Shown one piece after another: positions 1 to 64,000 of a DNA stretch of 64,000 nt. The translations under genes and the position numbers were made by a program. Below the pieces are notes generated by a model. The model was not told where the DNA came from and searched no databases. It worked only from the letters and a program-made list of their open reading frames with translations. How positions within the stretch are numbered: the stretch's first letter is position 1; each line of letters begins with the position of its first letter. This DNA is from an uncultured Enterobacteriaceae bacterium (GTDB taxonomy: Bacteria > Pseudomonadota > Gammaproteobacteria > Burkholderiales > SG8-39), in NCBI GenBank assembly GCA_964583645.1, contig CAZOWR010000001.1, positions 34 to 64,033 on the forward strand. Reading direction: 5' to 3'.

Positions 1-1
1 G

Positions 2-190
2 TCGCGGGGCAGGGCGGGCTGGCGCGGCGGGATCGCGCTCGCGGCGGCGCTCGCGCTCGGCGCGGTGCTCGCCTGGACGTGGTCGCCCCGCAAGGACCCG
101 CCGGCGCCGGGGGTCGCGGGCGCGGGGCTCAGACTCGAGCACGACCACGAGGGCTTCGCTGCGCGCGCGCGGCGCGCCGACGGGTCATGA
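2..190 (+). CDS. 3' end of an upstream CDS cut by the window edge (unknown product)
   Basis: Frame is open from the window edge to TGA 188-190. About 60 of 63 codons end in G/C (strong GC3 coding bias), while the track-ORF frame over 79-186 has clearly lower GC3. Contains a hydrophobic stretch IALAAALALGAVLAWTW. The stop overlaps ATG 187 as ATGA. Confidence 0.4.
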   Translation, partial: SRGRAGWRGGIALAAALALGAVLAWTWSPRKDPPAPGVAGAGLRLEHDHEGFAARARRADGS

Positions 191-1215
191 TCGTCGACCT
201 GCGCTCGGACACCGTGACGCGACCCTCGGCGGGGATGCGGCGCGCGATGGCCGAAGCGGAGGTGGGCGACGATGTCTTCGGCGACGACCCCACGGTGAAC
301 CGGCTGCAGGAGCGCGCCGCGCAGCTCCTCGGCTGCGAGGGCGCGCTGCTGTTTCCCTCCGGCACGCAGTCCAACCTCGCCGCGCTCATGAGCCACTGCC
401 AGCGCGGCGACGAGTACCTGGTCGGCCAGGAGGCCCACGCTTACCGCTTCGAGGCGGGCGGGGGCGCGGTGCTCGGCTCGATCCAGCCGCAGCCGCTCGC
501 CAACCGTCCCGACGGCACGCTCGATCTCGCCGAGGTCGAGGCGGCGATCAAGCCCGACGACCCGCATTTCGCGCGCACGCGCCTGCTCGCGCTCGAGAAC
601 ACGATCGGCGGGCGGGTCATCTCCCGGGCGTACCTCGGGGAGGCCCTCGCGCTGGCGAGGCGCAAGGGCCTCGCGACGCACCTCGACGGGGCGCGGCTGT
701 TCAACGCCGCGGTGGCGCTGGGGCTGCCGGCGGCCGAGCTGTGCCGCGGCTTCGACTCGGTCTCGGTGTGCCTGTCCAAAGGGCTGGGCGCGCCGGCCGG
801 CACGCTGCTCCTGGGCAGCGCGCCGTTCCTCGCCGCCGCGAGGCGCGCGCGCAAGATCCTCGGCGGCGCGATGCGCCAGGCCGGCGTCATCGCTGCCGCG
901 GGGCTGTACGCGCTCGAGCACAACGTCGCCAGGCTGGCCGAGGACCACGCCAACGCGGCGCGGCTCGCCGCCGGGCTGGCCGGGCTGCCGCGCCTGGAGG
1001 TCGAGCCGCCCCGGACCAACATGGTGTTCGTGCGCCTGCCCCCGGAGCAGGCCGAGGCCCTGGCGCAGCATCTCGCGCGCGAGGGGGTGCGGGTGCTGCC
1101 CGGCGCGCGTCTGCGGCTCGTGACGCACCTCGACGTGGACCGGGCCGGCGTCGAGCATGCGCTCGCCGCCTTCGGTGCCTTCTTCGGCGCGCGGCGGGCC
1201 GCCGGAGCCGCCTAG
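187..1215 (+). CDS. ltaE: low-specificity L-threonine aldolase (PLP-dependent)
   Basis: Track ORF 79..1215. The family-type N-terminus starts at MIVDLRSDTVTRPS (ATG 187). Motifs GDDVFGDDPTVNRLQ, FPSGTQSNL and CLSKGLGAP (PLP-lysine region) are typical of threonine aldolases. Confidence 0.85.
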   Translation: MIVDLRSDTVTRPSAGMRRAMAEAEVGDDVFGDDPTVNRLQERAAQLLGCEGALLFPSGTQSNLAALMSHCQRGDEYLVGQEAHAYRFEAGGGAVLGSIQPQPLANRPDGTLDLAEVEAAIKPDDPHFARTRLLALENTIGGRVISRAYLGEALALARRKGLATHLDGARLFNAAVALGLPAAELCRGFDSVSVCLSKGLGAPAGTLLLGSAPFLAAARRARKILGGAMRQAGVIAAAGLYALEHNVARLAEDHANAARLAAGLAGLPRLEVEPPRTNMVFVRLPPEQAEALAQHLAREGVRVLPGARLRLVTHLDVDRAGVEHALAAFGAFFGARRAAGAA

Positions 1216-1284
1216 CCTTCCCGCTTACAAAGACTTGCGAACCGGCGGCTCGCGCCGCGCGCGGCGGCGTGCTAAATACTGTAC

Positions 1285-3678
1285 ATGGAGGTCTGGCAGG
1301 TTCTTGCGGCGCTGCTGGCGCTCGGCGCGGCGGCCGCGTTCTGGGCGGGGCGCCTCAGCCGCACCGCGGCGACGCTGCGGCAGGCCGAGCAGCGGCTGCG
1401 CAGCCTCGCGGCGCTGACCTCCGACTTCTTCTGGGAGACCGACGCCGAGTCGCGCTTCACGCGGCTGGAAGGCGAGGTCGGCGGCGCGCTCGGGGCGAGC
1501 CCCGCGGCCGCGCTCGGCCGCCCGATCTGGGACGTCGGCCTGCGCGTGAACGGCGATCTCGCGGCGCACCTGCGCCTGCTGGAGGCGCGCCTGCCGTTCC
1601 GCGAGGTGGAATTCGTACGCCTGGGCGCCGACCGGCAGGTGGCGCAGGTGCTGCTGGTGAGCGGCGAGCCGCGCCTCGGCGCGAAGGGCGAGTTCCTCGG
1701 CTACCGCGGCGTGGCGCGCAACGTCACCGAGCGCAACCGGCTCGCGGCTGCGGTGCGCCGCACCCAGGAGCGGCTGCGCCTGATGATCGACGCGATGCCG
1801 GCGATCATCGCCTACATCGGCCGCGACGAGCGCTACATCTTCGTCAACCGCGGCCACGCCGAGCTGTGCGGCCTGTCCGCGGCGCAGACCGCGGGCCGCA
1901 GCGTGCTCGAGGTGCTGGGCGAGGAGGACTACGGCGCGGTCCGGCAGTATCTGGCGCGCGCCCTCGCGGGAGAGGAGGTGCGCTTCGAGCGCCGGCGCAG
2001 GCGCGCCGACGGCGCGCTGCGGGACGTGCGCGCGCACTACGTTCCGGAGCTCGACGCCGCGGGCGCGGTGCGCGCGCTGGTGGTTCTCGCCGTCGACGTC
2101 ACCGAGGCGATGGACTCGCGCCGCGCGCTGGCGGCGAGCGAGGCGCGCTTCCGCGACGTGGTCGAGCTGTCCGTCGACTGGGTCTGGGAGAGCGACGCCC
2201 GGCACCGCCTCACCTACGTCTCGAAGGAGATCGAGCGCTTGCTCGAGGTGCCCGCCGGGGAGGTGCTCGGCAGGGCGCGCTGGGAGATGCCGTTTCTCGA
2301 GGCGAGCCCGGCCGCGTGGGCGGAGCACCGCCGCGTGCTGGAGGCGCGCCAGCCGTTCGCCGACCTGCGCCTGGTGCGCCGCGGCCGCGACGGGCGCGTG
2401 TCGCACCACGCCGTCTCGGGCCGCCCGGTGTTCGGCGCGGACGGGGGCTTTCTCGGCTACCGCGGGGTGGGCCGCGACGTCACCGCCGAGGCCGAGGCGG
2501 CCGAGGCGCTGCGCGCCGAGCGCGACCGGCTGGCCGAGAGCGAGCTGCGCTTCCGCAGCCTGTTCGAGGTCTCGCAGGAGGGCATGGCGGTCCACCGCGA
2601 CGGGGTGGTCGAGCTGGCCAACTCGGCGATGGCGCGCATGCTCGGCGCGCCCGGCCCCGAGGCGCTCGTCGGCATGCACGTCGAGGACTGGGTGACCCCC
2701 GAGCACCGCGACAGCATTCGCGAGCGGCTGCAGCGGCTGCAGCAGGGCGAAAGCGCGCTCGCCTACCGGGAGCGCAAGCTGCTGCGGCTGGACGGCGGCA
2801 TCCTCGAGGTGGAGATCGGCGGCGCGGCTTTCGTCTCGGGCGGGGTGCGTCGCCTGACGCTCGTGGCGCGCGACGTCTCGGCGCGCAAGGCGCACGAGCG
2901 CCAGGCGCGCGAGCTCAACGCGGAGCTCGAGCGGCGCGTGCAGAGCCGCACCGCCGAGCTGACCGCCGCCTACCGCGAGATGGAGGCGTTCTCCTCGCTC
3001 GTGTCGCACGACCTGCGCGCGCCGCTGCGCGCCATCGCGGGCTTCTCGCGCATCGTGCTCGAGGACTTCCGCGGCGAGATTCCGGCCGAGGCGCAGCGCC
3101 TGCTCGGCCGCGTGGCGCACAACGCCGAGCGCATGAGCGCGCTCATCGACGGGCTGCTCGAGTTCGGCCGGCTCTCGCGCCAGCCGCTGCGGCTGCGGCG
3201 CGTGCAGCCGGCGGCGCTGGCGCGCGAGGTGCTCGAGGAGCAGGGCGCCGAGCGCGCCGGCCGCCGCGTCGAGGTCCGCGTCGAGGACATGCCCGAGTGC
3301 CGCGCCGACCCGGTGCTGCTCAAGCAGGTCTACGCCAACCTCATCTCCAACGCCCTCAAATACACCCGCCTGCGCGCCGAGGCGCGCATCGAGATCGGCG
3401 CCATCGCCATGGGCCTGGGGCCGGTGTACTACGTGCGGGACAACGGCGCCGGCTTCGACGCTGCGCTGGCGAAGAAGCTGTTCGGCATGTTCGAGCGGCT
3501 GCACGAGGCGCACGAGTTCGAGGGCACCGGGGTGGGGCTGGCGCTGGTGCAGCGCATCGTCGAGCGCCACGGCGGCACGGTGTGGGCCGACTCGGCGCCC
3601 GACCGCGGCGCGACCTTCTTCTTCCGGCTGGGCGGCGAGGCGCCGGCCGCGCGCGAGGCGGGCCGCGCGGCAGCCTGA
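1285..3678 (+). CDS. membrane-anchored multi-PAS sensor histidine kinase
   Basis: 797 aa with an N-terminal hydrophobic segment. Repeated PAS-like blocks (FFWETDAESRFTRLEG, WVWESDARHRLTYVS, coiled linker). HisKA H-box SLVSHDLRAPL. HATPase_c boxes NALKYT, VRDNGAGF, GTGVGLALV. No adjacent response regulator. Confidence 0.85.
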   Translation: MEVWQVLAALLALGAAAAFWAGRLSRTAATLRQAEQRLRSLAALTSDFFWETDAESRFTRLEGEVGGALGASPAAALGRPIWDVGLRVNGDLAAHLRLLEARLPFREVEFVRLGADRQVAQVLLVSGEPRLGAKGEFLGYRGVARNVTERNRLAAAVRRTQERLRLMIDAMPAIIAYIGRDERYIFVNRGHAELCGLSAAQTAGRSVLEVLGEEDYGAVRQYLARALAGEEVRFERRRRRADGALRDVRAHYVPELDAAGAVRALVVLAVDVTEAMDSRRALAASEARFRDVVELSVDWVWESDARHRLTYVSKEIERLLEVPAGEVLGRARWEMPFLEASPAAWAEHRRVLEARQPFADLRLVRRGRDGRVSHHAVSGRPVFGADGGFLGYRGVGRDVTAEAEAAEALRAERDRLAESELRFRSLFEVSQEGMAVHRDGVVELANSAMARMLGAPGPEALVGMHVEDWVTPEHRDSIRERLQRLQQGESALAYRERKLLRLDGGILEVEIGGAAFVSGGVRRLTLVARDVSARKAHERQARELNAELERRVQSRTAELTAAYREMEAFSSLVSHDLRAPLRAIAGFSRIVLEDFRGEIPAEAQRLLGRVAHNAERMSALIDGLLEFGRLSRQPLRLRRVQPAALAREVLEEQGAERAGRRVEVRVEDMPECRADPVLLKQVYANLISNALKYTRLRAEARIEIGAIAMGLGPVYYVRDNGAGFDAALAKKLFGMFERLHEAHEFEGTGVGLALVQRIVERHGGTVWADSAPDRGATFFFRLGGEAPAAREAGRAAA

Positions 3679-3681
3679 GCG

Positions 3682-4620
3682 CTAGCCGGCGTCGGGCTGC
3701 GCCGCCTCGCGCGGCGGCGCGCGCCCGCCGCCGAACTGCGCCCAGGCGACTCCCGCCATGGTGACGCCGGCAGCCGCCAGCTTGAGCGGCGTGAAGGTCT
3801 CGCCGAGCGTCAGCCAGGCCACCACCCCCGCGATCGGCGGCATCAGGTACTGGAGCGGCGCGGTGCGCGCGAGGCCCCGCACCGAGTTCACCCAGGCCCA
3901 CGCCAGCCATCCCAGGAACGAGGACACGAAGACGGCCCAGGCGAGCCAGGCCCACGCGCTCCAGGGCACCGCGCCGTACTCGAGCGCGAGCACCGACGGA
4001 ATCGAGGCGAGCAGCAGCGGCGGCGCGCCGAAGGCGAGCGTCCAGCACAGCAGCAGCAGCGGCCCGTAGCGTTCCACCAGCGGCCGGGCGAGCACCGTGT
4101 AGAGCGAGAACAGCGCCGCCGCGAACAGCAGCGCGAGGTCGCCGAGCCCGGCGCGGGCGAGCCCGGCCGCGAGCTTGTCCGAGAGGAACACCAGGATGCC
4201 GCCGAGCGCGGCGAGCGTCCCCGCGACCTGCGAGGCGCGCAGGCGCTCGGCGCCGAGCGCCGCGAGGATGAGCAGCGTGAAGACCGGGCCGCTGGTCAGC
4301 ACCAGCGCGCTGGAGAACGCGGTGGAGAGGTGGATGCCCCAGATCACGATGCCGACGTGCCCGGTGTGCGCGAGCAGGCCCAGCCCGGCGAAGCGCGCCC
4401 AGTCGCCGCGCCGCGGCAGCGCGAAGCCGAGCCGCCGGCGGTAGATCCAGGCGAGCAGCGCAAAGGCGATGAGCGGCATGCCGAGATAGCGGAAGAAGAG
4501 GAAGGGCCCCACGCCGATGTGCTCGAGCACGTGCTTGGTGACGGCGAAGTTGGCCCCCCAGACCGCCATGGTGGCGATCGCGGCGGCGAGCGACCAGCGC
4601 GCGGCGGTGGCGGAGGTCAT
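3682..4620 (-). CDS. EamA/DMT-family transporter
   Basis: 312 aa, about 10 hydrophobic helices and two EamA-like halves. Convergent with the kinase gene with only a 3-nt gap. Confidence 0.75.
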   Translation of the reverse strand: MTSATAARWSLAAAIATMAVWGANFAVTKHVLEHIGVGPFLFFRYLGMPLIAFALLAWIYRRRLGFALPRRGDWARFAGLGLLAHTGHVGIVIWGIHLSTAFSSALVLTSGPVFTLLILAALGAERLRASQVAGTLAALGGILVFLSDKLAAGLARAGLGDLALLFAAALFSLYTVLARPLVERYGPLLLLCWTLAFGAPPLLLASIPSVLALEYGAVPWSAWAWLAWAVFVSSFLGWLAWAWVNSVRGLARTAPLQYLMPPIAGVVAWLTLGETFTPLKLAAAGVTMAGVAWAQFGGGRAPPREAAQPDAG

Positions 4621-4634
4621 GAGGCCGCGCAGGT

Positions 4635-4640
4635 TACACT
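4635..4640 (+). promoter_or_regulatory. -10-like hexamer TACACT 5 nt upstream of the aminotransferase ATG (leaderless candidate)
   Basis: AT-rich hexamer in the 25-bp gap 4621-4645. No Shine-Dalgarno between it and ATG 4646. Confidence 0.3.
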
Positions 4641-4645
4641 AGCCG

Positions 4646-5803
4646 ATGCTCTCCGCGCGACCCGCGGTTCGCGCGCTCGGCGCCTCCAAGATCCGCGAGC
4701 TGTTCAACTCGGGCCTCGGGCGCGGCGACATCCTGCCGTTCTGGGTCGGCGAGCCCGACGAGCCGACGCCCGAGTTCATCCGCAAGGCGGGCATGGACTC
4801 GATCGCCGCGGGCGAGACCTTCTACACGCACAACCTCGGCATCCCCGAGCTGCGCGAGGCGCTCGCCGCCTACCTCACGCGCCTGCACCGCCCGACCGGT
4901 GCCGGCGAGGTGGTGGTGACGAGCGCCGGGGTCAACGCGCTGATGCTCGCCTCGCAGCTGCTGCTCGACCCGGGCGACCGCGTGGTCGAGGTGGTGCCGC
5001 TGTGGCCGAACCTGCAGGAGATCCCCCGCATCCTGGGCGCCGAGGTCGAGACGGTGCCGCTCGGGTTCTCGCGCGAGGGCTGGAGGCTCGACCTGGACCG
5101 GCTGCTCGATGCGCTCACGCCGCGCACGCGCGCGCTTTACGTGAACTCGCCGAACAACCCCACCGGCTGGACCATCGGCCGCGAGGCGCAGCGGGTGCTG
5201 CTCGGGCACTGCCGGCGCCACGGCATCTGGATCTTCGCCGACGACGCCTACGAGCGCCTCTATTACGGAGACGGGGGAATCGCGCCTTCGTTCCTGGACC
5301 TCGCGGCGCCCGAGGAGCGGGTGCTCAGCACCAACACCTTCTCCAAGTCCTGGCTCATGACCGGCTGGCGGCTGGGCTGGGTGGCGCTGCCCGCGTCGCT
5401 CGCCGCGGACCTGGGGAAGCTGGTCGAGTACAACACCTCCTGCGCCCCGGTGTTCGTGCAGCGCGCGGGGCTCGCCGCGCTCGCCGAGGGCGAGGCCGTG
5501 ATCCGGCGGACCCTGGCGCGCTTCCGCGCGGCGCGCGACTGGCTGGTCGGCGCGCTCAACACGCTGCCCGGGGTCGAGGCGGCGCTGCCCTCGGGGACGA
5601 TGTACGCGTTCTTTCGCGTCGCCGGCGTGGCGGACAGCCTCGAGTTCTGCAAGCGCCTGGTGCGCGATGCCGGCCTCGGGCTGGCGCCCGGATCGGCCTT
5701 CGGCCCCGAAGGCGAGGGGTTCGTCCGCTGGTGCTTCGCGGCCACGCCCGAGCGACTCGAAGAAGGCATCGCCCGCCTGCGGCGCGCGCTCGCGCACCGT
5801 TAG
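4646..5803 (+). CDS. class I/II PLP-dependent aminotransferase (aspartate/aromatic type)
   Basis: 385 aa. Motifs YVNSPNNPTGW and TNTFSKSWLMTGWRLGW (SKS PLP-lysine motif), with a C-terminal RWCFA-type tail. Confidence 0.85.
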   Translation: MLSARPAVRALGASKIRELFNSGLGRGDILPFWVGEPDEPTPEFIRKAGMDSIAAGETFYTHNLGIPELREALAAYLTRLHRPTGAGEVVVTSAGVNALMLASQLLLDPGDRVVEVVPLWPNLQEIPRILGAEVETVPLGFSREGWRLDLDRLLDALTPRTRALYVNSPNNPTGWTIGREAQRVLLGHCRRHGIWIFADDAYERLYYGDGGIAPSFLDLAAPEERVLSTNTFSKSWLMTGWRLGWVALPASLAADLGKLVEYNTSCAPVFVQRAGLAALAEGEAVIRRTLARFRAARDWLVGALNTLPGVEAALPSGTMYAFFRVAGVADSLEFCKRLVRDAGLGLAPGSAFGPEGEGFVRWCFAATPERLEEGIARLRRALAHR

Positions 5804-5808
5804 GGTGC
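5794..5808. promoter_or_regulatory. NtrC-like enhancer half-palindrome GCACC-N5-GGTGC
   Basis: GCACCGTTAGGGTGC overlaps the aminotransferase stop codon, about 100 nt upstream of the sigma54 element. It resembles the NtrC consensus TGCACC-N5-GGTGCA. Confidence 0.35.
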
Positions 5809-5903
5809 CCCGCCCCAAAGCGGTGCGCCGGCGGCGCCGCTGCAGATTCCGCGGCCTCATCATTTCGCTTTCTGATTCATGCAGATGAGGCCTGCCGGCG
5901 GCA

Positions 5904-5918
5904 TGGCACGGTCGTTGC
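5904..5918 (+). promoter_or_regulatory. sigma54 (-24/-12) promoter TGGCAC-N5-TTGC upstream of urtA
   Basis: TGGCACGGTCGTTGC is an exact match to the TGGCAC-N5-TTGC core, about 70 nt upstream of urtA ATG 5988. The context is a nitrogen-scavenging operon. Confidence 0.6.
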
Positions 5919-5987
5919 GTTGAGCGATCCCGAGGCGGCGATGGCCGCCGCAAGGGCTCGATCCTTACCACGCACACGGGAGATCCA

Positions 5988-7277
5988 ATGAAGCGACGCA
6001 TTTTTCTCAAGCAGCTGGCGATGTCGGCCGCGGTCGCCGCCATCGGGTTCGGCTCCAGCGGGCTGTACGCCCAGGGCAAGACCGTCAAGATCGGCGTGCT
6101 GCACTCGCTCTCGGGCACGATGGCGATCAGCGAGACGGTGCTGAAGGACACGGTGCTGATGGCCGTGGACGAGATCAACGCCAAGGGCGGGGTGATGGGC
6201 TACAAGATCGAGCCCGTGGTGGTCGACCCGGCCTCGAACTGGCCGCTGTTCGCTGAAAAAGCGCGCCAGCTCGTCACCCAGGACAAGGTCGCGGTGGTGT
6301 TCGGCTGCTGGACCTCGGTGTCGCGCAAGTCCGTGCTGCCGGTGTTCGAGGAGCTGAACAGCCTGCTCTTCTACCCGGTGCAGTACGAGGGCGAGGAGAT
6401 CTCGAAGAACGTGTTCTACACCGGCGCCGCGCCCAACCAGCAGGCGATCCCCGCGGTCGAGTACCTGATGTCGAAGGACGGCGGCTCGGCCAAGCGCTGG
6501 GTGCTCCTGGGCACCGACTACGTCTACCCGCGCACCACCAACAAGATCCTGCGCGCGTTCCTCAAGTCGAAGGGCGTGGCCGAAGCCGACATCATGGAGG
6601 AGTACACCCCGTTCGGGCACGCCGATTACCAGACCATCATCGCCAAGATCAAGAAGTTCGCCTCGGAAGGCAAGAAGACCGCGGTGGTCTCCACGATCAA
6701 CGGCGACTCGAACGTGCCGTTCTACAAGGAGCTGGGCAACCAGGGCCTGAAGGCGACCGACGTGCCGGTGGTGGCGTTCTCGGTGGGCGAGGAGGAGCTG
6801 CGCGGCGTCGACACCAAGCCGCTGGTGGGCCACCTCGCGGCGTGGAACTACTTCATGTCGATCAAGGCGCCGGCGAACGACGAGTGGACCAAGAAGTGGG
6901 CCGCCTACGCCAAGGCGAAGAACATCGCCGGCCACAAGGACAAGCCGCTCACCAACGACCCCATGGAGGCCACCTACATCGGCATCTACATGTGGAAGCA
7001 GGCGGTGGAGAAGGCCAAGTCCTTCGACGTCGACAAGGTCCGCGTGGCGATGGCGGGCCAGACCTTCAAGGCGCCCTCGGGGATCACCTCGAAGATGGAC
7101 GAGAAGAACCACCACCTGCACAAGGCGGTGTTCATCGGCGAGGTCAAGGCGGACGGCCAGTTCAACGTCGTGTGGAAGACCAAGGGCCCGGTGAAGGCGC
7201 AGCCCTGGAGCCCGTTCATCGCGGGCAACGACAAGAAGAAGGACGAGCCGGCGCTGATGGCCGAGAAGAAGAAGTGA
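5988..7277 (+). CDS. urtA: urea ABC transporter substrate-binding protein
   Basis: 429 aa with a signal peptide. LivK-like periplasmic binding fold (KIGVLHSLSGTMAISE, VVFGCWTSVSRK). First gene of a urtABCDE-like set next to urease genes. Confidence 0.85.
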   Translation: MKRRIFLKQLAMSAAVAAIGFGSSGLYAQGKTVKIGVLHSLSGTMAISETVLKDTVLMAVDEINAKGGVMGYKIEPVVVDPASNWPLFAEKARQLVTQDKVAVVFGCWTSVSRKSVLPVFEELNSLLFYPVQYEGEEISKNVFYTGAAPNQQAIPAVEYLMSKDGGSAKRWVLLGTDYVYPRTTNKILRAFLKSKGVAEADIMEEYTPFGHADYQTIIAKIKKFASEGKKTAVVSTINGDSNVPFYKELGNQGLKATDVPVVAFSVGEEELRGVDTKPLVGHLAAWNYFMSIKAPANDEWTKKWAAYAKAKNIAGHKDKPLTNDPMEATYIGIYMWKQAVEKAKSFDVDKVRVAMAGQTFKAPSGITSKMDEKNHHLHKAVFIGEVKADGQFNVVWKTKGPVKAQPWSPFIAGNDKKKDEPALMAEKKK

Positions 7278-7300
7278 TGGCGGCCTGACGCGAGGCGGGG

Positions 7301-7324
7301 AGAGGGCCGGCTCGCCGGCCCTCT
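7301..7324 (+). terminator. GC-rich stem-loop after urtA (intra-operon attenuator/mRNA-stabiliser candidate)
   Basis: AGAGGGCCGG-CTCG-CCGGCCCTCT gives a perfect 10-bp stem with a 4-nt loop, 24 nt after the urtA stop. No U-tract follows, and urtB ATG is at 7331. Confidence 0.4.
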
Positions 7325-7330
7325 TCACGT

Positions 7331-8899
7331 ATGCGCAAGCTTCTTCCCATCGTCCTGCTCGCGCTCGCCGGGCACGCCTGGGGGCTGGACCGCGCCGCGG
7401 TCGGCAAGCTCGCCTTCGGGGAGTCCGATGAGCGCAGCGCCGCGATCGCGGCGCTCGTCGCCGAGGGCGATCCGCGCGCCGCGGAAGTGCTCTCGGCGCT
7501 CGCCGCCGGGCACATGCGCACCGCGGGCGAGCGCGTGCTGATCGCCAAGGGCGAGAGCGCCGCCGACGCCGTGACGGGGGAGGCGGTGACGCCGGTGCCC
7601 GGGGACATGGAGGAGGTTATCGCCAACAACCGGCTGCGCGGCGAGATCGAGGGTGCGCTCGCGGCGCTCAAGCTCTTCTCCGGGGAGCGCGGCGTGCGCC
7701 TCGAGGCGGCGAAGGCGCTCGCCGGGGGAGCGGACGCGGGCGTTCTGCCGGTGGTGAAGCGCGCCCTCGGGAAGGAGAAGGATGCCGAGATCCGGGCGCT
7801 GCTCGATCTCACAGCGGCCTCGATGGAGGTGGCGGGCGGACCGCAGCAGACGCGGCTCGCCGCGATCGCCCGCCTGGGCGAGTCCTCCAGCGCCAACAGC
7901 CGCACGCTGCTCGCGGCCGCGCTGAACGACGCCGATCAGGACATCCGCATCGCCGCCGAGCGGAGCCTGCGCGCGGTGCAGGGACGCCTCGCCTGGGGCG
8001 AGCGCGCCGGGCTCGCCTTCGCCGGGGTGTCGCTCGGCTCGATCCTGCTGCTCGCGGCCCTCGGGCTCGCCATCACCTACGGCCTGATGGGCGTGATCAA
8101 CATGGCGCACGGCGAGCTGATCATGATCGGCGCCTACACCACCTACGTGGTGCAGAACCTCTTCAAGGCGCACCTGCCCGGCGCCTTCGACTGGTACCTG
8201 CTCGCCGCCGTGCCGGCCTCGTTCGTCGTCGCCGCGCTGGTCGGCATGGCGCTCGAGCGCGGCGTGATCCGGTGGCTCTACGGCCGGCCGCTCGAGACGC
8301 TGCTCGCCACCTGGGGCATCAGCCTGATGCTGATCCAGGCGGTACGCACGATCTTCGGCGCGCAGAACGTGCAGGTCGAGAACCCCGCGTTCATGTCGGG
8401 CGGGATCGAGGCGTTCTCCAACGTGGTGCTGCCCTGGAACCGCATCGTCATCATCTGCTTCGCCGCGGCGGTGCTCGCGGCGATGTGGCTCCTGCTCACG
8501 CGCACGCGGCTGGGCCTGTTCGTGCGCGGGGTGACGCAGAACCGGGACATGGCGGCCTGCGTCGGCGTGCCCACGGCGCGCGTCGACACCTGGGCGTTCG
8601 GCCTGGGCTCGGGAATCGCGGGGCTCGCCGGCTGCGCGCTCTCGCAGATCGGCAACGTCGGCCCCGACCTCGGGCAGGGCTACATCGTGGACTCGTTCAT
8701 GGTGGTGGTGTTCGGCGGCGTGGGCCAGCTCGCGGGCACCGTCTACGCGGCGCTGGTGCTCGGCTTCGCCAACAAGGCGCTCGAGTCGGTCTCCGGCGCG
8801 GTCATCGCCAAGATCGCGGTGCTCGTCTTCATCATCTTCTTCATCCAGCGCCGGCCGCAGGGCCTGTTCGCGGCGAAGGGCAGGGCCCTCGAGGCATGA
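7331..8899 (+). CDS. urtB: urea ABC transporter permease with long N-terminal HEAT-like extension
   Basis: 522 aa. About 230 aa of signal plus alpha-helical repeat region, then a LivH-type permease core (INMAHGELIMIGAYTTY). Confidence 0.85.
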   Translation: MRKLLPIVLLALAGHAWGLDRAAVGKLAFGESDERSAAIAALVAEGDPRAAEVLSALAAGHMRTAGERVLIAKGESAADAVTGEAVTPVPGDMEEVIANNRLRGEIEGALAALKLFSGERGVRLEAAKALAGGADAGVLPVVKRALGKEKDAEIRALLDLTAASMEVAGGPQQTRLAAIARLGESSSANSRTLLAAALNDADQDIRIAAERSLRAVQGRLAWGERAGLAFAGVSLGSILLLAALGLAITYGLMGVINMAHGELIMIGAYTTYVVQNLFKAHLPGAFDWYLLAAVPASFVVAALVGMALERGVIRWLYGRPLETLLATWGISLMLIQAVRTIFGAQNVQVENPAFMSGGIEAFSNVVLPWNRIVIICFAAAVLAAMWLLLTRTRLGLFVRGVTQNRDMAACVGVPTARVDTWAFGLGSGIAGLAGCALSQIGNVGPDLGQGYIVDSFMVVVFGGVGQLAGTVYAALVLGFANKALESVSGAVIAKIAVLVFIIFFIQRRPQGLFAAKGRALEA

Positions 8900-9975
8900 A
8901 CCGGTTCTACGGCGCCGGGGGCTGGAGCGCGATCGCTGCCTTCGCCGCGATCGCGTTCCTCGTCTTTCCGCTGCTCAGCCTCGCGGTGCCGCAGGGGAGC
9001 GCCTTGCACGTCTCGCAGTACTGGGTGACCCTGATCGGCAAGATCATGTGCTACGCGATGGTGGCGATCGCGATGGACCTGATCTGGGGCTACGCGGGGA
9101 TCCTCTCGCTCGGGCACGGCCTGTTCTTCGCGCTCGGCGGCTACGCCATGGGCATGTACCTGATGCGCCAGATCGGCCGCGAGGGGCAGTACCAGTCCGA
9201 GCTCCCCGACTTCATGGTGTTCCTCGACTGGAAGGAGCTGCCCTGGCACTGGTGGAACACCGACCAGTTCTGGTGGGCGGCGCTGCTGGTGGTGCTGGTC
9301 CCCGGCCTGCTTGCCTTCGTGTTCGGCTTCTTCGCCTTCCGCTCGCGGGTGAAGGGCGTGTACTTCTCGATCATCACCCAGGCGCTCACTTTCGCGGCGA
9401 TGCTCGCGTTCTTCCGCAACGCCATGGGGTTCGGGGGCAACAACGGCTTCACCGACTTCAAGCGCATCCTCGGCTTCGCCGTCACCACGCCGCAGACGCG
9501 CATCGGCCTGTTCATGGCCACCGCGGCGGCGCTCCTCGGCACGCTGCTGCTGGCGCGCTGGATCGTGACCTCGAAGCTCGGGCGCGTGCTCACCGCGATC
9601 CGCGACGCCGAGGCGCGGGTCGCCTTCTGCGGCTACAACACCGTGCACTACAAGCTCGCCGTGTTCACGCTCTCGGCGGTGCTGTGCGGCATCGCCGGCG
9701 CGCTCTACGTGCCGCAGGTCGGCATCATCAACCCGAGCGAGATGTCGCCCGCCAACTCGATCGAGATCGCGATCTGGGCGGCGCTCGGCGGGCGCGGCAC
9801 GCTGGTGGGGCCCATGCTCGGCGCGGGCGTGGTCAACGGCGCCAAGAGCTTCTTCACCCAGGCGTTCCCGGAGTACTGGCTGTACTTCCTCGGCCTGATC
9901 TTCATCCTCGCGACGCTCTACCTGCCGCAGGGCCTGGGGGGGCTGGCGCGGCAATGGCGGCAAAGGCGCGCATGA
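8896..9975 (+). CDS. urtC: urea ABC transporter permease
   Basis: Inside track ORF 8272..9975. ATG 8896 overlaps the urtB stop (ATGA). LivM-type permease (ILSLGHGLFFALGGYAMG). Confidence 0.85.
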   Translation: MNRFYGAGGWSAIAAFAAIAFLVFPLLSLAVPQGSALHVSQYWVTLIGKIMCYAMVAIAMDLIWGYAGILSLGHGLFFALGGYAMGMYLMRQIGREGQYQSELPDFMVFLDWKELPWHWWNTDQFWWAALLVVLVPGLLAFVFGFFAFRSRVKGVYFSIITQALTFAAMLAFFRNAMGFGGNNGFTDFKRILGFAVTTPQTRIGLFMATAAALLGTLLLARWIVTSKLGRVLTAIRDAEARVAFCGYNTVHYKLAVFTLSAVLCGIAGALYVPQVGIINPSEMSPANSIEIAIWAALGGRGTLVGPMLGAGVVNGAKSFFTQAFPEYWLYFLGLIFILATLYLPQGLGGLARQWRQRRA

Positions 9976-10784
9976 GCGCGAGCGCGGTGGCGGCCAACGA
10001 GAGCGCCACGCTCGGCCGCGTCTCGAGCGGCGAGCTCGACACCACGCACGGCGCGGTCCTGTACCTGGAGGACATCAGCGTGAGCTTCGACGGCTTCAGG
10101 GCCCTCGACCGGCTGTCGCTGTCGATCGACGTCGGCGAGCTGCGCTGCGTCATCGGCCCCAACGGCGCGGGCAAGACCACCATGATGGACGTCATCACCG
10201 GCAGGACGCGGCCCGACGCGGGCACGGCGTTCTTCGGCCAGACCATCGACCTGACGCGCCTGACGGAAGCCGAGATCGCGCACGCCGGCATCGGCCGCAA
10301 GTTCCAGAAGCCGACCATCTTCGAGCGCCACAGCGTGTTCGAGAACCTCGAGCTCGCCATGAAGGCCGACAAGCGGGTCTTCAGCACGCTGTTCGCGAGG
10401 CTGACCGGCGAGCAGCGGGACCGCATCGCGGAGACCCTCGAGCTGATCCGGCTGCAGGACAGCGCCGCGAGGACCGCCGGAGAGCTCTCCCACGGCCAGA
10501 AGCAGTGGCTCGAGATCGGCATGCTGCTCGTGCAGGAGCCCAGGCTGCTGCTGCTCGATGAGCCGGTCGCGGGCATGAGCGACGAGGAGACCGAGCGCAC
10601 CGGGGAGCTGTTCCTCTCGCTCGCCGGCAGGCACTCGCTGGTCGTGGTCGAGCACGACATGGCCTTCATCGAGAGAATCGCGCGCAAGGTCACGGTGCTG
10701 CACGAGGGCAGCGTGCTCGCCGAGGGGCCGATGGCGCAGGTGCAGAACGACCCGAAGGTGATCGAGGTCTACCTGGGACGCTGA
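9972..10784 (+). CDS. urtD: urea ABC transporter ATP-binding protein
   Basis: Inside track ORF 9048..10784. ATG 9972 overlaps the urtC stop (ATGA); an alternative ATG is at 9954. Walker A GPNGAGKTT, signature LSHGQKQWLEI, Walker B LLLLDEP. Confidence 0.85.
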   Translation: MSASAVAANESATLGRVSSGELDTTHGAVLYLEDISVSFDGFRALDRLSLSIDVGELRCVIGPNGAGKTTMMDVITGRTRPDAGTAFFGQTIDLTRLTEAEIAHAGIGRKFQKPTIFERHSVFENLELAMKADKRVFSTLFARLTGEQRDRIAETLELIRLQDSAARTAGELSHGQKQWLEIGMLLVQEPRLLLLDEPVAGMSDEETERTGELFLSLAGRHSLVVVEHDMAFIERIARKVTVLHEGSVLAEGPMAQVQNDPKVIEVYLGR

Positions 10785-11476
10785 TGCTGAAAGTCTCCGG
10801 CCTCAACCAGTACTACGGCGGCTCGCACATCCTGCGCGACGTCTCGTTCGAGGCACCCGCGGGCAAGGTGACCGCGCTGCTCGGGCGCAACGGCGTCGGC
10901 AAGTCGACGCTGCTGCGCACGCTCATGGGCCTGGTGCCGGCGCGCGCAGGCGCGATCGTGTTCGGCGAGGCGGACCTGACGCAGGCGCGGCCTTACGAGC
11001 GCGTGCGCGCGGGCATCGGCTACGTGCCCCAGGGGCGCGAGATCTTCCCGCGGCTCACCGTGGCCGAGAACCTCGAGATGGGGCTCGCGACGCGGCCGCG
11101 CGGCGAGCGCGTGCCCGAGCGCGTCTTCGAGATGTTCCCGGTGCTCGCGCAGATGCTGGGGCGGCGCGGCGGCGACCTCTCCGGCGGCCAGCAGCAGCAG
11201 CTGGCGATCGGGCGCGCGCTCGCGATGGGACCGAAGCTCCTGATACTGGATGAGCCCACCGAGGGCATCCAGCCCTCGATCATCAAGGACATCGAGCGCG
11301 CCATCCGCGCACTCGCCGCCACCGGGGAGATGGCGATCCTGCTCGTCGAGCAGTACTACGACTTCGCCCGGTCGCTCGCCGACCGGTACCTCGTGATGGA
11401 GCGCGGCGAGATCCTGCGCCGCGGCGCCGGCGCCGACATGGACCGGGACGGGGTCAAGGGCCTGCTGGCGGTATGA
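10784..11476 (+). CDS. urtE: urea ABC transporter ATP-binding protein
   Basis: 230 aa. GRNGVGKST, LSGGQQQQLAIGRAL, LLILDEP. The start overlaps the urtD stop by 1 nt. Confidence 0.9.
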   Translation: MLKVSGLNQYYGGSHILRDVSFEAPAGKVTALLGRNGVGKSTLLRTLMGLVPARAGAIVFGEADLTQARPYERVRAGIGYVPQGREIFPRLTVAENLEMGLATRPRGERVPERVFEMFPVLAQMLGRRGGDLSGGQQQQLAIGRALAMGPKLLILDEPTEGIQPSIIKDIERAIRALAATGEMAILLVEQYYDFARSLADRYLVMERGEILRRGAGADMDRDGVKGLLAV

Positions 11477-11483
11477 TCGGCGC

Positions 11484-12320
11484 ATGCTGCTTGCCGAGCC
11501 CGTCGCCGCTGCCGGCTGGTGCGCCAGCCTGTCCCTCGGCTTCGAGCGCCGCGCCGATCGCACCGTGCTCGCAGCGAAGCGCCACGAGGGCCCGCTGCTG
11601 GTGCAGAAACCGCTCTATCCCGAGGGCGGCGCGGTGTGCCACGCGATCGTGGTGCACCCGCCGGGCGGCGTCGCGGGCGGCGACGCGCTCGAGATCGCGC
11701 TCGACTCGGGCCCGGGCGCGCACGCGCTGCTGACCACGCCGGGAGCGGGGAAATGGTACCGATCCTCCGGCGCCGAGGCCGCCCAGGCGATCGAGATCCA
11801 GGCGAGCGGCACGCTCGAGTGGCTGCCGCAGGAGAGCATCGTCTTCGACGGCGCGCTCGCGCGCATGCAGACGCGGGTGCGGCTGGCGAGGCAGGCGCGC
11901 TACATCGGCTGGGAGATCGTATGCCTGGGGCGCAGCGGATCGGGGGAGCGCTTCGCGCGCGGCGCCTGCCGCATCGAGACCCGGCTCGAGCGCGAGCAGC
12001 GTCTGCTCTATTTCGAGCGCGCGAGCATCGAGGGCGGCGCTGCGCTGCTGCGCGCCTCGGCCGGCCTTGCGGGGCACCCGGTCTTCGGCACGCTGCTCGC
12101 CTCGGCCCCGGGTTTCGGCCGGGGCCTGGTGGACGAGTGCAGGCGGCAGGCGCCCGCGAAGGGCGAGGGCGCGGTGACGCTGCTCCCAGGCGTGCTGGTG
12201 GCGCGCTACCTCGGCGGCTCGAGCGAGGCGGCGAAGCGCTACTTCACCGCGCTGTGGGGCGTGCTGCGCCCGGCGCTCGCCGGGCGCGAGGCCTGCGAGC
12301 CGAGGATCTGGCGCACATGA
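11484..12320 (+). CDS. ureD: urease accessory protein UreD
   Basis: 278 aa. Motif HAIVVHPPGGVAGGD and its position at the head of the urease genes. Confidence 0.8.
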   Translation: MLLAEPVAAAGWCASLSLGFERRADRTVLAAKRHEGPLLVQKPLYPEGGAVCHAIVVHPPGGVAGGDALEIALDSGPGAHALLTTPGAGKWYRSSGAEAAQAIEIQASGTLEWLPQESIVFDGALARMQTRVRLARQARYIGWEIVCLGRSGSGERFARGACRIETRLEREQRLLYFERASIEGGAALLRASAGLAGHPVFGTLLASAPGFGRGLVDECRRQAPAKGEGAVTLLPGVLVARYLGGSSEAAKRYFTALWGVLRPALAGREACEPRIWRT

Positions 12321-13117
12321 GCGCCGAAGAATCCGCGAAGCGGCTGGTGCGGGCCTATCGCCGGGGCAGGCTGTCGGAGGAAGCGGTGAGGCTGCTGGTC
12401 GAGGCCCACGGCAGCGGCAGGCCCGCGCAGGTCGGCGGCGTCACGCTCAAATCGGATCGGGAAGCCTACCGGGTGCAGGACGCGGTTTTCTCGCGGCTGT
12501 GGCCCGGCGCGCGGGCGGCGGCGTGGAAGGCGGGCGGGCCGAGCGACAAGGTGGAGCCGACCGCGGCGCCGATCCCGCCGGAGCGGCTGCTCGCGAGCCC
12601 CGCGAGCATCGCGGCGAAGCGCCTCAACCTGCTCGGCGTGGAGGCCGAGATCGCTTTCCGCCTGCGGCGCGACCTGCCGCCGCGCGCGAGGCCCTACTCC
12701 GAGCAGACGCTCGCCGACGCGATCGGCGAGGTGCTGGTGGCGATCGAGGTCTGTGCCACGCGCCTGGCGGACTGGAAAGAGTCCTCCAGCCCGTGGAAGC
12801 TCGCCGATTTCCAGAACAACGGCGCGCTCGTCGCGGGAAGCGGGATCGCGGACTGGCGCAGCATCGACTTCGGCGAGCTGGAGGCCCGCTTCAGCATCGG
12901 CGGCGCGGTCCGCAAGGCGAAAGGCGCGCATCCGTTCGGCAATCCGTTCCGGCTGATCCCGTGGCTCTCGCGGCACTGCGCGAAGCGCGGCCTGGGCCTG
13001 CACGCCGGGGACGTCGTCACCACGGGCGCCTGGACGGGGCTGGAGACCGTGCGGCCCGGCGACGAGGTCATCGCCCGGTTCGCGGACATCGGCGAGGCGA
13101 AGGTGCGGATCATCTGA
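12317..13117 (+). CDS. 2-keto-4-pentenoate hydratase / FAH-fold hydratase-decarboxylase family protein
   Basis: Second half of track ORF 11519..13117. ATG 12317 overlaps the ureD stop (ATGA). MhpD/HpcG-like pattern AYRVQD...WKAGG...GVEAEIAF...IEVC..R...[10 protein letters not shown]...[11 protein letters not shown]. Ends 1 nt before ureA. Confidence 0.7.
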
Positions 13118-13118
13118 C

Positions 13119-13421
13119 ATGGAGCTCACGCCCCGCGAGAAGGACAAGCTGCTCGTCTTCACCGCGGCGCTGCTCGCCGAGCGGCGCAGGGCGCGGGGGC
13201 TCAGGCTGAACTATCCGGAGGCGGTGGCGTTCATCACCGCGGCGATCATGGAAGGGGCGCGCGACGGCAGAAGCGTGTCGGAGCTCATGACTTGGGGCGC
13301 GACGCTGCTTGGGCGTGGCGAGGTGATGGAGGGCGTGCCCGAGATGATCCCGGAGATCCAGGTCGAGGCCACGTTTCCCGACGGCACCAAGCTCGTCACC
13401 GTGCACCATCCGATCCCATGA
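13119..13421 (+). CDS. ureA: urease gamma subunit
   Basis: 100 aa. [12 protein letters not shown]...[10 protein letters not shown] is the canonical UreA sequence. Confidence 0.95.
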
Positions 13422-13722
13422 TCCCGGGCGAGATCGAGGCGGCGGCGGGCGACATCGAGCTCAACGCGGGGCGCAGGACCGTGACGCTCGAGGTGACCAA
13501 CACCGGCGACCGGCCGGTGCAGGTCGGCTCGCACTACCACTTCTTCGAGGTGAACGAGGCGCTCAGCTTCGAGCGCGCGAAGGCCTACGGCCATCGCCTC
13601 AACATCGCGGCGGGCACCGCGGTGCGCTTCGAGCCGGGGCAGGCGCGCACGGTCGAGCTGGTCGCGCTCGCCGGCGCGCGCCGGGTCTACGGCTTCGCCG
13701 GCAAGGTCATGGGGAGGCTCAA

Positions 13723-13726
<4 letters not shown>
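13418..13726 (+). CDS. ureB: urease beta subunit
   Basis: MIPGEI...[22 protein letters not shown] 13418 overlaps the ureA stop (ATGA). Confidence 0.95.
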
Positions 13727-15419
<1,693 letters not shown>

Positions 15420-15420
<1 letters not shown>

Positions 15421-15938
15421 TGCTGCAGATCAAGTCGAAGCTTAAGATCCGGCGCGGCGCCTACAAGCTGGAGGTGAAGGGCCGCCTGCGGCTGCCGTTC
15501 GACGCCCGCCAGAAGAGCCGCCTGCGTGCGAAGCTCGAGTCCGGCGAAGAGGTCGCGCTCATGCTGGCACGTGGCGAGGTTCTGCGCGGCGGGGACCTCG
15601 TGACCGCCTCCGACGGACGGGTGATCGAGGTCGTGGCCGAGCCCGAGAAGCTGCTCCACGTCGAGTGCGCGGACCGCGTGCAGCTGGCGCGTATCGCCTA
15701 CCACCTGGGCAACCGGCATGTCCCGGTCCAGGTCGGGGATGGCTTTCTGCGCCTGGCGCACGACCACGTTCTCGAGGAAATGGTGAAGCAGCTCGGCGGC
15801 GAGGTGACGCACGCCGAGGCGCCGTTCGAGCCCGAGGCGGGCGCCTACCGCGAGGCGCATTCGCACGGCGGCAAGATCCACGAATACGGCGGGCACGACC
15901 ACGACCACGAGCACCACGGCCATGACCACAAGCATTGA
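15420..15938 (+). CDS. ureE: urease accessory (nickel chaperone) protein UreE
   Basis: Tail of track ORF 14580..15938. ATG 15420 overlaps the ureC stop by 1 nt. Motif GNRHVPVQ and a His-rich tail [14 protein letters not shown]. Confidence 0.85.
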
Positions 15939-16572
15939 GCGTCTCGCGCGCCTGCTGCAGCTCGCGAGCCCGGCGCTGCCGGTGGGCGCCTACAGCTACT
16001 CCGGGGGCCTGGAGGCGGCGATCGAGGCGGGGTGGGTGAAGGATGCGCCTGCGGCCGAGCGCTGGATCGGCGAGGTGCTCGAGCACCCGGTGGGGCGCAT
16101 GGAGGCGCCGATCCTCGCCCGCATGATCGAGGAGCCGGACCGCGTCCGGAAGTGGAACGCGCTGTTCCTCGCCAGCCGCGAGACCGCCGAGCTGCGCGCC
16201 GAGACGGTGCAGATGGGCTACTCGCTGAATCGGCTGCTGCCGGAGCTCGGCGTGGCGCCGCTGGAGCTGGAGGAGCCGGCCTTCCCGGCCGCGTTCGCGC
16301 AGGCGGCGCGCGCCTGGGGAATCGAGCCGCGCGCGGCGCTCACCGCCTATCTCTGGGCCTGGCTCGAGAGCCAGGTCATGGCGGCGGTGAAGACGGTGCC
16401 CCTGGGCCAGACCGAGGGGCAGAAGATGCTGCTCGCGCTCGGCGCGAGGCTTCCCGCCGTGGTGGCTGCGGCGCTCGCGCTCGAGGAGGATGCGCTCGGC
16501 AACTTCGCGCCGGGCCTCGCGCTCGCCTCGATGCGCCACGAGACGCAGTACTCGAGGCTGTTCCGCTCATGA
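15922..16572 (+). CDS. ureF: urease accessory protein UreF
   Basis: 216 aa. [21 protein letters not shown], and its position between ureE and ureG. Confidence 0.85.
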
Positions 16573-17180
16573 CGCTGCGCGTGGGCATCGGGGGACCGGT
16601 GGGCTCGGGCAAGACCGCGCTCACGCTCGCGTTGTGCAAGGCGCTGCGCAGCCGCTTCGACATCGCGGTGGTCACCAACGACATCTATACCGAGGAGGAT
16701 GCGCAGTTCCTGGTGCGCCACGAGGCGCTCGCTCCCGAGCGCATCATCGGCGTGGAGACCGGGGGCTGCCCGCACACCGCGATCCGCGAGGACGCCTCGA
16801 TCAACCTCGAGGCGGTGGCGCGCCTGGACCGCCGCTTCCCGCAGCTCGACGTGATCTTCATCGAGTCGGGCGGCGACAACCTCGCCGCGACCTTCAGCCC
16901 GGAGCTCTCCGACCTGACGCTCTACGTGATCGACGTGGCGGCGGGCGACAAGATCCCGAGGAAGGGCGGGCCCGGAATCACCAAGTCGGACCTGCTGGTG
17001 ATCAACAAGATCGACCTCGCGCCGCTGGTGGGGGCGTCGCTGGAAGTCATGGAGCGCGACGCGAGGAAGATGCGCGGCGTGCGGCCCTTCGTCTTCACCA
17101 ACCTCAAGTCCGGGCAGGGCCTGGACGCCGTGATCCGCTTCATCGAGACCGAGGGCCTGCTATGCGCCACGCAGCGTTAG
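16569..17180 (+). CDS. ureG: urease accessory GTPase UreG
   Basis: Tail of track ORF 16032..17180. ATG 16569 overlaps the ureF stop (ATGA). [25 protein letters not shown]. Confidence 0.95.
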
Positions 17181-17341
17181 TTCTCATTGCGATCGCCGAC
17201 ACGGCGTTCGCGCATCCGAACCATCCCGACGGCGTCGTCGAGCTGCTGCACCTGCTCACCGAGCCCGACCACCTCGCGCTGCTCCTGGTGCCCGTGGTGC
17301 TGGTCGCGATCGCCTTCCTAGCCGCCAAGCTCCGCCCGTAG
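17162..17341 (+). CDS. 59-aa signal-peptide/His-rich/one-TM mini-ORF resembling the first ~55 aa of HupE/UreJ nickel permeases (possible remnant)
   Basis: Tail of track ORF 16490..17341. ATG 17162 lies inside the ureG 3' end. Sequence [24 protein letters not shown]...[14 protein letters not shown] compares with the HupE/UreJ N-terminal pattern signal-AH..H...HP..G.DH.LAM. Its 3' end overlaps the convergent gene by 24 nt. Confidence 0.35.
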
Positions 17342-18343
17342 CAGCCGCGCCGCCGCGACCATCGCCTGCATCTTGCCCAAGGCGACGCCGCGCGGCAGGT
17401 ACTTCATGCCGCAGTCCGGGGCGAGGATCACGTTCTCCTTCGGCACGTAGGCGAGCGCGCGCCGGATGCGCGCCGCGACCACTTCGGGCGTCTCGACCGT
17501 CATGTCGTTGAGGTCGATGCAGCCGACCATGATCCGCTTTCCCGGAAGCTTTGCCAGCACGGCGCAGTCGAGGCCCGATTGCGCCGTCTCGATCGAGACC
17601 TGGTCGCAGGCGCAGCCCGCGAGCTCGGGAAGGAACGAGTAGCCGCTCGGGCGCTGGTGGATGATCGCCGCGTAGCCGAAGCAGAGGTGCACCGCGGTCG
17701 TGCCCTTCACCCCCTCGAGCGCGCGGTTGAGCGCCTTCAGCCCGAACTGGCGCGCCTGCTCAGGCCGCGCCTGCATGTAGGGCTCGTCGATCTGCACCAC
17801 GTCGGCGCCCGCGGCGAAGAGCTCGCGGATCTCCTCGTTGACCGCCGCTGCGTAGTCGAGCGCCGCCGCCTCGTCGCTCGGGTAGAAGTCGTTCTGCGCC
17901 TGCTGCTGCATGGTGAACGGCCCGGGAACCGTCATCTTCACCCTGCGTTCGGTGTGCCGGCGGAGGAACTTCAGGTCCACGAGCGCCACGGGGTGCCGGC
18001 GGCGGATCCTGCCTACGATGCGCGGCACCGGGTTGGGGTGCCCCGAGCGGTCGAGCGCGGTGCCCGGGTGGTCGAGGTCCACGCCCTCGAGCGCGGTGGC
18101 GAAGCGGTTGGAGTAGCTCTCGCGCCGGATCTCGCCGTCGGTGACGATGTCCAGCCCCGCCGCCTCCTGCGCGCGGATGGCGAGCAGCGTGGCGTCGTCC
18201 TGCGCCTCGGCGAGCCACGGCTCCGGCACGCGCCAGAGTTCGCGCGCGCGCACGCGCGGCGGAAAGCGGCCGGCGAGCTTCGCGCGGTCGATGAGCCAGT
18301 CGGGCTGCGGGTAGCTGCCTACGAGCGTGGTGGGAAAGAGCAT
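17318..18343 (-). CDS. cobalamin-independent methionine synthase (MetE C-terminal domain)-like family protein
   Basis: 341 aa. TTLVGSYPQP, IVTDGEIRRESY, IQIDEP-type VVQIDEPY, CFGY, APDCGM. Confidence 0.75.
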   Translation of the reverse strand: MLFPTTLVGSYPQPDWLIDRAKLAGRFPPRVRARELWRVPEPWLAEAQDDATLLAIRAQEAAGLDIVTDGEIRRESYSNRFATALEGVDLDHPGTALDRSGHPNPVPRIVGRIRRRHPVALVDLKFLRRHTERRVKMTVPGPFTMQQQAQNDFYPSDEAAALDYAAAVNEEIRELFAAGADVVQIDEPYMQARPEQARQFGLKALNRALEGVKGTTAVHLCFGYAAIIHQRPSGYSFLPELAGCACDQVSIETAQSGLDCAVLAKLPGKRIMVGCIDLNDMTVETPEVVAARIRRALAYVPKENVILAPDCGMKYLPRGVALGKMQAMVAAARLLRAELGG

Positions 18344-18370
18344 GCCCCGAGTCCTCCTCGGGGCAGGATT

Positions 18371-18886
18371 CTATGCCGCGCCGGGCGGCGGACGGCGCGC
18401 CGGCGCGGCGGGCACGGGCTGCCGCTCGAGCACGCCGATCTCGCCCGCGAGCTCGGCGCCTTCCTCGACCTTGATGCGCGCGTAGCGGACCTTGCCCGAG
18501 ACCTTGCCGGTGCCGTGGATGAGCAGGTGCTTGCGCACCGTGAGCTCGCCCTCGAGCCGGCCGTGGATCTCGGCGCTGTCCACCGCGACGGTGCCGCAGA
18601 ACACGCCTTTCTCGGCGATCTGCAGCACGCGCGAGTCGAGCGTCGCCTCGATGCGCCCCTCGACCACGAGCGTGTCGCAATCGGCGATCTCCACGCCCTT
18701 CATCTTGATGTCGGGGCCTACGATCAGCTTCGCCTCCTTGCGCTCTTCCGCGCTCTCGGCGGGCTTCGCAGGCTCGGGGCGCGGCGGCGGGGGAGCGGCG
18801 TCCCGGCTCGGTGGGGAGGCAGGGGGCATCGGGCGCAAGGCGGGCTCGTCGCGGCGGCGGAAAAAGCTGTCCTTCTGCAGCATCAT
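18371..18886 (-). CDS. bactofilin-family polymer-forming cytoskeletal protein
   Basis: 171 aa. Pro-rich N-terminal tail, then a beta-helical repeat core (IKMKGVEI..., EGRIEATL..., IHGRLEGELTV..., GKVSGKVRYARIKVEEGAELAGEI). SD AGGAGAG lies upstream. Confidence 0.75.
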   Translation of the reverse strand: MMLQKDSFFRRRDEPALRPMPPASPPSRDAAPPPPRPEPAKPAESAEERKEAKLIVGPDIKMKGVEIADCDTLVVEGRIEATLDSRVLQIAEKGVFCGTVAVDSAEIHGRLEGELTVRKHLLIHGTGKVSGKVRYARIKVEEGAELAGEIGVLERQPVPAAPARRPPPGAA

Positions 18887-19024
18887 GGCTCTCCTAGTTA
18901 AAGCTGGATCTCATCCACATCGGAGAGCGTGCGGAAGCACGCGCCGTGCCCGGCGGCGAGCACGAGTGAAATCAAGCAGATGCGATGACTGCGGGGCCGC
19001 ACCCCGTCGGGCCGCCGCGACGGC

Positions 19025-20710
19025 TCAGGGGGTGAATTCGCGCAACAGGCGCCCAGCCAGCGGCTCGGCGGTGCGCATGCCGCGCTCGTCCGCGACGCGC
19101 GCGCCGTTCACCCAGACGCCGTGCACGCCGAGCGCGGGGGTGGTCAGTCGCGCGCCCCCGGCGGGAAGGTCGCGCACGCGCAGCTTCGGCCCGCGGCCCA
19201 CCGTCGCCGGATCGAACAGCAGCAGGTCGGCATGGTGGCCGGGCTTGAGAGCGCCGCGCCGCGCGATGCCGAAAACCTGCGCGGGATGGGAGGTAAGGCG
19301 CCGCGCCGCTTCCTCGAGGGAAAGCACGCCGCGCTCGCGCACCCAGTGCCCGAGCAGGTGCAGGCCGTAGCCGGCGTCGTCGAAGAAGGTGAGGTGCGCG
19401 CCGGCGTCCGAGAGCGACACCAGGCTCGCCGGGTGCCTGAGCATGCGGCCCACCGCGGCTTCGTCGGCGTTGAGCGTCAGCGCGACGAACACCGTCTCGA
19501 GGTCCTCCGCGATCGCCAGGTCGAGCCAGAAGTCGAGCGGGTCCTTCCCCGCCTCGCGCGCGAGCTCGTCCAGCGCGCGCTGCTCGAAGCGCGCATGCTC
19601 GGGCCGGCGCGTCTCCACCACCTGCACCTTGTCCCACTCGCCGTTGAAGAGGCGGAAGGCGGCGGGCCGCGCCAGCTCGTCGCGCACCGACTGGCGAAAG
19701 GCCGCGGCCGCGAGCTTCGCCTTCAGCGCTTCGCCCTTCAGGCCGAGCGCCGGCTGCCAGGCCTCCAGCCCCTCTACGGGATAGGGCGAGCGCAGCGTGA
19801 AGTCGAAGCTCAGGGGGCAGCAGGAGATCGCGCCGACCATCCTGCGGCCGCGCGCGCGCGAGGCCTCGATGGCGTCGAGCTCCTCGAACACCACTCCGGG
19901 GTTGGTCGCGTTGTGCAGCAGCGCCGCCACCACCACGGGACGCCCCGAATCGGAGGCGAGGTCCTCGAGGAAGGTCATCTTCGTCAGTCCGCCCTTGGTG
20001 AGCATGAACGCGCCGCGCCCGGCCTCGCGCAGTGCGCCGACCAGTGCGCGCAGCTCCTTCTCGTCGGCGAGGCGCGAGGGCATCGGCGCGCCGCCTTCGC
20101 CGTTGTGCGCGGGCGAGGTGCTGGTGGAGAAGCCCACCGCCCCGGCCCTGAGCGCCTCCAGCACCAGCGCGCGCATCTGCGCGATCTCGCCGTCGGTCGC
20201 GACGCGCTGCGCCGCGGCCTCGCCCATCACCCAGGTGCGGATCGAGGAGTGGCCCGCGAAGCAGGCGACGTTCGGCCCCAGGCCGCCGCGCCCGAGCATC
20301 TCGAGGTACTGCGGGATCGTCTGGAACTCCCAGCGGATGCCCGCGCGCAGCACCTCCAGCGACATGCCCTCCACCTGGGTGAGGTTGCGCATCACGCGCT
20401 CGCGGTCCGCCGGCCGGCAGGGCGCGATGGTGAAGCCGCAGTTGCCGATGATCACCGTGGTGACGCCCAGGGCGGGGGAGGGCGAGGCGAGCGGATCCCA
20501 GGTGAGCTGCGCGTCGTAGTGCGTGTGGTTGTCGATGATGCCGGGCATCAGCGCGCGGCCCTCGGCGTCGAGCGTTTCCTGCGCCGCGCCGAGGTCGCGG
20601 CCGATCGCGGCGATGCTGCCGTGCGCGATCGCGAGGTCGCCATGCTGCGGCGGCGAGCCCAGGCCGTCCAGCAGCAGGGCGTTTCGAATGACGAGGTCGT
20701 GCATGCGCAT
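19025..20710 (-). CDS. N-acyl-D-amino-acid deacylase (D-aminoacylase) family amidohydrolase
   Basis: 561 aa. PGIIDNHTHYD, GVTTVIIGNCG, SDAGAH. The family-type N-terminus fits a start at the second ATG (20704, MHDLVIRNALLLDG). Confidence 0.8.
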   Translation of the reverse strand: MRMHDLVIRNALLLDGLGSPPQHGDLAIAHGSIAAIGRDLGAAQETLDAEGRALMPGIIDNHTHYDAQLTWDPLASPSPALGVTTVIIGNCGFTIAPCRPADRERVMRNLTQVEGMSLEVLRAGIRWEFQTIPQYLEMLGRGGLGPNVACFAGHSSIRTWVMGEAAAQRVATDGEIAQMRALVLEALRAGAVGFSTSTSPAHNGEGGAPMPSRLADEKELRALVGALREAGRGAFMLTKGGLTKMTFLEDLASDSGRPVVVAALLHNATNPGVVFEELDAIEASRARGRRMVGAISCCPLSFDFTLRSPYPVEGLEAWQPALGLKGEALKAKLAAAAFRQSVRDELARPAAFRLFNGEWDKVQVVETRRPEHARFEQRALDELAREAGKDPLDFWLDLAIAEDLETVFVALTLNADEAAVGRMLRHPASLVSLSDAGAHLTFFDDAGYGLHLLGHWVRERGVLSLEEAARRLTSHPAQVFGIARRGALKPGHHADLLLFDPATVGRGPKLRVRDLPAGGARLTTPALGVHGVWVNGARVADERGMRTAEPLAGRLLREFTP

Positions 20711-20716
20711 ATACTA
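20710..20716. promoter_or_regulatory. shared AT block TATACTA in the 37-bp divergent gap
   Basis: On the plus strand TATACT (5/6 match to TATAAT) sits 16 nt after ATGACG and about 26 nt upstream of the SD-bearing mtoX-like start. On the minus strand TAGTAT sits 6 nt before ATG 20704. Confidence 0.3.
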
Positions 20717-20747
20717 GCGGCAGTTCAACCCGGAGGAGGGCGCGCGC

Positions 20748-22040
20748 ATGGGCACGCTACAGGACGTTCGCAAGCTGATGGTCGCAGCGGCGGTCGCGAT
20801 CGCGTTCGCGGGCGCGGCGCTCGCCGACGAGACCTGCAATTCGCCTTACACGACGCGCCTCATCAAGGGACAGGAGGACTACGTCCACGTCTGGACCCTG
20901 GGCGTGGACGGCCTCGGCGACGGCTCGGACAAGCTGGTGACCGTAGACGTCAATCCGAGGTCGAAGCGCTACGGCAAGGTCGTGCACACGCTCTCGGTCG
21001 GGGGTCGCGGCGAGGCCCACCACATGGGCTTCACCGACGACCGCAAGCATCTGTGGGCGGGCGGGCTGGACGACTCCAGGATCCACGTCTTCGACGTCGG
21101 CTCCAATCCGGCGAAGCCGAGGCTGGTGCGCACGATCGCCGATCTGCCGAAGAAGACGGGATTCGTCGGCCCGCATACCTTCTACGCGCTCCCCGGCCGG
21201 ATGCTCGTGCAGGCGCTCTCGAACAGCAAGGATCACGGCGGCGTGACCGGCATCGCGGTGTACAACAACCGGGGCAGGTTCGTCGCCAGGTACGACATGC
21301 CGACGGGCGAGCTGGGCGGCGTCAAGGGCGACGGCTACGGCTACGACCTCGCGATCAACCCGCGCAAGAACGTGCTGCTCACCTCCAGCTTCGCGGGCTG
21401 GAACAACTACATGATGGACATGGGCAAGCTGGTGAAGGACGCCGAGGCGATGAAGCGCTTCGGTGGCACCATGGCCGCCTGGGATCTGAAGGCGATGAAG
21501 CCGAAGCAGATCTTCAGCGTTCCGGGCTCGCCGCTCGAGATCCGCTGGTCGCTCAACCCGAAGGACAACTGGGCGGTGACGGCGACGGCCCTGACCTCCA
21601 AGATCTGGCTCATCAAGCCCGACGGCAAGGGAGGCTGGCAGGCGAAGGACGTGGCGACGATCGGCGATCCGTCGAAGATCCCGCTGCCGGTGGACATCTC
21701 GATCAGCGCGGACGGCAGGGGCCTCTGGGTCAACACCTTCATGGACGGCCTGACGCGCTACTTCGACCTCTCGAACCCGGAGGCGCCGAAGGAGATCTAT
21801 ACGAAGAAGACCGGCAAGCAGGTCAACATGATCTCGCAGAGCTGGGACGGCAAGCGCGTATACATCACCAGCTCGCTGCTCGCCAACTGGGACAAGAAGG
21901 GCGAGGACAACGAGCAGTTCCTGGCGCTCTACAGCTGGGACGGCAAGGAGCTGAAGGAGCAGTGGCGGATCGACTTCACGAAGGAGAAGCTCGGCCGCGC
22001 CCACCACATGAAGTTCAGTGCCAAGGGCAAGAAGACGTAG
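20748..22040 (+). CDS. mtoX: SBP56 (selenium-binding protein 56 kDa) family protein, methanethiol oxidase-like, secreted
   Basis: 430 aa with a signal peptide ending ALA-DE. Blocks LVTVDVNPRSKRYGKVVH, RIHVFDVGSNPAKPRL, GYDLAINPRKNVLLTS and DGKRVYITSSLLANWDKK line up with the SELENBP1/MtoX family. SD GGAGGAGGG lies upstream. Confidence 0.75.
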   Translation: MGTLQDVRKLMVAAAVAIAFAGAALADETCNSPYTTRLIKGQEDYVHVWTLGVDGLGDGSDKLVTVDVNPRSKRYGKVVHTLSVGGRGEAHHMGFTDDRKHLWAGGLDDSRIHVFDVGSNPAKPRLVRTIADLPKKTGFVGPHTFYALPGRMLVQALSNSKDHGGVTGIAVYNNRGRFVARYDMPTGELGGVKGDGYGYDLAINPRKNVLLTSSFAGWNNYMMDMGKLVKDAEAMKRFGGTMAAWDLKAMKPKQIFSVPGSPLEIRWSLNPKDNWAVTATALTSKIWLIKPDGKGGWQAKDVATIGDPSKIPLPVDISISADGRGLWVNTFMDGLTRYFDLSNPEAPKEIYTKKTGKQVNMISQSWDGKRVYITSSLLANWDKKGEDNEQFLALYSWDGKELKEQWRIDFTKEKLGRAHHMKFSAKGKKT

Positions 22041-22716
22041 CGCGGCCGTCCTTGCTGCGCTCGCCCTGACCGCGGGCGCGGTGCTCGCCCACCGCGCCGA
22101 GCACCGCCCGGCCGCGGTACGACCGGAGATGGATTACGTGCCGCCGCCGGCGGGCAGCTACGCGCTGCACGTGATCCAGCGGGCGCCCGACGGCGAGGTC
22201 ATCGGGCACGACGGCAGGCCGCAACGCCTCGCGCGCTACACGCGCGGCCGGGTCACGCTGCTGTCGCTCGTCTACACCTACTGCACCGAGCCGACCGGCT
22301 GCGCCTTCGCCTACGAGACCGGGGTGGACATCAAGCGGCGCGTCCTGGCCGACCAGCGCCTGCACGGTCGCGCGCAGTTCGTGAGCCTGTCGTTCGATCC
22401 GCTCAACGACACGCACGAGTCGATGCGCGCCTACGGGGGCCCCCACGCGCGCACCGGCGGAGCGCTGCCGTGGCACTTTCTCACCACGCGCTCGATGCGC
22501 GAGCTGGCGCCGATCCTCGAGGGCTTCGGCCAGGAGATCGAGGTGGAGCGCGACTCGCGGGGCCGGCCTACGCGGACCATCAGCCACATGCTCAAGCTCT
22601 TCCTCATCGACCGGGAAGGCCGGGTGCGGGAGATCTACTCCACCGCGTTCCTCCATCCGGAGGCGATGCTCAACGACATCCGCACCCTGGTCATGGAGGA
22701 GGACGCGCGCCGCTGA
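22018..22716 (+). CDS. SCO1/SenC-family thioredoxin-fold copper chaperone-like protein
   Basis: 232 aa. GTG start overlaps the preceding gene by 23 nt. Signal/anchor segment. VTLLSLVYTYCTEPTGC (C-x5-C instead of the classical CxxxC), SFDP..D, ISHMLKLFLID. Confidence 0.65.
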   Translation: MPRARRRSAAVLAALALTAGAVLAHRAEHRPAAVRPEMDYVPPPAGSYALHVIQRAPDGEVIGHDGRPQRLARYTRGRVTLLSLVYTYCTEPTGCAFAYETGVDIKRRVLADQRLHGRAQFVSLSFDPLNDTHESMRAYGGPHARTGGALPWHFLTTRSMRELAPILEGFGQEIEVERDSRGRPTRTISHMLKLFLIDREGRVREIYSTAFLHPEAMLNDIRTLVMEEDARR

Positions 22717-22721
22717 TCGCA

Positions 22722-23837
22722 ATGCTCGTGCCGCTGTTCGCGGCGCTGGCCGGCTGCACACGCGACGCCGCCGTGCCGGAGCCTGCCGCGCTCGGCCTGC
22801 CAAGGCTCGACGTGCCGGCGGACAATCCGCTCACGCAGGCCAAGATCGCGCTCGGCCGCAAGCTGTTCTTCGACCGGCGGTTGTCGCCCAATGGCACCAT
22901 GTCCTGCGCCATGTGCCACGTGCCCGAGCAGGGGTTCACGGCGCACGAGCTTGCGACGCCCGTGGGGATCGAAGGCCGCAGCGTGCGGCGCAACGCACCG
23001 ACGTTGCTGAACGTCGGCTGGCAGAAGCCGTTGTTCCACGACGGGCGCGAGAGCTCGCTCGAGAACCAGATCTGGGCGCCGCTGCTCGCCGCGAACGAGA
23101 TGGGCAACGCCTCGATCGGGGCGGTCGTCGAGCGCATCCGCGGCCTGCACGACTACGACGCCCTGTTCGCGGCTGCGTTCGACGGCGCGAGCGCGTCCGC
23201 GCAGCGCATCGGCGCCGCGATCGCCTCCTACGAGCGGATGCTCGTCGCCGGGGACTCGCGCTTCGACCGCTGGCGCTATGCAGGCGAAAGCTCCGCGCTC
23301 GATGCCCTCGAGCAGCGCGGCTTCGAGCTGTTCACGGGCAAGGCAAGGTGCGACGTCTGCCACCGCATCGGCAGCCGCGACGCGCTCTTCACCGACCACG
23401 AGTTCCACAACACCGGGATCGGCTGGCGGCGGGCGTTCGCCGCGCCCGAGCGCACGCGCGTGGAGCTCGTGCCCGGCGTCTTCGCCGAGCTCGGGCGGCG
23501 GGCCGTGGAATCTTTCTCCGAGCCGCCGCCGATGGACGCGGGGCGCTTCGAGATCACGCTCGACCCGAAGGACCGCTGGGCCTACCGGACGCCGAGCCTG
23601 CGCAACGTCGCGCTCACCGCGCCGTACATGCACGACGGATCGCTCGCGACGCTGGAGGCGGTGATCGAGTTCTACGACAGCGGCGGGATCGACAATCCGG
23701 GCAAGAGCGCGTTCCTCTATGCGCTCGGATTGAGCGCCGCGGAACGCGCCGCGCTGGTCGCGTTCCTGAAGACGCTCACTGGCCGCGGCGTCGAGGCGCT
23801 GGTCGCCGAGGCGCGCAGGACCCCGCCCGGGCAGTAG
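22722..23837 (+). CDS. dihaem cytochrome c peroxidase / MauG-family lipoprotein
   Basis: Inside track ORF 22470..23837. Starts at ATG 22722 with lipobox LAGC. Two CxxCH motifs (CAMCH, CDVCH). NAPTLLNV, and an FHNTG plus YRTPSLRNV pattern. Confidence 0.8.
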   Translation: MLVPLFAALAGCTRDAAVPEPAALGLPRLDVPADNPLTQAKIALGRKLFFDRRLSPNGTMSCAMCHVPEQGFTAHELATPVGIEGRSVRRNAPTLLNVGWQKPLFHDGRESSLENQIWAPLLAANEMGNASIGAVVERIRGLHDYDALFAAAFDGASASAQRIGAAIASYERMLVAGDSRFDRWRYAGESSALDALEQRGFELFTGKARCDVCHRIGSRDALFTDHEFHNTGIGWRRAFAAPERTRVELVPGVFAELGRRAVESFSEPPPMDAGRFEITLDPKDRWAYRTPSLRNVALTAPYMHDGSLATLEAVIEFYDSGGIDNPGKSAFLYALGLSAAERAALVAFLKTLTGRGVEALVAEARRTPPGQ

Positions 23838-23870
23838 CGGCCGGCGCCGGGGCGTTGGCATACCATTCGC

Positions 23871-23900
23871 GGAGGAATCGGGGTCAGACCCCGATTTCAC
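23871..23900. repeat. palindromic unit A (single) of the GGTCAGACC repeat family
   Basis: GGAGGAATCGGGGTCAGACCCCGATTTCAC. AATCGGGGTC / GACCCCGATT form a perfect hairpin 34 nt after the MauG-like stop. Confidence 0.7.
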
Positions 23901-23930
23901 TTGACTCGTATTTAACGGATATGTTAAATA
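23901..23930 (+). promoter_or_regulatory. sigma70-like promoter (TTGACT-N17-TTAAAT) overlapped by an 8-bp inverted repeat TATTTAAC-N6-GTTAAATA (ArsR/SmtB-type operator candidate)
   Basis: A striking AT-rich island in a GC-rich context. A perfect inverted repeat at 23909-23930 spans the spacer, the putative -10 and ATG 23921. Confidence 0.5.
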
Positions 23931-24259
23931 AGAGCGTAGTGGACCAGCTTTCGACGACGTTCGCCGCCCTCGCCGACCCGACCCGGCGCGCGATCCTCGC
24001 GCGCCTGGCGAAGGGCGAAGCGACGGTCGGCGACCTCGCGAGGCCCTTCGACATCTCGCTGCCCGCGGTTTCGCGCCACCTCAAGGTGCTCGCCGGCGCG
24101 GGCCTGATCGAGCGCGAGGTGGACGCGCAGTGGCGGCTGTGCCGGATCAAGGGCCGCCCGTTGCGCGAGGCGCACGGCTGGCTGGAGCGCTACCGCAAGT
24201 ACTGGGACGAGAGCCTCGAGCGCCTCGCCGAATACCTGGAGAAGGAGGAAGCATCATGA
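23921..24259 (+). CDS. ArsR/SmtB-family metalloregulator-type transcriptional repressor
   Basis: Tail of track ORF 22913..24259. FAALADPTRRAILARL...ATVGDLA...ISLPAVSRHLKVL. An alternative in-frame GTG is at 23939. Confidence 0.85.
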   Translation: MLNKSVVDQLSTTFAALADPTRRAILARLAKGEATVGDLARPFDISLPAVSRHLKVLAGAGLIEREVDAQWRLCRIKGRPLREAHGWLERYRKYWDESLERLAEYLEKEEAS

Positions 24260-25323
24260 ACCGCGCAGCGACGTTCGAGCTGACCCTCAACCGCCATATC
24301 CGCGCCCCGCGCGAGAAGGTGTTCGACGCCTTCGTCACCGAGCAGGCGATGCGCGCCTGGATGTGCCCGCGCGGCATGACCATCCCGGAGCTCGCGCTCG
24401 ACGCGCGCGTCGGCGGGGGCTTTCGCCTCGCGATGCGCGCGCGCGACGGCGACACGTTCCGCGCTCGGGCGAGCTATCGCGAGATCGTGCGTCCCGAGCG
24501 CCTCGTCTACACCTGGCAGTGGGTGGGCGAGGGGATGCCGAACATCGAGACCCTGATCACGGTGACTTTCGCCGAGCGCGAGGGTGGCACCGAGGTGCGC
24601 ATGACGCATTCCGGATTCCCGGATCAGGTCATGTGCGACTCGCACCAGGAAGGCTGGGGCTCCTGCCTCAACCGCCTGGCGGACGCGCTCGATGCGCGCG
24701 GCACGGCGGCGAGCGTCACGCTGCTCGGCGACGCGCGCAGCACCTACACGCGCAGCGTGCGCATCGGGCTCGCCGAGAAGGGCATCAAGTACGCGATGCA
24801 GCAGTGCGCGCCGCGCACGCCCGAGATTCTCGCGCTCCATCCCTTCGGCCGCATCCCGGCGTTCAGGGACGGCGAGGTGCGCCTGTTCGAGTCCAGCGCG
24901 ATCCTGCGCTACCTCGAGGAGGCGTTTCCGGGGCCGAGCCTGCTGCCGCAGAACATCCGCGACCGCGCCCTCGGCGAGCAGTGGGTGAGCGCGGTCAACA
25001 GCTACTTCTACGACGTGGCGGTGCGGCGCTACGTGCTGCAGTACGTGTTCCCGAAGGGGGCGGACGGCAAGCCCGACCGCTCGGTGATCGGCCCGGCGGT
25101 GGCGGAGCTCACCGACCAGCTCGCCGTCTTCGAGGCGGGCTACGCGCGGCCGTTCCTCGCCGGCCAGCAGCCCACGATGGCCGACTTCCTGCTCGCGCCG
25201 ATCGTCGGCTACCTCGAGATGTTCCCCGAATCCAAGGCGATCCTCGGGCGCCTGCCGAAGCTCTCGCGCGCCCATGCCGCGGTGAAGGAACGGCCGAGCT
25301 GGAAGGAGACGCAGCCGCAGTGA
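24256..25323 (+). CDS. SRPBCC (Aha1/START-like) domain fused to a glutathione S-transferase
   Basis: Inside track ORF 24130..25323. ATG 24256 overlaps the ArsR stop (ATGA). The N-terminal ~150 aa is Aha1-like (FELTLNRHIRAPREKVFDAF...THSGF). The C-terminal ~200 aa is GST-like (HPFGRIPAF..., ESSAILRYLEE, ADFLLAP). Confidence 0.7.
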   Translation: MNRAATFELTLNRHIRAPREKVFDAFVTEQAMRAWMCPRGMTIPELALDARVGGGFRLAMRARDGDTFRARASYREIVRPERLVYTWQWVGEGMPNIETLITVTFAEREGGTEVRMTHSGFPDQVMCDSHQEGWGSCLNRLADALDARGTAASVTLLGDARSTYTRSVRIGLAEKGIKYAMQQCAPRTPEILALHPFGRIPAFRDGEVRLFESSAILRYLEEAFPGPSLLPQNIRDRALGEQWVSAVNSYFYDVAVRRYVLQYVFPKGADGKPDRSVIGPAVAELTDQLAVFEAGYARPFLAGQQPTMADFLLAPIVGYLEMFPESKAILGRLPKLSRAHAAVKERPSWKETQPQ

Positions 25324-25670
25324 GCCGCTGGGCGAAGGACCACGACGCGCAGGCGCTCGCCGGGCGGCTCCGGGCGGTGCTGAAAGGCCGGCGTGCGATC
25401 ACCGAGAAGCGCATGTTCGGCGGGGTCTGCTTCCTGCTCCACGGCAACATGCTGTGCGGCAGCGGCGGCCCCGGCTTCATGTTCCGCGTCGGAAGATCGC
25501 AGGACCGCAAGGCGCTCGCGCGCAAGGGCGCGAGCGCGATGACGCTGAACGGCCGCCGCTTCGAAGGCTTCGTCTGGGTCGATCCGGCGGCGTGCCAGGC
25601 GCGCGCGCTCCGGAGCTGGATCGCGCTCGCCGAAAAATACGTCGCTGGGCTGCCGGCGAAGAGAGGCTGA
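25320..25670 (+). CDS. TfoX N-terminal-domain family protein
   Basis: Tail of track ORF 24363..25670. GTG 25320 overlaps the upstream stop (GTGA). EKRMFGGVCFLLHGNM pattern. Confidence 0.55.
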   Translation: MSRWAKDHDAQALAGRLRAVLKGRRAITEKRMFGGVCFLLHGNMLCGSGGPGFMFRVGRSQDRKALARKGASAMTLNGRRFEGFVWVDPAACQARALRSWIALAEKYVAGLPAKRG

Positions 25671-25671
25671 C

Positions 25672-26343
25672 ATGGGATTGCACGGCAAGCGCTTTCCGAA
25701 CGAGAAGCCGCGCTACCGCGCGGCGCGCGACCGTCTGCTGCGGGCCGAGGTGGCGCTTCGACGTCAGGTCGAGGCGGTCGCGGCGATGCGCCGCAAGCTT
25801 CCGGCGGGAGGCGCGGTGCCGGAGGACTACGTCTTCGACGGCGAGCGCGGCCCGGTCCGGCTCTCGCAGCTCTTCGAGCGCGGCGACTCGCTGGTCGCCT
25901 ACAGCTTCATGTACGGGCCGGGCATGGCGAAGGCCTGCCCGATGTGCACCTCGATGCTCGACGGGCTGGACGGCAACGCGCGGCACATCGTGCAGCGGAC
26001 CAATCTGGTGGTGATCGCGAAGTCTCCTCTCGAGCGCATCCGCGCGCATGCGCGGACGCGGGGCTGGACCGGCTTGCGGCTGCTTTCGTCGGCGAAGAAC
26101 ACCTATAACCGGGACTACCATGGCGAGGGGCCGGACGGCGCGCAATGGCCGATGCTCAACGTGTTCGTGCGCCGCAAGGGGGCGATCCGGCACTGCTACG
26201 GCGCCGAGCTGCTTTTTGCCAGGGCCGAGAGGGGCCAGAACGACCGCCACGTCGACATGATCTGGCCGCTCTGGAACCTGCTCGACTTCACGCCCGAGGG
26301 CCGGGGCGCCGACTGGTATCCGAAGCTAGACTACGGGGGCTGA
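25672..26343 (+). CDS. DUF899-type thioredoxin-fold protein
   Basis: 223 aa. CPMCTSMLDG motif, and a length and pattern typical of the DUF899 family. Starts 1 nt after the preceding stop. Confidence 0.65.
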   Translation: MGLHGKRFPNEKPRYRAARDRLLRAEVALRRQVEAVAAMRRKLPAGGAVPEDYVFDGERGPVRLSQLFERGDSLVAYSFMYGPGMAKACPMCTSMLDGLDGNARHIVQRTNLVVIAKSPLERIRAHARTRGWTGLRLLSSAKNTYNRDYHGEGPDGAQWPMLNVFVRRKGAIRHCYGAELLFARAERGQNDRHVDMIWPLWNLLDFTPEGRGADWYPKLDYGG

Positions 26344-26363
26344 CCTACGCCCACGGAGAAGTC

Positions 26364-26741
26364 ATGCGCCCCGAGACACGCTACCTGTTCACTGCCAGCA
26401 TGGATGTCGATCCCGAGAAGGAAGCCCTGTTCAACGAGGTCTACGACACCGAGCACATCCCGTTCCTGCTCAAGGTCCCCGGGGTGCTGGCGGTGACGCG
26501 CAGCACCCTTGCGCCGCTGGAGATGAGCATCGGCGGGCAGCGCAAGAGCATCGTGGTCGAGGGCGAGCCCAAGTACAGCGCCGTGTACGAGCTCACCGAC
26601 ATCGACGTGGTGACGAGCCCCGCGTGGGCCGCGGCGGTCGAGCTCGGGCGCTGGCCGACGGAGGTGCGCCCCCATACGCGCAATCGCCGCCACACCATGC
26701 GCAAGGTGGTGAAGCAGGAGCCCGCCGGCCGCACCGGCTAG
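26364..26741 (+). CDS. small ferredoxin-fold (EthD/DUF4286-like) protein, function unknown
   Basis: Tail of track ORF 26145..26741. ATG 26364 has GGAGAA 7 nt upstream. The family assignment is tentative. Confidence 0.45.
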   Translation: MRPETRYLFTASMDVDPEKEALFNEVYDTEHIPFLLKVPGVLAVTRSTLAPLEMSIGGQRKSIVVEGEPKYSAVYELTDIDVVTSPAWAAAVELGRWPTEVRPHTRNRRHTMRKVVKQEPAGRTG

Positions 26742-26742
26742 G

Positions 26743-27954
26743 GTGCAGAGGATCGACGCCGGGCGGCTGCTCTCCGACCTGCGCGCGCTGCGCGGCATCG
26801 GCGCGCAGGGGCGCGGCGTGGTGCGGCCCGCCTTCAGTGCCGCCGACATGCAGGCGCGGCGCTGGCTGAAGACGCGCTTCGAGGAGGCGGGGCTGGAGGC
26901 GACGATCGACGGCGCCGGCAACGTCTTCGGCCGCTCGCGCAACCCGGGCCGCGCGCTGCTCCTCGGCTCGCACTCCGACACCCAGCCCACCGGCGGCTGG
27001 CTGGACGGCGCGCTGGGCGTGATCTACGCGCTCGAAGTCGTGCGCGCTCTGGAGGGGCTCGCCGTGGATGCGGTATCGTTCCAGGACGAGGAGTCGCGTT
27101 TCCTGGGCTGCCTCGGCAGCCGCTCGCTGATCGGCGCGCTCAGCCCGGAAATGGAGCAGGGCGCGAAGGATTCCGATGGCGTGGCGCTTGCGGATGCCCT
27201 GCGCGGGGCCGGCCTCGCGGATGCGCCGCGCCTGCGCCTGGACCCCGGGCGCTACGCCGGCTTCGTGGAGGCGCACATCGAGCAGGGCCCGCACCTCGAG
27301 CAGGCGGGCCGCAGGATCGGCGTGGTCACCGACATCGTGGGCCTGCGCGGCTTCCGCTTCGTCTTCCGGGGACAGCAGAACCACGCCGGCACCACCATGA
27401 TGGCGAGCCGGCGCGACGCCTCGGCCGCGCTCTACGAGCTGGCGTACCGCATCAACCGGGAGTTCCCCGCGGCGGCGGCCGAGCGCAGCGTCTGGACCAT
27501 GGGGCGGGTGCGCATCGAGCCCAACGCCACCTCGATCGTGCCCGGGTACGCCGAGCTCGACCTGCAGTTCCGCGACGCTTCGCAAGCGCCGCTCGATGGC
27601 TTCGAGGCGATCGTGGCGCGTCTGGTCGCCGAGGTCAACGCCCGCGGCGGCGTCCGCATCGAGGCGGTGCGCGCGCGTGCGCCGATCGCGCCTACGCGCA
27701 TGGATGCAGGGCTGCGGGTGCACCTCGAAGCGGCGGCCGAGCGGCACGCGCCGGGGAGTTGGCAGCGCATGCCGAGCGGGGCGTTCCACGACGCGGGCAT
27801 CCTGTCGGCGCGGCTGCCTTGCGCGATGCTCTTCATCCCCTCGATCGGCGGCGTCAGCCACGACTTCGCCGAGGACAGCCGGGACGAGGACATCGTGCTC
27901 GGCTGCGAGGTGCTGGCGGACGCCGCCGCCGCGATCCTCGCCACGGCTCAGTAG
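26743..27954 (+). CDS. M20-family amidohydrolase (allantoate amidohydrolase / N-carbamoyl-L-amino-acid hydrolase type)
   Basis: 403 aa. GSHSDTQPTGGWLDG, GQQNHAGTT, and a pattern typical of the hydantoinase/carbamoylase-family amidases. Confidence 0.75.
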   Translation: MQRIDAGRLLSDLRALRGIGAQGRGVVRPAFSAADMQARRWLKTRFEEAGLEATIDGAGNVFGRSRNPGRALLLGSHSDTQPTGGWLDGALGVIYALEVVRALEGLAVDAVSFQDEESRFLGCLGSRSLIGALSPEMEQGAKDSDGVALADALRGAGLADAPRLRLDPGRYAGFVEAHIEQGPHLEQAGRRIGVVTDIVGLRGFRFVFRGQQNHAGTTMMASRRDASAALYELAYRINREFPAAAAERSVWTMGRVRIEPNATSIVPGYAELDLQFRDASQAPLDGFEAIVARLVAEVNARGGVRIEAVRARAPIAPTRMDAGLRVHLEAAAERHAPGSWQRMPSGAFHDAGILSARLPCAMLFIPSIGGVSHDFAEDSRDEDIVLGCEVLADAAAAILATAQ

Positions 27955-28865
27955 CCGGCGGCGAAATCCACCAGGTTGCCCGGCCGCTCGCCGCGGCGCA
28001 GCCGCTCGAGGTTCTGCGCGATCTTGGCGACGGAAGTCCGCGGCTCGGTGAGCGCGGCAATGTGGGGCGTGACGCTGATCCCGGGATGGGTCCAGAGCGG
28101 GCTCTCGGGCGGCAGCGGCTCGACCTCGAACACGTCGAGGTAGGCGTGCGCCAGATGCCCCGCGTCGAGCAGCGCGAGGAGGTCCGGCGCCACGAGGTGC
28201 CCGCCGCGCGCGACGTTGATGACGCAACCCTCCTTGCGGATCTTCTGCATCCGCTCGCGGTTCAGGATCCCGCGCGTCTGCGCGGTGAGGGGCAGCAGGC
28301 ATACCACCGCGTCGCTCGCGCAGAGCACCTCATCGAGGTCGGTAGAGCAGCGTACGCCGTCGAGGCCCCTGGGCCTGCGGCTCCAGCCCGCGACGTTGAA
28401 GCCCATGCCGCGAAGGCGCGCCGCCACGGTGCCGCCGAGCTCGCCCAGCCCGAGGATCCCCACGGTCCGGTCGGAGGGCAGGTACTGGCGGCGCATCTTC
28501 CAGGTCTTCGTGCGCTGAAACTCGCGGTAGCAATAGAGGTGGCGGTGCCAGTCGAGCACCTGCGCGGCCACCATCTCGCCCATCGCGTTCACCATGCCGG
28601 GATCGATGAGGCGGGCGAGCGGTACGTGGCGCGGATAGGACGGATCGGCGATGATGTTGTCCACGCCCATCCACATCGACTGTACGAAGCTCAGCCGCGG
28701 CAGCTTCTCGAACGTGCCTTCGGGGTGCGTCGCAATCAGGGCGACGTCGATGTCGCCACCGTTGACGTCGGGCCAGGCGAAGAAGCGGTCGCGGGGGAGC
28801 GCCTTCTCGAGCAGGGGAAGCCAGAACTCGGGCTGTTCCTTCTTCGAAGCGAAAAGGACGTTCAC
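27948..28865 (-). CDS. D-isomer-specific 2-hydroxyacid dehydrogenase (glyoxylate/hydroxypyruvate reductase A-like)
   Basis: Track ORF 27948..28907. GTG 28865 overlaps the upstream stop (GTGA). GILGLGELGGTVA NAD-binding fold, NVARGGHL, TPHIAA. The 3' end overlaps the convergent M20 gene by 7 nt. Confidence 0.75.
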   Translation of the reverse strand: MNVLFASKKEQPEFWLPLLEKALPRDRFFAWPDVNGGDIDVALIATHPEGTFEKLPRLSFVQSMWMGVDNIIADPSYPRHVPLARLIDPGMVNAMGEMVAAQVLDWHRHLYCYREFQRTKTWKMRRQYLPSDRTVGILGLGELGGTVAARLRGMGFNVAGWSRRPRGLDGVRCSTDLDEVLCASDAVVCLLPLTAQTRGILNRERMQKIRKEGCVINVARGGHLVAPDLLALLDAGHLAHAYLDVFEVEPLPPESPLWTHPGISVTPHIAALTEPRTSVAKIAQNLERLRRGERPGNLVDFAAGY

Positions 28866-29812
28866 TGCCCCGGCTTGAATCCCGAGGCCCTGATCACCGG
28901 TCCCCATTTGTCGTGGTCGGCCTTCATGATGCGCGCGAGCTCCGCCGGACCGTGGCCGGTCGGCTGCAGGCCGATATCGATCATGCGCTTGCCCACGGCC
29001 GGGTCCTTGATCGCCGCGATCGCGGCCGAGGACAGCCGGTCGATCTCCGCTTTCGGCGTACCGGCAGGCGCAAACAGGCCGTACCAGCCGGTGCCTTCCA
29101 TGTCGTAGCCCTGCTCCCTGAAGGTGGGCACGTCGGGGAACGCCGGGTCGCGAGCCGCACCCGAAACCGCGAGCAGCCGCGCGCGGCCGCCGCGCACCAG
29201 CGTGCCGATGTCGGCGGCGAGCGTGGTCGCGGCGGCGATCTCGCCCGCGGCGAGCGCCTGCAGCACGTTGGCGGTGCCCCTGTAGGGCACGTGCGTGAGC
29301 TCGATGCCGGCGGTGCGCGCGAACATGACACCGAGGAAGTGCGGGATGCTGCCCGCGGCCGCCGAGGCGTAGAAGCCGTTCTTCGCGTCCTGCTTCACGA
29401 GCGCGACGTACTCGGCGAGCGTCTTCGCCGGGATCTTGGTAGAGACGCCGAGCGAGAGCTGGAAGTCCGAGAGGTGGGTGAGCGGCGCGAAGTCCCTGAA
29501 CGGGTCGTAGCGCAGGTTGCCGAAGGAGTGCGGGAAGATCGACATCGTCGCGACCGGCGTCATGAGGAGCGTCGCGCCGTCGGGCGCCGCCGCCTTCACG
29601 GTCTCGTTGGCGATGCGCCCGCCGGCGCCGGCCTTGTTCTCCACGATCACCGCGTGGCCCAGCGTTCCGCGCATGTGATCCGCGACCAGGCGCGTCAGGA
29701 TGTCGCTGGTGGCACCCGCCGGGAAGCCGAGGATGATCTTGACGGTGCGCTCCTGCGCGGCGGCAGCGCCGGAAAGGGCGAGCAGGACAGCGAGCAGTGC
29801 GGTGCGAAGCAT
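28862..29812 (-). CDS. Bug-family (TctC-like) tripartite tricarboxylate transporter substrate-binding protein
   Basis: 316 aa. Signal peptide, ENKAGAGG, VPYRG, and a length typical of the Bug family. SD GGAGG lies upstream. Confidence 0.85.
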   Translation of the reverse strand: MLRTALLAVLLALSGAAAAQERTVKIILGFPAGATSDILTRLVADHMRGTLGHAVIVENKAGAGGRIANETVKAAAPDGATLLMTPVATMSIFPHSFGNLRYDPFRDFAPLTHLSDFQLSLGVSTKIPAKTLAEYVALVKQDAKNGFYASAAAGSIPHFLGVMFARTAGIELTHVPYRGTANVLQALAAGEIAAATTLAADIGTLVRGGRARLLAVSGAARDPAFPDVPTFREQGYDMEGTGWYGLFAPAGTPKAEIDRLSSAAIAAIKDPAVGKRMIDIGLQPTGHGPAELARIMKADHDKWGPVIRASGFKPGQ

Positions 29813-29868
29813 GGCGTTTCCTCCCCGGGTGGCGATGTTAGCATTGCCTCGCCGCGAGAGGAGGAGCC

Positions 29869-30732
29869 ATGCCGATCCGCAAGTTCAGCGAGAAGAACCT
29901 GACCGCAGAGGTGCTGCAGCGCATCCGCAAGACGCCCGATCCGCGCCTCAAGCAGGTGATGACGGCCTTCATCCGGCACGCGCATGCCTTCGTGCGCGAG
30001 GTGAAGCCCACGCAGGAGGAATGGTTCCGGGCGATCCAGTTCCTCACCGAGACCGGGCAGTGGTGCGACGACAAGCGCCAGGAGTGGATCCTGATGTCGG
30101 ACACGCTCGGCGTCTCGATGCTGGTCGATGCGATCAACTACAGGGCCGCGGGCGGCGCCACGCAGTCCACCGTGCTCGGCCCTTTCCACCGCGAGCGCGC
30201 GCCCGAGTACCCGCTCGGGTCCAACATCGCGAAGAGCCCGGCCGACGGGCAGCCCTGCGAGGTGAGCGGCACCGTGCGCGACACCGCGGGGAAGCCCGTC
30301 GCGGCGGCGAAGCTCGACGTCTGGGAGGCGGGCGCGGACGGCTTCTACGATTCGCAGAAGGGCGAGGCGATGAACCTGCGCGGCATCTTCCGCGCCGATG
30401 CGCAGGGGCGCTTCCGCTTCCGCTGCGTGCGGCCGGAGTTCTACCCGGTGCCGCACGACGGCCCGGTGGGGCGGATGCTCACGGCGACCGGCCGCCACCC
30501 GATGCGCCCGCCGCACCTGCACTTCTGGATCACCGCGCCCGGCTGCAAGCCGCTCGTCACGCACCTGTTCGTGAAAGGCGGCAGGTACCTCGACTCGGAC
30601 GCCGTGTTCGGTGTCAAGCCCGAGCTGGTCGTCGACTTCAGCAAAGGCGCGGACGGCGTCTCGCGCGTGCGCTACGACTTCGTGCTCATGCCGGAGAAGC
30701 CCAGCGCAGCGAAGCGAAGGCCGGCTCGCTAG
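29869..30732 (+). CDS. intradiol ring-cleavage dioxygenase (hydroxyquinol/catechol 1,2-dioxygenase type)
   Basis: 287 aa. N-terminal helical dimerisation region, GPFH, VWEAGADGFYD, RPPHLHFWI. Confidence 0.8.
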   Translation: MPIRKFSEKNLTAEVLQRIRKTPDPRLKQVMTAFIRHAHAFVREVKPTQEEWFRAIQFLTETGQWCDDKRQEWILMSDTLGVSMLVDAINYRAAGGATQSTVLGPFHRERAPEYPLGSNIAKSPADGQPCEVSGTVRDTAGKPVAAAKLDVWEAGADGFYDSQKGEAMNLRGIFRADAQGRFRFRCVRPEFYPVPHDGPVGRMLTATGRHPMRPPHLHFWITAPGCKPLVTHLFVKGGRYLDSDAVFGVKPELVVDFSKGADGVSRVRYDFVLMPEKPSAAKRRPAR

Positions 30733-31201
30733 ACCAGTCGATTCCGGTTCCGCCCCCCGCAGCGCGCGGGGCCGAAGCCGCGGGCGGGTCGTTGCGCAGG
30801 ATGATCGTCGAGCCGGCGCCCGCGAGGACCGCGCACCACGCGATCTCCCAGGGATGGCCGTGAGGCGCGAGCAGGGCGAGCGGCGTTCCGAGGTGTGCCG
30901 CCGCGGCGCGGATCGACAGCACCCGCTCGAGCGATTCCCAGGCGAAGGGGTCGATGCGCAGCAGCGGGTGCTTCTCCTCGAGTAGCGCGCGGCGCAGCGA
31001 CTCCCAGTCGGGCTGGAGCGCGGGCAGTTCGTCGCGCACGAGCGGCACGGCCTCGCCGTTGCTTCCCAGGAGGGCGTGAAGCGGCGCACGCCGTACGCGC
31101 GCATGCAGGTCCCACGCGGCCATCTCGCGGGCTGCCGCCGGCTGCATGCCGAGACTGAACCCGTACCCCGCGGTCCCCGCGGCATCGAGCACGCGCGCCA
31201 C
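30686..31201 (-). pseudogene. possible truncated enolase-superfamily (muconate cycloisomerase/mandelate racemase-like) remnant
   Basis: 171-aa ORF with normal composition. AAREMAAWDLHARVRRAPLHALLG resembles the capping-domain A.WDL..K..G.PLY.LLG motif, but it occurs at residue ~25 instead of ~100 and the barrel part is far too short. Overlaps the dioxygenase 3' end by 47 nt. Confidence 0.3.
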
Positions 31202-31274
31202 CAGCGCCTCCGCCCCCGAGGCGAGGCGGATCGAGTGTACGTGCGCGTGCGCTACGCAAACGGGCGCGGCCAGA

Positions 31275-32345
31275 TCAGCCCCAGACTTCGCGCGCCACTT
31301 CCACGATGCGCTCGAGCTTGCGCCACTGCTCCCCGATCGAGAGCGCGTTGCCGTGGTGCGTGCTGGAGAAGCCGCACTGCGGCGAAAGGCACAGGTCCTC
31401 GAGCGGCACGAACTTCGCCGCCGCCTCGATGCGGCGCTTGAGCGTGTCCTTGTCTTCCAGCTCCCCCACTTTGGTGGTGACGAGTCCCAGCACCACCTTC
31501 TTCCCCTTCGGCAGGTAGCGCAGCGGCTCGAAGGTGCCGGCGCGCTCGGAGTCGAACTCCATGAAGAAGCCGTCCACCGCCGCGGAGAACATCGCCTCCG
31601 CGACCGGCTCGTAGCCGCCCGAGGCGACCCAGGCGCTCTTGAAGTTGCCGCGGCAGGTGTGCATGGTCACCGTCATGCCCGCCGGGCGACCCTTCAGCGA
31701 AGCGCTGATCGTGTCCGCGTAGCGGCGCGGGAGCCGCCCGGGGTCGTCGCCGTTGCGGCGGCAGTTCTCCTGGATCTTCGGATCGCACAGGTAGGCGAAG
31801 CTCACGTCGTCGAGCTGCAGGTAGGTGCAGCCCGCTCGGGCGAGGTGGCCGATCGCACTGCGGTAGGCGGCGGCGACATCGGCCCAGAACTCGGCGATAT
31901 CGGGATAGACCTGCTTCGAGACCGAGGCGCGGCCGCCGCGCAGGTGCAGCATCGAGGGCGAGGGGATGGTGAACTTGGCGGTGCGCGCGGTCACCGACTT
32001 CAGGAATGCGAAATGGTCCGCCATGATGGGCCGCGTGCAGCCGATCCTGCCGGTGACCGAGGGGATCGGCGGCTGCTCCTCGGTGCCGCCGAACTTCGGC
32101 CCCGGGTTGGCGGTGAGGGTGACGCCCTCGAGCTGTGCGAGGAAGTCGAGGTGCCACCAGTCGCGGCGCATCTCGCCGTCGGTGACGGATTGCAGGCCGA
32201 TGGCCTCCTGCCTGCGCACCGCTTCCCGGATGCAGCGGTCTTCGATCTCTCTCAGGGCAGGGCCTTTGAGCGTCCTGCGGGCTTCGGCGAGCTCCGCAGG
32301 CCGCAGCAGGCTGCCGACCTGGTCGGCTCTGAAGGGAGGCTTCAT
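31275..32345 (-). CDS. MetE-like (cobalamin-independent methionine synthase family) protein
   Basis: C-terminal 356 aa of track ORF 31275..33230. Starts MKPPFRADQVGSLLRP. VTDGEMRR, YLQLDD, SPQCGF. ATG 32345 overlaps the upstream stop (ATGA). Confidence 0.75.
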   Translation of the reverse strand: MKPPFRADQVGSLLRPAELAEARRTLKGPALREIEDRCIREAVRRQEAIGLQSVTDGEMRRDWWHLDFLAQLEGVTLTANPGPKFGGTEEQPPIPSVTGRIGCTRPIMADHFAFLKSVTARTAKFTIPSPSMLHLRGGRASVSKQVYPDIAEFWADVAAAYRSAIGHLARAGCTYLQLDDVSFAYLCDPKIQENCRRNGDDPGRLPRRYADTISASLKGRPAGMTVTMHTCRGNFKSAWVASGGYEPVAEAMFSAAVDGFFMEFDSERAGTFEPLRYLPKGKKVVLGLVTTKVGELEDKDTLKRRIEAAAKFVPLEDLCLSPQCGFSSTHHGNALSIGEQWRKLERIVEVAREVWG

Positions 32346-33262
32346 CGCAGTGGGTTGAGTCCGCTCCGTGTCACGCGGCCGTGCAGCTCGCGGCCGAGCA
32401 CCTGCTCGCAGTATGCGGCGGTCCCGAGCAGCCCGTCCAGATCGATGCCGGTCGTCACGCCCATGGACTCGAAGAGGTTCACCAGGTCCTCGGTGCAGAC
32501 GTTGCCGGTGTGGCCGCCCCCGTACTTCAGCTTCGCGGGATGCCCGCCCACGCCGCCGAACGAGGAGTCGAAATGCCGCACGCCCGCCTCCAGCGCCGCG
32601 ACGCAGTTCACCAGCCCCGTGCCGCGCGAGTCGTGGAAGTGGGCGATGGGAACCGCTTTCGCGGGGAGCCTCGCGACGAGCGCCTTCACGGCGCCCGGGG
32701 TCGCCATGCCGGTGGTGTCGCCGAGCGCCACGTGCTCCACGCCGAGGCCCACGAACCGCGCCACGTCCTCGATCACCGCGCCCGGGTCCACGCGCCCCTC
32801 GAACGGGCAGCCCAAGGCGACCGAGACGACGCCGACGAGGCGGAAGCGCCCGCCGGCGAGCCGCACCATCTGCTCCACGTTCGCCCATTGCTCCGCGCGC
32901 GTGCGCTTGAGATTTTTCTGCGTGTGCGACTCGGTGGCCGAGACGAGCAGGCTCACCTCGTCCACCCCGAAGCCGGCCTCGGCGTCGGCGAGCGCACGGC
33001 TCACCGCCTTCGGGTTGGCGCAGGTCGCCTTGTAGCGCGTGCCCTGCCGGCGCGGCAGCGACCTGAGGAGCTCGGTGGCGTCCGCGAACTGCGGCACCAC
33101 GGCCGGGTTGGAGTAGGAGGTGGTCTCGACGCGCGCGAAGCCGAGCGCGGCGAAGCGCTCGACCAGCGCGCGCTTGGTCGCCGTCGGCACGAACCCCGGC
33201 TCGTGCTGCAGGCCGTCGCGTGCGAAGCACTCGCAGAGGACGACGCCGGCCGGGTCCGCCAT
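32342..33262 (-). CDS. HMG-CoA lyase-like (HMGL/DRE-TIM) family lyase
   Basis: Track ORF 32342..33280. CECFARDGLQHE, GDTTGMATP, HFHDSRGTG. ATG 33262 (MADPAG) is preferred because the TTG at 33280 lies inside the promoter/operator palindromes. Confidence 0.8.
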   Translation of the reverse strand: MADPAGVVLCECFARDGLQHEPGFVPTATKRALVERFAALGFARVETTSYSNPAVVPQFADATELLRSLPRRQGTRYKATCANPKAVSRALADAEAGFGVDEVSLLVSATESHTQKNLKRTRAEQWANVEQMVRLAGGRFRLVGVVSVALGCPFEGRVDPGAVIEDVARFVGLGVEHVALGDTTGMATPGAVKALVARLPAKAVPIAHFHDSRGTGLVNCVAALEAGVRHFDSSFGGVGGHPAKLKYGGGHTGNVCTEDLVNLFESMGVTTGIDLDGLLGTAAYCEQVLGRELHGRVTRSGLNPLR

Positions 33263-33266
33263 ATTC

Positions 33267-33302
33267 GTTGACATTGTCAACTAGCGCCGCTAGGCTGTCA
33301 AC
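33267..33302. promoter_or_regulatory. divergent promoter/operator region: GTTGACA-T-TGTCAAC, CTAGCG-C-CGCTAG and a third TGTCAAC
   Basis: Plus strand reads TTGACA(33268-33273)-N17-TAGGCT(33291-33296)-N7-ATG 33304. Minus strand reads TTGACA(33301-33296)-N17-GACAAT(33278-33273)-N10-ATG 33262. There is no SD on either side. Confidence 0.45.
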
Positions 33303-33303
33303 G

Positions 33304-33978
33304 ATGGATCCGAGCCAGCCGGCGCGGCTCGTCGCGGGCTACCCGCAGACCCGGCAGCGCACGCCCGCGCAGCCGCTGGTGAGGCGCGCGCCGACGCTCT
33401 CGGAGCGCACCGGGCCGCTCGATCTCGCGCGGCGGCTCGCGCTGCACGGCGGCGAGCTCGCCGGAAGCGGGGAGCGGCGCGCGATCGGGCAGCGGATCCA
33501 CCTGCGGGTGCGCGTCCTGGACGAGGACGGTGCGCCGGTCGGGGGTGCGATGTTCGAGGTCTGGCACGCCAACGCCGCGGGCCGCTATGCGCATCCGGAG
33601 GACGACGAGCACGCGCCGCTCGATGCGAACTTCCGCGGCGACGCGCGCCTGACCACGGACGCGTCGGGGGCGATCGAGCTGCACACCGTGAAGCCGGGCG
33701 CGTACCCGGTGCCGACGCGCGACGGCTGGTGGCGGCCGCCGCACGTGCACTTCTCGGTGTTCGGCAGGATCTGGCTTTCGCGCCTCGTCACGCAGATGTA
33801 CTTCCCGGGCGAGCCGCTCAACGCGCAGGACCGCATCCTGAACGCCATTCCGGACGCGGCGGCGCGCGAGCGCTGCGTCGCGCGCTTCGTGCCGCCCGCG
33901 GCGGAGCCCTACGATGCCCTCGTCTACGAGCACGCGATCGTCCTGCGCGGTTGCCGCGCGACGCCTGCGCAGCCATGA
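33304..33978 (+). CDS. pcaH: protocatechuate 3,4-dioxygenase beta-subunit-like intradiol dioxygenase
   Basis: Inside track ORF 33220..33978 from ATG 33304. FEVWHANAAGRY, RPPHVHFSVF, MYFPGEP. Confidence 0.7.
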   Translation: MDPSQPARLVAGYPQTRQRTPAQPLVRRAPTLSERTGPLDLARRLALHGGELAGSGERRAIGQRIHLRVRVLDEDGAPVGGAMFEVWHANAAGRYAHPEDDEHAPLDANFRGDARLTTDASGAIELHTVKPGAYPVPTRDGWWRPPHVHFSVFGRIWLSRLVTQMYFPGEPLNAQDRILNAIPDAAARERCVARFVPPAAEPYDALVYEHAIVLRGCRATPAQP

Positions 33979-34502
33979 TTCGCACCCCCGAAGCGACGCT
34001 CGGGCCGTTCTTCCCGCCGCATTACGCCGACGCGGGCGCGAGCGACCTTGCGACGGGCGCGCGCGGCGAGCCGATCGAGATCCACGGCCGCGTGACGCAG
34101 GAGGACGGCGCGCCGGTGCACAACCTCGTGCTCGAGATCTGGCAGGCGGATGCGGCGGGCATCTATCGTCATCCCGCCGATCGCCGGCACCGCGAAGCCG
34201 ACCCCGGCTTTCTCGGCTGGGGCCGCGCGGCGACGGGGACCGACGGCCGCTATGCGTTCCGCACCCTTCGGCCGGGCGCGCCGCGGGGCCGCGCCCCGCA
34301 CGTCAATTTCATGCTGATGTACTCCGGCCTGATGCGCATCCTCTCCACCACGATGTTCTTCAGCGACGCCGCCGACCCGGTGCTCGCGGCGGTGCCGGAA
34401 GCGAGGCGTGCGCTGCTCTTGGCGCAGCCCGACGGCCCCGGCCGCTACCGCTTCGATATCCGCCTCAGGGGAGAGAACGAAACTCCGTTCCTCGAGGACT
34501 GA
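33975..34502 (+). CDS. pcaG: protocatechuate 3,4-dioxygenase alpha-subunit-like protein
   Basis: Tail of track ORF 33729..34502. ATG 33975 overlaps the pcaH stop (ATGA). TLGPFFP, LEIWQADAAGIY, APHVNFML. Confidence 0.65.
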   Translation: MIRTPEATLGPFFPPHYADAGASDLATGARGEPIEIHGRVTQEDGAPVHNLVLEIWQADAAGIYRHPADRRHREADPGFLGWGRAATGTDGRYAFRTLRPGAPRGRAPHVNFMLMYSGLMRILSTTMFFSDAADPVLAAVPEARRALLLAQPDGPGRYRFDIRLRGENETPFLED

Positions 34503-34975
34503 TGCTGCAGCGCACGACGCCCACGATTCGCGAGCTGCTCTCCTACCGCCTGCACGTGGTGGCGAACCTGCTCTCGCGCGGCGCCGAGCTGCGCTACCGG
34601 CGCGAGTTCGGCGTCAGCCTCTGGGAGTGGCGCACGGTGGCGCTGCTCGGGGGATCGCGCGAGGCGCTGTCGCTGAACGAGCTTTCCCGCGCGGCCGGCA
34701 TCGACAAGAGCCAGATGAGCCGCGTGGTCTCCGGCCTCGTCGCGCGGCGCCTCGTGTCGCGCGCGATCGACGGGGCGGACGCGCGCGGCGTGCGCCTCGC
34801 GCTCACGCGTACGGGCGAGCGGCTCTACGCAGGGCTGATCCGCGCCGCGGCCGAGCGCAACGACGCCTTCCTCGGCGCCTTGAGCGCGCGCGAGCGCGCC
34901 TGCGTCGAGCGCGCGCTCGCCAAGCTCGCCGAGGAGGCGCGGCGCTTCATCCGGGAGGAGGGCAGGCGGGCGTGA
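34502..34975 (+). CDS. MarR-family transcriptional regulator
   Basis: Tail of track ORF 33914..34975. Winged-helix block LSLNELSRAAGIDKSQMSRVVSGLVARRLV. The start overlaps the pcaG stop by 1 nt. Confidence 0.8.
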   Translation: MLQRTTPTIRELLSYRLHVVANLLSRGAELRYRREFGVSLWEWRTVALLGGSREALSLNELSRAAGIDKSQMSRVVSGLVARRLVSRAIDGADARGVRLALTRTGERLYAGLIRAAAERNDAFLGALSARERACVERALAKLAEEARRFIREEGRRA

Positions 34976-35916
34976 GGACGCGCATCACGGCGCTGCTCGG
35001 CATCGAGCACCCGATCTTCCAGGCCGCGATGAGCTGGGCCTCGTCCAGTTCGGCGCTCGTGGTCGCGGTGTCGAACGCGGGCGGCATGGGCGTCATCGCC
35101 GGCGGCCCGATGCGCACGCCGGACTTCGCGCGCGCGCTCGCCGAGATCAGGGCGGGCACGGCCAGGCCCTGGGGCGTCAACATCCCGCTCACCAACCCGC
35201 GGGCTCGCGAACTGCTCGACATCGCCTACGAGGCGCGCGTCCCGGTGATGGTCGCCTCGCAGGGCGGGCCGCGCGAGCACCTGGCGCGCTTTCGCGCCAT
35301 CGGCACGAAGTGGCTCCACGTGGTGGCGTCGGTGGAGCACGCGCGCAAGGCCGAAGCCGCGGGCGTGGACGCGCTCGTCGTGGACGGCGCGGAAGCCGGC
35401 GGCCACCCGCCGCCCTCGGAAGTCGGCACGCTCGTCCTCGTGAGGCGGATCGTGCGGGCGACGCAGCTCCCGGTCGTGGCGAGCGGCGGCATCGCGGACG
35501 GCGCCGGCATCGCGGCGATGCTCGCGCTCGGGGCGGACGCGGTGCAGCTCGGCACGCGCTTCATCGCCACGCCCGAGGCGAGCGTGCACGAGAACTACAA
35601 GCGCGCGGTGCTCGCCGCGGACGTGGACGGCTCGACCATCGTGTCGCGCGGCCACCACCCGATCCGGCAGCTGAAGAACGCCTTCTCGGCGAAGTTCGAG
35701 GCGGCGGAGCGCGCGGGCGCTGCGCGCGAGACGCTGCAGGCCATCTTCGATGGCGCGAGCCTGAGGCAGGCGGCGCTCGACGGCGACGTCGAGTGGGGCA
35801 AGCTCGAGGCCGGGCAGTCGGCCGGGCTGGTCGAGGAGATCCTGCCCGCCGCCGAGGTCATGCAGCGCCTCGTGGCGGAGCTGGAGGAGGCGAGGCGGAG
35901 GCTTGCCGCGCTGTGA
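34972..35916 (+). CDS. nitronate monooxygenase (2-nitropropane dioxygenase-like, FMN TIM barrel)
   Basis: Tail of track ORF 34408..35916. GTG 34972 overlaps the MarR stop (GTGA). GIEHPIFQAAMSW, GAEAGGH, ASGGIADG, GTRF. Confidence 0.8.
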   Translation: MRTRITALLGIEHPIFQAAMSWASSSSALVVAVSNAGGMGVIAGGPMRTPDFARALAEIRAGTARPWGVNIPLTNPRARELLDIAYEARVPVMVASQGGPREHLARFRAIGTKWLHVVASVEHARKAEAAGVDALVVDGAEAGGHPPPSEVGTLVLVRRIVRATQLPVVASGGIADGAGIAAMLALGADAVQLGTRFIATPEASVHENYKRAVLAADVDGSTIVSRGHHPIRQLKNAFSAKFEAAERAGAARETLQAIFDGASLRQAALDGDVEWGKLEAGQSAGLVEEILPAAEVMQRLVAELEEARRRLAAL

Positions 35917-35977
35917 AGAAGCAGGGTCAGAGCACCGCTTCCGGACCGGAGAAAACGTGGCCTGACCCCGTTTTGCG
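35915..35977. repeat. palindromic doublet B of the GGTCAGACC repeat family
   Basis: GAAGAAGCAGGGTCAGAGCACCGCTTCC (35915-35942) and CCGGAGAAAACGTGGCCTGACCCCGTTTTGC (35946-35976). Degenerate relative to doublets D and E. Confidence 0.6.
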
Positions 35978-36695
35978 GGTCGAGGATCGCGGGGCGGTGC
36001 GCGTGCTGACCATGAACCGCCCGGAGAAGCGCAACGCGCTCAACACCGAGCTCACGCAGGCGCTGCTCGACGCGCTGCGCGCAGCCGACGCGGACGAGGC
36101 CGTGGGCTGCGTGGTGCTTACCGGCGCCGGGCAGGCATTCTGCGCCGGCGCGGATCTCGCGGAGTTCAAGGACCTCACGCCCGAGCATCAGGACCGGGTG
36201 GACGCGCGCGCCGAGCTCACGATGCAGCTGCACCTCGCGTTCTCGAAGATGGCGAAGCCCGTGGTCACGGCGATCAACGGCGCCGCGATGGGAGGCGGCG
36301 CGGGGCTCGCGATCGCGGGCGACCTCGCGCTGATGGCCGAAGGCGCGACGCTCGGCTACCCGGAGACGCACCACGGCATCGTCGCGGCGATCGCGATGGC
36401 GAACCTCGCGCGCCAGGCAGGACGCAAGGCGACCTTCGAGCTGCTCGCGCTCGGCGAGCCGATCGACGCCGAACGCGCGCTCGCGCTCGGCCTGGTCAAC
36501 CGCGTGGTACCCGGAGTCAGTTTGATGGATAAGACGCTCGCGCTCGCGGCGAAGCTCGCCGCGGTGCCTCGCCCCGCGATGGCGCTCACCAAGCAGCTCT
36601 TCCACGAGGTCGCGGACCTGCCGCTGGAGGCAGCGCTCAAACGCGGGGCCGAAGCGAACCGGCGCATGCGGGCCTTCCGCAAGGGGCAGGCATGA
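35973..36695 (+). CDS. enoyl-CoA hydratase/isomerase (crotonase) family protein
   Basis: Tail of track ORF 35310..36695. NRPEKRNAL, FCAGADL, AINGAAMGGG. The start is uncertain: TTG 35973, or GTG 35913 which would translate repeat B. Confidence 0.8.
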   Translation: MRVEDRGAVRVLTMNRPEKRNALNTELTQALLDALRAADADEAVGCVVLTGAGQAFCAGADLAEFKDLTPEHQDRVDARAELTMQLHLAFSKMAKPVVTAINGAAMGGGAGLAIAGDLALMAEGATLGYPETHHGIVAAIAMANLARQAGRKATFELLALGEPIDAERALALGLVNRVVPGVSLMDKTLALAAKLAAVPRPAMALTKQLFHEVADLPLEAALKRGAEANRRMRAFRKGQA

Positions 36696-37583
36696 ATGGG
36701 CACGGCGCTCGCCCTGCTCGCGATGGTGTGCTTCGCCGTGAACATCCTGATCACGCGCTACGCCGTGGCGCGCCTCCCGGTCGAGTCCGGGTTCTTCGTC
36801 GTGCTCGCGACCAACGTGCTGTTCCCTGCGGCGATCTTCGCGCTCGAGCTCGGCGCGCGCGCCGCGCCGTATGCCTGGGACTGGAAGGGCGCGGGGCTCT
36901 TCGCCCTGGGCGGCGTGATCGGCACCTTCCTCGGCCGGCGCTTCCTCTTCGACACGGTGCGGCTGCTCGGGCCCTCGCGCGCGAGCGTGTTCCACTCGAG
37001 CGCGCCGGCGTTCGCGCTGCTCGGTGCCTGGCTCCTCGCCGACGAGCGCCTGGGCCTGTACGAGATCGGCCTCATGGCGGTGGTCTGGACGGGGCTGTGG
37101 TTCACCCAGCCGCGCGCGGGCACCGCCGGCGCGACGGGTGCGGCGGCGCTGCGCGCCGGGATGCTGGCGGGCCTCGCCACCGTCGCGGGCTTCGGCTTCG
37201 GCAACGTCCTGAGGGGACTCGCGATGCGCGGCTGGAGCGAGGCGGTGCTCGGCACGGTGATCGCCTCGCTCGCCGCGCTCGCCTGCCAGGTGCTGGCGAC
37301 GCGCGACTGGGCGAGGATCCGCGGCCAGCTGCGCGGCGCCCCGCCCGGGGCGCTCCTGCTCTACACCGGGTGCGGCGTGGCGACCTCGCTCGGCTCGATC
37401 TTCGTCACGCTCTCCATGGCGCACATGGAGATCGCGCTTGCGGTGCTGGTGGTGCACACCACGCCACTCGTGATCTTCCCGGTGAGCGTGCTCGTGCTGC
37501 GCAACCGCGAAGAGCTCGCGCCGCGCACCATCCTCGGGGCGGCGCTGGTGCTCGCCGGCATCGCGCTGCTGTCGCTGCGCTGA
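36696..37583 (+). CDS. EamA/DMT-family transporter
   Basis: 295 aa, 10 hydrophobic segments. ATG directly abuts the preceding TGA. Confidence 0.75.
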   Translation: MGTALALLAMVCFAVNILITRYAVARLPVESGFFVVLATNVLFPAAIFALELGARAAPYAWDWKGAGLFALGGVIGTFLGRRFLFDTVRLLGPSRASVFHSSAPAFALLGAWLLADERLGLYEIGLMAVVWTGLWFTQPRAGTAGATGAAALRAGMLAGLATVAGFGFGNVLRGLAMRGWSEAVLGTVIASLAALACQVLATRDWARIRGQLRGAPPGALLLYTGCGVATSLGSIFVTLSMAHMEIALAVLVVHTTPLVIFPVSVLVLRNREELAPRTILGAALVLAGIALLSLR

Positions 37584-37587
37584 CGCC

Positions 37588-38772
37588 GTGAAGCCGCTCG
37601 AGCACCTGACGATCCTCGACCTGTCGCGGGTGCTGGCCTGTCCCTTCGCCGGCATGATCCTCGCCGAGCTCGGCGCGCGCGTCATCAAGGTCGAGCAGCC
37701 AGGCATGGGCGACGAGACGCGCGGCTTCGAGCCGCGCCTCGCCCGGGACAGCGCCTACTACTTCGCCTGCAACCGCTCCAAGGCCTCGATCACGGTGGAC
37801 CTGCGCCACCCGGAAGGCCGCGCCATCATCCGCGCGCTCGCGCAGAAGGCCGACGCGCTGGTGGAGAACTTCCCGGTCGGCAGCCTCGCGCGCCACGGTC
37901 TGGACTTCCCCACCCTGTCTGCGCTCAACCCGCGCCTCGTCTATGTCTCCTGCACGGGCTTCGGCCAGACCGGACCCTACGCGCGCAGGAAGGGCTACGA
38001 CACGGTGTTCCAGGCGATGGGCGGCCTGATGAGCCTGACCGGCGAGAAGGGCGGCGGCCCGGTCAAGCCGGGGCTGCCGATCGCGGATCTCAGCTCGGGC
38101 CTGTGGGTGGCGATCGGGCTGCTGGCGCTGCTCGCGGGGCGCAGCCGCACCGGGCACGGGGCGCGCCTCGACTTCTCGATGCTGGACGGGCAGGTGGCGC
38201 TCCTCACGCTCGCCGCGGCGCGCTACTTCGCGCTCGGCGAGGTGCCGCCGCGCCTGGGCACCGAGCATCCCGGGCGCGTGCCGAGCGCCACCTTCCGCTG
38301 CGCCTGCGGCCGCTACGCGCACCTCACCGCGAGCGACCAGCACTGGGCGCCGCTGTGCCGCGCCCTCGGCCTGGAGAAAATGGGGTCAGACCACGATTTC
38401 TCGGACAACGCGAAGCGCGTGGCGCGCCGCGACGAGGTGATGGCGGCGCTGACCGAGGCGATCGCGGCGCTGCCGCGGGACGAGCTGATCGCGCGGCTGG
38501 ACGCGGCCGACGTGCCCGCAGGGCCGGTGCACGACGTCGCCGAGATCCTGGCCGATGCGCACGTGAGGGCGCGGCGGCTGGTGGGCAGCTTCGACTATCC
38601 CGAGGTGGGCGAATTCAGGGCGCTGGGCCTGCCCTACAGGTTCCTCGGCTGGGACGACCCGGAGATCGGGGCGCCGCCGGCGCTGGGCGCCGACACCGAG
38701 CGCGTGCTCTCGGAGATGCTCGGCTATTCCGCCGAGCGCATCGGCGAGCTGCGCGCGGCGAAGGCGATATGA
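37588..38772 (+). CDS. family III CoA-transferase (CaiB/BaiF)
   Basis: 394 aa. LTILDLSRVLACPFAGMILAELGARVIKVE, NFPVGSL, GYDTVFQAMGGLMS. Confidence 0.85.
   Translation: MKPLEHLTILDLSRVLACPFAGMILAELGARVIKVEQPGMGDETRGFEPRLARDSAYYFACNRSKASITVDLRHPEGRAIIRALAQKADALVENFPVGSLARHGLDFPTLSALNPRLVYVSCTGFGQTGPYARRKGYDTVFQAMGGLMSLTGEKGGGPVKPGLPIADLSSGLWVAIGLLALLAGRSRTGHGARLDFSMLDGQVALLTLAAARYFALGEVPPRLGTEHPGRVPSATFRCACGRYAHLTASDQHWAPLCRALGLEKMGSDHDFSDNAKRVARRDEVMAALTEAIAALPRDELIARLDAADVPAGPVHDVAEILADAHVRARRLVGSFDYPEVGEFRALGLPYRFLGWDDPEIGAPPALGADTERVLSEMLGYSAERIGELRAAKAI
38373..38400. repeat. palindromic unit C (single), embedded in-frame in the CoA-transferase CDS
   Basis: GGAGAAAATGGGGTCAGACCACGATTTC. 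The 19 nt GGGTCAGACCACGATTTC(+G) are identical to unit E1. Encodes EKMGSDHDF. Confidence 0.6.
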
Positions 38773-39485
38773 CGGTCCGCTACAGGATGGCCGGCGGCGT
38801 GGCGACTCTCAGGCTCGACCGGCCCGAGGCCCGCAACGCGCTGAACGCGGCGATGTGCGATGAGCTTCTGCGGGCCTGCTCGCAGGCGACCGTGGATGAC
38901 GTGAAGCTGGTCTTCGTGCGAGCGAACGGCCCGGTGTTCTGCGCCGGCGCGGACACGAAGGAGCGCAAGGGCATGGACGGCGCCCGGACGCTCGAACGCC
39001 GCATGAAGGCCTTCGCCGCCTACGCCGCCCTGGAGGCGCTGCCGATGCCGTCCGTGGCAGTGGTGCACGGGCCGGCGATCGGCTCGGGCTGCGAGATTGC
39101 CGCCGCCTGCGACTTCATCGTCGCCACTCCCGAGGCCTGCTTTCAGACTCCGGAGGCGCTTCGCGGCACGGTTGGCGCGACGCAACGCCTCGCGCAGGCG
39201 CTCGGAATTCGTTTCGCCAAGGACATGATGTTCACGGGGCGCCGTCTGCAGGCGGCGGAGGCAGCCGGCCACGGCCTGGTGGCGCGCGTGGTGGAGGCCG
39301 CGCGGCTGGAGGAGACGCTGGCGGAGATAGCGCAAGCCGTGACCGGGGCGCCGCAGGCCGCGCTGCGGCTCGCCAAGCGCGTGCTCGACGACGCCGACCG
39401 GCAGCGGCGCGAGCAAGCGCTGCGCCGCGAGGTAGAGGCGATCCGCGAGCAGCTCGCCGCGGGCGGCGGGCTCGGCAAGCCGTGA
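38769..39485 (+). CDS. enoyl-CoA hydratase/isomerase family protein
   Basis: Tail of track ORF 38103..39485. ATG 38769 overlaps the upstream stop (ATGA). RPEARNAL, FCAGADT, VHGPAIGSGCE. Confidence 0.75.
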   Translation: MTVRYRMAGGVATLRLDRPEARNALNAAMCDELLRACSQATVDDVKLVFVRANGPVFCAGADTKERKGMDGARTLERRMKAFAAYAALEALPMPSVAVVHGPAIGSGCEIAAACDFIVATPEACFQTPEALRGTVGATQRLAQALGIRFAKDMMFTGRRLQAAEAAGHGLVARVVEAARLEETLAEIAQAVTGAPQAALRLAKRVLDDADRQRREQALRREVEAIREQLAAGGGLGKP

Positions 39486-40963
39486 GCTGGGCGGCGCAGA
39501 CGCTCGGCCAGGTGCTGGAAGCGCGCGCGCGCGAGCGGGGCGGCGCGGAGGCGCTCGTCACTCCCACCGCGCGGCTCACCTACGCGCGGCTTCGCGCCAA
39601 GGCGGTCGCGAGCGCCGCCGGCCTGCAGGCGCTCGGTCTCGCTCCGGGAGACCGCGTAGGGATCCTGATGGGGAACGACGAGCACTGGCTGGGCCTGTTC
39701 TACGGCGCAGCCCTCGCGGGCTGCGTCGCCGTGCCGGTAAACACGCGCTTCAAGGCGCCCGAGATCGCGCACTGCGTGCGGCAGTCGGGCTGCAAGGCGC
39801 TGGTCTACGTCGAGCGCTTCCTCGGCCAGGAGTTCGGTGCCATGGTGCGCGAGCTGCCGGTGCTCAAGGCGGAGATCTCGAGGGGATTTCCGGAAGGCGA
39901 CTTCACCCCGATCCCCGTTTCCCCTCACGATCTGCTGCTCATCCAGTTCACCTCGGGAACCACCGCCCATCCGAAGGGTGCGATGCTGACGCACGACAAC
40001 ATGCTGAGGAATGCCTGGGCCGCGGGCACGCGCATCGGCGTGCGGCCTGCAGACCGCTATTTCAACTGCCGGCCCTTCTTCCACGTAGGAGGCTCCACGC
40101 TCTCGGCGCTGCTGGCGCTGGTCTTCGGCTGCTGCCTGGTCACGCGGCCCACCTTCGAGGCGGGCGCGGCGCTCGAGACGATGGAGAAGGAGCGCTGCAC
40201 GCTCACGTCGGGCAACGACACCCTCTTCCAGATGCTCATGGGCCACGCCGATTTTCCGCAGCGCAGGCTCGCGCTGCGCGGCGGCTGGGCGGCCGCCGGC
40301 CCGCAGACCATGCGCCGGATCGTGGAGGAGCTCGGCGCGCGCCAGATGTGCGCCGCCTACGGGCTCTCGGAAGCCTCGCCCAACGTGGTCATGAGCGACT
40401 GGCGCGAGCCGGAGGAGATGCGCATCCAGGGACTGGCGAAGCCGCACCAGGGGCTCGAGCTGCGCATTTCGCCCGAGGGAGAGATCCAGCTGCGCGGCTG
40501 GAGCGTGATGCGCGGCTACTGCAACGACCCGGAGGCGACGGCCAAGGCCTTCACGCCGGACGGGTGGCTGCGCACGGGCGACCTCGGCGAGCTGACCGCG
40601 GACGGGCGGCTGCGCATGACCGGGAGGCTGAAGGACGTGTTTCGCGTGGGCGGCGAGAACGTCGCGCCGGCCGAAGTCGAGGAGGTGCTGCTGGGGCACC
40701 CGGCAGTGGAGACGGCGCAGGTCGTCGGCGTGCCCGACGCCAGGCTCGGCGAGGTGGGCTGCGCCTACGTCACGCTCAGATCGGGGCAGCCCGTCTCGGA
40801 GGAGGGGCTGCTGGCGTGGATGAGGGAGCGCTGCGCAAGCTTCCGCGTGCCGCGCTACCTGAAGGTCGTCGCGGATTTCGAATCTATCGGCATGACGGCG
40901 AGCGGCAAGGTGCAGAAGGCGCGCCTGCGCGAGCGCGCGATGCGGGACTTCAAGCTCGGCTAG
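39482..40963 (+). CDS. AMP-dependent acyl-CoA synthetase/ligase
   Basis: 493 aa. FTSGTTAHPKG, YGLSE, TGDLG, and the GKVQK terminal lysine motif. GTG overlaps the upstream stop. Confidence 0.85.
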   Translation: MSWAAQTLGQVLEARARERGGAEALVTPTARLTYARLRAKAVASAAGLQALGLAPGDRVGILMGNDEHWLGLFYGAALAGCVAVPVNTRFKAPEIAHCVRQSGCKALVYVERFLGQEFGAMVRELPVLKAEISRGFPEGDFTPIPVSPHDLLLIQFTSGTTAHPKGAMLTHDNMLRNAWAAGTRIGVRPADRYFNCRPFFHVGGSTLSALLALVFGCCLVTRPTFEAGAALETMEKERCTLTSGNDTLFQMLMGHADFPQRRLALRGGWAAAGPQTMRRIVEELGARQMCAAYGLSEASPNVVMSDWREPEEMRIQGLAKPHQGLELRISPEGEIQLRGWSVMRGYCNDPEATAKAFTPDGWLRTGDLGELTADGRLRMTGRLKDVFRVGGENVAPAEVEEVLLGHPAVETAQVVGVPDARLGEVGCAYVTLRSGQPVSEEGLLAWMRERCASFRVPRYLKVVADFESIGMTASGKVQKARLRERAMRDFKLG

Positions 40964-43056
40964 AACGCGCGCCGCGCCGTCACGCCGAGGAAGCCGTTGC
41001 GTCCCGGCGCCGGCTCGTAGTAGCGGCCGTTCGCCTCGTTGACGATCACCGAGCCGGCGTAGCGGCGGTCGGTCAGGTTGTCGAGGCGCAGGAACCCGGA
41101 GAAGCGCCAGGCGCCGGACTGCTGCGTGAAGCCGGCGGCGAGGTTGTACAGGGTGAAGGCGTCCGCCGCCTCGGTGTTGCGGTCGTTCACCCAGACGCGC
41201 GCGCGGTGTTGCGTCTCCAGCGCGACGCGAAAGCCGCTCGGGGGATGGCGCCAGGCGAGCTCGCCGTGCAGCGTGCTGCGAGGAACCCCGGGGAGGGTGT
41301 TTCCGGCGGCAATCGCAACCGGCGGCACGCCGCTCGCGAAGCCGTCGCGGAACTTCGCCTCCATGCGCGTCCAGGCGAGCAACGCCTCGAATCCAGCGGG
41401 CAGCGCCGCCTCCGCGGCCAGCTCGAGCCCCGTGCGCCGCGTGCGGCCCGCGTTCTTGAAGGTGGTGCGCCCGCCCGAGGAGGTGTCCACCACGATCTCG
41501 TTGCTGGTGCCGACCTCGAACAGGGCCGCGTTCAGCCGCAGCCGCCCCGCGAGCACCGCCTTGACGCCGAGCTCCGCGTGGCGGCTGCGCGCCGCCGCCA
41601 GCGCGAAGTTGAGCCCCGGCCCCGCGCTGCGATAGGCGAGCTCGGCGAAGGTCGGCGTCTCGAAGCCGCGCCCGAGGCCGGCGTACAGGCTCGCGGCCGG
41701 CGCGAGCCGGTAGAGGAGTCCCGCCACCGGCGTCGTGGCCGAGAAGCTCGCGCGGCCGCTGTCGTCGGCGTTCCCCGGCACGACGAAGCGGTCCTCGGAG
41801 CGGAACGTGACGCGGTTCGCGCGCAGCCCGGCGAGCGCGATCCAGCGCTCGGCGAAGCGCCACTCGCCTTGAGCGTACGCGCCGGTGCTCGCGGCGATGT
41901 CGTCCTCGTCGCGCTTCAGGTCCGCGAGGCTGCCCCCGACGTTGAGAAAACCCTTGCGGACTTCCGCCATGCGCTCGTACTCGCCGCCCAGCGTGAGCGT
42001 GAGCGGCCGTCCCCCGAGCGCGGCCTCGCGCACGAAGCGCAGCGACCCACCGCCGTAGTCGCGGTCGAGGTCGACCACGCCGCCCGAGTGCGTAGGCGCC
42101 ACCTGCACGAACAGCGGGATCGAGAGGTACTGGCGCACCGCGCGATTGCCGCCGTAGGCCGAGACCTCCATGCGCCAGGCATCGAAGCGGTGCGCGAAGC
42201 TCGCCCCGAGCTGCCCCTGGCGCGCGCTCTTGCGCGTGTCGAAGTCGTACGCCGGGGCCACTGCCTGCTCCGGATGCTCGTTCATCTGCGCCCGCGTCAT
42301 GCCGAGCGGGTCCTGCGTCTCCGGGCTGTCGAAGCTGTTCGCCACCAGCGTGAGCGAGGAGGCGGGCGCGAGCGCGAGCTGGAGCTTCGCGTTGAGCTGC
42401 TCGCGCGTCGCGGCGCTGTGCAGCCGGTAGCCGTCGATGTCGAAGCGCGAGGCGCTCACGATCCAGTCGGCGGCGCCCGCGCGCGCCCCGGCCTTGAGCG
42501 CGGCGCGCCGCATGCCGAAGGAGCCGAGCGCGAGCTCCGCCCCGGCGCCGGGATCGCGGCCGCCGCTCCCGGTGACGATATTGATGACGCCCCCGGCGGC
42601 ATTGCCGTACAGGACCGAGAAGGGCCCGCGCAGCACCTCGATGCGCTCGGCCGAGCCGAGGTCGAAATGCGACACCTGGCCCTGGCCGTCGGGGAAGCTC
42701 GCGGGGATGCCGTCGCTGACGATGCGAATGCCGCGGATGCCGAAGGCGGCGCGCGCGCCGAACCCCCGCGAGGAGATCTGCAGGTCCTGCGCGTAGTTCT
42801 GCCGGTTCTGCACCACGATCCCCGGGACGCGCCCGAGCGACTCCGAGAGGTTCACCTGCGGCCGCGCCCAGCCGATGTCCTCGCCATGCACGCGGTCGAC
42901 CGAGGCCGGGACCTCGAGGCTCGGCCGCTCGACTCGTGTCGCGGTCACGGTGATCGCGTCCTGCTGCGAGTGCGCCGGCTCTGCCGCGAGCGCCAGCAGG
43001 AGCGCGCCGCTAGCGCAGGCGCGAGAAATAGTGCGCGAGGGCGACGAAGTCCTCAT
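40960..43056 (-). CDS. TonB-dependent outer-membrane receptor
   Basis: Inside track ORF 40960..43203 from ATG 43056. Signal peptide. Plug domain (ITVTATR, IEVLRGPFSVLYG). Beta-barrel with a terminal aromatic residue (…ARRAF). Confidence 0.85.
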   Translation of the reverse strand: MRTSSPSRTISRACASGALLLALAAEPAHSQQDAITVTATRVERPSLEVPASVDRVHGEDIGWARPQVNLSESLGRVPGIVVQNRQNYAQDLQISSRGFGARAAFGIRGIRIVSDGIPASFPDGQGQVSHFDLGSAERIEVLRGPFSVLYGNAAGGVINIVTGSGGRDPGAGAELALGSFGMRRAALKAGARAGAADWIVSASRFDIDGYRLHSAATREQLNAKLQLALAPASSLTLVANSFDSPETQDPLGMTRAQMNEHPEQAVAPAYDFDTRKSARQGQLGASFAHRFDAWRMEVSAYGGNRAVRQYLSIPLFVQVAPTHSGGVVDLDRDYGGGSLRFVREAALGGRPLTLTLGGEYERMAEVRKGFLNVGGSLADLKRDEDDIAASTGAYAQGEWRFAERWIALAGLRANRVTFRSEDRFVVPGNADDSGRASFSATTPVAGLLYRLAPAASLYAGLGRGFETPTFAELAYRSAGPGLNFALAAARSRHAELGVKAVLAGRLRLNAALFEVGTSNEIVVDTSSGGRTTFKNAGRTRRTGLELAAEAALPAGFEALLAWTRMEAKFRDGFASGVPPVAIAAGNTLPGVPRSTLHGELAWRHPPSGFRVALETQHRARVWVNDRNTEAADAFTLYNLAAGFTQQSGAWRFSGFLRLDNLTDRRYAGSVIVNEANGRYYEPAPGRNGFLGVTARRAF

Positions 43057-43579
43057 CCAGGATCCCGTAGAGGGAAGCCGCCATGATGGTGTCGCCGCCG
43101 CGCACGCGGTCGGCGCGGTAGGCGCGCAGCTGCGCGAGCAGGAACTCCTCGCGCTGGCCGGCGAGCCGCGGCATCTGCTCGCGCCCGCGGTACCCGGCGC
43201 CATGGCAGCTGCCGCAGCGGTTGCGCGCCGCGACCGCGCGGCCGCGCTCGAAGCGCCCCCGGTCGGCCGCGCCGGGCCGCGGCCTCGCGGGCTGCCTCGC
43301 GTAGTGCGCAGCGAGCGCGGCGATCTCCGGGTCGCGCAGGCCGCGCAGCAGGCCCTGCATGACCTCGGAGCCCCGCAGCCCCTCGCGCGTGAGCACGAGG
43401 TAGTTCTCGAGGAAGACCCTCGGCTGCCCGGCGATCGAAGGCACCCCCGCGGTGGTCGAATTGCCGTCGGCGCCGTGGCAGGCGGCGCAGGCGCTCTGCG
43501 GCGCGTGCTGGGCCTGCACGGCGGGAAGAAAAAGGGCGGCGAGCAGGCCTGCCCACCGCCCGGTCCGGCGGCAACGCAC
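43010..43579 (-). CDS. dihaem class-I (c4-like) cytochrome c
   Basis: C-terminal 189 aa of track ORF 43010..44728 from GTG 43579. Signal peptide. Two CxxCH motifs (CAACH, CGSCH). Confidence 0.8.
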   Translation of the reverse strand: MRCRRTGRWAGLLAALFLPAVQAQHAPQSACAACHGADGNSTTAGVPSIAGQPRVFLENYLVLTREGLRGSEVMQGLLRGLRDPEIAALAAHYARQPARPRPGAADRGRFERGRAVAARNRCGSCHGAGYRGREQMPRLAGQREEFLLAQLRAYRADRVRGGDTIMAASLYGILDEDFVALAHYFSRLR

Positions 43580-43581
43580 CC

Positions 43582-44781
43582 CTACTTCTTGCCGCCTCCG
43601 TAGCTCACCCGATAGATGGCGCCGTTCTGCTCGTCGGAAACCAGCAGCGCCCCGTCGGGCATCTGCAGCAGGTACGCGGGTCGGCCCCAGAAGCTCTGCT
43701 CCGCCGGGTTCATGAACCCGCTCATGAAGCGCTTGGGCTGCGCGTCCTTGCTCGGGGACACGGTCACGACGTCGAAGCCGAACTTCTTGGTCCGGTTCCA
43801 GGAGCCCTTGCGCGCGATGAACATCAGGTTCTTGTACTCCTTCGGGAACATGTCGCCCGTGTAGAACAGCACGCCCATCGCCGCGGCGTGCGGGCCCATG
43901 GTCGTCACCGGCAGCGTGACGCCCTTGCAGGGATCCTTCTTCCTGATGTCGGCGTCCGCCACGCCCTTGGCGTGGCAGTACGGGTAGCCGAAGTCGAGGC
44001 CGGGCTTGGCGAGGCGGTTCAGCTCGTCCTCGGGACCCGCGTCGCCCATCCAGTCGCGGCCGTGGTCGGTGAACCACATGACCCCCGTGTTCGGATGCCA
44101 GTCGAAGCCCTGGGTGTTGCGCACACCGCGCGCGATGACTTCCATCCCGGAGCCGTTGAGGTTGTAGCGCCGGATCTGCGCGTATTCCGCCGACGGCTCG
44201 CAAATGTTGCACGGCGCGCCGAACGGCACGTAGAGCTTCTTGTCCGGCCCGACCGCGACGTACTTCCAGTTGTGATGCTGCAGCGGCGGCAGCTTGAACT
44301 TGTCGGTCATGTCCACCGGCTGCGCGCCGGGATTCCTCTCGATGGCGTCGTAGCGCAGCACCTTGTCGATCGCGAACACGTAGAGGTCGCCGTTGGCGTA
44401 GGCGACCCCGGAGGGCTGGGTGAGCTTGTCGGCGAGCACGCGCACGCTGCGCTTGCCGCCCTCGTCCTTGATCTCGTAGACGCGCCCGATGATGCGCGTG
44501 CCGACCCAGATCGTGCCCCTGTCGCCGCGCGCCATGGCGCGGCCGCCCGGCAGGCCGTGCGCCCAGAGCTCCACCTTGAAGCCCTTCGGCAGCTTGAGCT
44601 TGTCGAGCGGGATGTCGCCCGGCGCGGTCTCGGTCATCTTGCCGGCGAGCGGCGCGAGCTTCGAGTCCTTCATCGCGGCTGGCTGCCCTTGCTTCCAGAT
44701 CGGCGGCTTGGGCTTGTCCTGCGCCCACGCCACGCCCACCGAAAAGGCGATACTGCTGAGCACGGCAACGGTGCGTTTCAT
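43582..44781 (-). CDS. PQQ-dependent sugar (sorbosone/glucose) dehydrogenase-family beta-propeller protein
   Basis: Track ORF 43582..44853 from ATG 44781 (SD GGGAGGAG upstream). Signal peptide. GFDWHP, WFTDHGRD and PYC patterns typical of the soluble GDH/SNDH family. Confidence 0.75.
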   Translation of the reverse strand: MKRTVAVLSSIAFSVGVAWAQDKPKPPIWKQGQPAAMKDSKLAPLAGKMTETAPGDIPLDKLKLPKGFKVELWAHGLPGGRAMARGDRGTIWVGTRIIGRVYEIKDEGGKRSVRVLADKLTQPSGVAYANGDLYVFAIDKVLRYDAIERNPGAQPVDMTDKFKLPPLQHHNWKYVAVGPDKKLYVPFGAPCNICEPSAEYAQIRRYNLNGSGMEVIARGVRNTQGFDWHPNTGVMWFTDHGRDWMGDAGPEDELNRLAKPGLDFGYPYCHAKGVADADIRKKDPCKGVTLPVTTMGPHAAAMGVLFYTGDMFPKEYKNLMFIARKGSWNRTKKFGFDVVTVSPSKDAQPKRFMSGFMNPAEQSFWGRPAYLLQMPDGALLVSDEQNGAIYRVSYGGGKK

Positions 44782-44871
44782 TGCGATCTCCTCCCGGAGC
44801 TGGTTGTACGTACGGGGCGCCCGCAAGCTACACCCAAGAATGCGGAACCGCAATGCGGCAGTGCAGCGAGG

Positions 44872-45090
44872 CTACTCGAGGATCGCGATCAGCTCGCCCT
44901 CGGCGAGCGCATCGCCCTCGGCGACGCGCAACTCGCGCAGCCGCCCGGCGCGCGGCGCAGCGACCGGGATCTCCATCTTCATGGACTCGAGGATCAGGAT
45001 CGGCTGCCCGGCCGCGAGCGCGGCGCCGGGCCGCGCCTCGATCTTCCAGACCTTGCCGGCGACCTCGGCCCTCACCTCGAGCGGCCTCAC
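44872..45090 (-). CDS. stand-alone biotinyl/lipoyl attachment-domain protein (BCCP-like)
   Basis: C-terminal 72 aa of track ORF 44872..46287. GTG 45090 overlaps the ligase stop (GTGA). ILESMKMEIP carries the MKM biotinylation-type motif. Confidence 0.7.
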   Translation of the reverse strand: MRPLEVRAEVAGKVWKIEARPGAALAAGQPILILESMKMEIPVAAPRAGRLRELRVAEGDALAEGELIAILE

Positions 45091-46748
45091 GCCGCCCCCC
45101 CGGCGCGCGCCGCGAACTCGCGCTCCTGCAGCGCGCGCCACTGGATCTTGCCGGTGCCGGAGCGCGGCAGCGCGGGCGCGAACTCGATCGCGCGCGGCAC
45201 CTTGTAGGCGGCCATTTCGCCGCGCGCCCAGTCCAGGATCTCCTGTGCGCCCGCGCTCGCCCCCGCCTTGAGGACCACGACGGCCTTCACCGTCTCGCCG
45301 CGGCGCGCATCGGGCGCGGCGATGACGCAGCACTCCTGGATGGCGGGGTGGCGGTACATCGCGGCCTCGACCTCGGCGGGCCAGACCTTGTAGCCCGCGG
45401 CGTTGATCATGCGCTTGATGCGGTCGGAGATGAAGTAGTAGCCGTCCTCGTCCATGCGCCCGAGGTCGCCGGTGCGGAAGAAGTCGCGCCCGCCGACGTT
45501 CACCCAGGACTCGCGGAAGCTCGAGTCGTTCTTCCAGTAGCCGATGAGGAGCTGCGGGCCGCGCACCACGATCTCGCCCGCCTCGCCGGGAGCGAGCGGC
45601 GTGCCGCGCTGCGGGTCGAGCACGCCGGCCTCGGTGTCGAAGGTCGGAATGCCGAGGCACGGGCGCCGTGCCTCCCGGGGAGGGTTGATGTGGGTCTGCG
45701 AGATGCTCTCCGTCATCCCGTAGCCCTCCATGTAATGGATGCCGCAGACCTGGTGCAGCTTGCGCGCGATCGCCTCGGGCATCGCCGCGCCGCCGCCGAA
45801 GATGCAGCGCAGCGACGAGACGTCGTGGCGCAGCGCCTCGGGGTGCGAGAGCAGGTCCACCACCATCGTGGGAACGTTGGCCCAGTGCGTGCAGCGGTGC
45901 CGCTCGATGAGGCGCGCGGCGAGCCACGGATCCCAGCGCGGCTGGATCGCGAGCGTCGCGCCGCTCCACGCCGAGGCGAGCAGGCTGTGCACGAGGCCGG
46001 TGACGTGGAACATGGGCGCCGTGCACAGGGCGACCGCGTCCTGGTGCATCGACTCCCACAGCGCGGCACCGAGCACGTTGTGCAGCGTGGTGGCGTGCGT
46101 GTGCATGCAGCCCTTCGGGCGGCCGGTGCTGCCCGAGGTGTAGGGCATGAGGCACAGGTCGCGCGGCTGCGCGCGCGAGGGCGCGGGCGCGCGCGCCGCA
46201 GCGAGTGCCTCCGACCAGCGGACCGCGCCCGCGGCGTCGATTTGCTGTCGCGGCGCCGTCACCGCCTCGGGCGCGGGCAGGTCGCAATCCGCATCGGCGT
46301 AGTCGGCGTAGGCCGCGACCACCGCGTGGGCGAGGCCCAGGCCCGCGAAACGCGGCCAGAGCTCCTGCCCCACGATCGCCACCCGCGCGTCGCTGTCCTC
46401 GGCGTAGTGGCCGAGCTCGGCGGCCACGCTCATCGGCGAGAGCGGCACCGCCACCGCGTCGGCGCGCAGGATCGCGAAGAGCGCCAGCGGGAACTGGGGG
46501 CTGTTCTGCAGGCAGAGCAGCACGCGGTCGCCGCGGCGCACGCCGCAGACCTGCTGCAGGTGGCCCGCCAGGCGCTCGACCTGTGCGAGCGCCGCGCCGT
46601 AGCGGAGCACGCCGCCGAAGAACAGGCTGAAGGGCCGGTCCGGGTAGCGCGCGGCCGACGCCTCGAGCATGCCGTGCAGCGTGCTGCGCGGCAGCGTCAG
46701 CGAGCGCGGCAGGTGCTTGGGCCAGAATCGCCAGTGGCGGGGCTCCAT
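45087..46748 (-). CDS. AMP-dependent acyl-CoA synthetase/ligase
   Basis: 553 aa. YTSGSTGRPKG, GYGMTE, TGDLG, and the GKIQ terminal motif. Confidence 0.85.
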   Translation of the reverse strand: MEPRHWRFWPKHLPRSLTLPRSTLHGMLEASAARYPDRPFSLFFGGVLRYGAALAQVERLAGHLQQVCGVRRGDRVLLCLQNSPQFPLALFAILRADAVAVPLSPMSVAAELGHYAEDSDARVAIVGQELWPRFAGLGLAHAVVAAYADYADADCDLPAPEAVTAPRQQIDAAGAVRWSEALAAARAPAPSRAQPRDLCLMPYTSGSTGRPKGCMHTHATTLHNVLGAALWESMHQDAVALCTAPMFHVTGLVHSLLASAWSGATLAIQPRWDPWLAARLIERHRCTHWANVPTMVVDLLSHPEALRHDVSSLRCIFGGGAAMPEAIARKLHQVCGIHYMEGYGMTESISQTHINPPREARRPCLGIPTFDTEAGVLDPQRGTPLAPGEAGEIVVRGPQLLIGYWKNDSSFRESWVNVGGRDFFRTGDLGRMDEDGYYFISDRIKRMINAAGYKVWPAEVEAAMYRHPAIQECCVIAAPDARRGETVKAVVVLKAGASAGAQEILDWARGEMAAYKVPRAIEFAPALPRSGTGKIQWRALQEREFAARAGGAA

Positions 46749-46757
46749 GGCGGCACG

Positions 46758-46764
46758 TATATTA
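46758..46764. promoter_or_regulatory. shared AT block TATATTA in the 23-bp divergent gap (-10 candidates for both flanking genes)
   Basis: Plus strand TATATT is 8 nt before ATG 46772. Minus strand TAATAT is 10 nt before ATG 46748. There is no SD on either side. Confidence 0.35.
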
Positions 46765-46771
46765 GCCGCAC

Positions 46772-47209
46772 ATGCAGGAGCACAGCTTTCTGCTGCGGGA
46801 AGGGCTGTGGCGCGCCGAGGGGGAGTTCATCGACGGCGCCGGCACGTCGAGTGCGGTGGAAGGCGAGGCGCACATCCGCCACTATCCGGAGAAGTGGATC
46901 TACGAGGGCGTGCTGCGCACGCGCGGCGCGAAGCCGGCCGAGCACCGCACGCGCTACGAGATCCAGCCCTTCCCGCCGGGCAACTTCGCCACCGGCTGGA
47001 CCTCGAGCAGCGCCTCCATCGGCACGCTGCACGGGCGCTTTCTCATCGTCGGCGACGCGATCCTCTCGGTGTTCGAGTCGGCGACCGGCCGCTACCGCGG
47101 CCAGGACACCCTCCTGCGGCGCGACGAGCGGCGCTACAGCGCGCGCGGCGCGCTGTTCGACGGCCCGAAGCTGCTCTCGGCCTGGGCGATCGAGCTCACC
47201 CAGCCCTGA
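46772..47209 (+). CDS. hypothetical protein (beta-rich, lipocalin-like guess)
   Basis: 145-aa ORF with normal composition and GC3 bias. I recognised no family motif. Confidence 0.5.
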   Translation: MQEHSFLLREGLWRAEGEFIDGAGTSSAVEGEAHIRHYPEKWIYEGVLRTRGAKPAEHRTRYEIQPFPPGNFATGWTSSSASIGTLHGRFLIVGDAILSVFESATGRYRGQDTLLRRDERRYSARGALFDGPKLLSAWAIELTQP

Positions 47210-47269
47210 GAAACGGGGTCAGACCACGTTTTCCACGAACGAAAACGTGGTCTGACCCTATTTCCGGAG
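47208..47269. repeat. palindromic doublet D of the GGTCAGACC repeat family (best copy; bidirectional terminator-like hairpin)
   Basis: GGGTCAGACCACGTTTTC (47216-47233) and GAAAACGTGGTCTGACCC (47241-47258) are exact reverse complements with a 7-nt loop. The element fills the gap between two convergent stop codons. Confidence 0.8.
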
Positions 47270-48670
47270 TTTCGAGAGGTCGGGCATGGGCAGCGGATGC
47301 ACCGCCTCGAAGGCGCGCGCGGCGCGCAGCACGAGGGCGTCGGCGTAGCGCGGCCCGACGATGTGCAGCCCCACCGGCAGGCCTTTCCCGGTAAGGCCGC
47401 AGGGAATGCTCGCCGCCGGCTGCTGCGTGAGGTTGAACGGGTAGGTGAAGGGCGTCCAGTCGGTCCAGCGCTTCTCGCGCAGCAGATTCGAGACCTCCTT
47501 GCCGGCCTCGAAGGCTGCGAGCGGCAGCGTCGGCGTCAGCAGCAGGTCGTACTTCCGGTGGAAGAGATTCATCAGCGCGCCGAGCGCGCCGCGCTGCGCC
47601 ACCGCGGCGAGGTAGTCCCTGGTGGAGATTCTCTCGCCCTGGCGCGCGACCTCGAGCAGCCCCTTGTCCACCAGAGGACGCTTGCGCGGGTGGATGGCCC
47701 GCACGATGCCGGCAGCGCCGGGGAACCAGTGGTTCGTGAAGACGCTCAGCTGGTCCTCGAACCCCGGGTCTGTCGCCTCCACGCGCGCGCCGAGCTCGGA
47801 GAGGCTGCGCGCCGCGCGCTTCACGAGGCGCGCCACCTCCGGGTCCACCTTGGCGTAGCCGAGGTCGGCGGAGTACGCGATGCGCAGCCCGCGCACCCCG
47901 TCCTCCAGCCCGACGCGATAGTCGCGCGGATCGGGGGGCAGCGCGTGCCAGTCGCGCGCGTCCGGCGCTGCAATGACGTTCATGAGCAGCGCCGCGTCAG
48001 CCACCGAGCGCGTGATCGGCCCTACGTGCGCCACCGTGCCCATGGGCGAGAGCGGCCACGCCGGCACCCGGCCGAAGCTGGGCTTGAGGCCGAACAGGCC
48101 GGTGAAGGCGCAGGGAATGCGGATCGAGCCGCCGCCGTCGGTGCCCAGCGTCAGCGGTCCCATGCCGGAAGCGACCGCGGCCGCGCTGCCGCCCGAGGAG
48201 CCGCCGGGCGTCTTCCGGGTATCCCAGGGATTCCGGGTGATCCCGGTGAGCGGGCTGTCGGTAACCCCCTTCCAGCCGAATTCGGGCGTCGTGGTCTTGC
48301 CGAGGATCACCGCGCCGTGCTCGCGCAGGCGCGCGACGCTCGGCGCGTCGTCGCGCCAGGGTCCCTTCGGGTCCACGGTCCGCGAGCCGCGCAGCGTGGG
48401 CCAGCCGCGCGTCAGCAGCAGATCCTTTACCGAGACCGGCACGCCGTCGAGCAGGCCTCTGGGCTCGTTGCTGCGCCAGCGCGCCTCGGATTCGCGCGCC
48501 GCCTTGAGCGCCGCTTGCGCGTCGACGAGCTTGAACGCGTTGAGCACGGGATTGAGCTGCCCGATGCGCGCGAGCACCGCGCGCGTCGCTTCGACCGGCG
48601 AGAGCGCGCGCCGCCGATAGGCAGCGAGCAGTTCGGTGGCGGTGAGCGAACAAGGATCGGAGGATTTCAT
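47258..48670 (-). CDS. amidase-signature (AS) family amidase
   Basis: Track ORF 47258..48808 from ATG 48670. GGSSGGSAAAVA and GTDGGGSIRIPCAF (Ser-cisSer-Lys signature region). Confidence 0.85.
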   Translation of the reverse strand: MKSSDPCSLTATELLAAYRRRALSPVEATRAVLARIGQLNPVLNAFKLVDAQAALKAARESEARWRSNEPRGLLDGVPVSVKDLLLTRGWPTLRGSRTVDPKGPWRDDAPSVARLREHGAVILGKTTTPEFGWKGVTDSPLTGITRNPWDTRKTPGGSSGGSAAAVASGMGPLTLGTDGGGSIRIPCAFTGLFGLKPSFGRVPAWPLSPMGTVAHVGPITRSVADAALLMNVIAAPDARDWHALPPDPRDYRVGLEDGVRGLRIAYSADLGYAKVDPEVARLVKRAARSLSELGARVEATDPGFEDQLSVFTNHWFPGAAGIVRAIHPRKRPLVDKGLLEVARQGERISTRDYLAAVAQRGALGALMNLFHRKYDLLLTPTLPLAAFEAGKEVSNLLREKRWTDWTPFTYPFNLTQQPAASIPCGLTGKGLPVGLHIVGPRYADALVLRAARAFEAVHPLPMPDLSKLRK

Positions 48671-48674
48671 CGGG

Positions 48675-49547
48675 TCACCTGTCGAGTGCGAGCGAGGATC
48701 GGGTGCCGAACACCCAGCCGCCCGCGAGCGCCGGCGGCAGGATCGCGGCATAGAGTGCGGGGCGCAGCGCTCTGACGGCCGCACCGGTTTGCGCGAGGCG
48801 CGCCGCAAGCGCGGCCGGGTCGGCGCACCGCAACGCGTATCCCGCGAGCGCGGGTCCGGGCGGAGGCGCTGCGCCGAAGATCGCCTGCCAGTCGCGATCG
48901 CTGCCGATCAGGACGTCGCCGCGCTCGCTGCGCAGATGCACGAAAGGCCCGGCCGGGCGCGGCAGGAGCGCGGCGAACTCCGCCCAGCGCGCCGCCGCCT
49001 GCGACGGATCGTCCGCGACGACGAACGCGCAGGCGAGGCCGGTGACGCCGTTCTCGTGCCCCATCCAGCGCTCGTGCCAGAGCACCTCGGGCGTCAGGTG
49101 CTGCACGAACTGCACGCGCCCCTCGGGCATCGCCTCGGGCGCGGCGCGGATCACCCGGAACCGCGCGAGGCCGGTCTCGGTCTCGCGCCGCAGCTCGACC
49201 GGCGGCTGCGGCCGCAAGCCGTGCGCCGCGAGCCGCGCGTGCTCCTCTTCGGCGGCCGGCGTGCCGAAGCAGGCGAGGTGCACGCCGGGGTAGCGGCGCA
49301 TCGTCGCGCGCAGCCGCCCGGCGTTCGGCGTCGGCGCGGTCGGGGCGAGGAACTCGAGGTAGCCCTCCCGGAGCATGACGCAGACGTTGGCGGTTCCGGC
49401 CGGGCCGTCCTGCGTCGCCTGCGCCGACTCCGGCGTCACCGCGAAGCCGAGGGCGCGCAGCGCGCGCGCCGCCGCGCCCAGGTCGGGCACGAAGTGCGAA
49501 ACGTGATCGAGCACGAGGCTCCCGGGCGGCGGGACGGGGCGGGGCAC
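48675..49547 (-). CDS. VOC (glyoxalase/bleomycin-resistance/dioxygenase-like) domain protein
   Basis: 290 aa. LDHVSHFVPDL start and a two-module layout. The family call is tentative. Confidence 0.55.
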   Translation of the reverse strand: MPRPVPPPGSLVLDHVSHFVPDLGAAARALRALGFAVTPESAQATQDGPAGTANVCVMLREGYLEFLAPTAPTPNAGRLRATMRRYPGVHLACFGTPAAEEEHARLAAHGLRPQPPVELRRETETGLARFRVIRAAPEAMPEGRVQFVQHLTPEVLWHERWMGHENGVTGLACAFVVADDPSQAAARWAEFAALLPRPAGPFVHLRSERGDVLIGSDRDWQAIFGAAPPPGPALAGYALRCADPAALAARLAQTGAAVRALRPALYAAILPPALAGGWVFGTRSSLALDR

Positions 49548-49552
49548 GGTCC

Positions 49553-49559
49553 TATAATA
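49553..49559. promoter_or_regulatory. shared AT block TATAATA in the 17-bp divergent gap (perfect TATAAT)
   Basis: Plus strand TATAAT is 6 nt before GTG 49565. Minus strand TATTAT is 6 nt before GTG 49547. There is no SD on either side. Confidence 0.4.
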
Positions 49560-49564
49560 CTTGC

Positions 49565-51268
49565 GTGAACAAGCCGGTCGAGCCGCAGGTGGCGACGGTC
49601 ACGGGCGCCGAAGCCGTGGTGGCGGTGCTCAAGGCGCACGGCGTGGAGGTGATCTTCGGTCTGTGCGGCGACACCAGCCTGCCGCTGTACGACGCGCTCG
49701 CGCGCCTGCCCCACGGCATGCGCCACGTGCTGACGCGCGACGAGCGCCACGCCGCCTACATGGCGGACGGCTACGCGCGCGTCTCGGGGCGGGTCGGCGT
49801 CTGCGAGGGGCCGTCGGGGGGCGGCGCGACCTACATCCTCCCGGGTCTGGCCGAGGCGAACGAGTCCTCGGTGCCGCTGCTCGCGATCAACACCGACGTG
49901 TCGGTCGCCTCGCGCGGCCGCTTCACGCTCACCGAGCTCGACCAGGGCGCACTGATGAGGCCCGTCACCAAGTGGAACGCGGTGATCGAGCGCTCGCAGG
50001 ACATCCCGCGCACGCTGCGCGCCGCCTTCAACGCGATCACGACGGGACGGCCCGGGGCCGCGCACGTCGCGCTGCCGTTCGACGTGCAGAACGGGCCCGT
50101 GGAGCGCGCCGAGCTCTGGGGCGATCCGAGCCTCGCGCAGGCGCCTTCGCGCCGCGTCGCGCCCGACCCGTTGCACGTCGAGCTCGCGGCGAAGCTGCTG
50201 CGCCGCGCGAGTCGTCCGCTGCTCATCTGCGGCGGTGGCGTGGTGAGCTCCGGCGCCGAAGGCGAGCTCGCCGAGCTCGCCGAGCTGCTCTCGGCCCCGG
50301 TGGCGACCACGGTGAGCGGGCAGGGCGCGATTCCAGACGAGCATCCGCTCGCGGTGGGCGTGGTGGGCTCCAACGGCGGCACGCCGGAGACGCGCGCCGT
50401 CGTGGACGGCGCCGACCTCGTCTTCTTCGTCGCCTGCCGCGCCGGGTCGGTGACCACCGAGCGCTGGCGCCATCCCGCGCCCGGCAACGCGAGGATCGTG
50501 CACCTGGACGTCGATCCGCGCGCGATCGGCGCGAACTACAAGGTGGATGTGCCCCTGGTGGCGGATGCGAAGCTCGGCCTCGCGGCGCTCAACGAGGCGC
50601 TGGAGGGTACGAAGCGGCCGCTCGATGCCGCCGGCGTGCAGAAGGCCCGTGCGGCAAAGCTCGCCAGGTTCGAGCAGCTCGCGCGCTCCGACGAGGCGCC
50701 GATCCGCCCGGAGCGGGTGGTGGCGGAGATGGCCGCCGCGCTCGACCCGGACGCGATGCTCGCGCTCGATCCGGGGACGCCCTGCCCGTACTTCTCGGCC
50801 TTCTACCCGATCCGCGGCACCGGGCGGCGCGTGTTCTCGAACCGCGCGCACGGCGCGCTCGGCTACGCGATGTCGGCGGCGATCGGGGCGCATTTCGCGC
50901 GTCCCGCGGTGAAGACGGTGGCGGTGATGGGCGACGGCAGCTTCGGGATGTGCGCCGGAGAGCTGGAGACCGCGGTACGGCTCGGGCTCCCGGTCACTTT
51001 CGTCGTCCTGTCGAACGCGGTGTACGGCTGGATCAAGGCGGGGCAGAAGTCCGGCTACGGCGCGCGCTACTTCGCGGTGGACTTCGGCGTCACCGACCAC
51101 GCTCGCGTCGCCGAGGCCTACGGGCTGAAGAGCTGGCGCGTGACCGAGCCGCGCGAGCTGGGCGAGGCGTTTTCGGCCGCGTTCGCGCACGGCGGACCCT
51201 CGCTCGTGGACGTGGTCTGCCAGCCGCTGCAGGAGGCGCGCGCGCCGGTCTCGGAGTGGGTCGCGTGA
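49565..51268 (+). CDS. thiamine-diphosphate-dependent enzyme (acetolactate synthase large subunit-like)
   Basis: 567 aa. VTGAEAVVAVLKAHGVEVIFGLCGD at the N-terminus, and the GDGSF...N TPP-binding motif (VMGDGSFGM...LSNAVYG). Confidence 0.8.
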   Translation: MNKPVEPQVATVTGAEAVVAVLKAHGVEVIFGLCGDTSLPLYDALARLPHGMRHVLTRDERHAAYMADGYARVSGRVGVCEGPSGGGATYILPGLAEANESSVPLLAINTDVSVASRGRFTLTELDQGALMRPVTKWNAVIERSQDIPRTLRAAFNAITTGRPGAAHVALPFDVQNGPVERAELWGDPSLAQAPSRRVAPDPLHVELAAKLLRRASRPLLICGGGVVSSGAEGELAELAELLSAPVATTVSGQGAIPDEHPLAVGVVGSNGGTPETRAVVDGADLVFFVACRAGSVTTERWRHPAPGNARIVHLDVDPRAIGANYKVDVPLVADAKLGLAALNEALEGTKRPLDAAGVQKARAAKLARFEQLARSDEAPIRPERVVAEMAAALDPDAMLALDPGTPCPYFSAFYPIRGTGRRVFSNRAHGALGYAMSAAIGAHFARPAVKTVAVMGDGSFGMCAGELETAVRLGLPVTFVVLSNAVYGWIKAGQKSGYGARYFAVDFGVTDHARVAEAYGLKSWRVTEPRELGEAFSAAFAHGGPSLVDVVCQPLQEARAPVSEWVA

Positions 51269-51594
51269 CGCTCGAGCTCGAGCCCGGGCGCGGGCACCAC
51301 GACATGGGCGGGCTGCCGGCGGGCCGCGTCGAGCGCACCGAGCACGACTACGCGGAGTGGGAGCGGCGCGTGGACGCGATGATGGTGATCCTCTCGGGCG
51401 TGAAGGGCGGGCGCAAGCTCATGACGGTGGACGAGCTGCGCAAGAACATCGAGGCCATCGGCCCCGAGGCCTACGACCGCATGAGCTACTACGAGCGCTG
51501 GATCACCTCCATCACGCAGACCATGATCCAGCGCGGCGTCATCACCACCGAGGAGCTGGGCCGCAAGATGGAGGAGGTGAAGCGCCGTGCCTGA
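51265..51594 (+). CDS. nitrile hydratase beta subunit, N-terminal-half protein (SCNase-beta/ToyL-K-like split subunit)
   Basis: Tail of track ORF 49561..51594. GTG 51265 overlaps the upstream stop (GTGA). HHDMGG compares with the NHase beta IHD(L/T)GG start. AEWERRVDAMM, YYERWI. Confidence 0.65.
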   Translation: MTLELEPGRGHHDMGGLPAGRVERTEHDYAEWERRVDAMMVILSGVKGGRKLMTVDELRKNIEAIGPEAYDRMSYYERWITSITQTMIQRGVITTEELGRKMEEVKRRA

Positions 51595-51925
51595 ACCGGA
51601 GAAACAGGGTCAGACCACGATTTCCACGGAAGGAAGCGTGGTCGACCCCCGTTTTTCCGCAGGCGATCGGGTCAGGGTTCGCAAGGCGTATCCCCTGGGC
51701 CACATCCGCACACCGTTCTACGTGCGCGGGCTCACCGGCGAGGTGGAGCGCCTTTGCGGCAGCTTCCCCAACCCAGAGGAACTGGCGCAGATGCGCGACG
51801 GCCTGCCGCGCCGGCCGCTGTATCGCGTGCGCTTCGTGCAGCACGACCTCTGGCCCGACTACCGTGGCAGGGACGCGGACGCGGTGGAGGTCGAGATCTT
51901 CGAGCACTGGCTGGAGCCGGCGTGA
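51587..51925 (+). CDS. nitrile hydratase beta subunit, C-terminal-half protein
   Basis: 112-aa track ORF. The conserved part is FSAGDRVRVRKAYPLGHIRTPFYVRG...PLYRVRF...LW (SH3-like beta C-domain). The start is uncertain: GTG 51587, or the in-frame GTG 51638 preceded by GGAAGGAAG. Confidence 0.7.
   Translation: MPEPEKQGQTTISTEGSVVDPRFSAGDRVRVRKAYPLGHIRTPFYVRGLTGEVERLCGSFPNPEELAQMRDGLPRRPLYRVRFVQHDLWPDYRGRDADAVEVEIFEHWLEPA
51596..51660. repeat. palindromic doublet E of the GGTCAGACC repeat family
   Basis: CCGGAGAAACAGGGTCAGACCACGATTTCC plus GGAAGCGTGGTCGACCCCCGTTTTTCCGC. Starts 2 nt after the beta-N stop codon. Confidence 0.75.
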
Positions 51926-52518
51926 AGCAGGACCCGGGACGCTACCAGCCGCTCAGCTACTTCCAGCTCATGGAGGTGAGCCTGCGCGAGCTGCTGGTCG
52001 AGAAGGGCGTGACCACCGAGGCCGAGGTACGGGCGACGCTGGAGGACGTGCGGGCGCGCACCCCGGAACGCGGCGCGAGGGTGGTGGCGCGCGCCTGGAC
52101 CGACCCGGAATTCAAGGCGCGGCTGCTCGCCGACGGGACCAAAGCCTGCCAGGAGCTCGGCCTGGACGTGCCGGCCCTCAGGCTCGTGGTGGTGGAGAAC
52201 ACGCCGCGGGTGCACAACATGATCGTGTGCACGCTGTGCTCGTGCTATCCGCGGATGCTGCTCGGCCTGCCGCCCGACTGGTACAAGTCGCGCAACTACC
52301 GCTCGCGCGCGGTGCGCGAGCCGCGCGCGGTGCTCGCGGAATTCGGGCTGCGGCTGCCGGACGAAGTGCAGGTGAGGGTGCACGACTCGAGCGCGGACAT
52401 GCGCTACCTCGTGCTGCCGATGCGACCGGCGCAGACCGCAGGCTGGAGCGAGGAGCGGCTCGCGGGCATCGTCACCCGCGACTGCATGATCGGCGTGGCG
52501 GTGCCGGCGGTGAGCTGA
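51922..52518 (+). CDS. nitrile hydratase alpha subunit (cobalt-type VCTLCSC metal site)
   Basis: Inside track ORF 51754..52518. GTG 51922 overlaps the upstream stop (GTGA). VCTLCSCYPRMLLGLPPDWYKSRNYRSRAVREPR. Confidence 0.85.
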   Translation: MKQDPGRYQPLSYFQLMEVSLRELLVEKGVTTEAEVRATLEDVRARTPERGARVVARAWTDPEFKARLLADGTKACQELGLDVPALRLVVVENTPRVHNMIVCTLCSCYPRMLLGLPPDWYKSRNYRSRAVREPRAVLAEFGLRLPDEVQVRVHDSSADMRYLVLPMRPAQTAGWSEERLAGIVTRDCMIGVAVPAVS

Positions 52519-52537
52519 GCGCGGCAAAGTCCTCGCC

Positions 52538-53236
52538 CTGAAGAAGCTCCGCACGCCCACGCTCGAGCCGCTCGGCGACGCCGCCGCCTACGCGGAGTTC
52601 GCCGCGGCATTCGACCCCGAGGTGAACGGGGCGCTGCAGTCGGCGGCCAACGTGCTGCGCCAGCACGCGCCGGACTGGCTCACCGGCGTGGTACCCGCGC
52701 TCGCCGGCATCGCGCTGCACTTCGATGCCGACCACGCCGGGCTTCCCGCCGATCCGCTCGAGGCGTGCGCGCGCCTGCTCGAGGAGGCGCTCGCCGCGGC
52801 GCACAAGGCCCCGCCGGCACCGCGCCTGGTCGAGGTACCGGTGTGCTACGATCCCCAGTTCGCGCTCGACATCGTCGAGGTCGCCACCGCCACCGGCGTC
52901 GCGCCCGAAGACGTGGCGCGCCTGCACGCGGCCACCGAGCACCGCGTCCTCATGGTCGGATTCGCTCCGGGGCAGCCGTACATCGGCGGCCTGGACGCGC
53001 GGCTGCGGCTCCCGCGCCGCGCCACCCCGCGCACGCGCGTCGTCGCGGGGTCGGTGGCGATCGCCAACGACCAGACCGCGGTGTATCCGTTCGAGATCGC
53101 GGGCGGCTGGAGCGTCATCGGGCGCACGCCGCTCGCGGTGTTCGACCCGCGGCGCGAGCCGCCCAACCTGCTCGAGGCGGGCGACCGGGTGCGCTTCGTG
53201 CCGGTGTCGCGCAGCGAGTACGAGCGCCTGAAGTGA
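52538..53236 (+). CDS. pxpB: 5-oxoprolinase subunit PxpB (KipI / allophanate hydrolase subunit 1-like)
   Basis: Track ORF 52622..53236. The conserved N-terminal strand TLEPLGDAAAYAEF lies upstream of GTG 52622 in the same open frame. The only start-like codon after the in-frame TGA 52511 is CTG 52538. FAPGQPYIGG, YPFEIAGGW. Confidence 0.65.
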   Translation: MKKLRTPTLEPLGDAAAYAEFAAAFDPEVNGALQSAANVLRQHAPDWLTGVVPALAGIALHFDADHAGLPADPLEACARLLEEALAAAHKAPPAPRLVEVPVCYDPQFALDIVEVATATGVAPEDVARLHAATEHRVLMVGFAPGQPYIGGLDARLRLPRRATPRTRVVAGSVAIANDQTAVYPFEIAGGWSVIGRTPLAVFDPRREPPNLLEAGDRVRFVPVSRSEYERLK

Positions 53237-54252
53237 GCCTCAGGATCCTCAAGCCCGGCCTGCTCAGCACGCTGCAGGACCGCGGCCGCTTCGGCCTGCA
53301 GCACCTCGGCGTCGCGCCCGGCGGGCCGATGGACCGGGTGGCGCTCGCGCTGGCCAACGCGCTCGTGGGCAACGGCGCCGAGGAAGCCGCGCTCGAGATC
53401 ACGCTGATCGGCCCGGAGATCCTCTTCGAGAAGGACGCGCTGGTGGCGCTGTGCGGAGCGGAGCTCGAGGCGCGCTCCGGGGGGGCGGCTTTCCCACGCG
53501 ATCGTCCCGTGCTGGTGCGCGCCGGGACACGGCTCTCCGCCGGCCGCGCGCGGCGCGGCAGCCGCGCCTACCTGGCGGTGGCGGGCGGATTCGCGTGCGA
53601 CCCGGTGCTCGGCAGCCGCTCGACCTGCCTGCCCGCGCGCTTCGGCGGGCTGGAGGGCCGGGCGCTGCGCGCCGGGGACCTGCTTGCTCTGGCGCCGGAG
53701 GCCCCGGCGCAGGCCGCGGAGCGCTTCGCGCGGCTCGCGGCACAGGTGCGCGTGATCGACGGCCTGGAGAGCGTGCGCTGGTCGGCGCCCTCGCTCACGC
53801 TGCCCGAGGGCGAGGACATCGTGGCGCACGCCATGGAGGGCCGGCATTTCGCGCAGTTCGAGGCGGCGTCCCGGCGCGCGTTCTTCGAGTCGCAGTGGCG
53901 CGTCGCTCCGGACTCCAACCGCATGGGATTCCGGCTCATGGGGGCCACGCTCGCACGGGGCAAGGCCGCTGAGATACTATCGGAGCCGACCTGCCTGGGC
54001 ACGGTGCAGGTGCCCGCGGGCGGCGCGCCGATCGTCCTGATGGCCGATCACCAGACGACCGGGGGCTATCCGCGCATCGCCGAGGTGGCGGGCGCGGACG
54101 TGCCGTGCCTCGCGCAGCTCGCACCGGGCGCGCGCCTGCGCTTTGCGCGCTGCTCCCTGGAGGAGGCGAGGGCGCTGGGCCGCGCGCTGCGCGCGCGGCT
54201 GGACGCGGCGCTGCGCGCCATTGCCTGGCGGTACGGATATGAAGAGCATTGA
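53233..54252 (+). CDS. pxpC: 5-oxoprolinase subunit PxpC (KipA / allophanate hydrolase subunit 2-like)
   Basis: Tail of track ORF 52765..54252. GTG 53233 overlaps the pxpB stop (GTGA). LLSTLQDRGR, SNRMGFRL, ADHQTTGGYP. Confidence 0.8.
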   Translation: MSLRILKPGLLSTLQDRGRFGLQHLGVAPGGPMDRVALALANALVGNGAEEAALEITLIGPEILFEKDALVALCGAELEARSGGAAFPRDRPVLVRAGTRLSAGRARRGSRAYLAVAGGFACDPVLGSRSTCLPARFGGLEGRALRAGDLLALAPEAPAQAAERFARLAAQVRVIDGLESVRWSAPSLTLPEGEDIVAHAMEGRHFAQFEAASRRAFFESQWRVAPDSNRMGFRLMGATLARGKAAEILSEPTCLGTVQVPAGGAPIVLMADHQTTGGYPRIAEVAGADVPCLAQLAPGARLRFARCSLEEARALGRALRARLDAALRAIAWRYGYEEH

Positions 54253-54988
54253 CCTCAATTGCGACATGGGCGAGAGCTTCGGCGCCTGGAAGATGGGCGC
54301 GGACGCCTCGGTGATGCCCTACATCAGCTCGGCGAACGTCGCCTGCGGCTTCCACGCCGGCGACCCGGCGACCATCCGCGCCACCGTGCGCCTGGCGCTC
54401 GATCACGGCGTCGCCATCGGCGCGCACCCGTCGCTGCCGGACCTGATGGGCTTCGGGCGGCGCGCGATGCGCATCTCGCCGCAGGAGATGTACGACCTCG
54501 TCGTCTACCAGGCGGGCGCGGTGGAGGCCTTCGCGCGCGCCGCGGGCGCGCGGCTGCACCACGTCAAGTGCCACGGCGCGCTCTACAACATGGCGGCGAA
54601 CGACGCGGCGCTCTCGGAGGCGATGGTGAAGGCGGCGAAGGACCTGGGCTCGATGCTCTACGTGCTGTCGAACAGCAGGAACCACGCGATTGCGAAGCGC
54701 GCCGGGGTGCCGGTGGCGGGCGAGGTGTTCGCCGACCGCGGCTACTCCGACGACGGCACGCTCGCACCGCGCGATCGACCCGGAGGCATGATCGAGGACG
54801 CGGCGGCCGCGGTGAAGCAGGCGCTCGCGATGATCGAAGAGGGCTACGTCACCAGCCTCTCGGGCAAGCGCGTGCCGGTCTCGGCCGACACCATGTGCCT
54901 GCACGGCGACCAGCCCGGCGCGGTCGCGTTCGCCAAGGCGCTGAGGCAGGCTTTCAAGGAGAAAGGAATCACCGTTGCGGCCCCCTAG
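54239..54988 (+). CDS. pxpA: 5-oxoprolinase subunit PxpA (LamB/YcsF family)
   Basis: Inside track ORF 54143..54988 from ATG 54239. IDLNCDMGESFG, ANVACGFHAGDP, KCHGALYN. Confidence 0.85.
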   Translation: MKSIDLNCDMGESFGAWKMGADASVMPYISSANVACGFHAGDPATIRATVRLALDHGVAIGAHPSLPDLMGFGRRAMRISPQEMYDLVVYQAGAVEAFARAAGARLHHVKCHGALYNMAANDAALSEAMVKAAKDLGSMLYVLSNSRNHAIAKRAGVPVAGEVFADRGYSDDGTLAPRDRPGGMIEDAAAAVKQALAMIEEGYVTSLSGKRVPVSADTMCLHGDQPGAVAFAKALRQAFKEKGITVAAP

Positions 54989-56102
54989 ACTGTTCGCGCC
55001 GATCCAGCTCGGCGGCGTCACGCTTCCCAACCGCGTCGTGGTCTCGCCGATGTGCCAGTACTCGGCCGACGACGGCTGCATGGGCGACTGGCACCTGATG
55101 CACCTCGGCAGCCTCGCCTGCTCGGGCGCCGGGCTGATGAACGTGGAGGCGACGGGGGTGACGCGCGAGGGCCGCATCTCGCACGGCTGCACCGGCCTGT
55201 ACAGCGAGCACAACGAGGCGGCGATGCGGCGCGTGCTCCAGGCCTGCCGGCGCATCACCCGCTCGCCCTTCGGCATCCAGCTCGCGCACGCCGGACGCAA
55301 GGGCTCCGTGCAACCCCCTTTCCACGGCGGCAGGCCGCTCGGGGCGGGGGAGTCGCCGTGGCAAACCGTCGCGCCTTCGCCTGTCGCCTACGACAGCGGT
55401 TGGCATACGCCTCACGAGCTATCCGCACTCGAGCTTCGCCAGCTCGTCGATGATTTCGCCGCCGCGGTGAAGCGCGCGGCGGCGATCGGGTTCGACATCG
55501 TGGAGCTGCACTCGGCGCATGGGTACTTGCTTCATGAGTTCCTGTCGCCGCTCTCGAATCGGCGCGGCGATCGCTACGGCGGGAGCCTGGAGAACCGCAT
55601 GCGCTTTCCGCTGGAAGTCGCGCGCGCGGTGCGCGATCTCTGGCCGCGCGAGCGGGGACTGGGTGCTCGCCTCTCGGCGACCGATTACGCCGAGGGCGGG
55701 TTCAACCCGGAGGAAGCGGTCGCCTACGTGCGCGAGCTGCAGCGCATCGGCTTCGACTTCGTCTGCCTCTCCGGGGGCGGACTGGTGCCGCACCAGCGGA
55801 TCAAGGTCGAGCCCGGCTACCAAGTCGAGTTCGCGGCGAAGATCAAGCAGGCGGTGCCGATCGCGGTGCGCGCCGTGGGCATGATCGTCGATCCCGTTCA
55901 GGCCGAGGAGATACTCGCGTCCGGCAAGGCCGACATGGTGGCGCTCGCGCGCGCGCTGCTCGATGACCCGCGCTGGGTGTGGCACGCCGCGGAGCGCTTC
56001 GGCGTCAAGCTCGACTACCCGCCGCAGTACGCGCGCAGCCATCCGTCGGTGTGGCCGGGGGCGGCACTGGCTCGCCCACGGGCGGAAGTCGCGGCCGAGT
56101 AG
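54975..56102 (+). CDS. Old Yellow Enzyme-family NADH:flavin oxidoreductase
   Basis: 375 aa. PNRVVVSPMCQY, QLAHAGRK, HSAHGYLLHEFLSP, RLS..D. The TTG start overlaps the pxpA 3' end. Confidence 0.85.
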   Translation: MRPPRLFAPIQLGGVTLPNRVVVSPMCQYSADDGCMGDWHLMHLGSLACSGAGLMNVEATGVTREGRISHGCTGLYSEHNEAAMRRVLQACRRITRSPFGIQLAHAGRKGSVQPPFHGGRPLGAGESPWQTVAPSPVAYDSGWHTPHELSALELRQLVDDFAAAVKRAAAIGFDIVELHSAHGYLLHEFLSPLSNRRGDRYGGSLENRMRFPLEVARAVRDLWPRERGLGARLSATDYAEGGFNPEEAVAYVRELQRIGFDFVCLSGGGLVPHQRIKVEPGYQVEFAAKIKQAVPIAVRAVGMIVDPVQAEEILASGKADMVALARALLDDPRWVWHAAERFGVKLDYPPQYARSHPSVWPGAALARPRAEVAAE

Positions 56103-56106
56103 GCGC

Positions 56107-56496
56107 CTAGGAACCCGCGACCACCACGAGCTTGGACCGGACCTGCTGCACGCCTTCGACCGAGGCGGCGGCCTCCTCGGCGCGCTTGCGCTCGGGCGCG
56201 GTGTCCACGGTGCCCCAGAGCGTGACCACGCCGTCGGTCGCCGTGACCTGGATCGCGTGGGCGTCGAGCTTGGCGGTGCCCTCGAGCTTGCGCTTGACCT
56301 TCGTGGCGAGCGCCTTGTTGGGATCGGGCTTGGGGAGCTTGCGCGCCTCGGCCCGCGGCGGGGGCGGCGGCGGGCTCGCCTTGCTCGCGACCGTGGGCTT
56401 GAGCTTCACCGCGTCGGCCTTGGGCTTCGTGTCCTGCGGCGAATCGCAGGCGGCGAGCGCCGCGGCGAGCGCGGCGAGAAGGATGGGCCTGTTCAC
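56107..56496 (-). CDS. BON-domain lipoprotein
   Basis: 129 aa. Lipobox LAAC, a Pro/Lys-rich linker, and a C-terminal BON-like block (IQVTATDGVVTLWGTV...VEGVQQVRSKL). GTG has GGAGG 6 nt upstream. Confidence 0.7.
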   Translation of the reverse strand: MNRPILLAALAAALAACDSPQDTKPKADAVKLKPTVASKASPPPPPPRAEARKLPKPDPNKALATKVKRKLEGTAKLDAHAIQVTATDGVVTLWGTVDTAPERKRAEEAAASVEGVQQVRSKLVVVAGS

Positions 56497-56532
56497 GTCG
56501 ACCTCCGGCGTCGCATGGGCGAGCCTTTGAGT

Positions 56533-57456
56533 CTACGCCTTCGGTGCCAGCGCTATGGCGGCGATGGCGAGCGCGAGCAGCGCCATGCCGGCGAGCTCGC
56601 GGCGGCTCAGGTGCTCGCGAAAGACGCGCAGTGACACCGCGGCGGCGAAGAGAAGCTCGATCAGGCCGAGCGTGCGCACGTGCGCGGCCGGCTCGATGGC
56701 GAGCGCCGTGAACCAGCCGGCCGAGGCCACGGCGCCCATGAAGCCGGCGAGCAGCGACACGCGCCAGGCCCGAAGGACCTGGCCCGCCACCGCGGGCTCG
56801 CGCCAGGCGAGCCAGCCGCCCAGGACGAGGCTCTGGACCAGCTGCGCCGCGAGCAGCGCGAAGGCGGCCGCGAGGAGAAAGCCGGTCCCGGGGAGCGCGA
56901 GCGTCGCGCCGCGGTAGCCCACCGAGGCGAGGGCGAATCCCGCGCCCGCGGCGAGCCCGAGCAGGGCAGGGCGCGTGGCGAGCCCCGCGAGCAGCGCGCG
57001 CCACGGCCGCTCGGGATCGGCGGGCGAGAGCATGAGCACGCCGAGCGTGCCGCAGGCGACCGCGAGCGAGGCCGTCAGCCCGAGCAGATCGCCGAGGAAC
57101 ACGACGCCGAGCAGCGCCACCTGGACCACCTCGGTCTTGGAGTACGCCACGCCAAGCGCAAAGTTCCGCTCTTGCATGCCGCGCAAGAGGAACGCGGTGG
57201 CCGCGATCTGGCTCAGGCCCCCGAGCAGCACCCAGCCCCAGAACGCTGCACCGGGCGAAGGCAGCGCACCGCCCGCGAAGCCGAGCACCGCAGCGAGCCA
57301 CAGCGCGGCGAAAGGCAGGCCGTAGAGGAAGCGCACCAGCGTCGCACCCAGCGTCCCGAGCTCGCCGGTGAGGCTGCGCTGCGCGGCGTTGCGCGCCGTC
57401 TGCGCCGCGGCGGCGCCGACGGTGACCGGGATCCAGAGCCAGGCCGGGGCGTCCAC
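56533..57456 (-). CDS. EamA/DMT-family transporter
   Basis: 307 aa with 10 hydrophobic segments. Confidence 0.7.
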   Translation of the reverse strand: MDAPAWLWIPVTVGAAAAQTARNAAQRSLTGELGTLGATLVRFLYGLPFAALWLAAVLGFAGGALPSPGAAFWGWVLLGGLSQIAATAFLLRGMQERNFALGVAYSKTEVVQVALLGVVFLGDLLGLTASLAVACGTLGVLMLSPADPERPWRALLAGLATRPALLGLAAGAGFALASVGYRGATLALPGTGFLLAAAFALLAAQLVQSLVLGGWLAWREPAVAGQVLRAWRVSLLAGFMGAVASAGWFTALAIEPAAHVRTLGLIELLFAAAVSLRVFREHLSRRELAGMALLALAIAAIALAPKA

Positions 57457-57462
57457 CGCGCC

Positions 57463-58602
57463 CTAGTCCAGCGTGCGCTTGTAGAAGCGCAGCCCGAGCG
57501 CGATCACGGCGAGCATGAAGGCCGCGATCGGCCATATCGCCGGCCACAGCTCGTGCAGCTGGTTGCCCTTGAGCACGATGCCCCGGACCAGCACCAGGAA
57601 GTGCGTGAGCGGCAGCGCCGCGCCCAGCCACTGCGCCCACTGCGGCATGCCGTGGAAGGGGAACATGAAGCCCGAGAGCAGCATCGAGGGCAGGAAGAAG
57701 AAGAACGTCATCTGCATCGCCTGCAGCTGGTTGCGCGCGATGGAGGAGAAGGTCATGCCGAGCGACAGGTTGGCCGCGATGAAGAGCAGCACCACGCCGT
57801 AGAGCAGCACCAGGCTGCCGCGCATCGGCACCTGGAAGATCGCCCATGCCGCCGCCAGCACCAGCGTCACCTGGATCAGCCCGATCAGGATGTAGGGGAC
57901 GATCTTGCCGGTCATCACCTCGATCGGCAGCGCGGGCGTGGCGAGCAGGTTCTCGAAGGTGCCGCGCTCGCGCTCGCGCGTCATGGCGAGGCCCGTCATC
58001 AGCACCATGGTCATGGTGAGGATCACGCCGAGCAGCCCCGGCACGATGTTGTAGGCGGTGGCGCCTTCGGGGTTGTAGCGCCGGTGCACGCGCAGCTCGA
58101 AGGGCGAGGGCCCCGTGGCGAGCTCGGCGAGCGGCCGGCGCAGCTCGCGCGCGAGCGCGCTCTGCGCGAGCTGGTTGAGGGCGGCGATGGCGTTGCCGAT
58201 GGCGCTCGGGTCGGTGGCGTCGGCCTCCACCAGCAGCACCGGCCGCTCGCCGCGCACCAGGCGCCGGCCGAAGCTCTCCGGGATCGTCACCACGAAGTGC
58301 GCCTCGCCGTGCGCGAGCAGCTCCTCGGCCTCGCGCTCCCCGGCGATCACGCGCCGCACGTCGAAGTAGCCGCTCGTCTGCAGGGCCGCGACCAGGCTGC
58401 GCGACCAGGGGCTCGCGTCGGCCGCCAGCACCGCGGTGGGCAGGTGCTTGGGGTCGGTGTTGATGGCGAAGCCGAACAGCACCAGCTGGATCACCGGGAT
58501 GCCGATGATCATGCCGAAGGTGAGCCGGTCGCGCTTGAGCTGGATGAACTCCTTGACGATGATGCCGAGCCAGCGCGAGAGCGAGAATCCCTGCCGCGTC
58601 AC
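57463..58602 (-). CDS. ABC-2-type transporter permease (YbhS/YbhR-like)
   Basis: Track ORF 57463..58674. GTG 58602 overlaps the ATPase stop (GTGA). KEFIQLKRDR, and a large periplasmic loop followed by 5 TM segments. Confidence 0.8.
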   Translation of the reverse strand: MTRQGFSLSRWLGIIVKEFIQLKRDRLTFGMIIGIPVIQLVLFGFAINTDPKHLPTAVLAADASPWSRSLVAALQTSGYFDVRRVIAGEREAEELLAHGEAHFVVTIPESFGRRLVRGERPVLLVEADATDPSAIGNAIAALNQLAQSALARELRRPLAELATGPSPFELRVHRRYNPEGATAYNIVPGLLGVILTMTMVLMTGLAMTRERERGTFENLLATPALPIEVMTGKIVPYILIGLIQVTLVLAAAWAIFQVPMRGSLVLLYGVVLLFIAANLSLGMTFSSIARNQLQAMQMTFFFFLPSMLLSGFMFPFHGMPQWAQWLGAALPLTHFLVLVRGIVLKGNQLHELWPAIWPIAAFMLAVIALGLRFYKRTLD

Positions 58603-59522
58603 TGGAACACGTCCGGCTGGTCGCGCATCAGGTCGATGAACACGTCCTCGAGGCCCGCTTCCGCGCGCGCCCACTGCAGAGACGGGTCTCGCCGGTAGGG
58701 CGCGATCGCCGCCTCGAGCGCCGCGGCGTCCTCCCCGGTCACGTGCAGCGCGTTGCCGAAGGCAGTGACCTGCGCGACGCCAGGGAGCCGCTGCAGCCTG
58801 GCCGAGAGCGCCCAGAGGTCGGGACCTTGCACCGCCCAGGTCGTCAGGCGCCGCGCGTGCTGCACCTCCTGCGGCGTTCCGGAGGCGAGCAGGCGGCCGT
58901 AGGCGATGTAGGCGAGGCGGTGGCAGCGCTCGGCCTCGTCCATGTAGTGCGTGGAGACGAGCACCGCGATGCCGGTCGCCGCGAGGCCGTGGATCTCCTC
59001 CCAGAAGTCGCGCCGCGCCTTGGGGTCCACGCCCGCGGTGGGCTCATCGAGCAGCAGCAGCCGCGGCCGGTGCAGCATGCACGCGGCGAGCGCGAGGCGC
59101 TGCTTCCAGCCGCCCGAGAGCGTGCCCGCGAGCTGCTCCCGGCGCGCCGTGAGGCCGAGCTCCGCGATCGCCCCGGCCACCGCCTCGCGGCGATCCGGCA
59201 TGCCGTACATGCGCGCCACGAACTCCAGGTTCTCGCGGATGCTCAGGTCCTCCCACAGCGAGAAGCGCTGCGTCATGTAGCCGACCTCGCGCTTGATCGC
59301 CGCGGTCTCGCGGATCACGTCGTAGCCCAGGCAGGTCCCGCGCCCCGAGTCGGGCTTGAGCAGCCCGCACAGCATGCGGATCGAGGTGGTCTTGCCGCTG
59401 CCGTTGGGGCCGAGGAAGCCGTAGATCTCGCCGCTCCTCACCTGCAGCGAGAAGTCCCTGACGACGTGCTTGTCGCCGAAGCGCTTGTTGAGCCCGCTCA
59501 CGTCGATCGCGAAATCGCTCAT
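58599..59522 (-). CDS. ABC transporter ATP-binding protein (YbhF-like, single cassette)
   Basis: Track ORF 58599..59834 from ATG 59522, which overlaps the HlyD stop (ATGA). GPNGSGKTT, LSGGWKQRLALA, LLLLDEPTAGVD. Confidence 0.9.
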   Translation of the reverse strand: MSDFAIDVSGLNKRFGDKHVVRDFSLQVRSGEIYGFLGPNGSGKTTSIRMLCGLLKPDSGRGTCLGYDVIRETAAIKREVGYMTQRFSLWEDLSIRENLEFVARMYGMPDRREAVAGAIAELGLTARREQLAGTLSGGWKQRLALAACMLHRPRLLLLDEPTAGVDPKARRDFWEEIHGLAATGIAVLVSTHYMDEAERCHRLAYIAYGRLLASGTPQEVQHARRLTTWAVQGPDLWALSARLQRLPGVAQVTAFGNALHVTGEDAAALEAAIAPYRRDPSLQWARAEAGLEDVFIDLMRDQPDVFQ

Positions 59523-60469
59523 CGCGCCGCCCGCCGCACGTCCACCGGCTGCCCGGGGCGCAGGCGCGCCGCGTCCTCCGGCTCGGGCCGCGCCTCCACG
59601 AGGTAGAGGAGCTTGGCGCGCGACTCCCGGTTGTAGAGCACGGGCGGCGTGTACTCGGCCTGCGCGCTCACGAAGCTCACCGCGGCGCGCACCGGGGCCT
59701 CGCAGCCGTCGCACCGGATCTCGACCGGGAGCCCGGGCCTGAGGCTGCCGAGCTCGGTCTCGCGCACGTAGAAGCGGGCCTTGACGTTGCCCGGCGGCAG
59801 GATCGATGCCACCGGCCGGCCCGCGGGGACCCATTCGCCCTCGACGAAGAAAGTGTCCTGCACGAGCCCCGCCACCGGCGCCGCCATCGACTTTTGCTCC
59901 AGGCGCCAGGCGCTCTGGACGAGAGCCGCGCGCGCCGCGGCAGCCTCGCCCTGGGCCGCCTCCAGCTCGTCCTTGCGCCCGAGCGGCTGCGCGAGCGTGC
60001 GCAGCTGCGCCTCGGCCTCGGCGACGCGCGCGGCGTCGCGCGCGCGCGCGCTGCGCGCCTCGTCCAGCCTTGCCTGCGAGATGAAGCCGCCCTTGAAGAG
60101 CTTCTCCTGCTGCGCGAGCTGCGACGCCGACAGCTCGCGCGCCGCGCGCGCCTGCGCGAGCTGCGCCCTCGCCGCCGCGATCTCGGGCGCGCGCCGGCCG
60201 GCCTTGAGGTTCTCCAGCCGCGCCTGCGCGGTCTTCACCCGCTCCTCGGCCTCCAGCCGCGCCGCGCGCTCGTTGTCCTGCTCGAGCGCGAACACGGGCC
60301 GGCCCGCCTCGACCGCGTCGCCGCGGCGCACGTGCAATTTCTGCAGCTGCCCCGCGTAGGGCGAGGCGAGGAACACGAACTCGCCCTCGATGTAGCCCTG
60401 CCAGGTGCCGTTGCCGGGGTTGTCGCAGCCGGCGAGGGCGAGGAGAAGGGCGAGCGGCAGGAGGCGCAT
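59519..60469 (-). CDS. HlyD-family periplasmic adaptor lipoprotein (YbhG-like)
   Basis: 316 aa. Lipobox LAGC, a long coiled-coil, and flanking beta-barrel segments. Confidence 0.8.
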   Translation of the reverse strand: MRLLPLALLLALAGCDNPGNGTWQGYIEGEFVFLASPYAGQLQKLHVRRGDAVEAGRPVFALEQDNERAARLEAEERVKTAQARLENLKAGRRAPEIAAARAQLAQARAARELSASQLAQQEKLFKGGFISQARLDEARSARARDAARVAEAEAQLRTLAQPLGRKDELEAAQGEAAAARAALVQSAWRLEQKSMAAPVAGLVQDTFFVEGEWVPAGRPVASILPPGNVKARFYVRETELGSLRPGLPVEIRCDGCEAPVRAAVSFVSAQAEYTPPVLYNRESRAKLLYLVEARPEPEDAARLRPGQPVDVRRAAR

Positions 60470-61014
60470 CAGTGGCTCCGCTTCGCGCCGGCGAGATAGC
60501 CTGCGGCCTGGTGGAGCACGGCGCGCGCCTCGCGTCGCGCCTCCGGGTTGTCGCGCGCCAGCTGCAGCACCGCGCAGCCGACGATGACCGAGTGGAAGAA
60601 GGCGACGCTCTCCGGGCTCACATCAAGACCGCCGGTCTCCAACACCGGGGTCATGCGCGCGCGCAACTCCCTGATGAAGCGGCGCAGGCGCCGCTTGATC
60701 GCCGGATCTGCGTCGGCCGCGGTGACCAGGCCCAGCATGATGCGCGCGCGGCGCTTGTCGGCGCTGCCCGCGGCGAGGCCCGCAGCGAGCGAGTCCGGGG
60801 CCAGCCGCCCTCTGGCGATGAGCCGCGTGGCGAGCGCTTCGATCGAGTGGCGCGCAACGCCCTGGAGGAGGTCGGCGCGGGTCGGGAAGTAGTAGGTGAG
60901 ATGGCTCTGGCGGATGCCCGCCGCGGCGGCCACCTTGGGCTGCGTCAGCGCCTGCGCCCCCCGCTCGGCGAGCAGCCCGAGCGCGGCTTGCAGGATGCGT
61001 TCCCGCACCTCCAT
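60469..61014 (-). CDS. TetR/AcrR-family transcriptional regulator (YbiH-like)
   Basis: 181 aa. The N-terminal HTH is ALTQPKVAAAAGIRQSHLTYYFPTRADLL. It is the first gene of the TetR-HlyD-ABC chain. Confidence 0.85.
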   Translation of the reverse strand: MEVRERILQAALGLLAERGAQALTQPKVAAAAGIRQSHLTYYFPTRADLLQGVARHSIEALATRLIARGRLAPDSLAAGLAAGSADKRRARIMLGLVTAADADPAIKRRLRRFIRELRARMTPVLETGGLDVSPESVAFFHSVIVGCAVLQLARDNPEARREARAVLHQAAGYLAGAKRSH

Positions 61015-61031
61015 TTGGTAATCATACCAAA
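61014..61031. promoter_or_regulatory. TetR-operator-like palindrome TTTGGTA-ATCA-TACCAAA overlapping an extended -10 (TGGTATGAT on minus strand)
   Basis: A perfect 7-bp inverted repeat immediately upstream of ATG 61014. On the minus strand TGGTATGAT (61029-61021) ends 6 nt before the ATG, with no SD. Confidence 0.5.
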
Positions 61032-61032
61032 G

Positions 61033-61887
61033 TCAGCGCAGCGGCGCGCCGAAGAGCTCCGCCACCGCGCGCGCGTCGAAGCGGTACTCGTGGTTGCACA
61101 TCTCGTTGCGGATGCGCACCTCGCCCTGCTCGGCGAGGATCGCCTCGACCTCGCGCCGCCCCAGGCCGCGCAGCATGGCCTTCACGTTCTCGACGTCGTA
61201 GGGGCAGCGGTACTCGACGGGGTAGAGGCGGAACACGCGCATCAGCTCCCCCGGGAACAGGCGCGTCAGCACCTCGTAGGGCTGCACCCCGCGCGCCGCC
61301 CCGAGCGAGAGCGCCTGCGCCATGGCGGTCACCCGCGCCCAGCCTGCCGGGTCGCGGGCGTCCGCAGCCGGCATCTTCTCCAGCAGCAGGCCGCAGAGCG
61401 CGTCCCCCTCGACGAAGAGCCGCAGGAACGCCGGCACCTGCTCCGACCGCGACAGATAGTGCTCGAAGATCTCCTGCATGGTCTCGCCCTCCAGGGGCAC
61501 CAGGCTCTGGTAGACGCGCCCGCCCTTGGCGACGTCCTCGAAGGTGAGCGCGAGCCGCCCGTCGCCGAGCAGCCCCCGCTCGCTGCCGTTGGCCCCGGGT
61601 GGCGCGTCGTACTGCGCCATGCCGCGGATCTGCAGCTCGGAGGTGCAGTCGGCCACCAGCAGCCGCACCGGCCCGGAGCCCCGCACCTGCAGCGTGACGC
61701 GGCTCACGCCCTTCTGGTTCGCGCCGAGCAGCACCGCAAGCGCCGTGGTGCGGCCGAGGAGCGCCGCGACGCGCTCCGGGTAGTCGCGCCCCTCGAGCAT
61801 GCGCGCCCAGGCCGCCGTCAGGCAGAGCAGTCGGCCGCGGATGTCGAGGCGCTCGAAGAGGAAGCGCTGTACGTAATCGCTGCGCAT
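61033..61887 (-). CDS. hslO: Hsp33-family redox chaperone HslO (zinc-centre cysteines partly missing)
   Basis: Track ORF 61033..61923 from ATG 61887. YVQRFLFERLDIRG, and an Hsp33-like domain order. The C-terminus reads YRCPYD...EMCNHEYRF. Confidence 0.8.
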   Translation of the reverse strand: MRSDYVQRFLFERLDIRGRLLCLTAAWARMLEGRDYPERVAALLGRTTALAVLLGANQKGVSRVTLQVRGSGPVRLLVADCTSELQIRGMAQYDAPPGANGSERGLLGDGRLALTFEDVAKGGRVYQSLVPLEGETMQEIFEHYLSRSEQVPAFLRLFVEGDALCGLLLEKMPAADARDPAGWARVTAMAQALSLGAARGVQPYEVLTRLFPGELMRVFRLYPVEYRCPYDVENVKAMLRGLGRREVEAILAEQGEVRIRNEMCNHEYRFDARAVAELFGAPLR

Positions 61888-61893
61888 GTGCCG

Positions 61894-61899
61894 ATTATC
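61894..61899 (-). promoter_or_regulatory. -10-like GATAAT 6 nt upstream of hslO ATG (leaderless candidate)
   Basis: The minus strand reads TTGCGC-N18-GATAAT-CGGCAC-ATG, with no SD. Confidence 0.35.
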
Positions 61900-61938
61900 C
61901 GGATCGAATCCCGGCGCGCGCAACCCCGCGGCGGCGCG

Positions 61939-62643
61939 CTAGAGTCCCAGGTAGGCCTGGCGCACGCGGTCGTCGCGCAGCAGCTCGGCCCCCGAGCCGC
62001 GCATCACGATCTGGCCGTTCTCCAGCACGCAGGCGTGCTGCGCGAGCTTCAGCGACACCGCGACGTTCTGCTCCACCAGCAGGAGGGTGAGCCCCCGGTC
62101 GTGCAGCGTCCGGATCGTGTGCAGCACTTCCTGCACCAGCATCGGCGCCAGCCCGAGCGAGGGCTCGTCGAACATGATCAACTCGGGGTTTCCCATCAGG
62201 CAGCGGCCGATGGCGAGCATCTGCTGCTCGCCGCCCGACAGCGTCCCGGCGAGCTGGCGGCTTCGCTCGGCCAGCTGGGGAAACATGGCGTAGACGTCTT
62301 TCATGGTCTGCCGCGCGCTGCTTCTTGCGCGCGGCAGAAGCCCGCCGACCTCCAGATTCTCCTCGACCGTCAGCGCCGGAAAGATCTGGCGTCCTTCCGC
62401 CACCTGCCCGATGCCGAGGTCGCAGATCTGGTGCGACCCGAGCCGCTCGGTGCGCCGACCCTTGAACGTGATGCGCCCGGCGCGCGGGCGCTCGATGCCG
62501 GCGATGCAGCGGATGAGCGAGGACTTGCCGGCGCCGTTGGCGCCGACGATGGCGACGATCTCGCCCCGCGGCACTTCGAGCGAGACCCCGGCGAGCGCCT
62601 GCGCGTCGCCGTAGTACAGGTCGAGGTTCTCGATCGAGAGCAT
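61939..62643 (-). CDS. livF: branched-chain amino acid ABC transporter ATP-binding protein (LivF type)
   Basis: Track ORF 61939..62856 from ATG 62643 (1-nt overlap with the livG stop). GANGAGKSS, LSGGEQQMLAIGR, IMFDEPS. Confidence 0.85.
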   Translation of the reverse strand: MLSIENLDLYYGDAQALAGVSLEVPRGEIVAIVGANGAGKSSLIRCIAGIERPRAGRITFKGRRTERLGSHQICDLGIGQVAEGRQIFPALTVEENLEVGGLLPRARSSARQTMKDVYAMFPQLAERSRQLAGTLSGGEQQMLAIGRCLMGNPELIMFDEPSLGLAPMLVQEVLHTIRTLHDRGLTLLLVEQNVAVSLKLAQHACVLENGQIVMRGSGAELLRDDRVRQAYLGL

Positions 62644-63365
62644 CAGACCTCGATCTCCTCGCCGAGATAGCACTGCAGCACCGCGGGGTCGCGCACCACT
62701 TCGGCGGGCGCGCCGCGCGCGATCACCTCGCCGTGGTGTAGCACGACGATGTGCTGCGCGAGCGCCATCACCGCGCGCATCACGTGCTCGATGAGCAGGA
62801 TGGTGATCCCCTCCGCGCGGTTGATCTGCTTGAACGTCTCGACGAGCTGATCGCACTCGGTCGGCCGCAGGCCCGCCATGACCTCGTCGAGGAGCAGCAG
62901 GCGGGGGCGCGTGGCAAGGGCGCGGGCGACCTCCAGTCTCTTGCGGTCAGGCAGCGTGAGCGACGACGCGGGCTGATCGCGCTTGGACCCGAGCCCGAGC
63001 TTCTCCACGATCTCGGCGGCGCGCTCGCGCGCCGCGGAGACGCGCCGCAGGCGCTGCAGCGCTCCGACCATGACGTTGTCGAGCACGGTCAATCCGGCGA
63101 ACGGCTTGACGATCTGAAACGTCCGCGCAATGCCGGCGGCGCAGACCTGGTCCGGACGAAGCCCGGCGATGGACTGGTTCCGAAAGCGAAGCACGCCGGA
63201 ATCGGGACGGATGGCTCCCGCGATCATGTTGAAGCACGTCGTCTTGCCGGCGCCGTTCGGCCCGATGAGCGCGTCGATGCGCCCCTCGGGCACCTCGAAC
63301 GAGACCTCGTGCACCGCGCGCAGCCCCCGGAACGCCTTGGAGAGGCCCTCGACCCGCAGCATCAC
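62643..63365 (-). CDS. livG: branched-chain amino acid ABC transporter ATP-binding protein (LivG type)
   Basis: 240 aa. GPNGAGKTT, LLLLDEVMAGL. The start overlaps the livM stop. Confidence 0.85.
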   Translation of the reverse strand: MMLRVEGLSKAFRGLRAVHEVSFEVPEGRIDALIGPNGAGKTTCFNMIAGAIRPDSGVLRFRNQSIAGLRPDQVCAAGIARTFQIVKPFAGLTVLDNVMVGALQRLRRVSAARERAAEIVEKLGLGSKRDQPASSLTLPDRKRLEVARALATRPRLLLLDEVMAGLRPTECDQLVETFKQINRAEGITILLIEHVMRAVMALAQHIVVLHHGEVIARGAPAEVVRDPAVLQCYLGEEIEV

Positions 63366-64000
63366 AGGCCGAGCCTCCGCGCCAGCGCCGGCCAGATGCC
63401 GTGCGGCAGGAACATGATCACGGCGAGCAGCACGCAGCCGTAGAACACCTGCTTGATCCCCGGGACTTCCCAGCCGAGCGCGGCCAGCGCCTCGGTGATG
63501 CCGTCGGCGAGCAGCGTCAGCACCGCGGCGCCGAGGATCGGGCCGAACAGCGTGCCGATGCCGCCGATGATCGGTCCCAGGATGATCTCGATCGAGCGGC
63601 TGATGTGGAAGATCTGCTCCGGGAACAGGTTGTTGTAGTAGAAGGCGAAGAACACGCCCGCGAGACCGGTCATCGCCGAGCTGATCACCACCGCGAGCAT
63701 CTTCCAGCGGAAGGTGTTGATGCCGAGCGCCTGCGCCGCCTCCTCGTCCTCGCGGATCGCCTGCCAGTAGTAGCCGGCGCGCGTGCGCAGCAGCCAGGCG
63801 CAGAAGGCGAACGCGCCGGCGGCGAGCGCGAGCATCAGGTAGTAGAACATCGCCGGCGGCCCGCGCAGGTTGGCGAGGTCCCAGGACTCGCGCTGCGACA
63901 CTCTGATGAACAGGCCCCCCGGCCCGCCGAGCCAGGCGACGTGGTCGAAGCCGATGCGCGTGAACTCGGCGAACGCGATGGTGAGCAGCGCGAAGTACAC
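63362..64000 (-). CDS. livM: branched-chain amino acid ABC transporter permease (LivM type), 5' end outside the window
   Basis: The frame is open to the window edge. Hydrophobic LivM-like C-terminal half (IILGPIIGGIGTLFGPILGA). Confidence 0.75.
   Translation of the reverse strand: MYFALLTIAFAEFTRIGFDHVAWLGGPGGLFIRVSQRESWDLANLRGPPAMFYYLMLALAAGAFAFCAWLLRTRAGYYWQAIREDEEAAQALGINTFRWKMLAVVISSAMTGLAGVFFAFYYNNLFPEQIFHISRSIEIILGPIIGGIGTLFGPILGAAVLTLLADGITEALAALGWEVPGIKQVFYGCVLLAVIMFLPHGIWPALARRLGL

Follow-up and report, generated by a model that had tools for sequence, protein, structure and literature searches.

REP-like palindromic units, mostly paired at gene ends, in an uncultured Burkholderiales bacterium and other Beta- and Gammaproteobacteria

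Two convergent genes, one encoding a conserved protein of 145 amino acids that has no Pfam match (positions 46772 to 47209, forward strand) and the other an amidase (47258 to 48808, reverse strand; 470 amino acids in the public gene call), are separated by the palindromic doublet D. What kind of element is this, and how did it come to occupy the space between two genes? The sequence-only reading of this DNA described an 18-bp stem filling the 48-bp gap between the convergent stop codons, and the coordinates confirm it: the arms at 47216 to 47233 and 47241 to 47258 are exact reverse complements, separated by the 7-nucleotide (nt) loop CACGAAC. It also proposed that doublet D belongs to a REP/BIME-like family of palindromic units scattered over several loci, many of them in inverted pairs able to fold as long hairpins, with a consensus that it did not recognize as a described repeat family and a possible role as terminators.

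A dispersed family of paired palindromic units

The family is real, and on rereading of the letters the units have the coordinates and sequences originally given for them. Within the window (the whole 64-kb stretch of DNA analyzed), the pattern GGGTCAGACCACGWTTTC has seven matches with 3 or fewer mismatches, versus 0.04 ± 0.2 in shuffled sequences. An nhmmer profile derived from 217 units, all from other genomes, recovers eight palindromic units of about 26 bases at five loci, with E values of 2e-8 to 0.47 and nothing else above noise. All five loci are confined to 23.8 to 51.7 kb, and the density of about 1 unit per 8 kb in the window compares with 0 to 4 units per 13 to 20 kb in syntenic relatives, which were retrieved via neighboring proteins. 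The window has a G+C content of 71.7%, its proteins have their nearest named homologues in Burkholderiales and Betaproteobacteria MAGs, and a tRNA scan returned none.

As proposed, the consensus corresponds to no described repeat family, in that neither Rfam nor the searchable literature carries the sequence. Rfam searches of the whole window at the gathering threshold and of the D locus at E ≤ 10 gave only spurious sub-threshold matches to miRNA hairpins. Literature searches with 10- to 14-mers of three variants matched only eukaryotic or viral primers, and the string GTCAGAC or GTCTGAC is absent from the supplementary REP lists of PMC3733652. A blastn search of a plasmid collection with two doublet variants yielded no real matches, and the seven stretches found in viral contigs give no sign of phage carriage.

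Across 224 copies from 101 foreign loci, among the matches listed, the unit is a sequence of about 26 nt, RAAAWCG-GGGTCAGACC-ACGWTTTC(C). Its boundaries are sharp at −7 and +18, beyond which information falls off, and its stem of 9 to 12 bp is A/T capped and G/C cored around a TCAGA center. No conserved GTAG or CGTC tag precedes the stem in these copies, whose logo is flat at −8 to −14; in the window, only four left arms have GGAG or TGAG. Units usually occur as a head-to-head pair that makes a near-perfect palindrome of 55 to 60 bp, and this arrangement accounts for 61 of the 72 pairs at foreign loci among the matches listed. The spacer between paired units ranges from 1 to 17 nt and varies in both length and sequence.

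Most copies are thus head-to-head pairs predicted to fold into hairpins of 18 to 25 bp at about −42 kcal/mol, bearing out the idea of inverted pairs able to form long hairpins. With its A/T flanks, doublet D folds as RNA at −42.7 kcal/mol (z = −7.3) and doublet E at −42.8 kcal/mol (z = −5.5); doublet B, which is degenerate or decayed, has a z of −0.6. In many genomes, self-complementarity of a single unit is limited to the GGTCNGACC core (the GGAAACCG and ACGATTTC arms, for example, do not pair), and there only the doublet is palindromic. The units can be read through in five of six frames and can supply stop or start codons.

Copies outside the window were collected by an exact-pattern scan of one genome per species, which returned at least 101 stretches, read as 8-kb excerpts. 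Among the matches listed, these come mostly from Burkholderiales MAGs, with further carriers in the Rhodocyclales (Thauera, Propionivibrio, Azonexus, and Sterolibacterium), the Gallionellales, several Pseudomonas isolates, Halioglobus, and Wenzhouxiangella; cultured carriers include Pseudoduganella namucuonensis CGMCC 1.11014, Thauera sp. WH-1, and Pseudomonas sp. BCA17 and CFII64. REPs and REPINs tend to be lineage-specific; unlike such lineage-restricted REPINs, the present family has an 18-nt core that is identical across the Burkholderiales, Rhodocyclales, Pseudomonadales, and Cellvibrionales. Arm sequences are specific to each genome: GGAAACCG arms occur in 26 units of one MAG and AAAAAATG arms in 19 units of another, all four units of relative L147 carry AAATGGGGACNGTCCCCATTT, and the window units all share GGGTCAGACCACG. 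MAG CAZIDY has at least 26 units in 13 excerpts; REPs as a class reach about 100 or more copies per genome.

Filled and empty sites at gene ends

Copies of the family are discrete insertions that are absent from the same sites in related genomes. Doublet D (47209 to 47265) consists of a left arm at 47209 to 47234 on the forward strand and a right arm at 47240 to 47265 on the reverse strand. The 145-amino-acid gene stops at TGA 47207 to 47209, and the amidase stops at a TAG that is the complement of 47258 to 47260. This TAG is supplied by the doublet: the amidase ends in ...KLRK* in the window versus ...KLKG* in relatives, the new stop lying inside the flank of the element. In two syntenic relatives, L111 and L113, a 146-amino-acid version of the upstream gene and the amidase gene overlap by 11 nt (TCAGCCCTTGA) and there is no doublet; the 56 extra bp of the window in the alignment are the doublet itself.

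Doublet E (51600 to 51656; left arm 51600 to 51625 on the forward strand, right arm 51632 to 51656 on the reverse strand) lies between the gene for the N-terminal half of the NHase beta subunit, with its stop at TGA 51592 to 51594, and the gene for the C-terminal half. GTG 51638 lies in its right arm, which encodes (M)VDPRFS, a peptide that aligns with the gene start in relatives. L111 is without 51 bp at this site and retains a unit-like AAGCGTGGTTGAGGCCCGCTTCC right arm, the core of which serves both as the stop of the beta-N gene and as the GTG start of the beta-C gene, and the L113 doublet is decayed. In the window, L111, and L113 alike, it is the right arm that encodes the N terminus of beta-C. 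Public gene calls translate doublet E as part of the beta-C subunit, and because gene callers read through units, start sites beside them are unreliable.

The degenerate doublet B (35917 to 35975; left arm 35917 to 35942 on the forward strand, right arm 35950 to 35975 on the reverse strand) separates the stop of a nitronate monooxygenase (NMO) gene, TGA 35914 to 35916, from an enoyl-CoA hydratase (ECH) gene; an open reading frame (ORF) starting at GTG 35913 runs in frame through the doublet, with an alternative start at TTG 35973. In about 20 of 34 relatives, the NMO-ECH junction is empty, and stop and start overlap as ATGA or GTGA. The filled junctions hold singles, doublets, or clusters of differing variants. 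L109 has a doublet of the GAGCCC variant, translation of which adds 19 amino acids to the N terminus of ECH, no alternative start codon being present downstream of the doublet. Decayed doublets occur in the window, L149, and L173, and a cluster occurs in L117. In L147, L122, L131, and L156, a TAA stop comes from a single GGGGACNGTCCCC or GGTGACAGTCACC unit, and inserts of 85 to 90 nt with a GGGACAGACCACG doublet are found in L163 and L186. The genes flanking B and E overlap in orthologues by 4 to 8 nt (ATGA for NMO-ECH and GTGGTTGA for NHase beta-N and beta-C), indicating that these doublets lie inside operons.

Unit A (23874 to 23898; profile E value, 1.6e-7) is a single near-perfect palindrome, GGAATCGGGGTCAGACCCCGATTTC, with 23 perfect bp and a single mismatched outer pair in the 25-nt unit; the stem and loop of this unit and of its perfect variants are AAATCGGGG, TCAGA, and CCCCGATTT. 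It is situated 36 nt past the stop of a gene for a MauG-like di-haem peroxidase (Pfam) and abuts the −35 hexamer (TTGACT) of the promoter of an ArsR-family gene. The corresponding upstream regions of three relatives (L201 to L203) keep TTGACT-N3-ATTTAAC-N6-GTTAAAT, and the unit is missing.

Copies land at or just after stop codons, mostly between convergent or co-directional genes. Among 159 units classified with crude gene calls, 58 are between convergent, 74 between co-directional, and 27 between divergent genes. The distance to the upstream stop is shorter than that to the downstream start; for doublets, the medians are 33 and 80 nt, respectively.

Target-site duplications are not a consistent feature of the insertions. 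In 61 doublets, there is no enrichment of direct repeats of 3 to 5 nt at any boundary offset, and the distribution of longest common substrings equals that of the control, one locus excepted. The insertion in L163 and L186 is flanked by duplicated ATGAA/TGAA, and a doublet in L021 (Pseudoduganella) is flanked by a 20-nt direct repeat. Pfam scans found no Y1/RAYT gene among 17 ORFs bracketed by units, whose functions are unrelated, and no ORF family recurs near units in the 101 loci listed. A tblastn search with an E. coli RAYT as the query found nothing credible in 1.4 Mb of fragmentary DNA, in which 0.4 to 2 matches would be expected at best; one match in L068 (E = 0.019) proved spurious on inspection. 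In Pseudomonas sp. BCA17, two full doublets flank a single IS4-family element whose end directly adjoins the GGTCNGACC core, in keeping with the observation that REPs serve as IS targets (PMC3733652).

A unit within a CoA-transferase gene

Unit C matches the dispersed core at 18 of 18 positions. The sequence-only reading had listed it as a single unit near 38373 to 38400; the unit exists, at 38375 to 38402 on the forward strand, but is not intergenic, lying inside a CoA-transferase family III gene (37588 to 38772). It reads ATG GGG TCA GAC CAC GAT TTC and encodes E-K-M-G-S-D-H-D-F. Homologues of the protein are equally long, with (K/E)(M/L)GSDPDF as the corresponding peptide, so unit C is not a length-adding insertion. 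The suggestion that the copies might turn out to be a conserved coding motif therefore holds for unit C, with its conserved peptide, and for no other: the remaining seven units of the window lie outside gene bodies, with the right arms of B and E overlapping the 5′ ends of the downstream ORFs.

Among 84 orthologous genes, the short region around this position varies in length, and about 30 have an in-frame palindromic unit there. These units use rare A/T-ending codons (AAA, TCT/TCA/ACA, GAT/ATT, and TTT) in genes with a GC3 of 0.87 to 0.94, and their variants include perfect palindromes that differ symmetrically (GGGGTC.GACCCC, GGGGAC.GTCCCC, and GGTGAC.GTCACC). In 28 distinct orthologous sequences, 78.9% of cells are paired, compared to 71.8 ± 1.3 after shuffling (0 of 500 shuffles reached the observed value), and double-sided changes number 27 versus 12.4 in shuffles, with slid controls 27 to 53% paired, although relatedness alone can inflate both the pairing and the double-change measures.

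In the window and in L147, the copy within the ORF matches the dispersed variant of its own genome. Compared to the commonest state among orthologues, unit C of the window has two differences, TCT to TCA and CCC to CAC (Pro to His), and exactly these two changes make it identical to the dispersed core. Simple transposition does not account for the way in which unit C arrived at the consensus, through two point differences; this suggests that either old copies are converted or rewritten, or the exact sequence is under selection. That unit C tracks the variant of its host genome is the only unexpected feature of the family, and it allows concerted evolution of dispersed repeats with a protein-coding site to be tested.

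Nature of the elements

The family probably consists of small nonautonomous palindromic mobile elements of the REP/REPIN class. Its units are short imperfect palindromes at dispersed loci (26 nt and eight copies in the window, where 20 to 40 bp is the size of REPs), and they are predominantly extragenic, downstream of ORFs and between unidirectional or convergent genes, with one of the eight window units within an ORF body. The REP superfamilies catalogued by Di Nocera, De Gregorio, and Rocco in 2013 form head-to-head dimers, supply stop codons, include intragenic in-frame units, and are located between unidirectional or convergent genes (PMC3733652), and the behavior and architecture of the present family match theirs. 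The closest architecture is that of the CGTC-tagged superfamily, comprising Neisseria dRS3, Rickettsia RPE-4 and RPE-6, and Cupriavidus taiwanensis CGTC-1 (PMC3733652). Both have a stem of 8 to 9 bp with A/T outer pairs, a loop of 4 to 5 nt, a short C-rich tail, dominant head-to-head dimers, intragenic in-frame units, sites between unidirectional or convergent ORFs, and no dedicated transposase found. The stem, loop, and dimers of that superfamily thus recur in the present units, but its defining unpaired CGTC (or TGTC/CCTC) tag does not, and its stem and loop sequences are unrelated to theirs.

The GTAG-tagged REPs of Pseudomonas and Enterobacteria, which form the REPIN/RAYT system (Bertels and Rainey 2011, PMC3116915; Nunvar 2010, PMC2817692), resemble the present family in having inverted doublets as the main unit, a long hairpin, genome-specific variants, an extragenic location with a 3′-end bias, and no target duplication. 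The inverted doublets of the present family form such hairpins, but the GTAG that marks each RAYT-associated REP is absent from its units, and no RAYT was found. Its spacer of 1 to 17 nt is also variable, unlike the family-specific spacing of about 60 to 70 bp in REPINs (PMC3390384). The observations that run against a REP/REPIN assignment are the lack of any transposase found or of a GTAG or CGTC tag, the variable spacer, the core identical across orders, the noninsertional nature of unit C, and the repeats at L163/L186 (ATGAA/TGAA) and L021 (20 nt).

Several other repeats were compared. The consensus sequences of Pseudomonas REPa to REPe are unrelated to the present unit (PMC3390384), and the Bordetella BRE is a tandem repeat of about 90 bp and a different element (PMC3110155). 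The Rickettsia palindromic elements (RPEs), which lie in frame within ORFs, show the same tolerance of palindromes in coding DNA: here, part of a CoA-transferase loop is encoded by unit C, the N terminus of NHase beta-C by the right arm of E, and an extension of ECH by the L109 doublet. RPEs differ in their sequences and hosts, and in the present family unit C adds no length and most copies are intergenic. The fixed-length target-site duplication that accompanies the terminal inverted repeats of DDE-type MITEs is not seen in the family. The inverted repeat of Tn3-family elements, which we take to be GGGGTCTGAC..., resembles the unit, but the present element extends at least 7 nt outside GGGG (at least 15 nt in L163) and has no regular 5-bp target-site duplication.

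If the elements are of the REP/REPIN class, their spread would be catalyzed by a trans-acting, sequence-specific enzyme that recognizes the hairpin in single-stranded DNA. The best fit would be a RAYT- or IS200/IS605-type HUH/tyrosine transposase, given the hairpin form of the elements, their genome-specific variants, and the lack of a consistent target duplication. The same process of recognition and copying may keep old copies, including the one in the CoA-transferase gene, on the current variant. When transcribed, doublets would form very stable RNA hairpins that may protect upstream 3′ ends or damp read-through, effects that would be side effects and not the reason that the elements exist.

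Alternatively, doublets could primarily be bidirectional intrinsic terminators, or stabilizers of mRNA 3′ ends, recruited at gene ends, as might be expected from a G/C-rich stem of 19 bp bracketed by GAAAWCG and CGWTTTC on both strands, from very stable predicted folds, and from the position of units near stops and their enrichment between convergent genes, with D lying exactly between two convergent stops. The tracts of T after the hairpin are short, however, at 3 to 4 T, with CG between them and the stem, and no doublet was called by a simple terminator scan. B and E lie inside operons whose genes overlap in relatives, and efficient termination there would be polar, making a general terminator role unlikely; unit C is within an ORF, and 27 units are between divergent genes. 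Single units show no orientation bias, with 11 in the direction of transcription and 14 opposite to it, which argues against a strand-specific RNA function. The general terminator role put forward in the sequence-only reading is thus not borne out, two of the three doublets being inside tightly coupled operons, and we regard termination or stabilization as an improbable primary function, although transcribed doublets may have a modest stabilizing or attenuating side effect.

The units might instead be binding sites of a selected host protein (nucleoid associated, gyrase-like, or a GntR/FadR-type dimer) that recognizes GGTC-N-GACC, in which case the variants of each genome would reflect coevolution of protein and site and mobility would be secondary. 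Such a protein would account for the dyad symmetry centered on GGTCNGACC, the compensatory changes that keep this symmetry (GGGGTC.GACCCC, GGGGAC.GTCCCC, and GGTGAC.GTCACC), the agreement of the in-ORF copy with its genome's variant, a core identical across orders, and single units without strand bias. Many single units are nonetheless nonpalindromic outside the core (as with the unpaired GGAAACCG and ACGATTTC arms), the sites lie between convergent genes and within operons with no shared gene function, and no candidate protein was found. Their presence or absence at orthologous sites shows that copies are dispensable, and we consider a host-protein site unlikely; a GntR/FadR-type operator (TGGTCNGACCA) as the main reading was rejected for the location of loci between convergent genes and inside operons. 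Still less credible is a motif akin to the DNA uptake sequences of Neisseria (DUS) and Pasteurellaceae (USS), accumulating by biased uptake and recombination. These, too, are short motifs conserved across related genera, found within coding sequences and, as inverted pairs, where genes end; the in-ORF copy became identical to the genome consensus through two point differences, one of them nonsynonymous (Pro to His); and the core GTGGTCTGAC agrees at 7 of 10 positions with GCCGTCTGAA, which we take to be the Neisseria DUS. But uptake sequences occur at a density of about 1 per kb and arise by point mutation, whereas the present units are sparser by an order of magnitude (8 in the 64-kb window, 0 to 4 per 13 to 20 kb in relatives), the 26-nt unit is longer and has genome-specific arms, and copies such as doublet D and several at the B junction are discrete insertions of 50 to 90 bp (51 to 56 bp at D and E) and not products of point mutation.

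Mobile elements of the REP/REPIN class therefore remain the reading we prefer. REP-type repeats are common, and the existence of another family is unsurprising; the present units add uncultured Burkholderiales to the bacteria with small palindromic repeats that lack GTAG and CGTC tags. The family also provides natural filled and empty sites, in which one operon junction has been colonized repeatedly in different lineages and palindromes slot into stop/start overlaps without killing either gene. On the sequence comparisons, what appears to lift it above the routine is the 18-nt core shared across orders, which raises the question of which enzyme moves the units, together with the coding copy that matches the dispersed copies. 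More tentatively, and with considerable doubt, the GGGGTCAGACC elements may represent a third, tagless REP superfamily of Beta- and Gammaproteobacteria, with a putative machinery other than a GTAG-RAYT that both inserts and rewrites copies. If so, the same machinery would keep the copies of each genome on one variant, and its rewriting would alter the CoA-transferase itself, from Pro to His in the window and from GSDP to GTVP to VTVT in relatives.

Unusual arrangements and other mobile elements

Among 61 doublets, usually pairs of head-to-head palindromic units, a perfect 20-nt direct repeat (TAAACGGGCCGGACTAGCCA) on both sides was found only once, in Pseudoduganella namucuonensis (L021, 4630-4740). 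Three single units in the same orientation occur within 300 to 650 nt in each of two other stretches (L071, 2365-3016, and L194, 10031-10334), forming tandem arrays as opposed to the inverted pairs of the usual doublets; those in L071 adjoin a gene for a FitA-like RHH antitoxin.

In Pseudomonas sp. BCA17 (L097, 60-1480), two complete and mutually inverted doublets bracket an IS4-family transposase gene (NCBIfam NF033591, E = 2e-96), and the unit core GGTCNGACC is directly adjoined by the IS end CTGAGGAATCCCCACAAA. A triple-core palindrome may have been the target of the IS; alternatively, very long terminal repeats may include the doublets.

The boundary between the nitronate monooxygenase and enoyl-CoA hydratase genes holds an AG-rich insert in L106 (2981-3281), and likewise in L107 and L108. 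This insert, roughly 300 nt long (the gap measure gives 322 nt), is unrelated to the palindromic unit. With its terminal inverted repeats of ~20 nt (CTAAAAGAAGGAACGCAAAG / CTTTGCGTTCCTTCCTTTTTTAG), it has the look of a different MITE at a junction also used by palindromic units.

Sites in and beside genes

Within the CoA-transferase family III gene, the loop holding unit C (window 38340-38420) differs in length among orthologues of 75 to 83% identity (L106 to L193) and takes three alternative states: GSDPDF-type, WG(x)--AF-type and FDLDLS-type. This position seems to be an indel hotspot where such changes are tolerated.

Next to unit A, the sequence TTGACT-N3-ATTTAAC-N6-GTTAAAT is conserved directly 5' of the start codon of the ArsR-family gene, both in the window (23899-23945) and in L201 to L203, and constitutes a putative promoter/operator of this gene. 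Most homologues are 106 aa in length, which suggests the GTG at 23939, rather than the ATG at 23924, as the window's true start.

Within the urease gene cluster, the Rfam model 5_ureB_sRNA (RF02514) matches the minus strand of the window at 13871-14153 (86.6 bits). This match is probably conserved ureB coding sequence hitting an antisense-sRNA model rather than a sign of an sRNA at this site.

A split beta subunit in a nitrile-hydratase-like cluster

In the nitrile-hydratase-like cluster of the window (51265-52518), the beta subunit is encoded by two separate ORFs, NHase_beta_N (51265-51594) and NHase_beta_C (starting at 51587 or 51638 and ending at 51925), followed by the alpha subunit with its CTLCSC metal motif. 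Unit-like sequence lies at the split point in the window, L111 and L113, and in L111 the overlap GTGGTTGA, within the unit core, supplies the stop of the first ORF as well as the start of the second. The palindromic element may have been involved in fission of the beta gene, or it may be a later occupant of the split.

Follow-up and report, generated by a model that had tools for sequence, protein, structure and literature searches.

The window analysed here is a single stretch of 64,000 nt, in which ten genes lie in two divergent units around a cobalt-type nitrile hydratase (NHase) whose beta subunit is split over two ORFs (bN and bC). Third-position GC, Pfam and NCBIfam placed all ten at the coordinates below, and bore out the domains, the gene order and the VCTLCSC metal motif of the original prediction. 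The features, with one peripheral neighbour, are as follows:

45087-46748, minus strand: AMP-forming acyl-CoA ligase, peripheral neighbour (AMP-binding domains; NF006181, 779.8 against a cut-off of 705)
47258-48670, minus strand: amidase (PF01425, E 9e-108; true ATG at 48670, 470 aa)
48675-49547, minus strand: two-domain VOC / Glyoxalase_3 protein (PF13468, E 1e-34; 290 aa)
49548-49564, no strand: divergent intergenic gap of 17 nt, with the AT-rich element TATAATA at 49553-49559
49565-51268, plus strand: ALS-like ThDP enzyme (TPP_enzyme_N, M and C domains; 567 aa)
51265-51594, plus strand: NHase_beta_N, bN (PF21006, E 1.6e-19; 109 aa)
51587-51925, plus strand: NHase_beta_C, bC (PF02211, E 2.7e-23; 112 aa, SH3-like half)
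51922-52518, plus strand: NHase_alpha (PF02979, E 3.8e-82; 198 aa; VCTLCSCYPR)
Candidate start CTG 52538, end 53236, plus strand: pxpB (PF02682, E 1e-60)
53233-54252, plus strand: pxpC (PF02626, E 2.7e-90; 339 aa)
54239-54988, plus strand: pxpA, LamB/YcsF family (PF03746, E 1e-99; 249 aa)
54975-56102, plus strand: OYE, a YqjM/NamA-like flavin oxidoreductase (PF00724, E 8e-66; 375 aa), last of the rightward unit

The leftward unit begins with the VOC gene and continues with the amidase, whose ATG lies 4 nt after the VOC stop. The rightward unit runs in the order ThDP, bN, bC, alpha, pxpB, pxpC, pxpA, OYE. Its genes had been described as chained mostly by 4-nt overlaps; overlaps are indeed found at six of the seven junctions, but only three are of 4 nt (that of the ThDP stop with the bN start among them), three others being of 8, 14 and 14 nt. 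The only non-overlapping junction is that between alpha and pxpB. No canonical pxpB start occurs after the alpha stop before GTG 52622, 103 nt downstream, and a start there would cost pxpB around 17 residues of the family model. PxpB homology begins ahead of this GTG, near 52559-52571, and CTG 52538 is a candidate start. In most relatives a TTG, GTG or ATG start for pxpB is available -7 to +4 nt from the end of alpha. Three independent assemblies read the alpha/pxpB junction identically, and independent assemblies are concordant at 99.96% identity. No convincing internal terminator was found in the cluster. The locus can be described as two divergent operons, each with predicted co-transcription, which are probably co-regulated. 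None had been seen in the locus itself, and no regulator, NHase activator or cobalt transporter is present among the annotated genes within ~10 kb, the nearest regulator being a TetR that is part of an adjoining efflux operon. Nor was a transporter or regulator seen to be consistently attached to the cluster in related loci. On the right, a gene for a BON-domain protein adjoins OYE. On the left, the acyl-CoA ligase gene diverges from hyp145 (46772-47209) over a 23-nt gap of an AT-rich design like that of the VOC/ThDP gap; the ligase was found in 6/17 relatives and its linkage to the cluster is occasional.

The gap between the divergent units is exactly 17 nt, the length first given for it. Its AT-rich element is the only sigma-70-like match between 46.5 and 57 kb and one of just 8 AT-only runs of at least 6 nt in the 64 kb. 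In at least 25 relatives this gap is occupied by a homologue of the element (GCGCTAATATAACCGC or CAATAATAGCCGC), which is kept whether the first rightward gene is ThDP or bN. This suggests a putative bidirectional promoter, and because both start codons lie 6 nt from -10-like hexamers, its transcripts may be leaderless.

Conservation was assessed in 49 species-level genomes from one NHase clade, the denominators being the loci with enough sequence. VOC was retained in 25/26 relatives and OYE in 31/32, with pxpB in 34/39 and pxpC and pxpA each in 31/36. ThDP (19/29) and an amidase next to VOC (9/22) are variable add-ons. The genes flanking the cluster in the window are rarely kept (BON 4/29, EamA 0/23, ABC2 1/22). 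In five loci pxpBCA is missing while NHase and OYE are still carried, and OYE then directly follows alpha. Thus the constant core is VOC, NHase and OYE, with ThDP, pxpBCA and an amidase beside VOC as modules. The cluster is real and conserved across dozens of uncultured soil Burkholderiales species, and is no chance juxtaposition. VOC, NHase, pxpBCA and OYE hold their order in relatives (25/26 to 31/36) whose flanks vary, which argues that the genes are functionally linked and decisively contradicts the possibility, raised at the outset, that no relative is syntenic. The original prediction of one pathway is upheld in this linkage but not in a single substrate for all ten genes, given the frequencies of ThDP and the amidase and the five loci without pxpBCA. 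All cluster-bearing loci fall in one clade of the alpha tree, and the VOC, ThDP, pxpBCA and OYE partners were found in none of the outgroup genomes with the same NHase type. Since nearly all members of the clade are MAGs from uncultured Burkholderiales/Betaproteobacteria (a few records are labelled otherwise or doubtfully), shared descent and not selection could account for part of the synteny. Between NHases with and without partners, the subunits show just five fixed differences, one in bN (R34K) and four in alpha. Since the same NHase stands alone in outgroups with so few fixed differences, its substrate need not require the partners.

The catalytic motifs of the NHase are intact. Alpha scores ~200 bits against solved Co-type alpha chains and carries an Arg after the metal motif (CTLCSCYPR), where the solved Co-type NHases compared have Trp; the motif is present in 79/80 relatives. 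In bN, which matches TIGR03888 positions 2-98 (64 bits, below the 152 cut-off), the catalytic Arg is kept as R59 in DELRKNIE, and bC, which matches positions 132-226, keeps the Arg of GHIRTP. The beta subunit was split in each of the 68 related loci that allowed both halves to be inspected; the gene order here is bN-bC-alpha. The alpha tree, the split beta and CTLCSCYPR set this NHase apart from ordinary two-gene aliphatic NHases and place it in a split-beta family of its own. The family is large and apparently uncharacterised; soil metagenomes are rich in it, with at least 8000 candidates, of which the best 120 matches are at least 81% identical. Such abundance speaks against a biosynthetic tailoring role like that of toyocamycin NHase (ToyJKL), in which the nitrile of a secondary metabolite is converted to an amide. 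An architecture of three polypeptides is shared with that system, but no deazapurine or other biosynthetic genes are present in the window or related loci and the partner genes are hydrolytic or catabolic, so that we give this explanation almost no credence.

The split beta also raises the question of a thiocyanate hydrolase (SCNase)-like enzyme, which would act on a small pseudohalide (thiocyanate, cyanate, cyanamide, cyanide) and yield ammonia directly, or urea or formamide, the other genes being unrelated or serving side products. Each of the three proteins matches its SCNase counterpart (bN to 2dd4_B, bC to 2dd4_A and alpha to 2dd4_C). Moreover, the Arg after CSCYP is at what we take to be the SCNase selectivity residue, a role to which the PDB pair 3VYG (a non-wild-type SCNase gamma chain) and 3VYH (a Trp-to-Arg variant of PtNHase) lends indirect support. 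The cluster can do without the adjacent amidase, as its 9/22 retention indicates, and related YPR-type systems adjoin cyanase and a cyanate/nitrate-type transporter, or aquaporin. However, alpha fails the SCNase gamma model (TIGR03887, 237.8 against a cut-off of 291.45) yet passes that for NHase alpha (TIGR01323, 262.2 against 249.85), which weakens the earlier suggestion of thiocyanate. Leu58 precedes the catalytic Arg of bN, at what is presumably the site of a second SCNase arginine. The window does carry an amidase, and no COS hydrolase, sulfur-oxidation gene, cyanase or cobalt transporter was found in the locus. An SCNase-like activity is, on balance, unlikely.

The three genes after alpha encode a 5-oxoprolinase module. 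PxpB passes its model (TIGR00370, 160.9; cut-off 145.55), aligning from 11 residues past 52541, and PxpA does likewise (NF003814, 343.3 against 226). PxpC scores 281 against TIGR00724 (cut-off 230) and 269 against the PxpC equivalog, below its cut-off of 500. OYE scores 323 against the NamA equivalog, below the cut-off of 431, and is 55% identical to generic NADH:flavin oxidoreductases across many taxa. The locus might on this evidence be a mixed operon, with NHase (with or without amidase) acting on nitriles, PxpBCA a housekeeping enzyme and OYE a general electrophile reductase, held together by a shared promoter (e.g. under nitrogen or stress control) and not by a substrate. The scores of PxpA and PxpB are those of ordinary 5-oxoprolinase, which makes the lactam-type substrate first suggested a speculative one. 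Identity among relatives is higher for PxpA (median 82%) than for any other protein of the cluster, as would suit a housekeeping protein, and both the loss of pxpBCA from five loci and the five fixed NHase positions are consistent with independent parts. The plasmid/chromid collection has no PxpA closer to this one than 50-55% identity. Against a mixed operon, pxpBCA sits exactly between alpha and OYE, with overlapping stops and starts, in 31/36 genomes whose flanks turn over, and VOC and OYE are almost never lost. We regard it as the likeliest of the alternatives, but not as probable.

The remaining enzymes can be placed only broadly. The amidase scores 736.7 bits against NF004815 (cut-off 506), and with aryl acylamidase 4YJ6 and amidase 3A1K as its nearest solved relatives it is placed as a generic amidase-signature enzyme. 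The VOC protein has no NCBIfam match and no PDB sequence match; its AF2 model (pLDDT 88.5) has hypothetical protein 3P8A and HPPD as best fold matches, and residues H15, E65, H90 and E142 are invariant. The ThDP enzyme falls under every NCBIfam cut-off and is of the acetolactate-synthase / glyoxylate-carboligase type, with BbmA (260 bits) and Gcl (235 bits) as best PDB matches. Its orthologues in Ruegeria, Cupriavidus and Variovorax, 55-60% identical, adjoin GntR and TctC genes without NHase. By family, a role in detoxification or repair is plausible for every component, and a damage-control operon could be imagined in which NHase/amidase, PxpBCA, OYE and a glyoxalase-like VOC clear nitriles, 5-oxoproline and enals/enones arising from oxidative (e.g. 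hypohalous-acid) amino-acid damage. The BON gene beside OYE would fit, as would hsp33, which encodes a redox-activated chaperone and is found 3-9 kb downstream both in the window and in ~10 relatives. However, with different genes lying in between, the proximity of hsp33 may reflect position alone, neither a stress regulator nor a known stress promoter was detected, and the formation of such nitriles in vivo is a chemical inference and not a computed result. Damage control is thus very improbable.

Taken together, these data favour, with a probability of about 0.6, an operon that catabolises or scavenges a small, polar or anionic nitrile down to ammonia, its downstream steps being modular. NHase would hydrate the nitrile to an amide, from which the amidase-signature enzyme, where present, would release ammonia and an acid. 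Co-translated PxpBCA would open 5-oxoproline or a close lactam to glutamate-type products, OYE may reduce an activated C=C in substrate or product, and the VOC and ThDP enzymes may process the carbon skeleton. Overall, the operon would serve to scavenge nitrogen from, or to detoxify, a natural nitrile. Because Arg stands where the solved Co-type NHases compared have their pocket Trp, the sequence favours a substrate that is small and/or polar or anionic (e.g. carboxylated) over a hydrophobic aliphatic or aromatic one. The conserved cluster points to a natural nitrile broken down by these soil Burkholderiales. In the literature searched, no paper links NHase with 5-oxoprolinase or OYE genes, and VOC, ThDP, PxpBCA and OYE are unreported there as NHase partners.

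Compared with known systems, the locus resembles the Co-type NHase/amidase operons of Pseudonocardia thermophila, Pseudomonas putida NRRL-18668 and Rhodococcus rhodochrous J1 in its CTLCSC alpha above the TIGR01323 cut-off, in beta preceding alpha, in a nearby amidase-signature amidase, and in both catalytic beta arginines and the YYE(R/H)W segment. It differs in that beta is two ORFs, each scoring 35-55 bits against any solved beta chain, Arg and not Trp follows CSCYP, and the partners are VOC, ThDP, PxpBCA and OYE. ToyJKL of Streptomyces rimosus is likewise a three-polypeptide Co-type NHase with split beta. Its gene order is alpha first, within a deazapurine antibiotic cluster, whereas here bN-bC-alpha stands in a catabolic setting; this separation is by description and not by sequence. 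SCNase (Thiobacillus thioparus scnBAC) shares the Co-type motif, probably the Arg after CSCYP, and three subunits, the two small ones corresponding to the NHase beta halves and the third to alpha when checked against 2DD4 chains B, A and C. Unlike SCNase, the locus here has no P15K-type activator and no sulfur/COS genes, and it includes an amidase. For SCNase the gene order is reportedly beta-alpha-gamma, as attributed to Katayama in 1998. It has also been written alpha-beta-gamma, and the usual Co-type NHase layout is <beta><alpha><activator> (PMC7193024), whereas here neither an activator/self-subunit-swapping chaperone nor a cobalt transporter accompanies the genes. The prokaryotic 5-oxoprolinase PxpABC likewise has three adjacent subunits, with PxpA and PxpB here above their NCBIfam cut-offs; in contrast to it, the genes here lie between NHase alpha and OYE, PxpC is below its equivalog cut-off and pxpB of this strain is without a canonical start codon. 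Split-beta YPR-type loci on plasmids of Streptomyces sp. NBC_01176, Burkholderia sp. PAMC 26561 and Microvirga terrae carry, unlike the locus here, no VOC, ThDP, PxpBCA or OYE; they have a cobalt transporter (HoxN/NixA) and, depending on the locus, either aquaporin or cyanase plus an ABC transporter of the cyanate type. Their split beta ORFs flank or precede nthA, their alpha is ~60% identical to that of the window, and CTLCSCYPR was seen directly in the alpha of Burkholderia sp. PAMC 26561.

Genes were chosen by third-position GC, because the window is 72% G+C, and were then tested against Pfam and NCBIfam. All of the genes named in the original prediction were found at the positions proposed for them:

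47258-48670 (-): amidase-signature amidase, true ATG at 48670
48675-49547 (-): two-domain VOC/Glyoxalase_3 protein
49565-51268 (+): ThDP enzyme of the acetolactate-synthase type
51265-51594 (+): NHase_beta_N, the N-terminal half of NHase beta
51587-51925 (+): NHase_beta_C, the C-terminal half of NHase beta
51922-52518 (+): NHase_alpha, with VCTLCSC
ending at 53236 (+): pxpB, candidate start CTG 52538
53233-54252 (+): pxpC
54239-54988 (+): pxpA
54975-56102 (+): OYE

The junctions of the rightward unit, from ThDP to OYE, measure -4, -8, -4, +103, -4, -14 and -14 nt in order. The tight packing proposed for this unit therefore holds at six of the seven junctions, where the genes overlap, whereas the 4-nt overlaps said to link most of them occur at only three of seven. 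The divergent gap between VOC and ThDP measured 17 nt on the sequence, as had been described. No regulator, NHase activator or cobalt transporter was found within ~10 kb of the locus, extending what had been reported for the locus itself. Similarly, neither the genes annotated up to ~10 kb away in each direction nor the inspected related loci showed an aldoxime dehydratase domain, and Rfam and tRNA scans gave no match within the locus. A split-beta Co-type NHase, complete and catalytically intact as read from its sequence, is packed operon-like with PxpBCA and OYE, and this unit faces the VOC-amidase unit.

Only eight runs of A and T alone reach 6 nt or more anywhere in the window, and one of them falls in the VOC/ThDP gap (49548-49564). 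From 46.5 to 57 kb, this gap is also the only place with a sigma-70-like match. In either direction, a -10-like hexamer is followed by the start codon after 6-8 nt. The same gap in relatives is 17-20 nt long and carries a conserved element, GCGCTAATATAACCGC or CAATAATAGCCGC, which is kept whether ThDP or NHase_beta_N comes first rightward. This arrangement suggests overlapping face-to-face promoters that would yield leaderless mRNAs, and such promoters would therefore place the leftward and rightward units under coupled control. A sigma-54 promoter in this gap was rejected on the spacing seen in the sequence. The gap between the acyl-CoA ligase gene and hyp145 (46749-46771, 23 nt) is of like design, with AT-rich -10-like elements, and in both of these tiny divergent gaps the start codons lie 6-10 nt off -10-like elements on both strands. 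The organism may use leaderless transcription widely. The hyp145 product (46772-47209, +; 145 aa) is a soluble protein that neither Pfam nor NCBIfam matched; it is 69-74% identical in several relatives, where its gene adjoins the amidase or the acyl-CoA ligase. At the other end of the window, the gene starting at 1285 has TAAATA (1273-1278) 6 nt ahead of its ATG.

The +103-nt junction between NHase_alpha and pxpB (52514-52622) is an anomaly. The pxpB reading frame opens 4 nt ahead of the alpha stop codon and homology to PxpB begins near 52559-52571, yet between the upstream stop and GTG 52622 there is no ATG, GTG or TTG. GTG 52622, the first canonical start, would cost ~17 residues of the family model, and CTG 52538 is the sole nearby candidate. 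Most relatives have a normal pxpB start -7 to +4 nt from the alpha stop. Three independent assemblies, which agree at 99.96% identity, all show this junction sequence unchanged, so random assembly error is excluded. A programmed frameshift fusing alpha to pxpB, an idea prompted by where the pxpB frame opens, is disfavoured, since relatives carry ordinary start codons there.

The alpha motif VCTLCSC was read directly from the sequence, and the subunit matches PF02979 (E 3.8e-82) and passes the NHase alpha model TIGR01323 (262.2, cut-off 249.85). Against solved structures it scores ~200 bits with Co-type NHases, 190 with the gamma subunit of thiocyanate hydrolase (SCNase) and 188 with Fe-type NHases; 4OB1 as top match was dismissed as an artefact, its deposited sequence being duplicated in part. 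A single NHase beta of ~220-230 aa is absent. In its place are two ORFs of 109 and 112 aa, matching positions 2-98 and 132-226 of the curated beta model at 64 and 77 bits, below the cut-off of 152.2, and beta is split in every one of the 68 related loci that allowed both halves to be examined. Both halves are distant from all solved beta chains (35 and 55 bits), with the YYERW segment retained. In NHases, two beta arginines hydrogen-bond the oxidised cysteines; in alignments with solved beta chains, R59 of NHase_beta_N falls on the arginine of DEFR and GHIR of NHase_beta_C on the second, and both are kept in the cluster-bearing clade and in the outgroup, i.e. related genomes with the same NHase type and none of the partner genes. 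CTLCSCYPR was found in 79 of 80 loci (YPK in one), whereas NHases of Pseudonocardia thermophila (PtNHase) and P. putida have Trp at the position of the Arg.

No ORF for an activator or self-subunit-swapping chaperone lies between or after the subunit genes, alpha being followed by pxpB. A second, tandem copy of NHase_beta_N is present in seven relatives (loci L008, L010, L012, L013, L017, L030 and L035), and in L008 (4530-5117) the tandem reads through with no stop between. Because known self-subunit-swapping chaperones resemble NHase beta, the additional copy might take the place of the absent activator. Very few fixed differences separate the subunits of partner-bearing genomes from those of partner-less genomes, so the NHase is probably the same enzyme with or without partners, and its sequences suggest that the partner genes were probably added to it in one lineage. 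Soil and sediment metagenomes are rich in this family, with at least 8000 candidates, the best 120 matches being at least 81% identical. In cultured bacteria it has other partners, such as a HoxN cobalt transporter, aquaporin or cyanase. A split-beta CTLCSCYPR NHase-like system, made up of a gene of the NHase_beta_C type, nthA and a second small SH3-like gene, occurs on a plasmid of Burkholderia sp. PAMC 26561 (locus L084, 7457-16180), next to a HoxN cobalt transporter, cyanase and a CmpA/NrtA-type ABC transporter; the strain is a cultured one, and the locus looks to be related to cyanate or thiocyanate.

A scan with the alpha subunit, using one genome per species, returned 80 loci. Partner presence was scored by tblastn with the window proteins, counting only loci whose sequence reached far enough to the side in question, and synteny counts cover the 49 closest species. 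The proposed association of these genes was borne out: VOC was present in 25/26 relatives and OYE in 31/32, and pxpBCA was kept in at least 31/36 (pxpB 34/39, pxpC 31/36, pxpA 31/36). ThDP was present in 19/29 and the adjacent amidase in 9/22. Genes from the flanks of the window were mostly absent (BON 4/29, EamA 0/23, ABC2 1/22, acyl-CoA ligase 6/17, hyp145 3/21). Protein identities range from ~50% (PxpB) up to ~82% (PxpA), values too low for near-identical strains. The alpha tree, built by neighbour joining, places every cluster-bearing locus in one clade; the other 30 loci and three plasmid homologues have no partner genes at all. These presence counts and the alpha-tree clade make VOC, NHase and OYE the constant core. 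Selection has kept the operon-like arrangement across this one clade.

Around the core, pxpBCA has been lost, or was never gained, in five loci, where OYE directly follows alpha in four and another ORF intervenes in L026. Several subclades are without ThDP, and there the amidase tends to adjoin VOC. We consider it unlikely that the operon is a mixed one in which PxpBCA and OYE are housekeeping enzymes. The OYE is YqjM/NamA-like and has generic relatives at 55% identity. PxpA shares 50-55% identity with its counterparts in many phyla. A LivK-type ABC transporter lies upstream of VOC in ~11 loci, and hsp33 lies downstream of the cluster in ~10 of the loci; a damage-control operon linked to Hsp33 nevertheless seems very improbable. 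Outgroup NHase neighbourhoods consist mostly of housekeeping genes, a few with a CoA-transferase and a MaoC-like gene, and yielded no substrate clue. In two pxp-less relatives, L026 (3498-6016) and L032 (2144-4692), the amidase is followed by two further genes. By eye, one resembles a GCS2-type carboxylate-amine ligase and the other a succinylglutamate-desuccinylase/aspartoacylase-type hydrolase, and because of this resemblance the pair hints at glutamate-linked chemistry.

The partner proteins were compared with characterised families. The adjacent pxpA, pxpB and pxpC all match curated 5-oxoprolinase-type models and are predicted to encode PxpABC, which would open 5-oxo-L-proline at the expense of ATP. 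PxpA passes NF003814 (343.3, cut-off 226), PxpB passes TIGR00370 (160.9, cut-off 145.55), and PxpC passes the broader domain model TIGR00724 (281, cut-off 230) and falls below the cut-off of the narrow equivalog NF045499 (269 vs 500). The amidase passes an NCBIfam equivalog, its nearest solved relatives being aryl acylamidase and amidase 3A1K. For VOC, a PDB sequence search gave no match and no characterised relative was found. Its AF2 model is confident (pLDDT 88.5) and the fold matches only an S. aureus hypothetical protein and HPPD; residues H15/E65/H90/E142, invariant among relatives, form a pattern that we read as reminiscent of the metal site, with its four ligands, in glyoxalase I and methylmalonyl-CoA epimerase. 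VOC homologues on plasmids occur in mixed contexts, and the one in Alloyangia adjoins a ThDP enzyme with only 34% identity to the one here. Unannotated orthologues of the ThDP enzyme (55-60% identity) occur in unrelated contexts in Ruegeria, Cupriavidus and Variovorax, where TctC binding proteins and GntR regulators are the neighbours and no NHase is present; the enzyme is thus a portable module. Literature on BbmA and CsmA, its top PDB matches, gave no functional lead. A 2-hydroxyacyl-CoA-lyase/cyanohydrin route was set aside, as the ThDP enzyme scores higher against ALS-/Gcl-type enzymes than against HACL/OXC.

A free-standing 67-aa biotinyl-carrier domain protein with ESMKME (44872-45075, -) is curious, since urea carboxylase is a biotin enzyme and its carboxyltransferase domain has PxpB and PxpC as homologues. 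The gene for this small protein lies directly 3' of the acyl-CoA ligase gene; no biotin carboxylase was seen near it, and it was not seen in the relative L082. The contig carries a further nitrogen-scavenging system ~35 kb upstream of the NHase locus: urease genes together with a urea ABC transporter, whose parts include a UrtA-type binding protein and a HEAT-repeat permease (5988-16572). Antisense within the urease alpha gene, 5_ureB_sRNA of Rfam scores 86.6 bits (13871-14153, -), a match that most likely reflects conserved coding sequence of urease and not a real sRNA here. A methanethiol oxidase MtoX equivalog (20748-22040, +; 755.7 bits, cut-off 650) is flanked by genes for an amidohydrolase and a di-haem cytochrome c peroxidase.

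On the general reading, to which we give a probability of about 60%, the NHase would hydrate a nitrile to an amide, which the amidase would then hydrolyse, with modular partners and for nitrogen scavenging or detoxification. PxpBCA would open a 5-oxoproline-type lactam, OYE would reduce a C=C bond, and VOC and ThDP would process the carbon skeleton. We are much less sure that all genes of the locus serve a single substrate. As to substrate class, the Arg in the pocket favours a nitrile that is small, polar or anionic. A biosynthetic role like that of ToyJKL, also built on NHase-type subunits, is barely credible, with no que- or toy-type 7-deazapurine genes among the annotated genes of the window or related loci.

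A more specific version of nitrile hydrolysis, offered as a speculation with the odds well against it, is a hitherto unrecognised soil-Burkholderiales route for obtaining nitrogen from carboxylated nitriles. These would arise as cyanide adducts or oxidative-decarboxylation products of amino acids, candidates being beta-cyanoalanine, gamma-cyano-alpha-aminobutyrate, 3-cyanopropanoate and pyroglutamonitrile-type compounds. The amide formed by the Arg-pocket NHase would be channelled through a 5-oxoproline-type lactam and opened by PxpBCA to glutamate, with OYE and VOC/ThDP trimming the carbon skeleton. If true, the CTLCSCYPR family would represent a new class of NHase by function, one that has a natural substrate of its own. 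NHases are in industrial use and, to our knowledge, their natural substrates are largely unknown. The family combines split beta, an altered substrate pocket and a fixed partner set in one large uncultured clade; this partner set offers a handle for identifying the natural nitrile, and lets a possible role of 5-oxoprolinase-type lactamases and ene-reductases in nitrile metabolism be tested. Moreover, apparent maturation of an NHase with no neighbouring activator or cobalt transporter is relevant to enzyme engineering.

The partner set of VOC, ThDP, PxpBCA and OYE is undescribed in the literature searched: no work found there links NHase with 5-oxoprolinase, OYE or YcsF/KipI/allophanate-hydrolase subunits, and nothing relevant was found on three-subunit NHases. 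In subunit layout, the enzyme is like SCNase, whose PDB chains 2dd4_B, 2dd4_A and 2dd4_C are matched by NHase_beta_N, NHase_beta_C and alpha, respectively. The anion-selecting pocket arginines of SCNase are, we assume, gamma Arg136 and beta Arg90, the former being the Arg after CSCYP. This Arg is present here, and Leu58 precedes the catalytic Arg of NHase_beta_N. Among solved structures, PDB 3VYH is PtNHase with Trp replaced by Arg, and 3VYG holds an SCNase gamma chain differing from wild type. However, alpha fails the curated SCNase gamma model TIGR03887 (237.8, cut-off 291.45) while passing that for NHase alpha, which weakens the earlier suggestion of a thiocyanate-bearing substrate, and we regard an SCNase-like pseudohalide hydrolase as improbable. 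The enzyme belongs to the NHase superfamily, but a split beta subunit, a missing activator and a changed pocket residue place it outside the classical two-gene Co-type group. In its overall working, the locus resembles an NHase/amidase nitrile-degradation operon.

Follow-up and report, generated by a model that had tools for sequence, protein, structure and literature searches.

A REP-like palindromic doublet at the junction of a split nitrile hydratase beta subunit, probably translated in frame with the C-terminal half

Small palindromic repeats are usually seen as extragenic passengers or as regulators acting at the RNA level. The enzymes closest to the one considered here, the three-subunit relatives of nitrile hydratase (NHase), are thiocyanate hydrolase (SCNase), made of alpha, beta and gamma subunits, and toyocamycin nitrile hydratase, ToyJKL. 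Among the repeats, GTAG/CGTC-tagged REPs, often dimers encoding 20-30 residues, occur inside annotated ORFs, and those at the N-terminus of an ORF may be untranslated, the true start being downstream (Di Nocera et al. 2013, PMC3733652). RPEs, as relayed in a later article, are palindromic repeats of mobile type that lie in frame in protein genes (Ogata et al. 2000, via PMC10969869). REPINs (Bertels and Rainey 2011, PMC3116915) are mobilised by RAYT transposases and are regarded as extragenic. There are precedents for REPs that lie in frame, and the junction role in a split subunit that we describe below is a variant thereof.

The locus lies in what we call the window, the whole 64-kb stretch of DNA that was analysed (72% GC); all features given here are on the + strand. 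The gene for the N-terminal half of an NHase beta subunit (51265..51594, 109 aa) runs from its true start at GTG 51265, joined by a GTGA overlap to the stop of an upstream TPP-enzyme gene, to a TGA at 51592-51594. Its product matches PF21006 (NHase_beta_N, 70.5 bits) and aligns with residues 3-95 in solved NHase beta chains. The ORF for the C-terminal half, in its long form (51587..51925, 112 aa), translates from GTG 51587 as V/M-PEPEKQGQTTISTEGSVVDPRF-SAGDRVRVRKAYPLGH, with residues 2-22 stemming from junction and repeat DNA, and matches PF02211 (NHase_beta_C, 82.7 bits) over residues 19-111. The alpha subunit gene (51922..52518) carries a VCTLCSC metal site and shares a GTGA overlap with the C-half stop. 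It matches PF02979 at 274.6 bits and exceeds the cut-off of TIGR01323 for NHase alpha (262.2 against 249.85 bits), while its score against TIGR03887, the SCNase gamma equivalog, is below the cut-off (237.8 against 291.45 bits). Separate NHase_beta_N and NHase_beta_C genes beside an alpha gene bearing CxLCSC make this a split-beta NHase, with all three subunit genes intact and their junctions overlapping, in a context of genes for a TPP enzyme, PxpB/C/A-like proteins and an OYE reductase. A preliminary description of this DNA had proposed a split beta subunit in two ORFs, the N-half ending at TGA 51592-51594 and the next ORF opening at GTG 51587; the PF21006 and PF02211 matches bear out the split, and both codons are where it placed them.

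The start of the C-half and the stop of the N-half overlap in GTGCCTGA (51587..51594), with the geometry of the repeat-free GTGGCTGA junction of orthologues. A Shine-Dalgarno-like GGAGGAGG (51570..51577) stands 9 nt 5' of GTG 51587 and doubles as the codons for a conserved M-E-E in the N-half tail, part of a KMEEV motif conserved in orthologues. The Arg codon CGT that creates GTG 51587 accounts for 3% of the window's Arg codons (GC3 94%), and this rare codon is kept in all six loci having a doublet downstream of the overlap. The doublet sits 3' of the retained overlap, within the first part of the C-half ORF, in frame and adding 51 nt. The 66-nt frame open through it is in itself unremarkable at 72% GC, and long spurious ORFs are common in the window. 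A programmed -1 frameshift was rejected because AAGCGCCGTGCCTGAACC, which precedes the hairpin, holds no slippery heptamer of the form X XXY YYZ, which such a site would need 5-9 nt 5' of the structure.

The doublet reported in the preliminary description is confirmed: it forms a palindrome of 63 nt, with arms of 26 nt that are 77% complementary and a loop of 11 nt. The left arm (unit 1, 51597..51622) reads (E)KQGQTTIS in the C-half frame; the spacer (51623..51633) follows, and the right arm (unit 2, 51634..51659) holds an in-frame GTG at 51638 and the codons for P-R-F. Folded as RNA, the doublet reaches -38.8 kcal/mol, compared with -17.3 +/- 3.0 in shuffles (z = -7.1; none of 200 shuffles as good), and the hairpin begins 2 nt past the stop codon and 10 nt past the start codon GTG 51587. 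As had been noted earlier, GTG 51638 is preceded by the SD-like GGAAGGAAG at 51628-51636. The claim that this string lies in the spacer holds for 51628-51633; the string reaches past the spacer, and GGAAG (51632-36) pairs with UUUCC in the predicted hairpin, so that it is not all loop. Within the predicted structure GTG 51638 lies in the stem, and pairing takes up five of the nine bases of the SD-like string as well. An intrinsic terminator was also rejected: a consensus scan for a GC-rich hairpin with an unpaired U tract did not flag the doublet, whose U tract forms base pairs with the As of the left arm. Searching 51300-51900 for Rfam families gave one chance-level sRNA match (51415-51475, E 0.53) and none for the doublet.

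The right end of the doublet, CCC CGT TTT (51647-51655), encodes the conserved P-R-F of the beta-C domain. TTT is so rare here (the window's genes use it for 1 Phe in 50) that it identifies these codons as derived from the repeat, and translation must then start upstream of them. Read in the C-half frame, a canonical right unit gives GTG GTC TGA, so that the family consensus GTC TGA would place an in-frame stop where the window's right arm reads GTC GAC; the loss of this potential TGA costs base pairing. In all, the repeat-encoded segment amounts to 17 residues near the N-terminus of the C-half. The peptides that the repeat would encode include KQGQTTISTEGSVVDPR, N-half tails of the GQSPISAR type and heads of the MGSDPIF type.

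The doublet is one member of a dispersed REP-like family, of which the window has four further sites, five in total; the chance expectation for the 22-mer arm matches is 0.00. The best-preserved doublet (47207..47268) lies directly 3' of a TGA stop and serves as the reference for the consensus GGGGTCAGACCACG / CGTGGTCTGACCC; its hairpin reaches -45.4 kcal/mol (z -6.8). Another doublet (35913..35980) follows a GTGA stop/start overlap and forms an in-frame N-terminal extension of about 24 aa on an enoyl-CoA hydratase ORF, whose ECH_1 match begins at residue 26. A single repeat-like unit (38371..38400) reads EKMGSDHDF in frame within a CoA-transferase III gene, and a single self-palindromic unit, AATCGGGGTCAGACCCCGATT, is found at 23870..23898. 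Three of the five window copies overlap ORFs. Like REPs and REPINs, the family consists of short imperfect palindromes in multiple dispersed copies, with units inverted around a short spacer; none of the tags GTAG, CTAC, CGTC or GACG occurs in the units at 47207-47268 and 51597-51659. The same sub-families are found away from the junction in other metagenome-assembled genomes, and the junction is strongly enriched for the family, with at least 41 exact-core matches there and about 21 elsewhere (1.53 Mb, 195 loci). The family is one of uncultured soil Burkholderiales. We are highly confident that the element is a copy of a dispersed REP-like repeat at an older split junction.

The comparison of orthologous junctions covered 80 genomic and 97 metagenomic loci, the relatives all being metagenome-assembled. 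Most (more than 100 loci) have the same two-gene split without the repeat, and the commonest repeat-free junction is an 8-nt GTGGCTGA overlap (cGTGgcTGA) without spacer, its start 24 nt and its stop 19 nt 5' of the codon for an invariant Gly26. This junction is present in many clades; other split classes show an ATGA overlap and MQPQFVTDYP heads and are not repeat-like. Judging from the existence of 1822 beta-C homologues as separate proteins (95 aa at the mode) and from the spread of the repeat-free overlap, the split predates the repeat at the window locus. The preliminary description had offered two histories, invasion of the linker of a fused beta gene or occupation of the spacer of an already split pair, and had set an orthologue alignment as a check, naming repeat-free orthologues with the same two-gene split as a refuting result. 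The alignment gave that result, and linker invasion is not supported at this locus; of the second history, the older split stands and the spacer does not, as there is none and the doublet lies 3' of the overlap, inside the C-half ORF.

About 32 of the 97 metagenomic relatives carry a repeat unit or doublet at the junction. A whole doublet lies downstream of GTGnnTRA in six loci, namely the window, L001, L002, L003, L031 and L112, which have diverged to 65-76% protein identity. At about 23 loci the stop/start overlap falls in the doublet loop and units encode tails on both halves; at five a single unit, AAATGGGGTCTGACCCCATTTTC, gives ATG, TGA and a Phe codon; and L075 and P0121 (25 member sequences) have a fused beta whose linker is the doublet. 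In the loop-junction, single-unit and fused relatives, translation of the repeat family is unambiguous. The earlier suggestion that translation signals or a peptide tail may come from the repeat finds support in this comparison, orthologue units supplying ATG, TGA, C- and N-terminal tails and, once, a fusing linker. A near-identical pair of loci, L139 and L171, have flanks identical at 250/257 and 259/260 positions, with the doublet in L139 only. Repeat-bearing and repeat-free junctions are intermingled in NJ trees, which are too weakly resolved for counting independent insertions.

As to which start is used, we think that the REP-like doublet at this older split junction is probably translated through from GTG 51587. 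The in-frame element is open from that codon, with the internal GTG also present. Distances from the stop to Gly26 are 70 nt in the window, 70 in L001, 88 in L002, 70 in L003, 91 in L031 and 73 in L112; all are 1 mod 3, which places the upstream GTG in frame in all six loci, the frame having been maintained although the length changed independently at least three times. The doublets of L001 and L031 contain no ATG, GTG or TTG, and the sole other in-frame start of these two loci is a GTG that lies 3 nt 5' of the Gly26 codon and 3' of the conserved Phe. Comparative evidence leans towards 51587 over 51638, given the upstream frame and the two loci without an internal start, and the burial of GTG 51638 adds to this. 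The six loci are related by descent, so that neither the frame nor the CGT argument can treat them as independent trials. The inserted peptide precedes the first residue aligning to solved beta chains, PDB beta chains aligning to the long form only from residue 18-20 on, so its position is compatible with the fold. An N-terminal tail on the C-half should be tolerable, given that residues 1-14 of the long form have pLDDT <50 in an AF2 prediction and that SCNase alpha naturally bears about 31 additional residues at its N-terminus; the element may be tolerated or useful.

In this reading the GTG/TGA overlap GTGCCTGA has persisted 5' of the doublet between two pre-existing, translationally coupled genes, and the operon mRNA includes the doublet, which is most likely translated. 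Ribosomes finishing the N-half at TGA 51592 would start again 5 nt further 5', yielding the C-half, and the elongating ribosome would then melt the hairpin. With GTG 51638 and the larger part of the SD-like string hidden in the hairpin, the C-half is probably made by such termination-reinitiation, although a stable hairpin 10 nt past the start codon could also hinder initiation at 51587. The product would have a disordered insertion of 17 residues near its N-terminus, with the right end of the doublet encoding the conserved Pro-Arg-Phe at which the beta-C domain starts.

Other explanations deserve consideration. The C-half may instead start at GTG 51638, with GGAAGG in the doublet spacer as its ribosome-binding site and a product of 95 aa, which we regard as possible but doubtful; equally tentative is the corollary that the left arm and spacer form an untranslated intercistronic insert uncoupling both genes. 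The purine-rich string and the GTG make an internal start plausible in the window, as does the real start inside the doublet spacer of the loop-junction relatives. The 95-aa product would have the modal homologue length, the junction copy's spacer GGAAGGAAG is more purine-rich than GAACGAAAA of the 47207 copy, and L002, L003 and L112 show AAGGA or GGAG 5' of an in-frame GTG, an arrangement comparable to that at 51638. However, this GTG and its SD-like bases are largely paired in the hairpin, the spacing from AGGA to GTG is just 1-4 nt, two of the six loci offer no start inside the doublet, every length change 5' of the internal GTG is a multiple of three, and the GTG simply belongs to the family's own consensus, CGTGGTC. 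A role for the hairpin as an RNA regulator of the operon, the encoded peptide being incidental, seems unlikely to us; it might stall terminating ribosomes, stabilise the upstream mRNA or impose strict reinitiation coupling for a 1:1 ratio of the halves. REPs no more than about 15 nt from a stop codon are said to cut upstream protein yield via ribosome stalling, a result attributed to Liang, Rudd and Deutscher in 2015, and this very stable hairpin lies 2 nt past one. Di Nocera et al. 2013 (PMC3733652) argued that many REPs act as RNA elements. The junction enrichment and the perfect arms with differing cores in L001 and L002 also fit regulation, but most orthologues lack the doublet, the L139/L171 pair differs in its presence, the window copy gave up pairing (77%) for an open frame, and neither the terminator scan nor Rfam picked it out. 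Compensatory hairpin evolution, considered for the arms of L001, L002 and the window, was downgraded: the core variants GGGACAGACCACG / CGTGGTCTGTCCC are also seen in ordinary copies of the repeat at other places (L026, L064, L073), so the arm differences are not clean evidence of it and may reflect repeat sub-family identity.

It is also conceivable, if improbable, that the repeat itself made the split, a unit with TGA and GTG/ATG having cut a fused beta gene and the window copy being a later elaboration. The repeat-free junction consensus TCGAAAAGCGTGGTTGAGGCCCGCTTC resembles a repeat unit, CGAAAATCGGGGTCAGAGCCCGATTTC, single units give both stop and start in five loci, and the junction has A/T-ending codons, rare at a GC3 of 94%. 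The junction falls in the best 5% of a locus's repeat-like matches for 15% of repeat-free loci, and in the best 1% for 7%, yet such similarity is absent from most repeat-free junctions (median empirical p 0.46), and the split classes having an ATGA overlap and MQPQFVTDYP heads are not repeat-like. The resemblance could stem from coding constraints on E-K-R-G-stop and V-x-E-x-R-F, or could instead attract the repeat through microhomology or gene conversion, and SCNase is split as well. We give similarly little weight to the broader version, in which the family-wide junction splitting beta is a domesticated repeat unit and repeat turnover then remodels and extends the halves and occasionally re-fuses them. 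Hardly credible is an operon damaged by insertion, with a C-half decaying or poorly expressed and a frame open by chance in GC-rich DNA; spurious long ORFs are indeed common at this GC content, but none of the three subunit genes is broken and their junctions overlap, the layout persists in six loci at 65-76% protein identity, the potential in-frame TGA has been removed and the alpha gene that follows exceeds the cut-off for NHase alpha.

At this NHase junction one repeat family, followed across related genomes, is read as protein, writes a stop and the next start codon, encodes a conserved residue of the downstream domain and, in some genomes, re-joins the half-genes. This provides a natural series tying gene fission, translational coupling and gene fusion to a mobile-type repeat, and strain-level alleles with and without the repeat render it testable. 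For annotation, it follows that ORF length alone cannot call the starts of genes beginning just 3' of such repeats.

The enzyme shares with SCNase, and by description with ToyJKL, separate genes for the N- and C-halves of beta beside an alpha-type subunit, and its halves can be aligned with 2dd4_B (SCNase beta) and 2dd4_A (SCNase alpha), of which the latter is naturally extended at the N-terminus by about 31 residues. The enzyme differs from SCNase in an alpha subunit that scores as NHase alpha and in halves closer to NHase beta, and from the three-subunit relatives generally in its gene context of TPP enzyme, PxpB/C/A-like genes and OYE reductase. Like REPINs (Bertels and Rainey 2011, PMC3116915), the family has two inverted units with a short spacer, is dispersed and shows sub-families differing between genomes; in contrast to those elements, regarded as extragenic, three of the five window copies overlap ORFs. 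RPEs, going by their description in PMC10969869, similarly add a peptide at fold-compatible positions, but are about 100-150 bp long, specific to Rickettsia and scattered over many unrelated genes, whereas the present units are of about 25-27 nt, in doublets of 60-90 nt, and concentrated at one junction in free-living soil Burkholderiales. With the tagged REPs the family has in common short palindromic repeats, often dimers, that occur in ORFs and usually just 3' of the stops of co-directional genes. Unlike them, it lacks the GTAG/CGTC tag and sits at the overlapping stop and start of a split enzyme subunit, where the repeats of relatives supply stop and start codons themselves and one orthologous site is occupied in many lineages by several sub-families.

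The preliminary description had placed a palindromic doublet, at 51596-51660, at the break of a split nitrile hydratase (NHase) beta subunit, and this observation was confirmed. Four co-directional genes with overlapping ends occupy 49565-52518 on the forward strand: a thiamine-pyrophosphate (TPP) enzyme (49565-51268), the beta N-half (GTG 51265 to TGA 51592-51594, 109 aa; PF21006 NHase_beta_N, 70.5 bits), the beta C-half (ORF from GTG 51587 to 51925, 112 aa; PF02211 NHase_beta_C over residues 19-111) and the alpha subunit (51922-52518), in which VCTLCSC is present and whose score lies above the NHase-alpha cut-off and below that for thiocyanate-hydrolase gamma. In alignments with solved beta chains the N-half covers their residues 3-95, and residues 18-112 of the C-half correspond to 118-211. 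GTGA overlaps form both outer junctions of the set, while the junction between the halves reads GTGCCTGA, with the string GGAGGAGG upstream at 51570-51577. The neighbourhood (49565-56102) is conserved in the orthologous locus L001 (1668-10739): the TPP enzyme and split NHase are accompanied by PxpB/PxpC/LamB-like genes of the 5-oxoprolinase type and by an OYE flavin reductase, and L001 also has an amidase and a glyoxalase_3 protein upstream of the set. Instead of a single N-half, many relatives encode a protein in which the NHase_beta_N domain occurs twice in tandem (P0123-P0240; e.g., P0127 and P0155, 199 aa), and P0157 (383 aa) has the appearance of a longer chimera.

The arms of the junction doublet (51597-51622 and 51634-51659) are 77% complementary across an 11-nt spacer, giving an RNA hairpin of -38.8 kcal/mol (z = -7.1), and the GC content of the element is 59% against 72% for the window. 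The same family is represented by doublets at 47207-47268 and 35913-35980 and by single units at ~23870-23898 and ~38371-38400, with the unit consensus GAAA(A/C)nGGGGTCAGACC(A/C)CG(T/A)TTTCC. An Rfam search returned no family matching the junction element and a terminator scan did not report it. As the units carry neither a GTAG nor a CGTC tag, the family is, by the criterion of Di Nocera et al. (PMC3733652), REP-like but outside their two super-families. The 35913 doublet lies directly 3' of a GTGA stop/start overlap, and in-frame read-through of it adds ~24 residues to the N-terminus of an enoyl-CoA hydratase, in which ECH_1 begins at residue 26; an alternative start, TTG, lies at the end of the repeat, the same start ambiguity as at the NHase junction. 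The 38371-38400 unit, GAGAAAATGGGGTCAGACCACGATTTC, is in frame within a CoA-transferase III gene (ORF 37588-38772) and reads EKMGSDHDF. Since the Pfam match runs unbroken from residue 4 to 370, this unit takes the place of native sequence without adding length to the protein.

Stand-alone C-half homologues number 1822, most commonly 95 aa long. Junctions were compared by anchoring on the invariant Gly26 codon of the C-half (51662 in the window) across 80 genomic loci, all from soil Burkholderiales or Betaproteobacteria MAGs, and 112 metagenomic loci retrieved by the conserved N-half codons ATGATCCAGCGCGGCGTNATCAC. A repeat-free 8-nt overlap is widespread (31 loci in several clades), for example cGTGgcTGAgccccgcttc, encoding V-A-E-P-R-F, with start and stop lying 24 and 19 nt upstream of Gly26, respectively; other classes have ATGA overlaps with longer MQPQFVTDYPAxAPRF heads. 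As orthologues are split by an overlap without any repeat, the repeat did not split the window gene, and the earlier suggestion that it invaded the linker of a fused beta gene is not supported here. The alternative offered there, occupation of the spacer of an already split pair, holds in that the split came first; the junction overlaps, leaving no spacer to occupy. An origin of the split itself in a repeat unit retains a low probability. The repeat-free consensus TCGAAAAGCGTGGTTGAGGCCCGCTTC does resemble the unit CGAAAATCGGGGTCAGAGCCCGATTTC, and in 15% of repeat-free loci the junction is among the 5% most repeat-like matches of its own locus, in 7% among the top 1%. This likeness could explain homing or gene conversion, could mark decayed old units, or could be a coincidence of coding constraint. 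At L016, L064, L065 and L116 the apparently repeat-free junction, ~40 nt before the Gly26 codon, is the best repeat-like match in the locus (in L064, GAAAAGCGTGGTTGACGCGCGATTTTC); these may be decayed single units.

In the window and five other loci (L001, L002, L003, L031 and L112) the whole doublet follows, in frame, an intact GTGnnTRA overlap, the distance from stop to Gly26 being 70, 70, 88, 70, 91 and 73 nt respectively, always 1 mod 3. The right end of the doublet encodes the conserved P-R-F as CCC CGT TTT, where repeat-free relatives use CCC CGC TTC. Such codons are rare in the window (CGT, 3% of Arg codons; TTT, 1/50 Phe codons; GC3 94%), therefore this is repeat DNA and translation must begin upstream of it. 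Read in the C-half frame, a canonical right unit would give GTG GTC TGA; the copy in the window has GTC GAC instead, which weakens pairing, and TGT, CGT or CGA stands at the TGA position in the remaining five loci. We consider it rather probable that the C-half is read through from GTG 51587, which retains the overlap geometry of repeat-free relatives. In keeping with this, the rare CGT that makes the GTG is kept in 6/6 loci with the doublet downstream, all length changes 5' of the internal GTG are multiples of three, and the L001 and L031 doublets contain no start codon, their sole other in-frame start being a GTG that precedes the Gly26 codon by 3 nt and lies 3' of the conserved Phe. Initiation at the internal GTG 51638 is less likely, though a real contender: it would yield the modal 95 aa, the doublet spacer is purine-rich in 4/6 loci, and a genuine start within the doublet is seen in other relatives, but both this GTG and GGAAG are base-paired in the predicted hairpin. 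Both starts may be in use. Two further points favour GTG 51587: disorder is predicted for the repeat-encoded tail, and thiocyanate hydrolase alpha naturally carries a similar extension. The preliminary interpretation is thus supported in part: the proposal that the repeat may donate translation signals or a peptide tail agrees with the comparison of relatives, the insert being translated or bearing such signals.

The junction is a hot spot for the repeat family. Among the 97 metagenomic loci with the anchor, a doublet lies exactly at the junction in ~24 and a single unit in 8, and at least 41 exact repeat cores fall at junctions against ~21 elsewhere in 1.53 Mb. Most doublets have an ATGA, GTGA or TTGA stop/start overlap in the spacer, so that the N-half ends in a unit-encoded tail (..RGQSPISARK or ..RGLSPFSRRKR.., then stop) and the C-half head is also unit-encoded (MKSGSDPDF.. 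or MTAEKMGTVPIY..). At L084, L089, L097, L138 and L174 the single unit AAATGGGGTCTGACCCCATTTTC supplies the ATG (MGSDPIF..), the TGA ending the N-half (..KNGV) and the Phe codon. L075 (9857-10276) has no stop, and its fused single beta ORF reads ..GRKMEEKSGSEPDFRRESQAVERKSGSDPDFSSLPVRFAIGERV..; the doublet-encoded inter-domain linker, KSGSEPDFRRESQAVERKSGSDPDF, was found in one MAG and in protein cluster P0121 (218 aa), which has 25 member sequences and contains both Pfam domains. Metagenome contig Ga0137425_1000747 (L139) and the near-identical contig L171 have flanks identical at 250/257 and 259/260 positions (97-99.6%), with a 92-nt doublet junction in the former and a 31-nt repeat-free one in the latter. 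This pair represents strain-level presence/absence through segment replacement, with no clean insertion, and repeat turnover at the junction is recent.

In-frame palindromic repeats are already established from the Rickettsia palindromic elements, summarised in PMC10969869, and intragenic REPs, among them dimers that encode 20-30 residues, have been described with a caveat on N-terminal copies (PMC3733652). Split beta subunits are also known, the window halves aligning to thiocyanate hydrolase beta and alpha. What appears to be new is a repeat at the overlapping stop/start of a split subunit, where it writes the stop codon, the start codon and one conserved residue, its use as a linker fusing the beta halves, and the recurrent, polymorphic occupation of one orthologous site.
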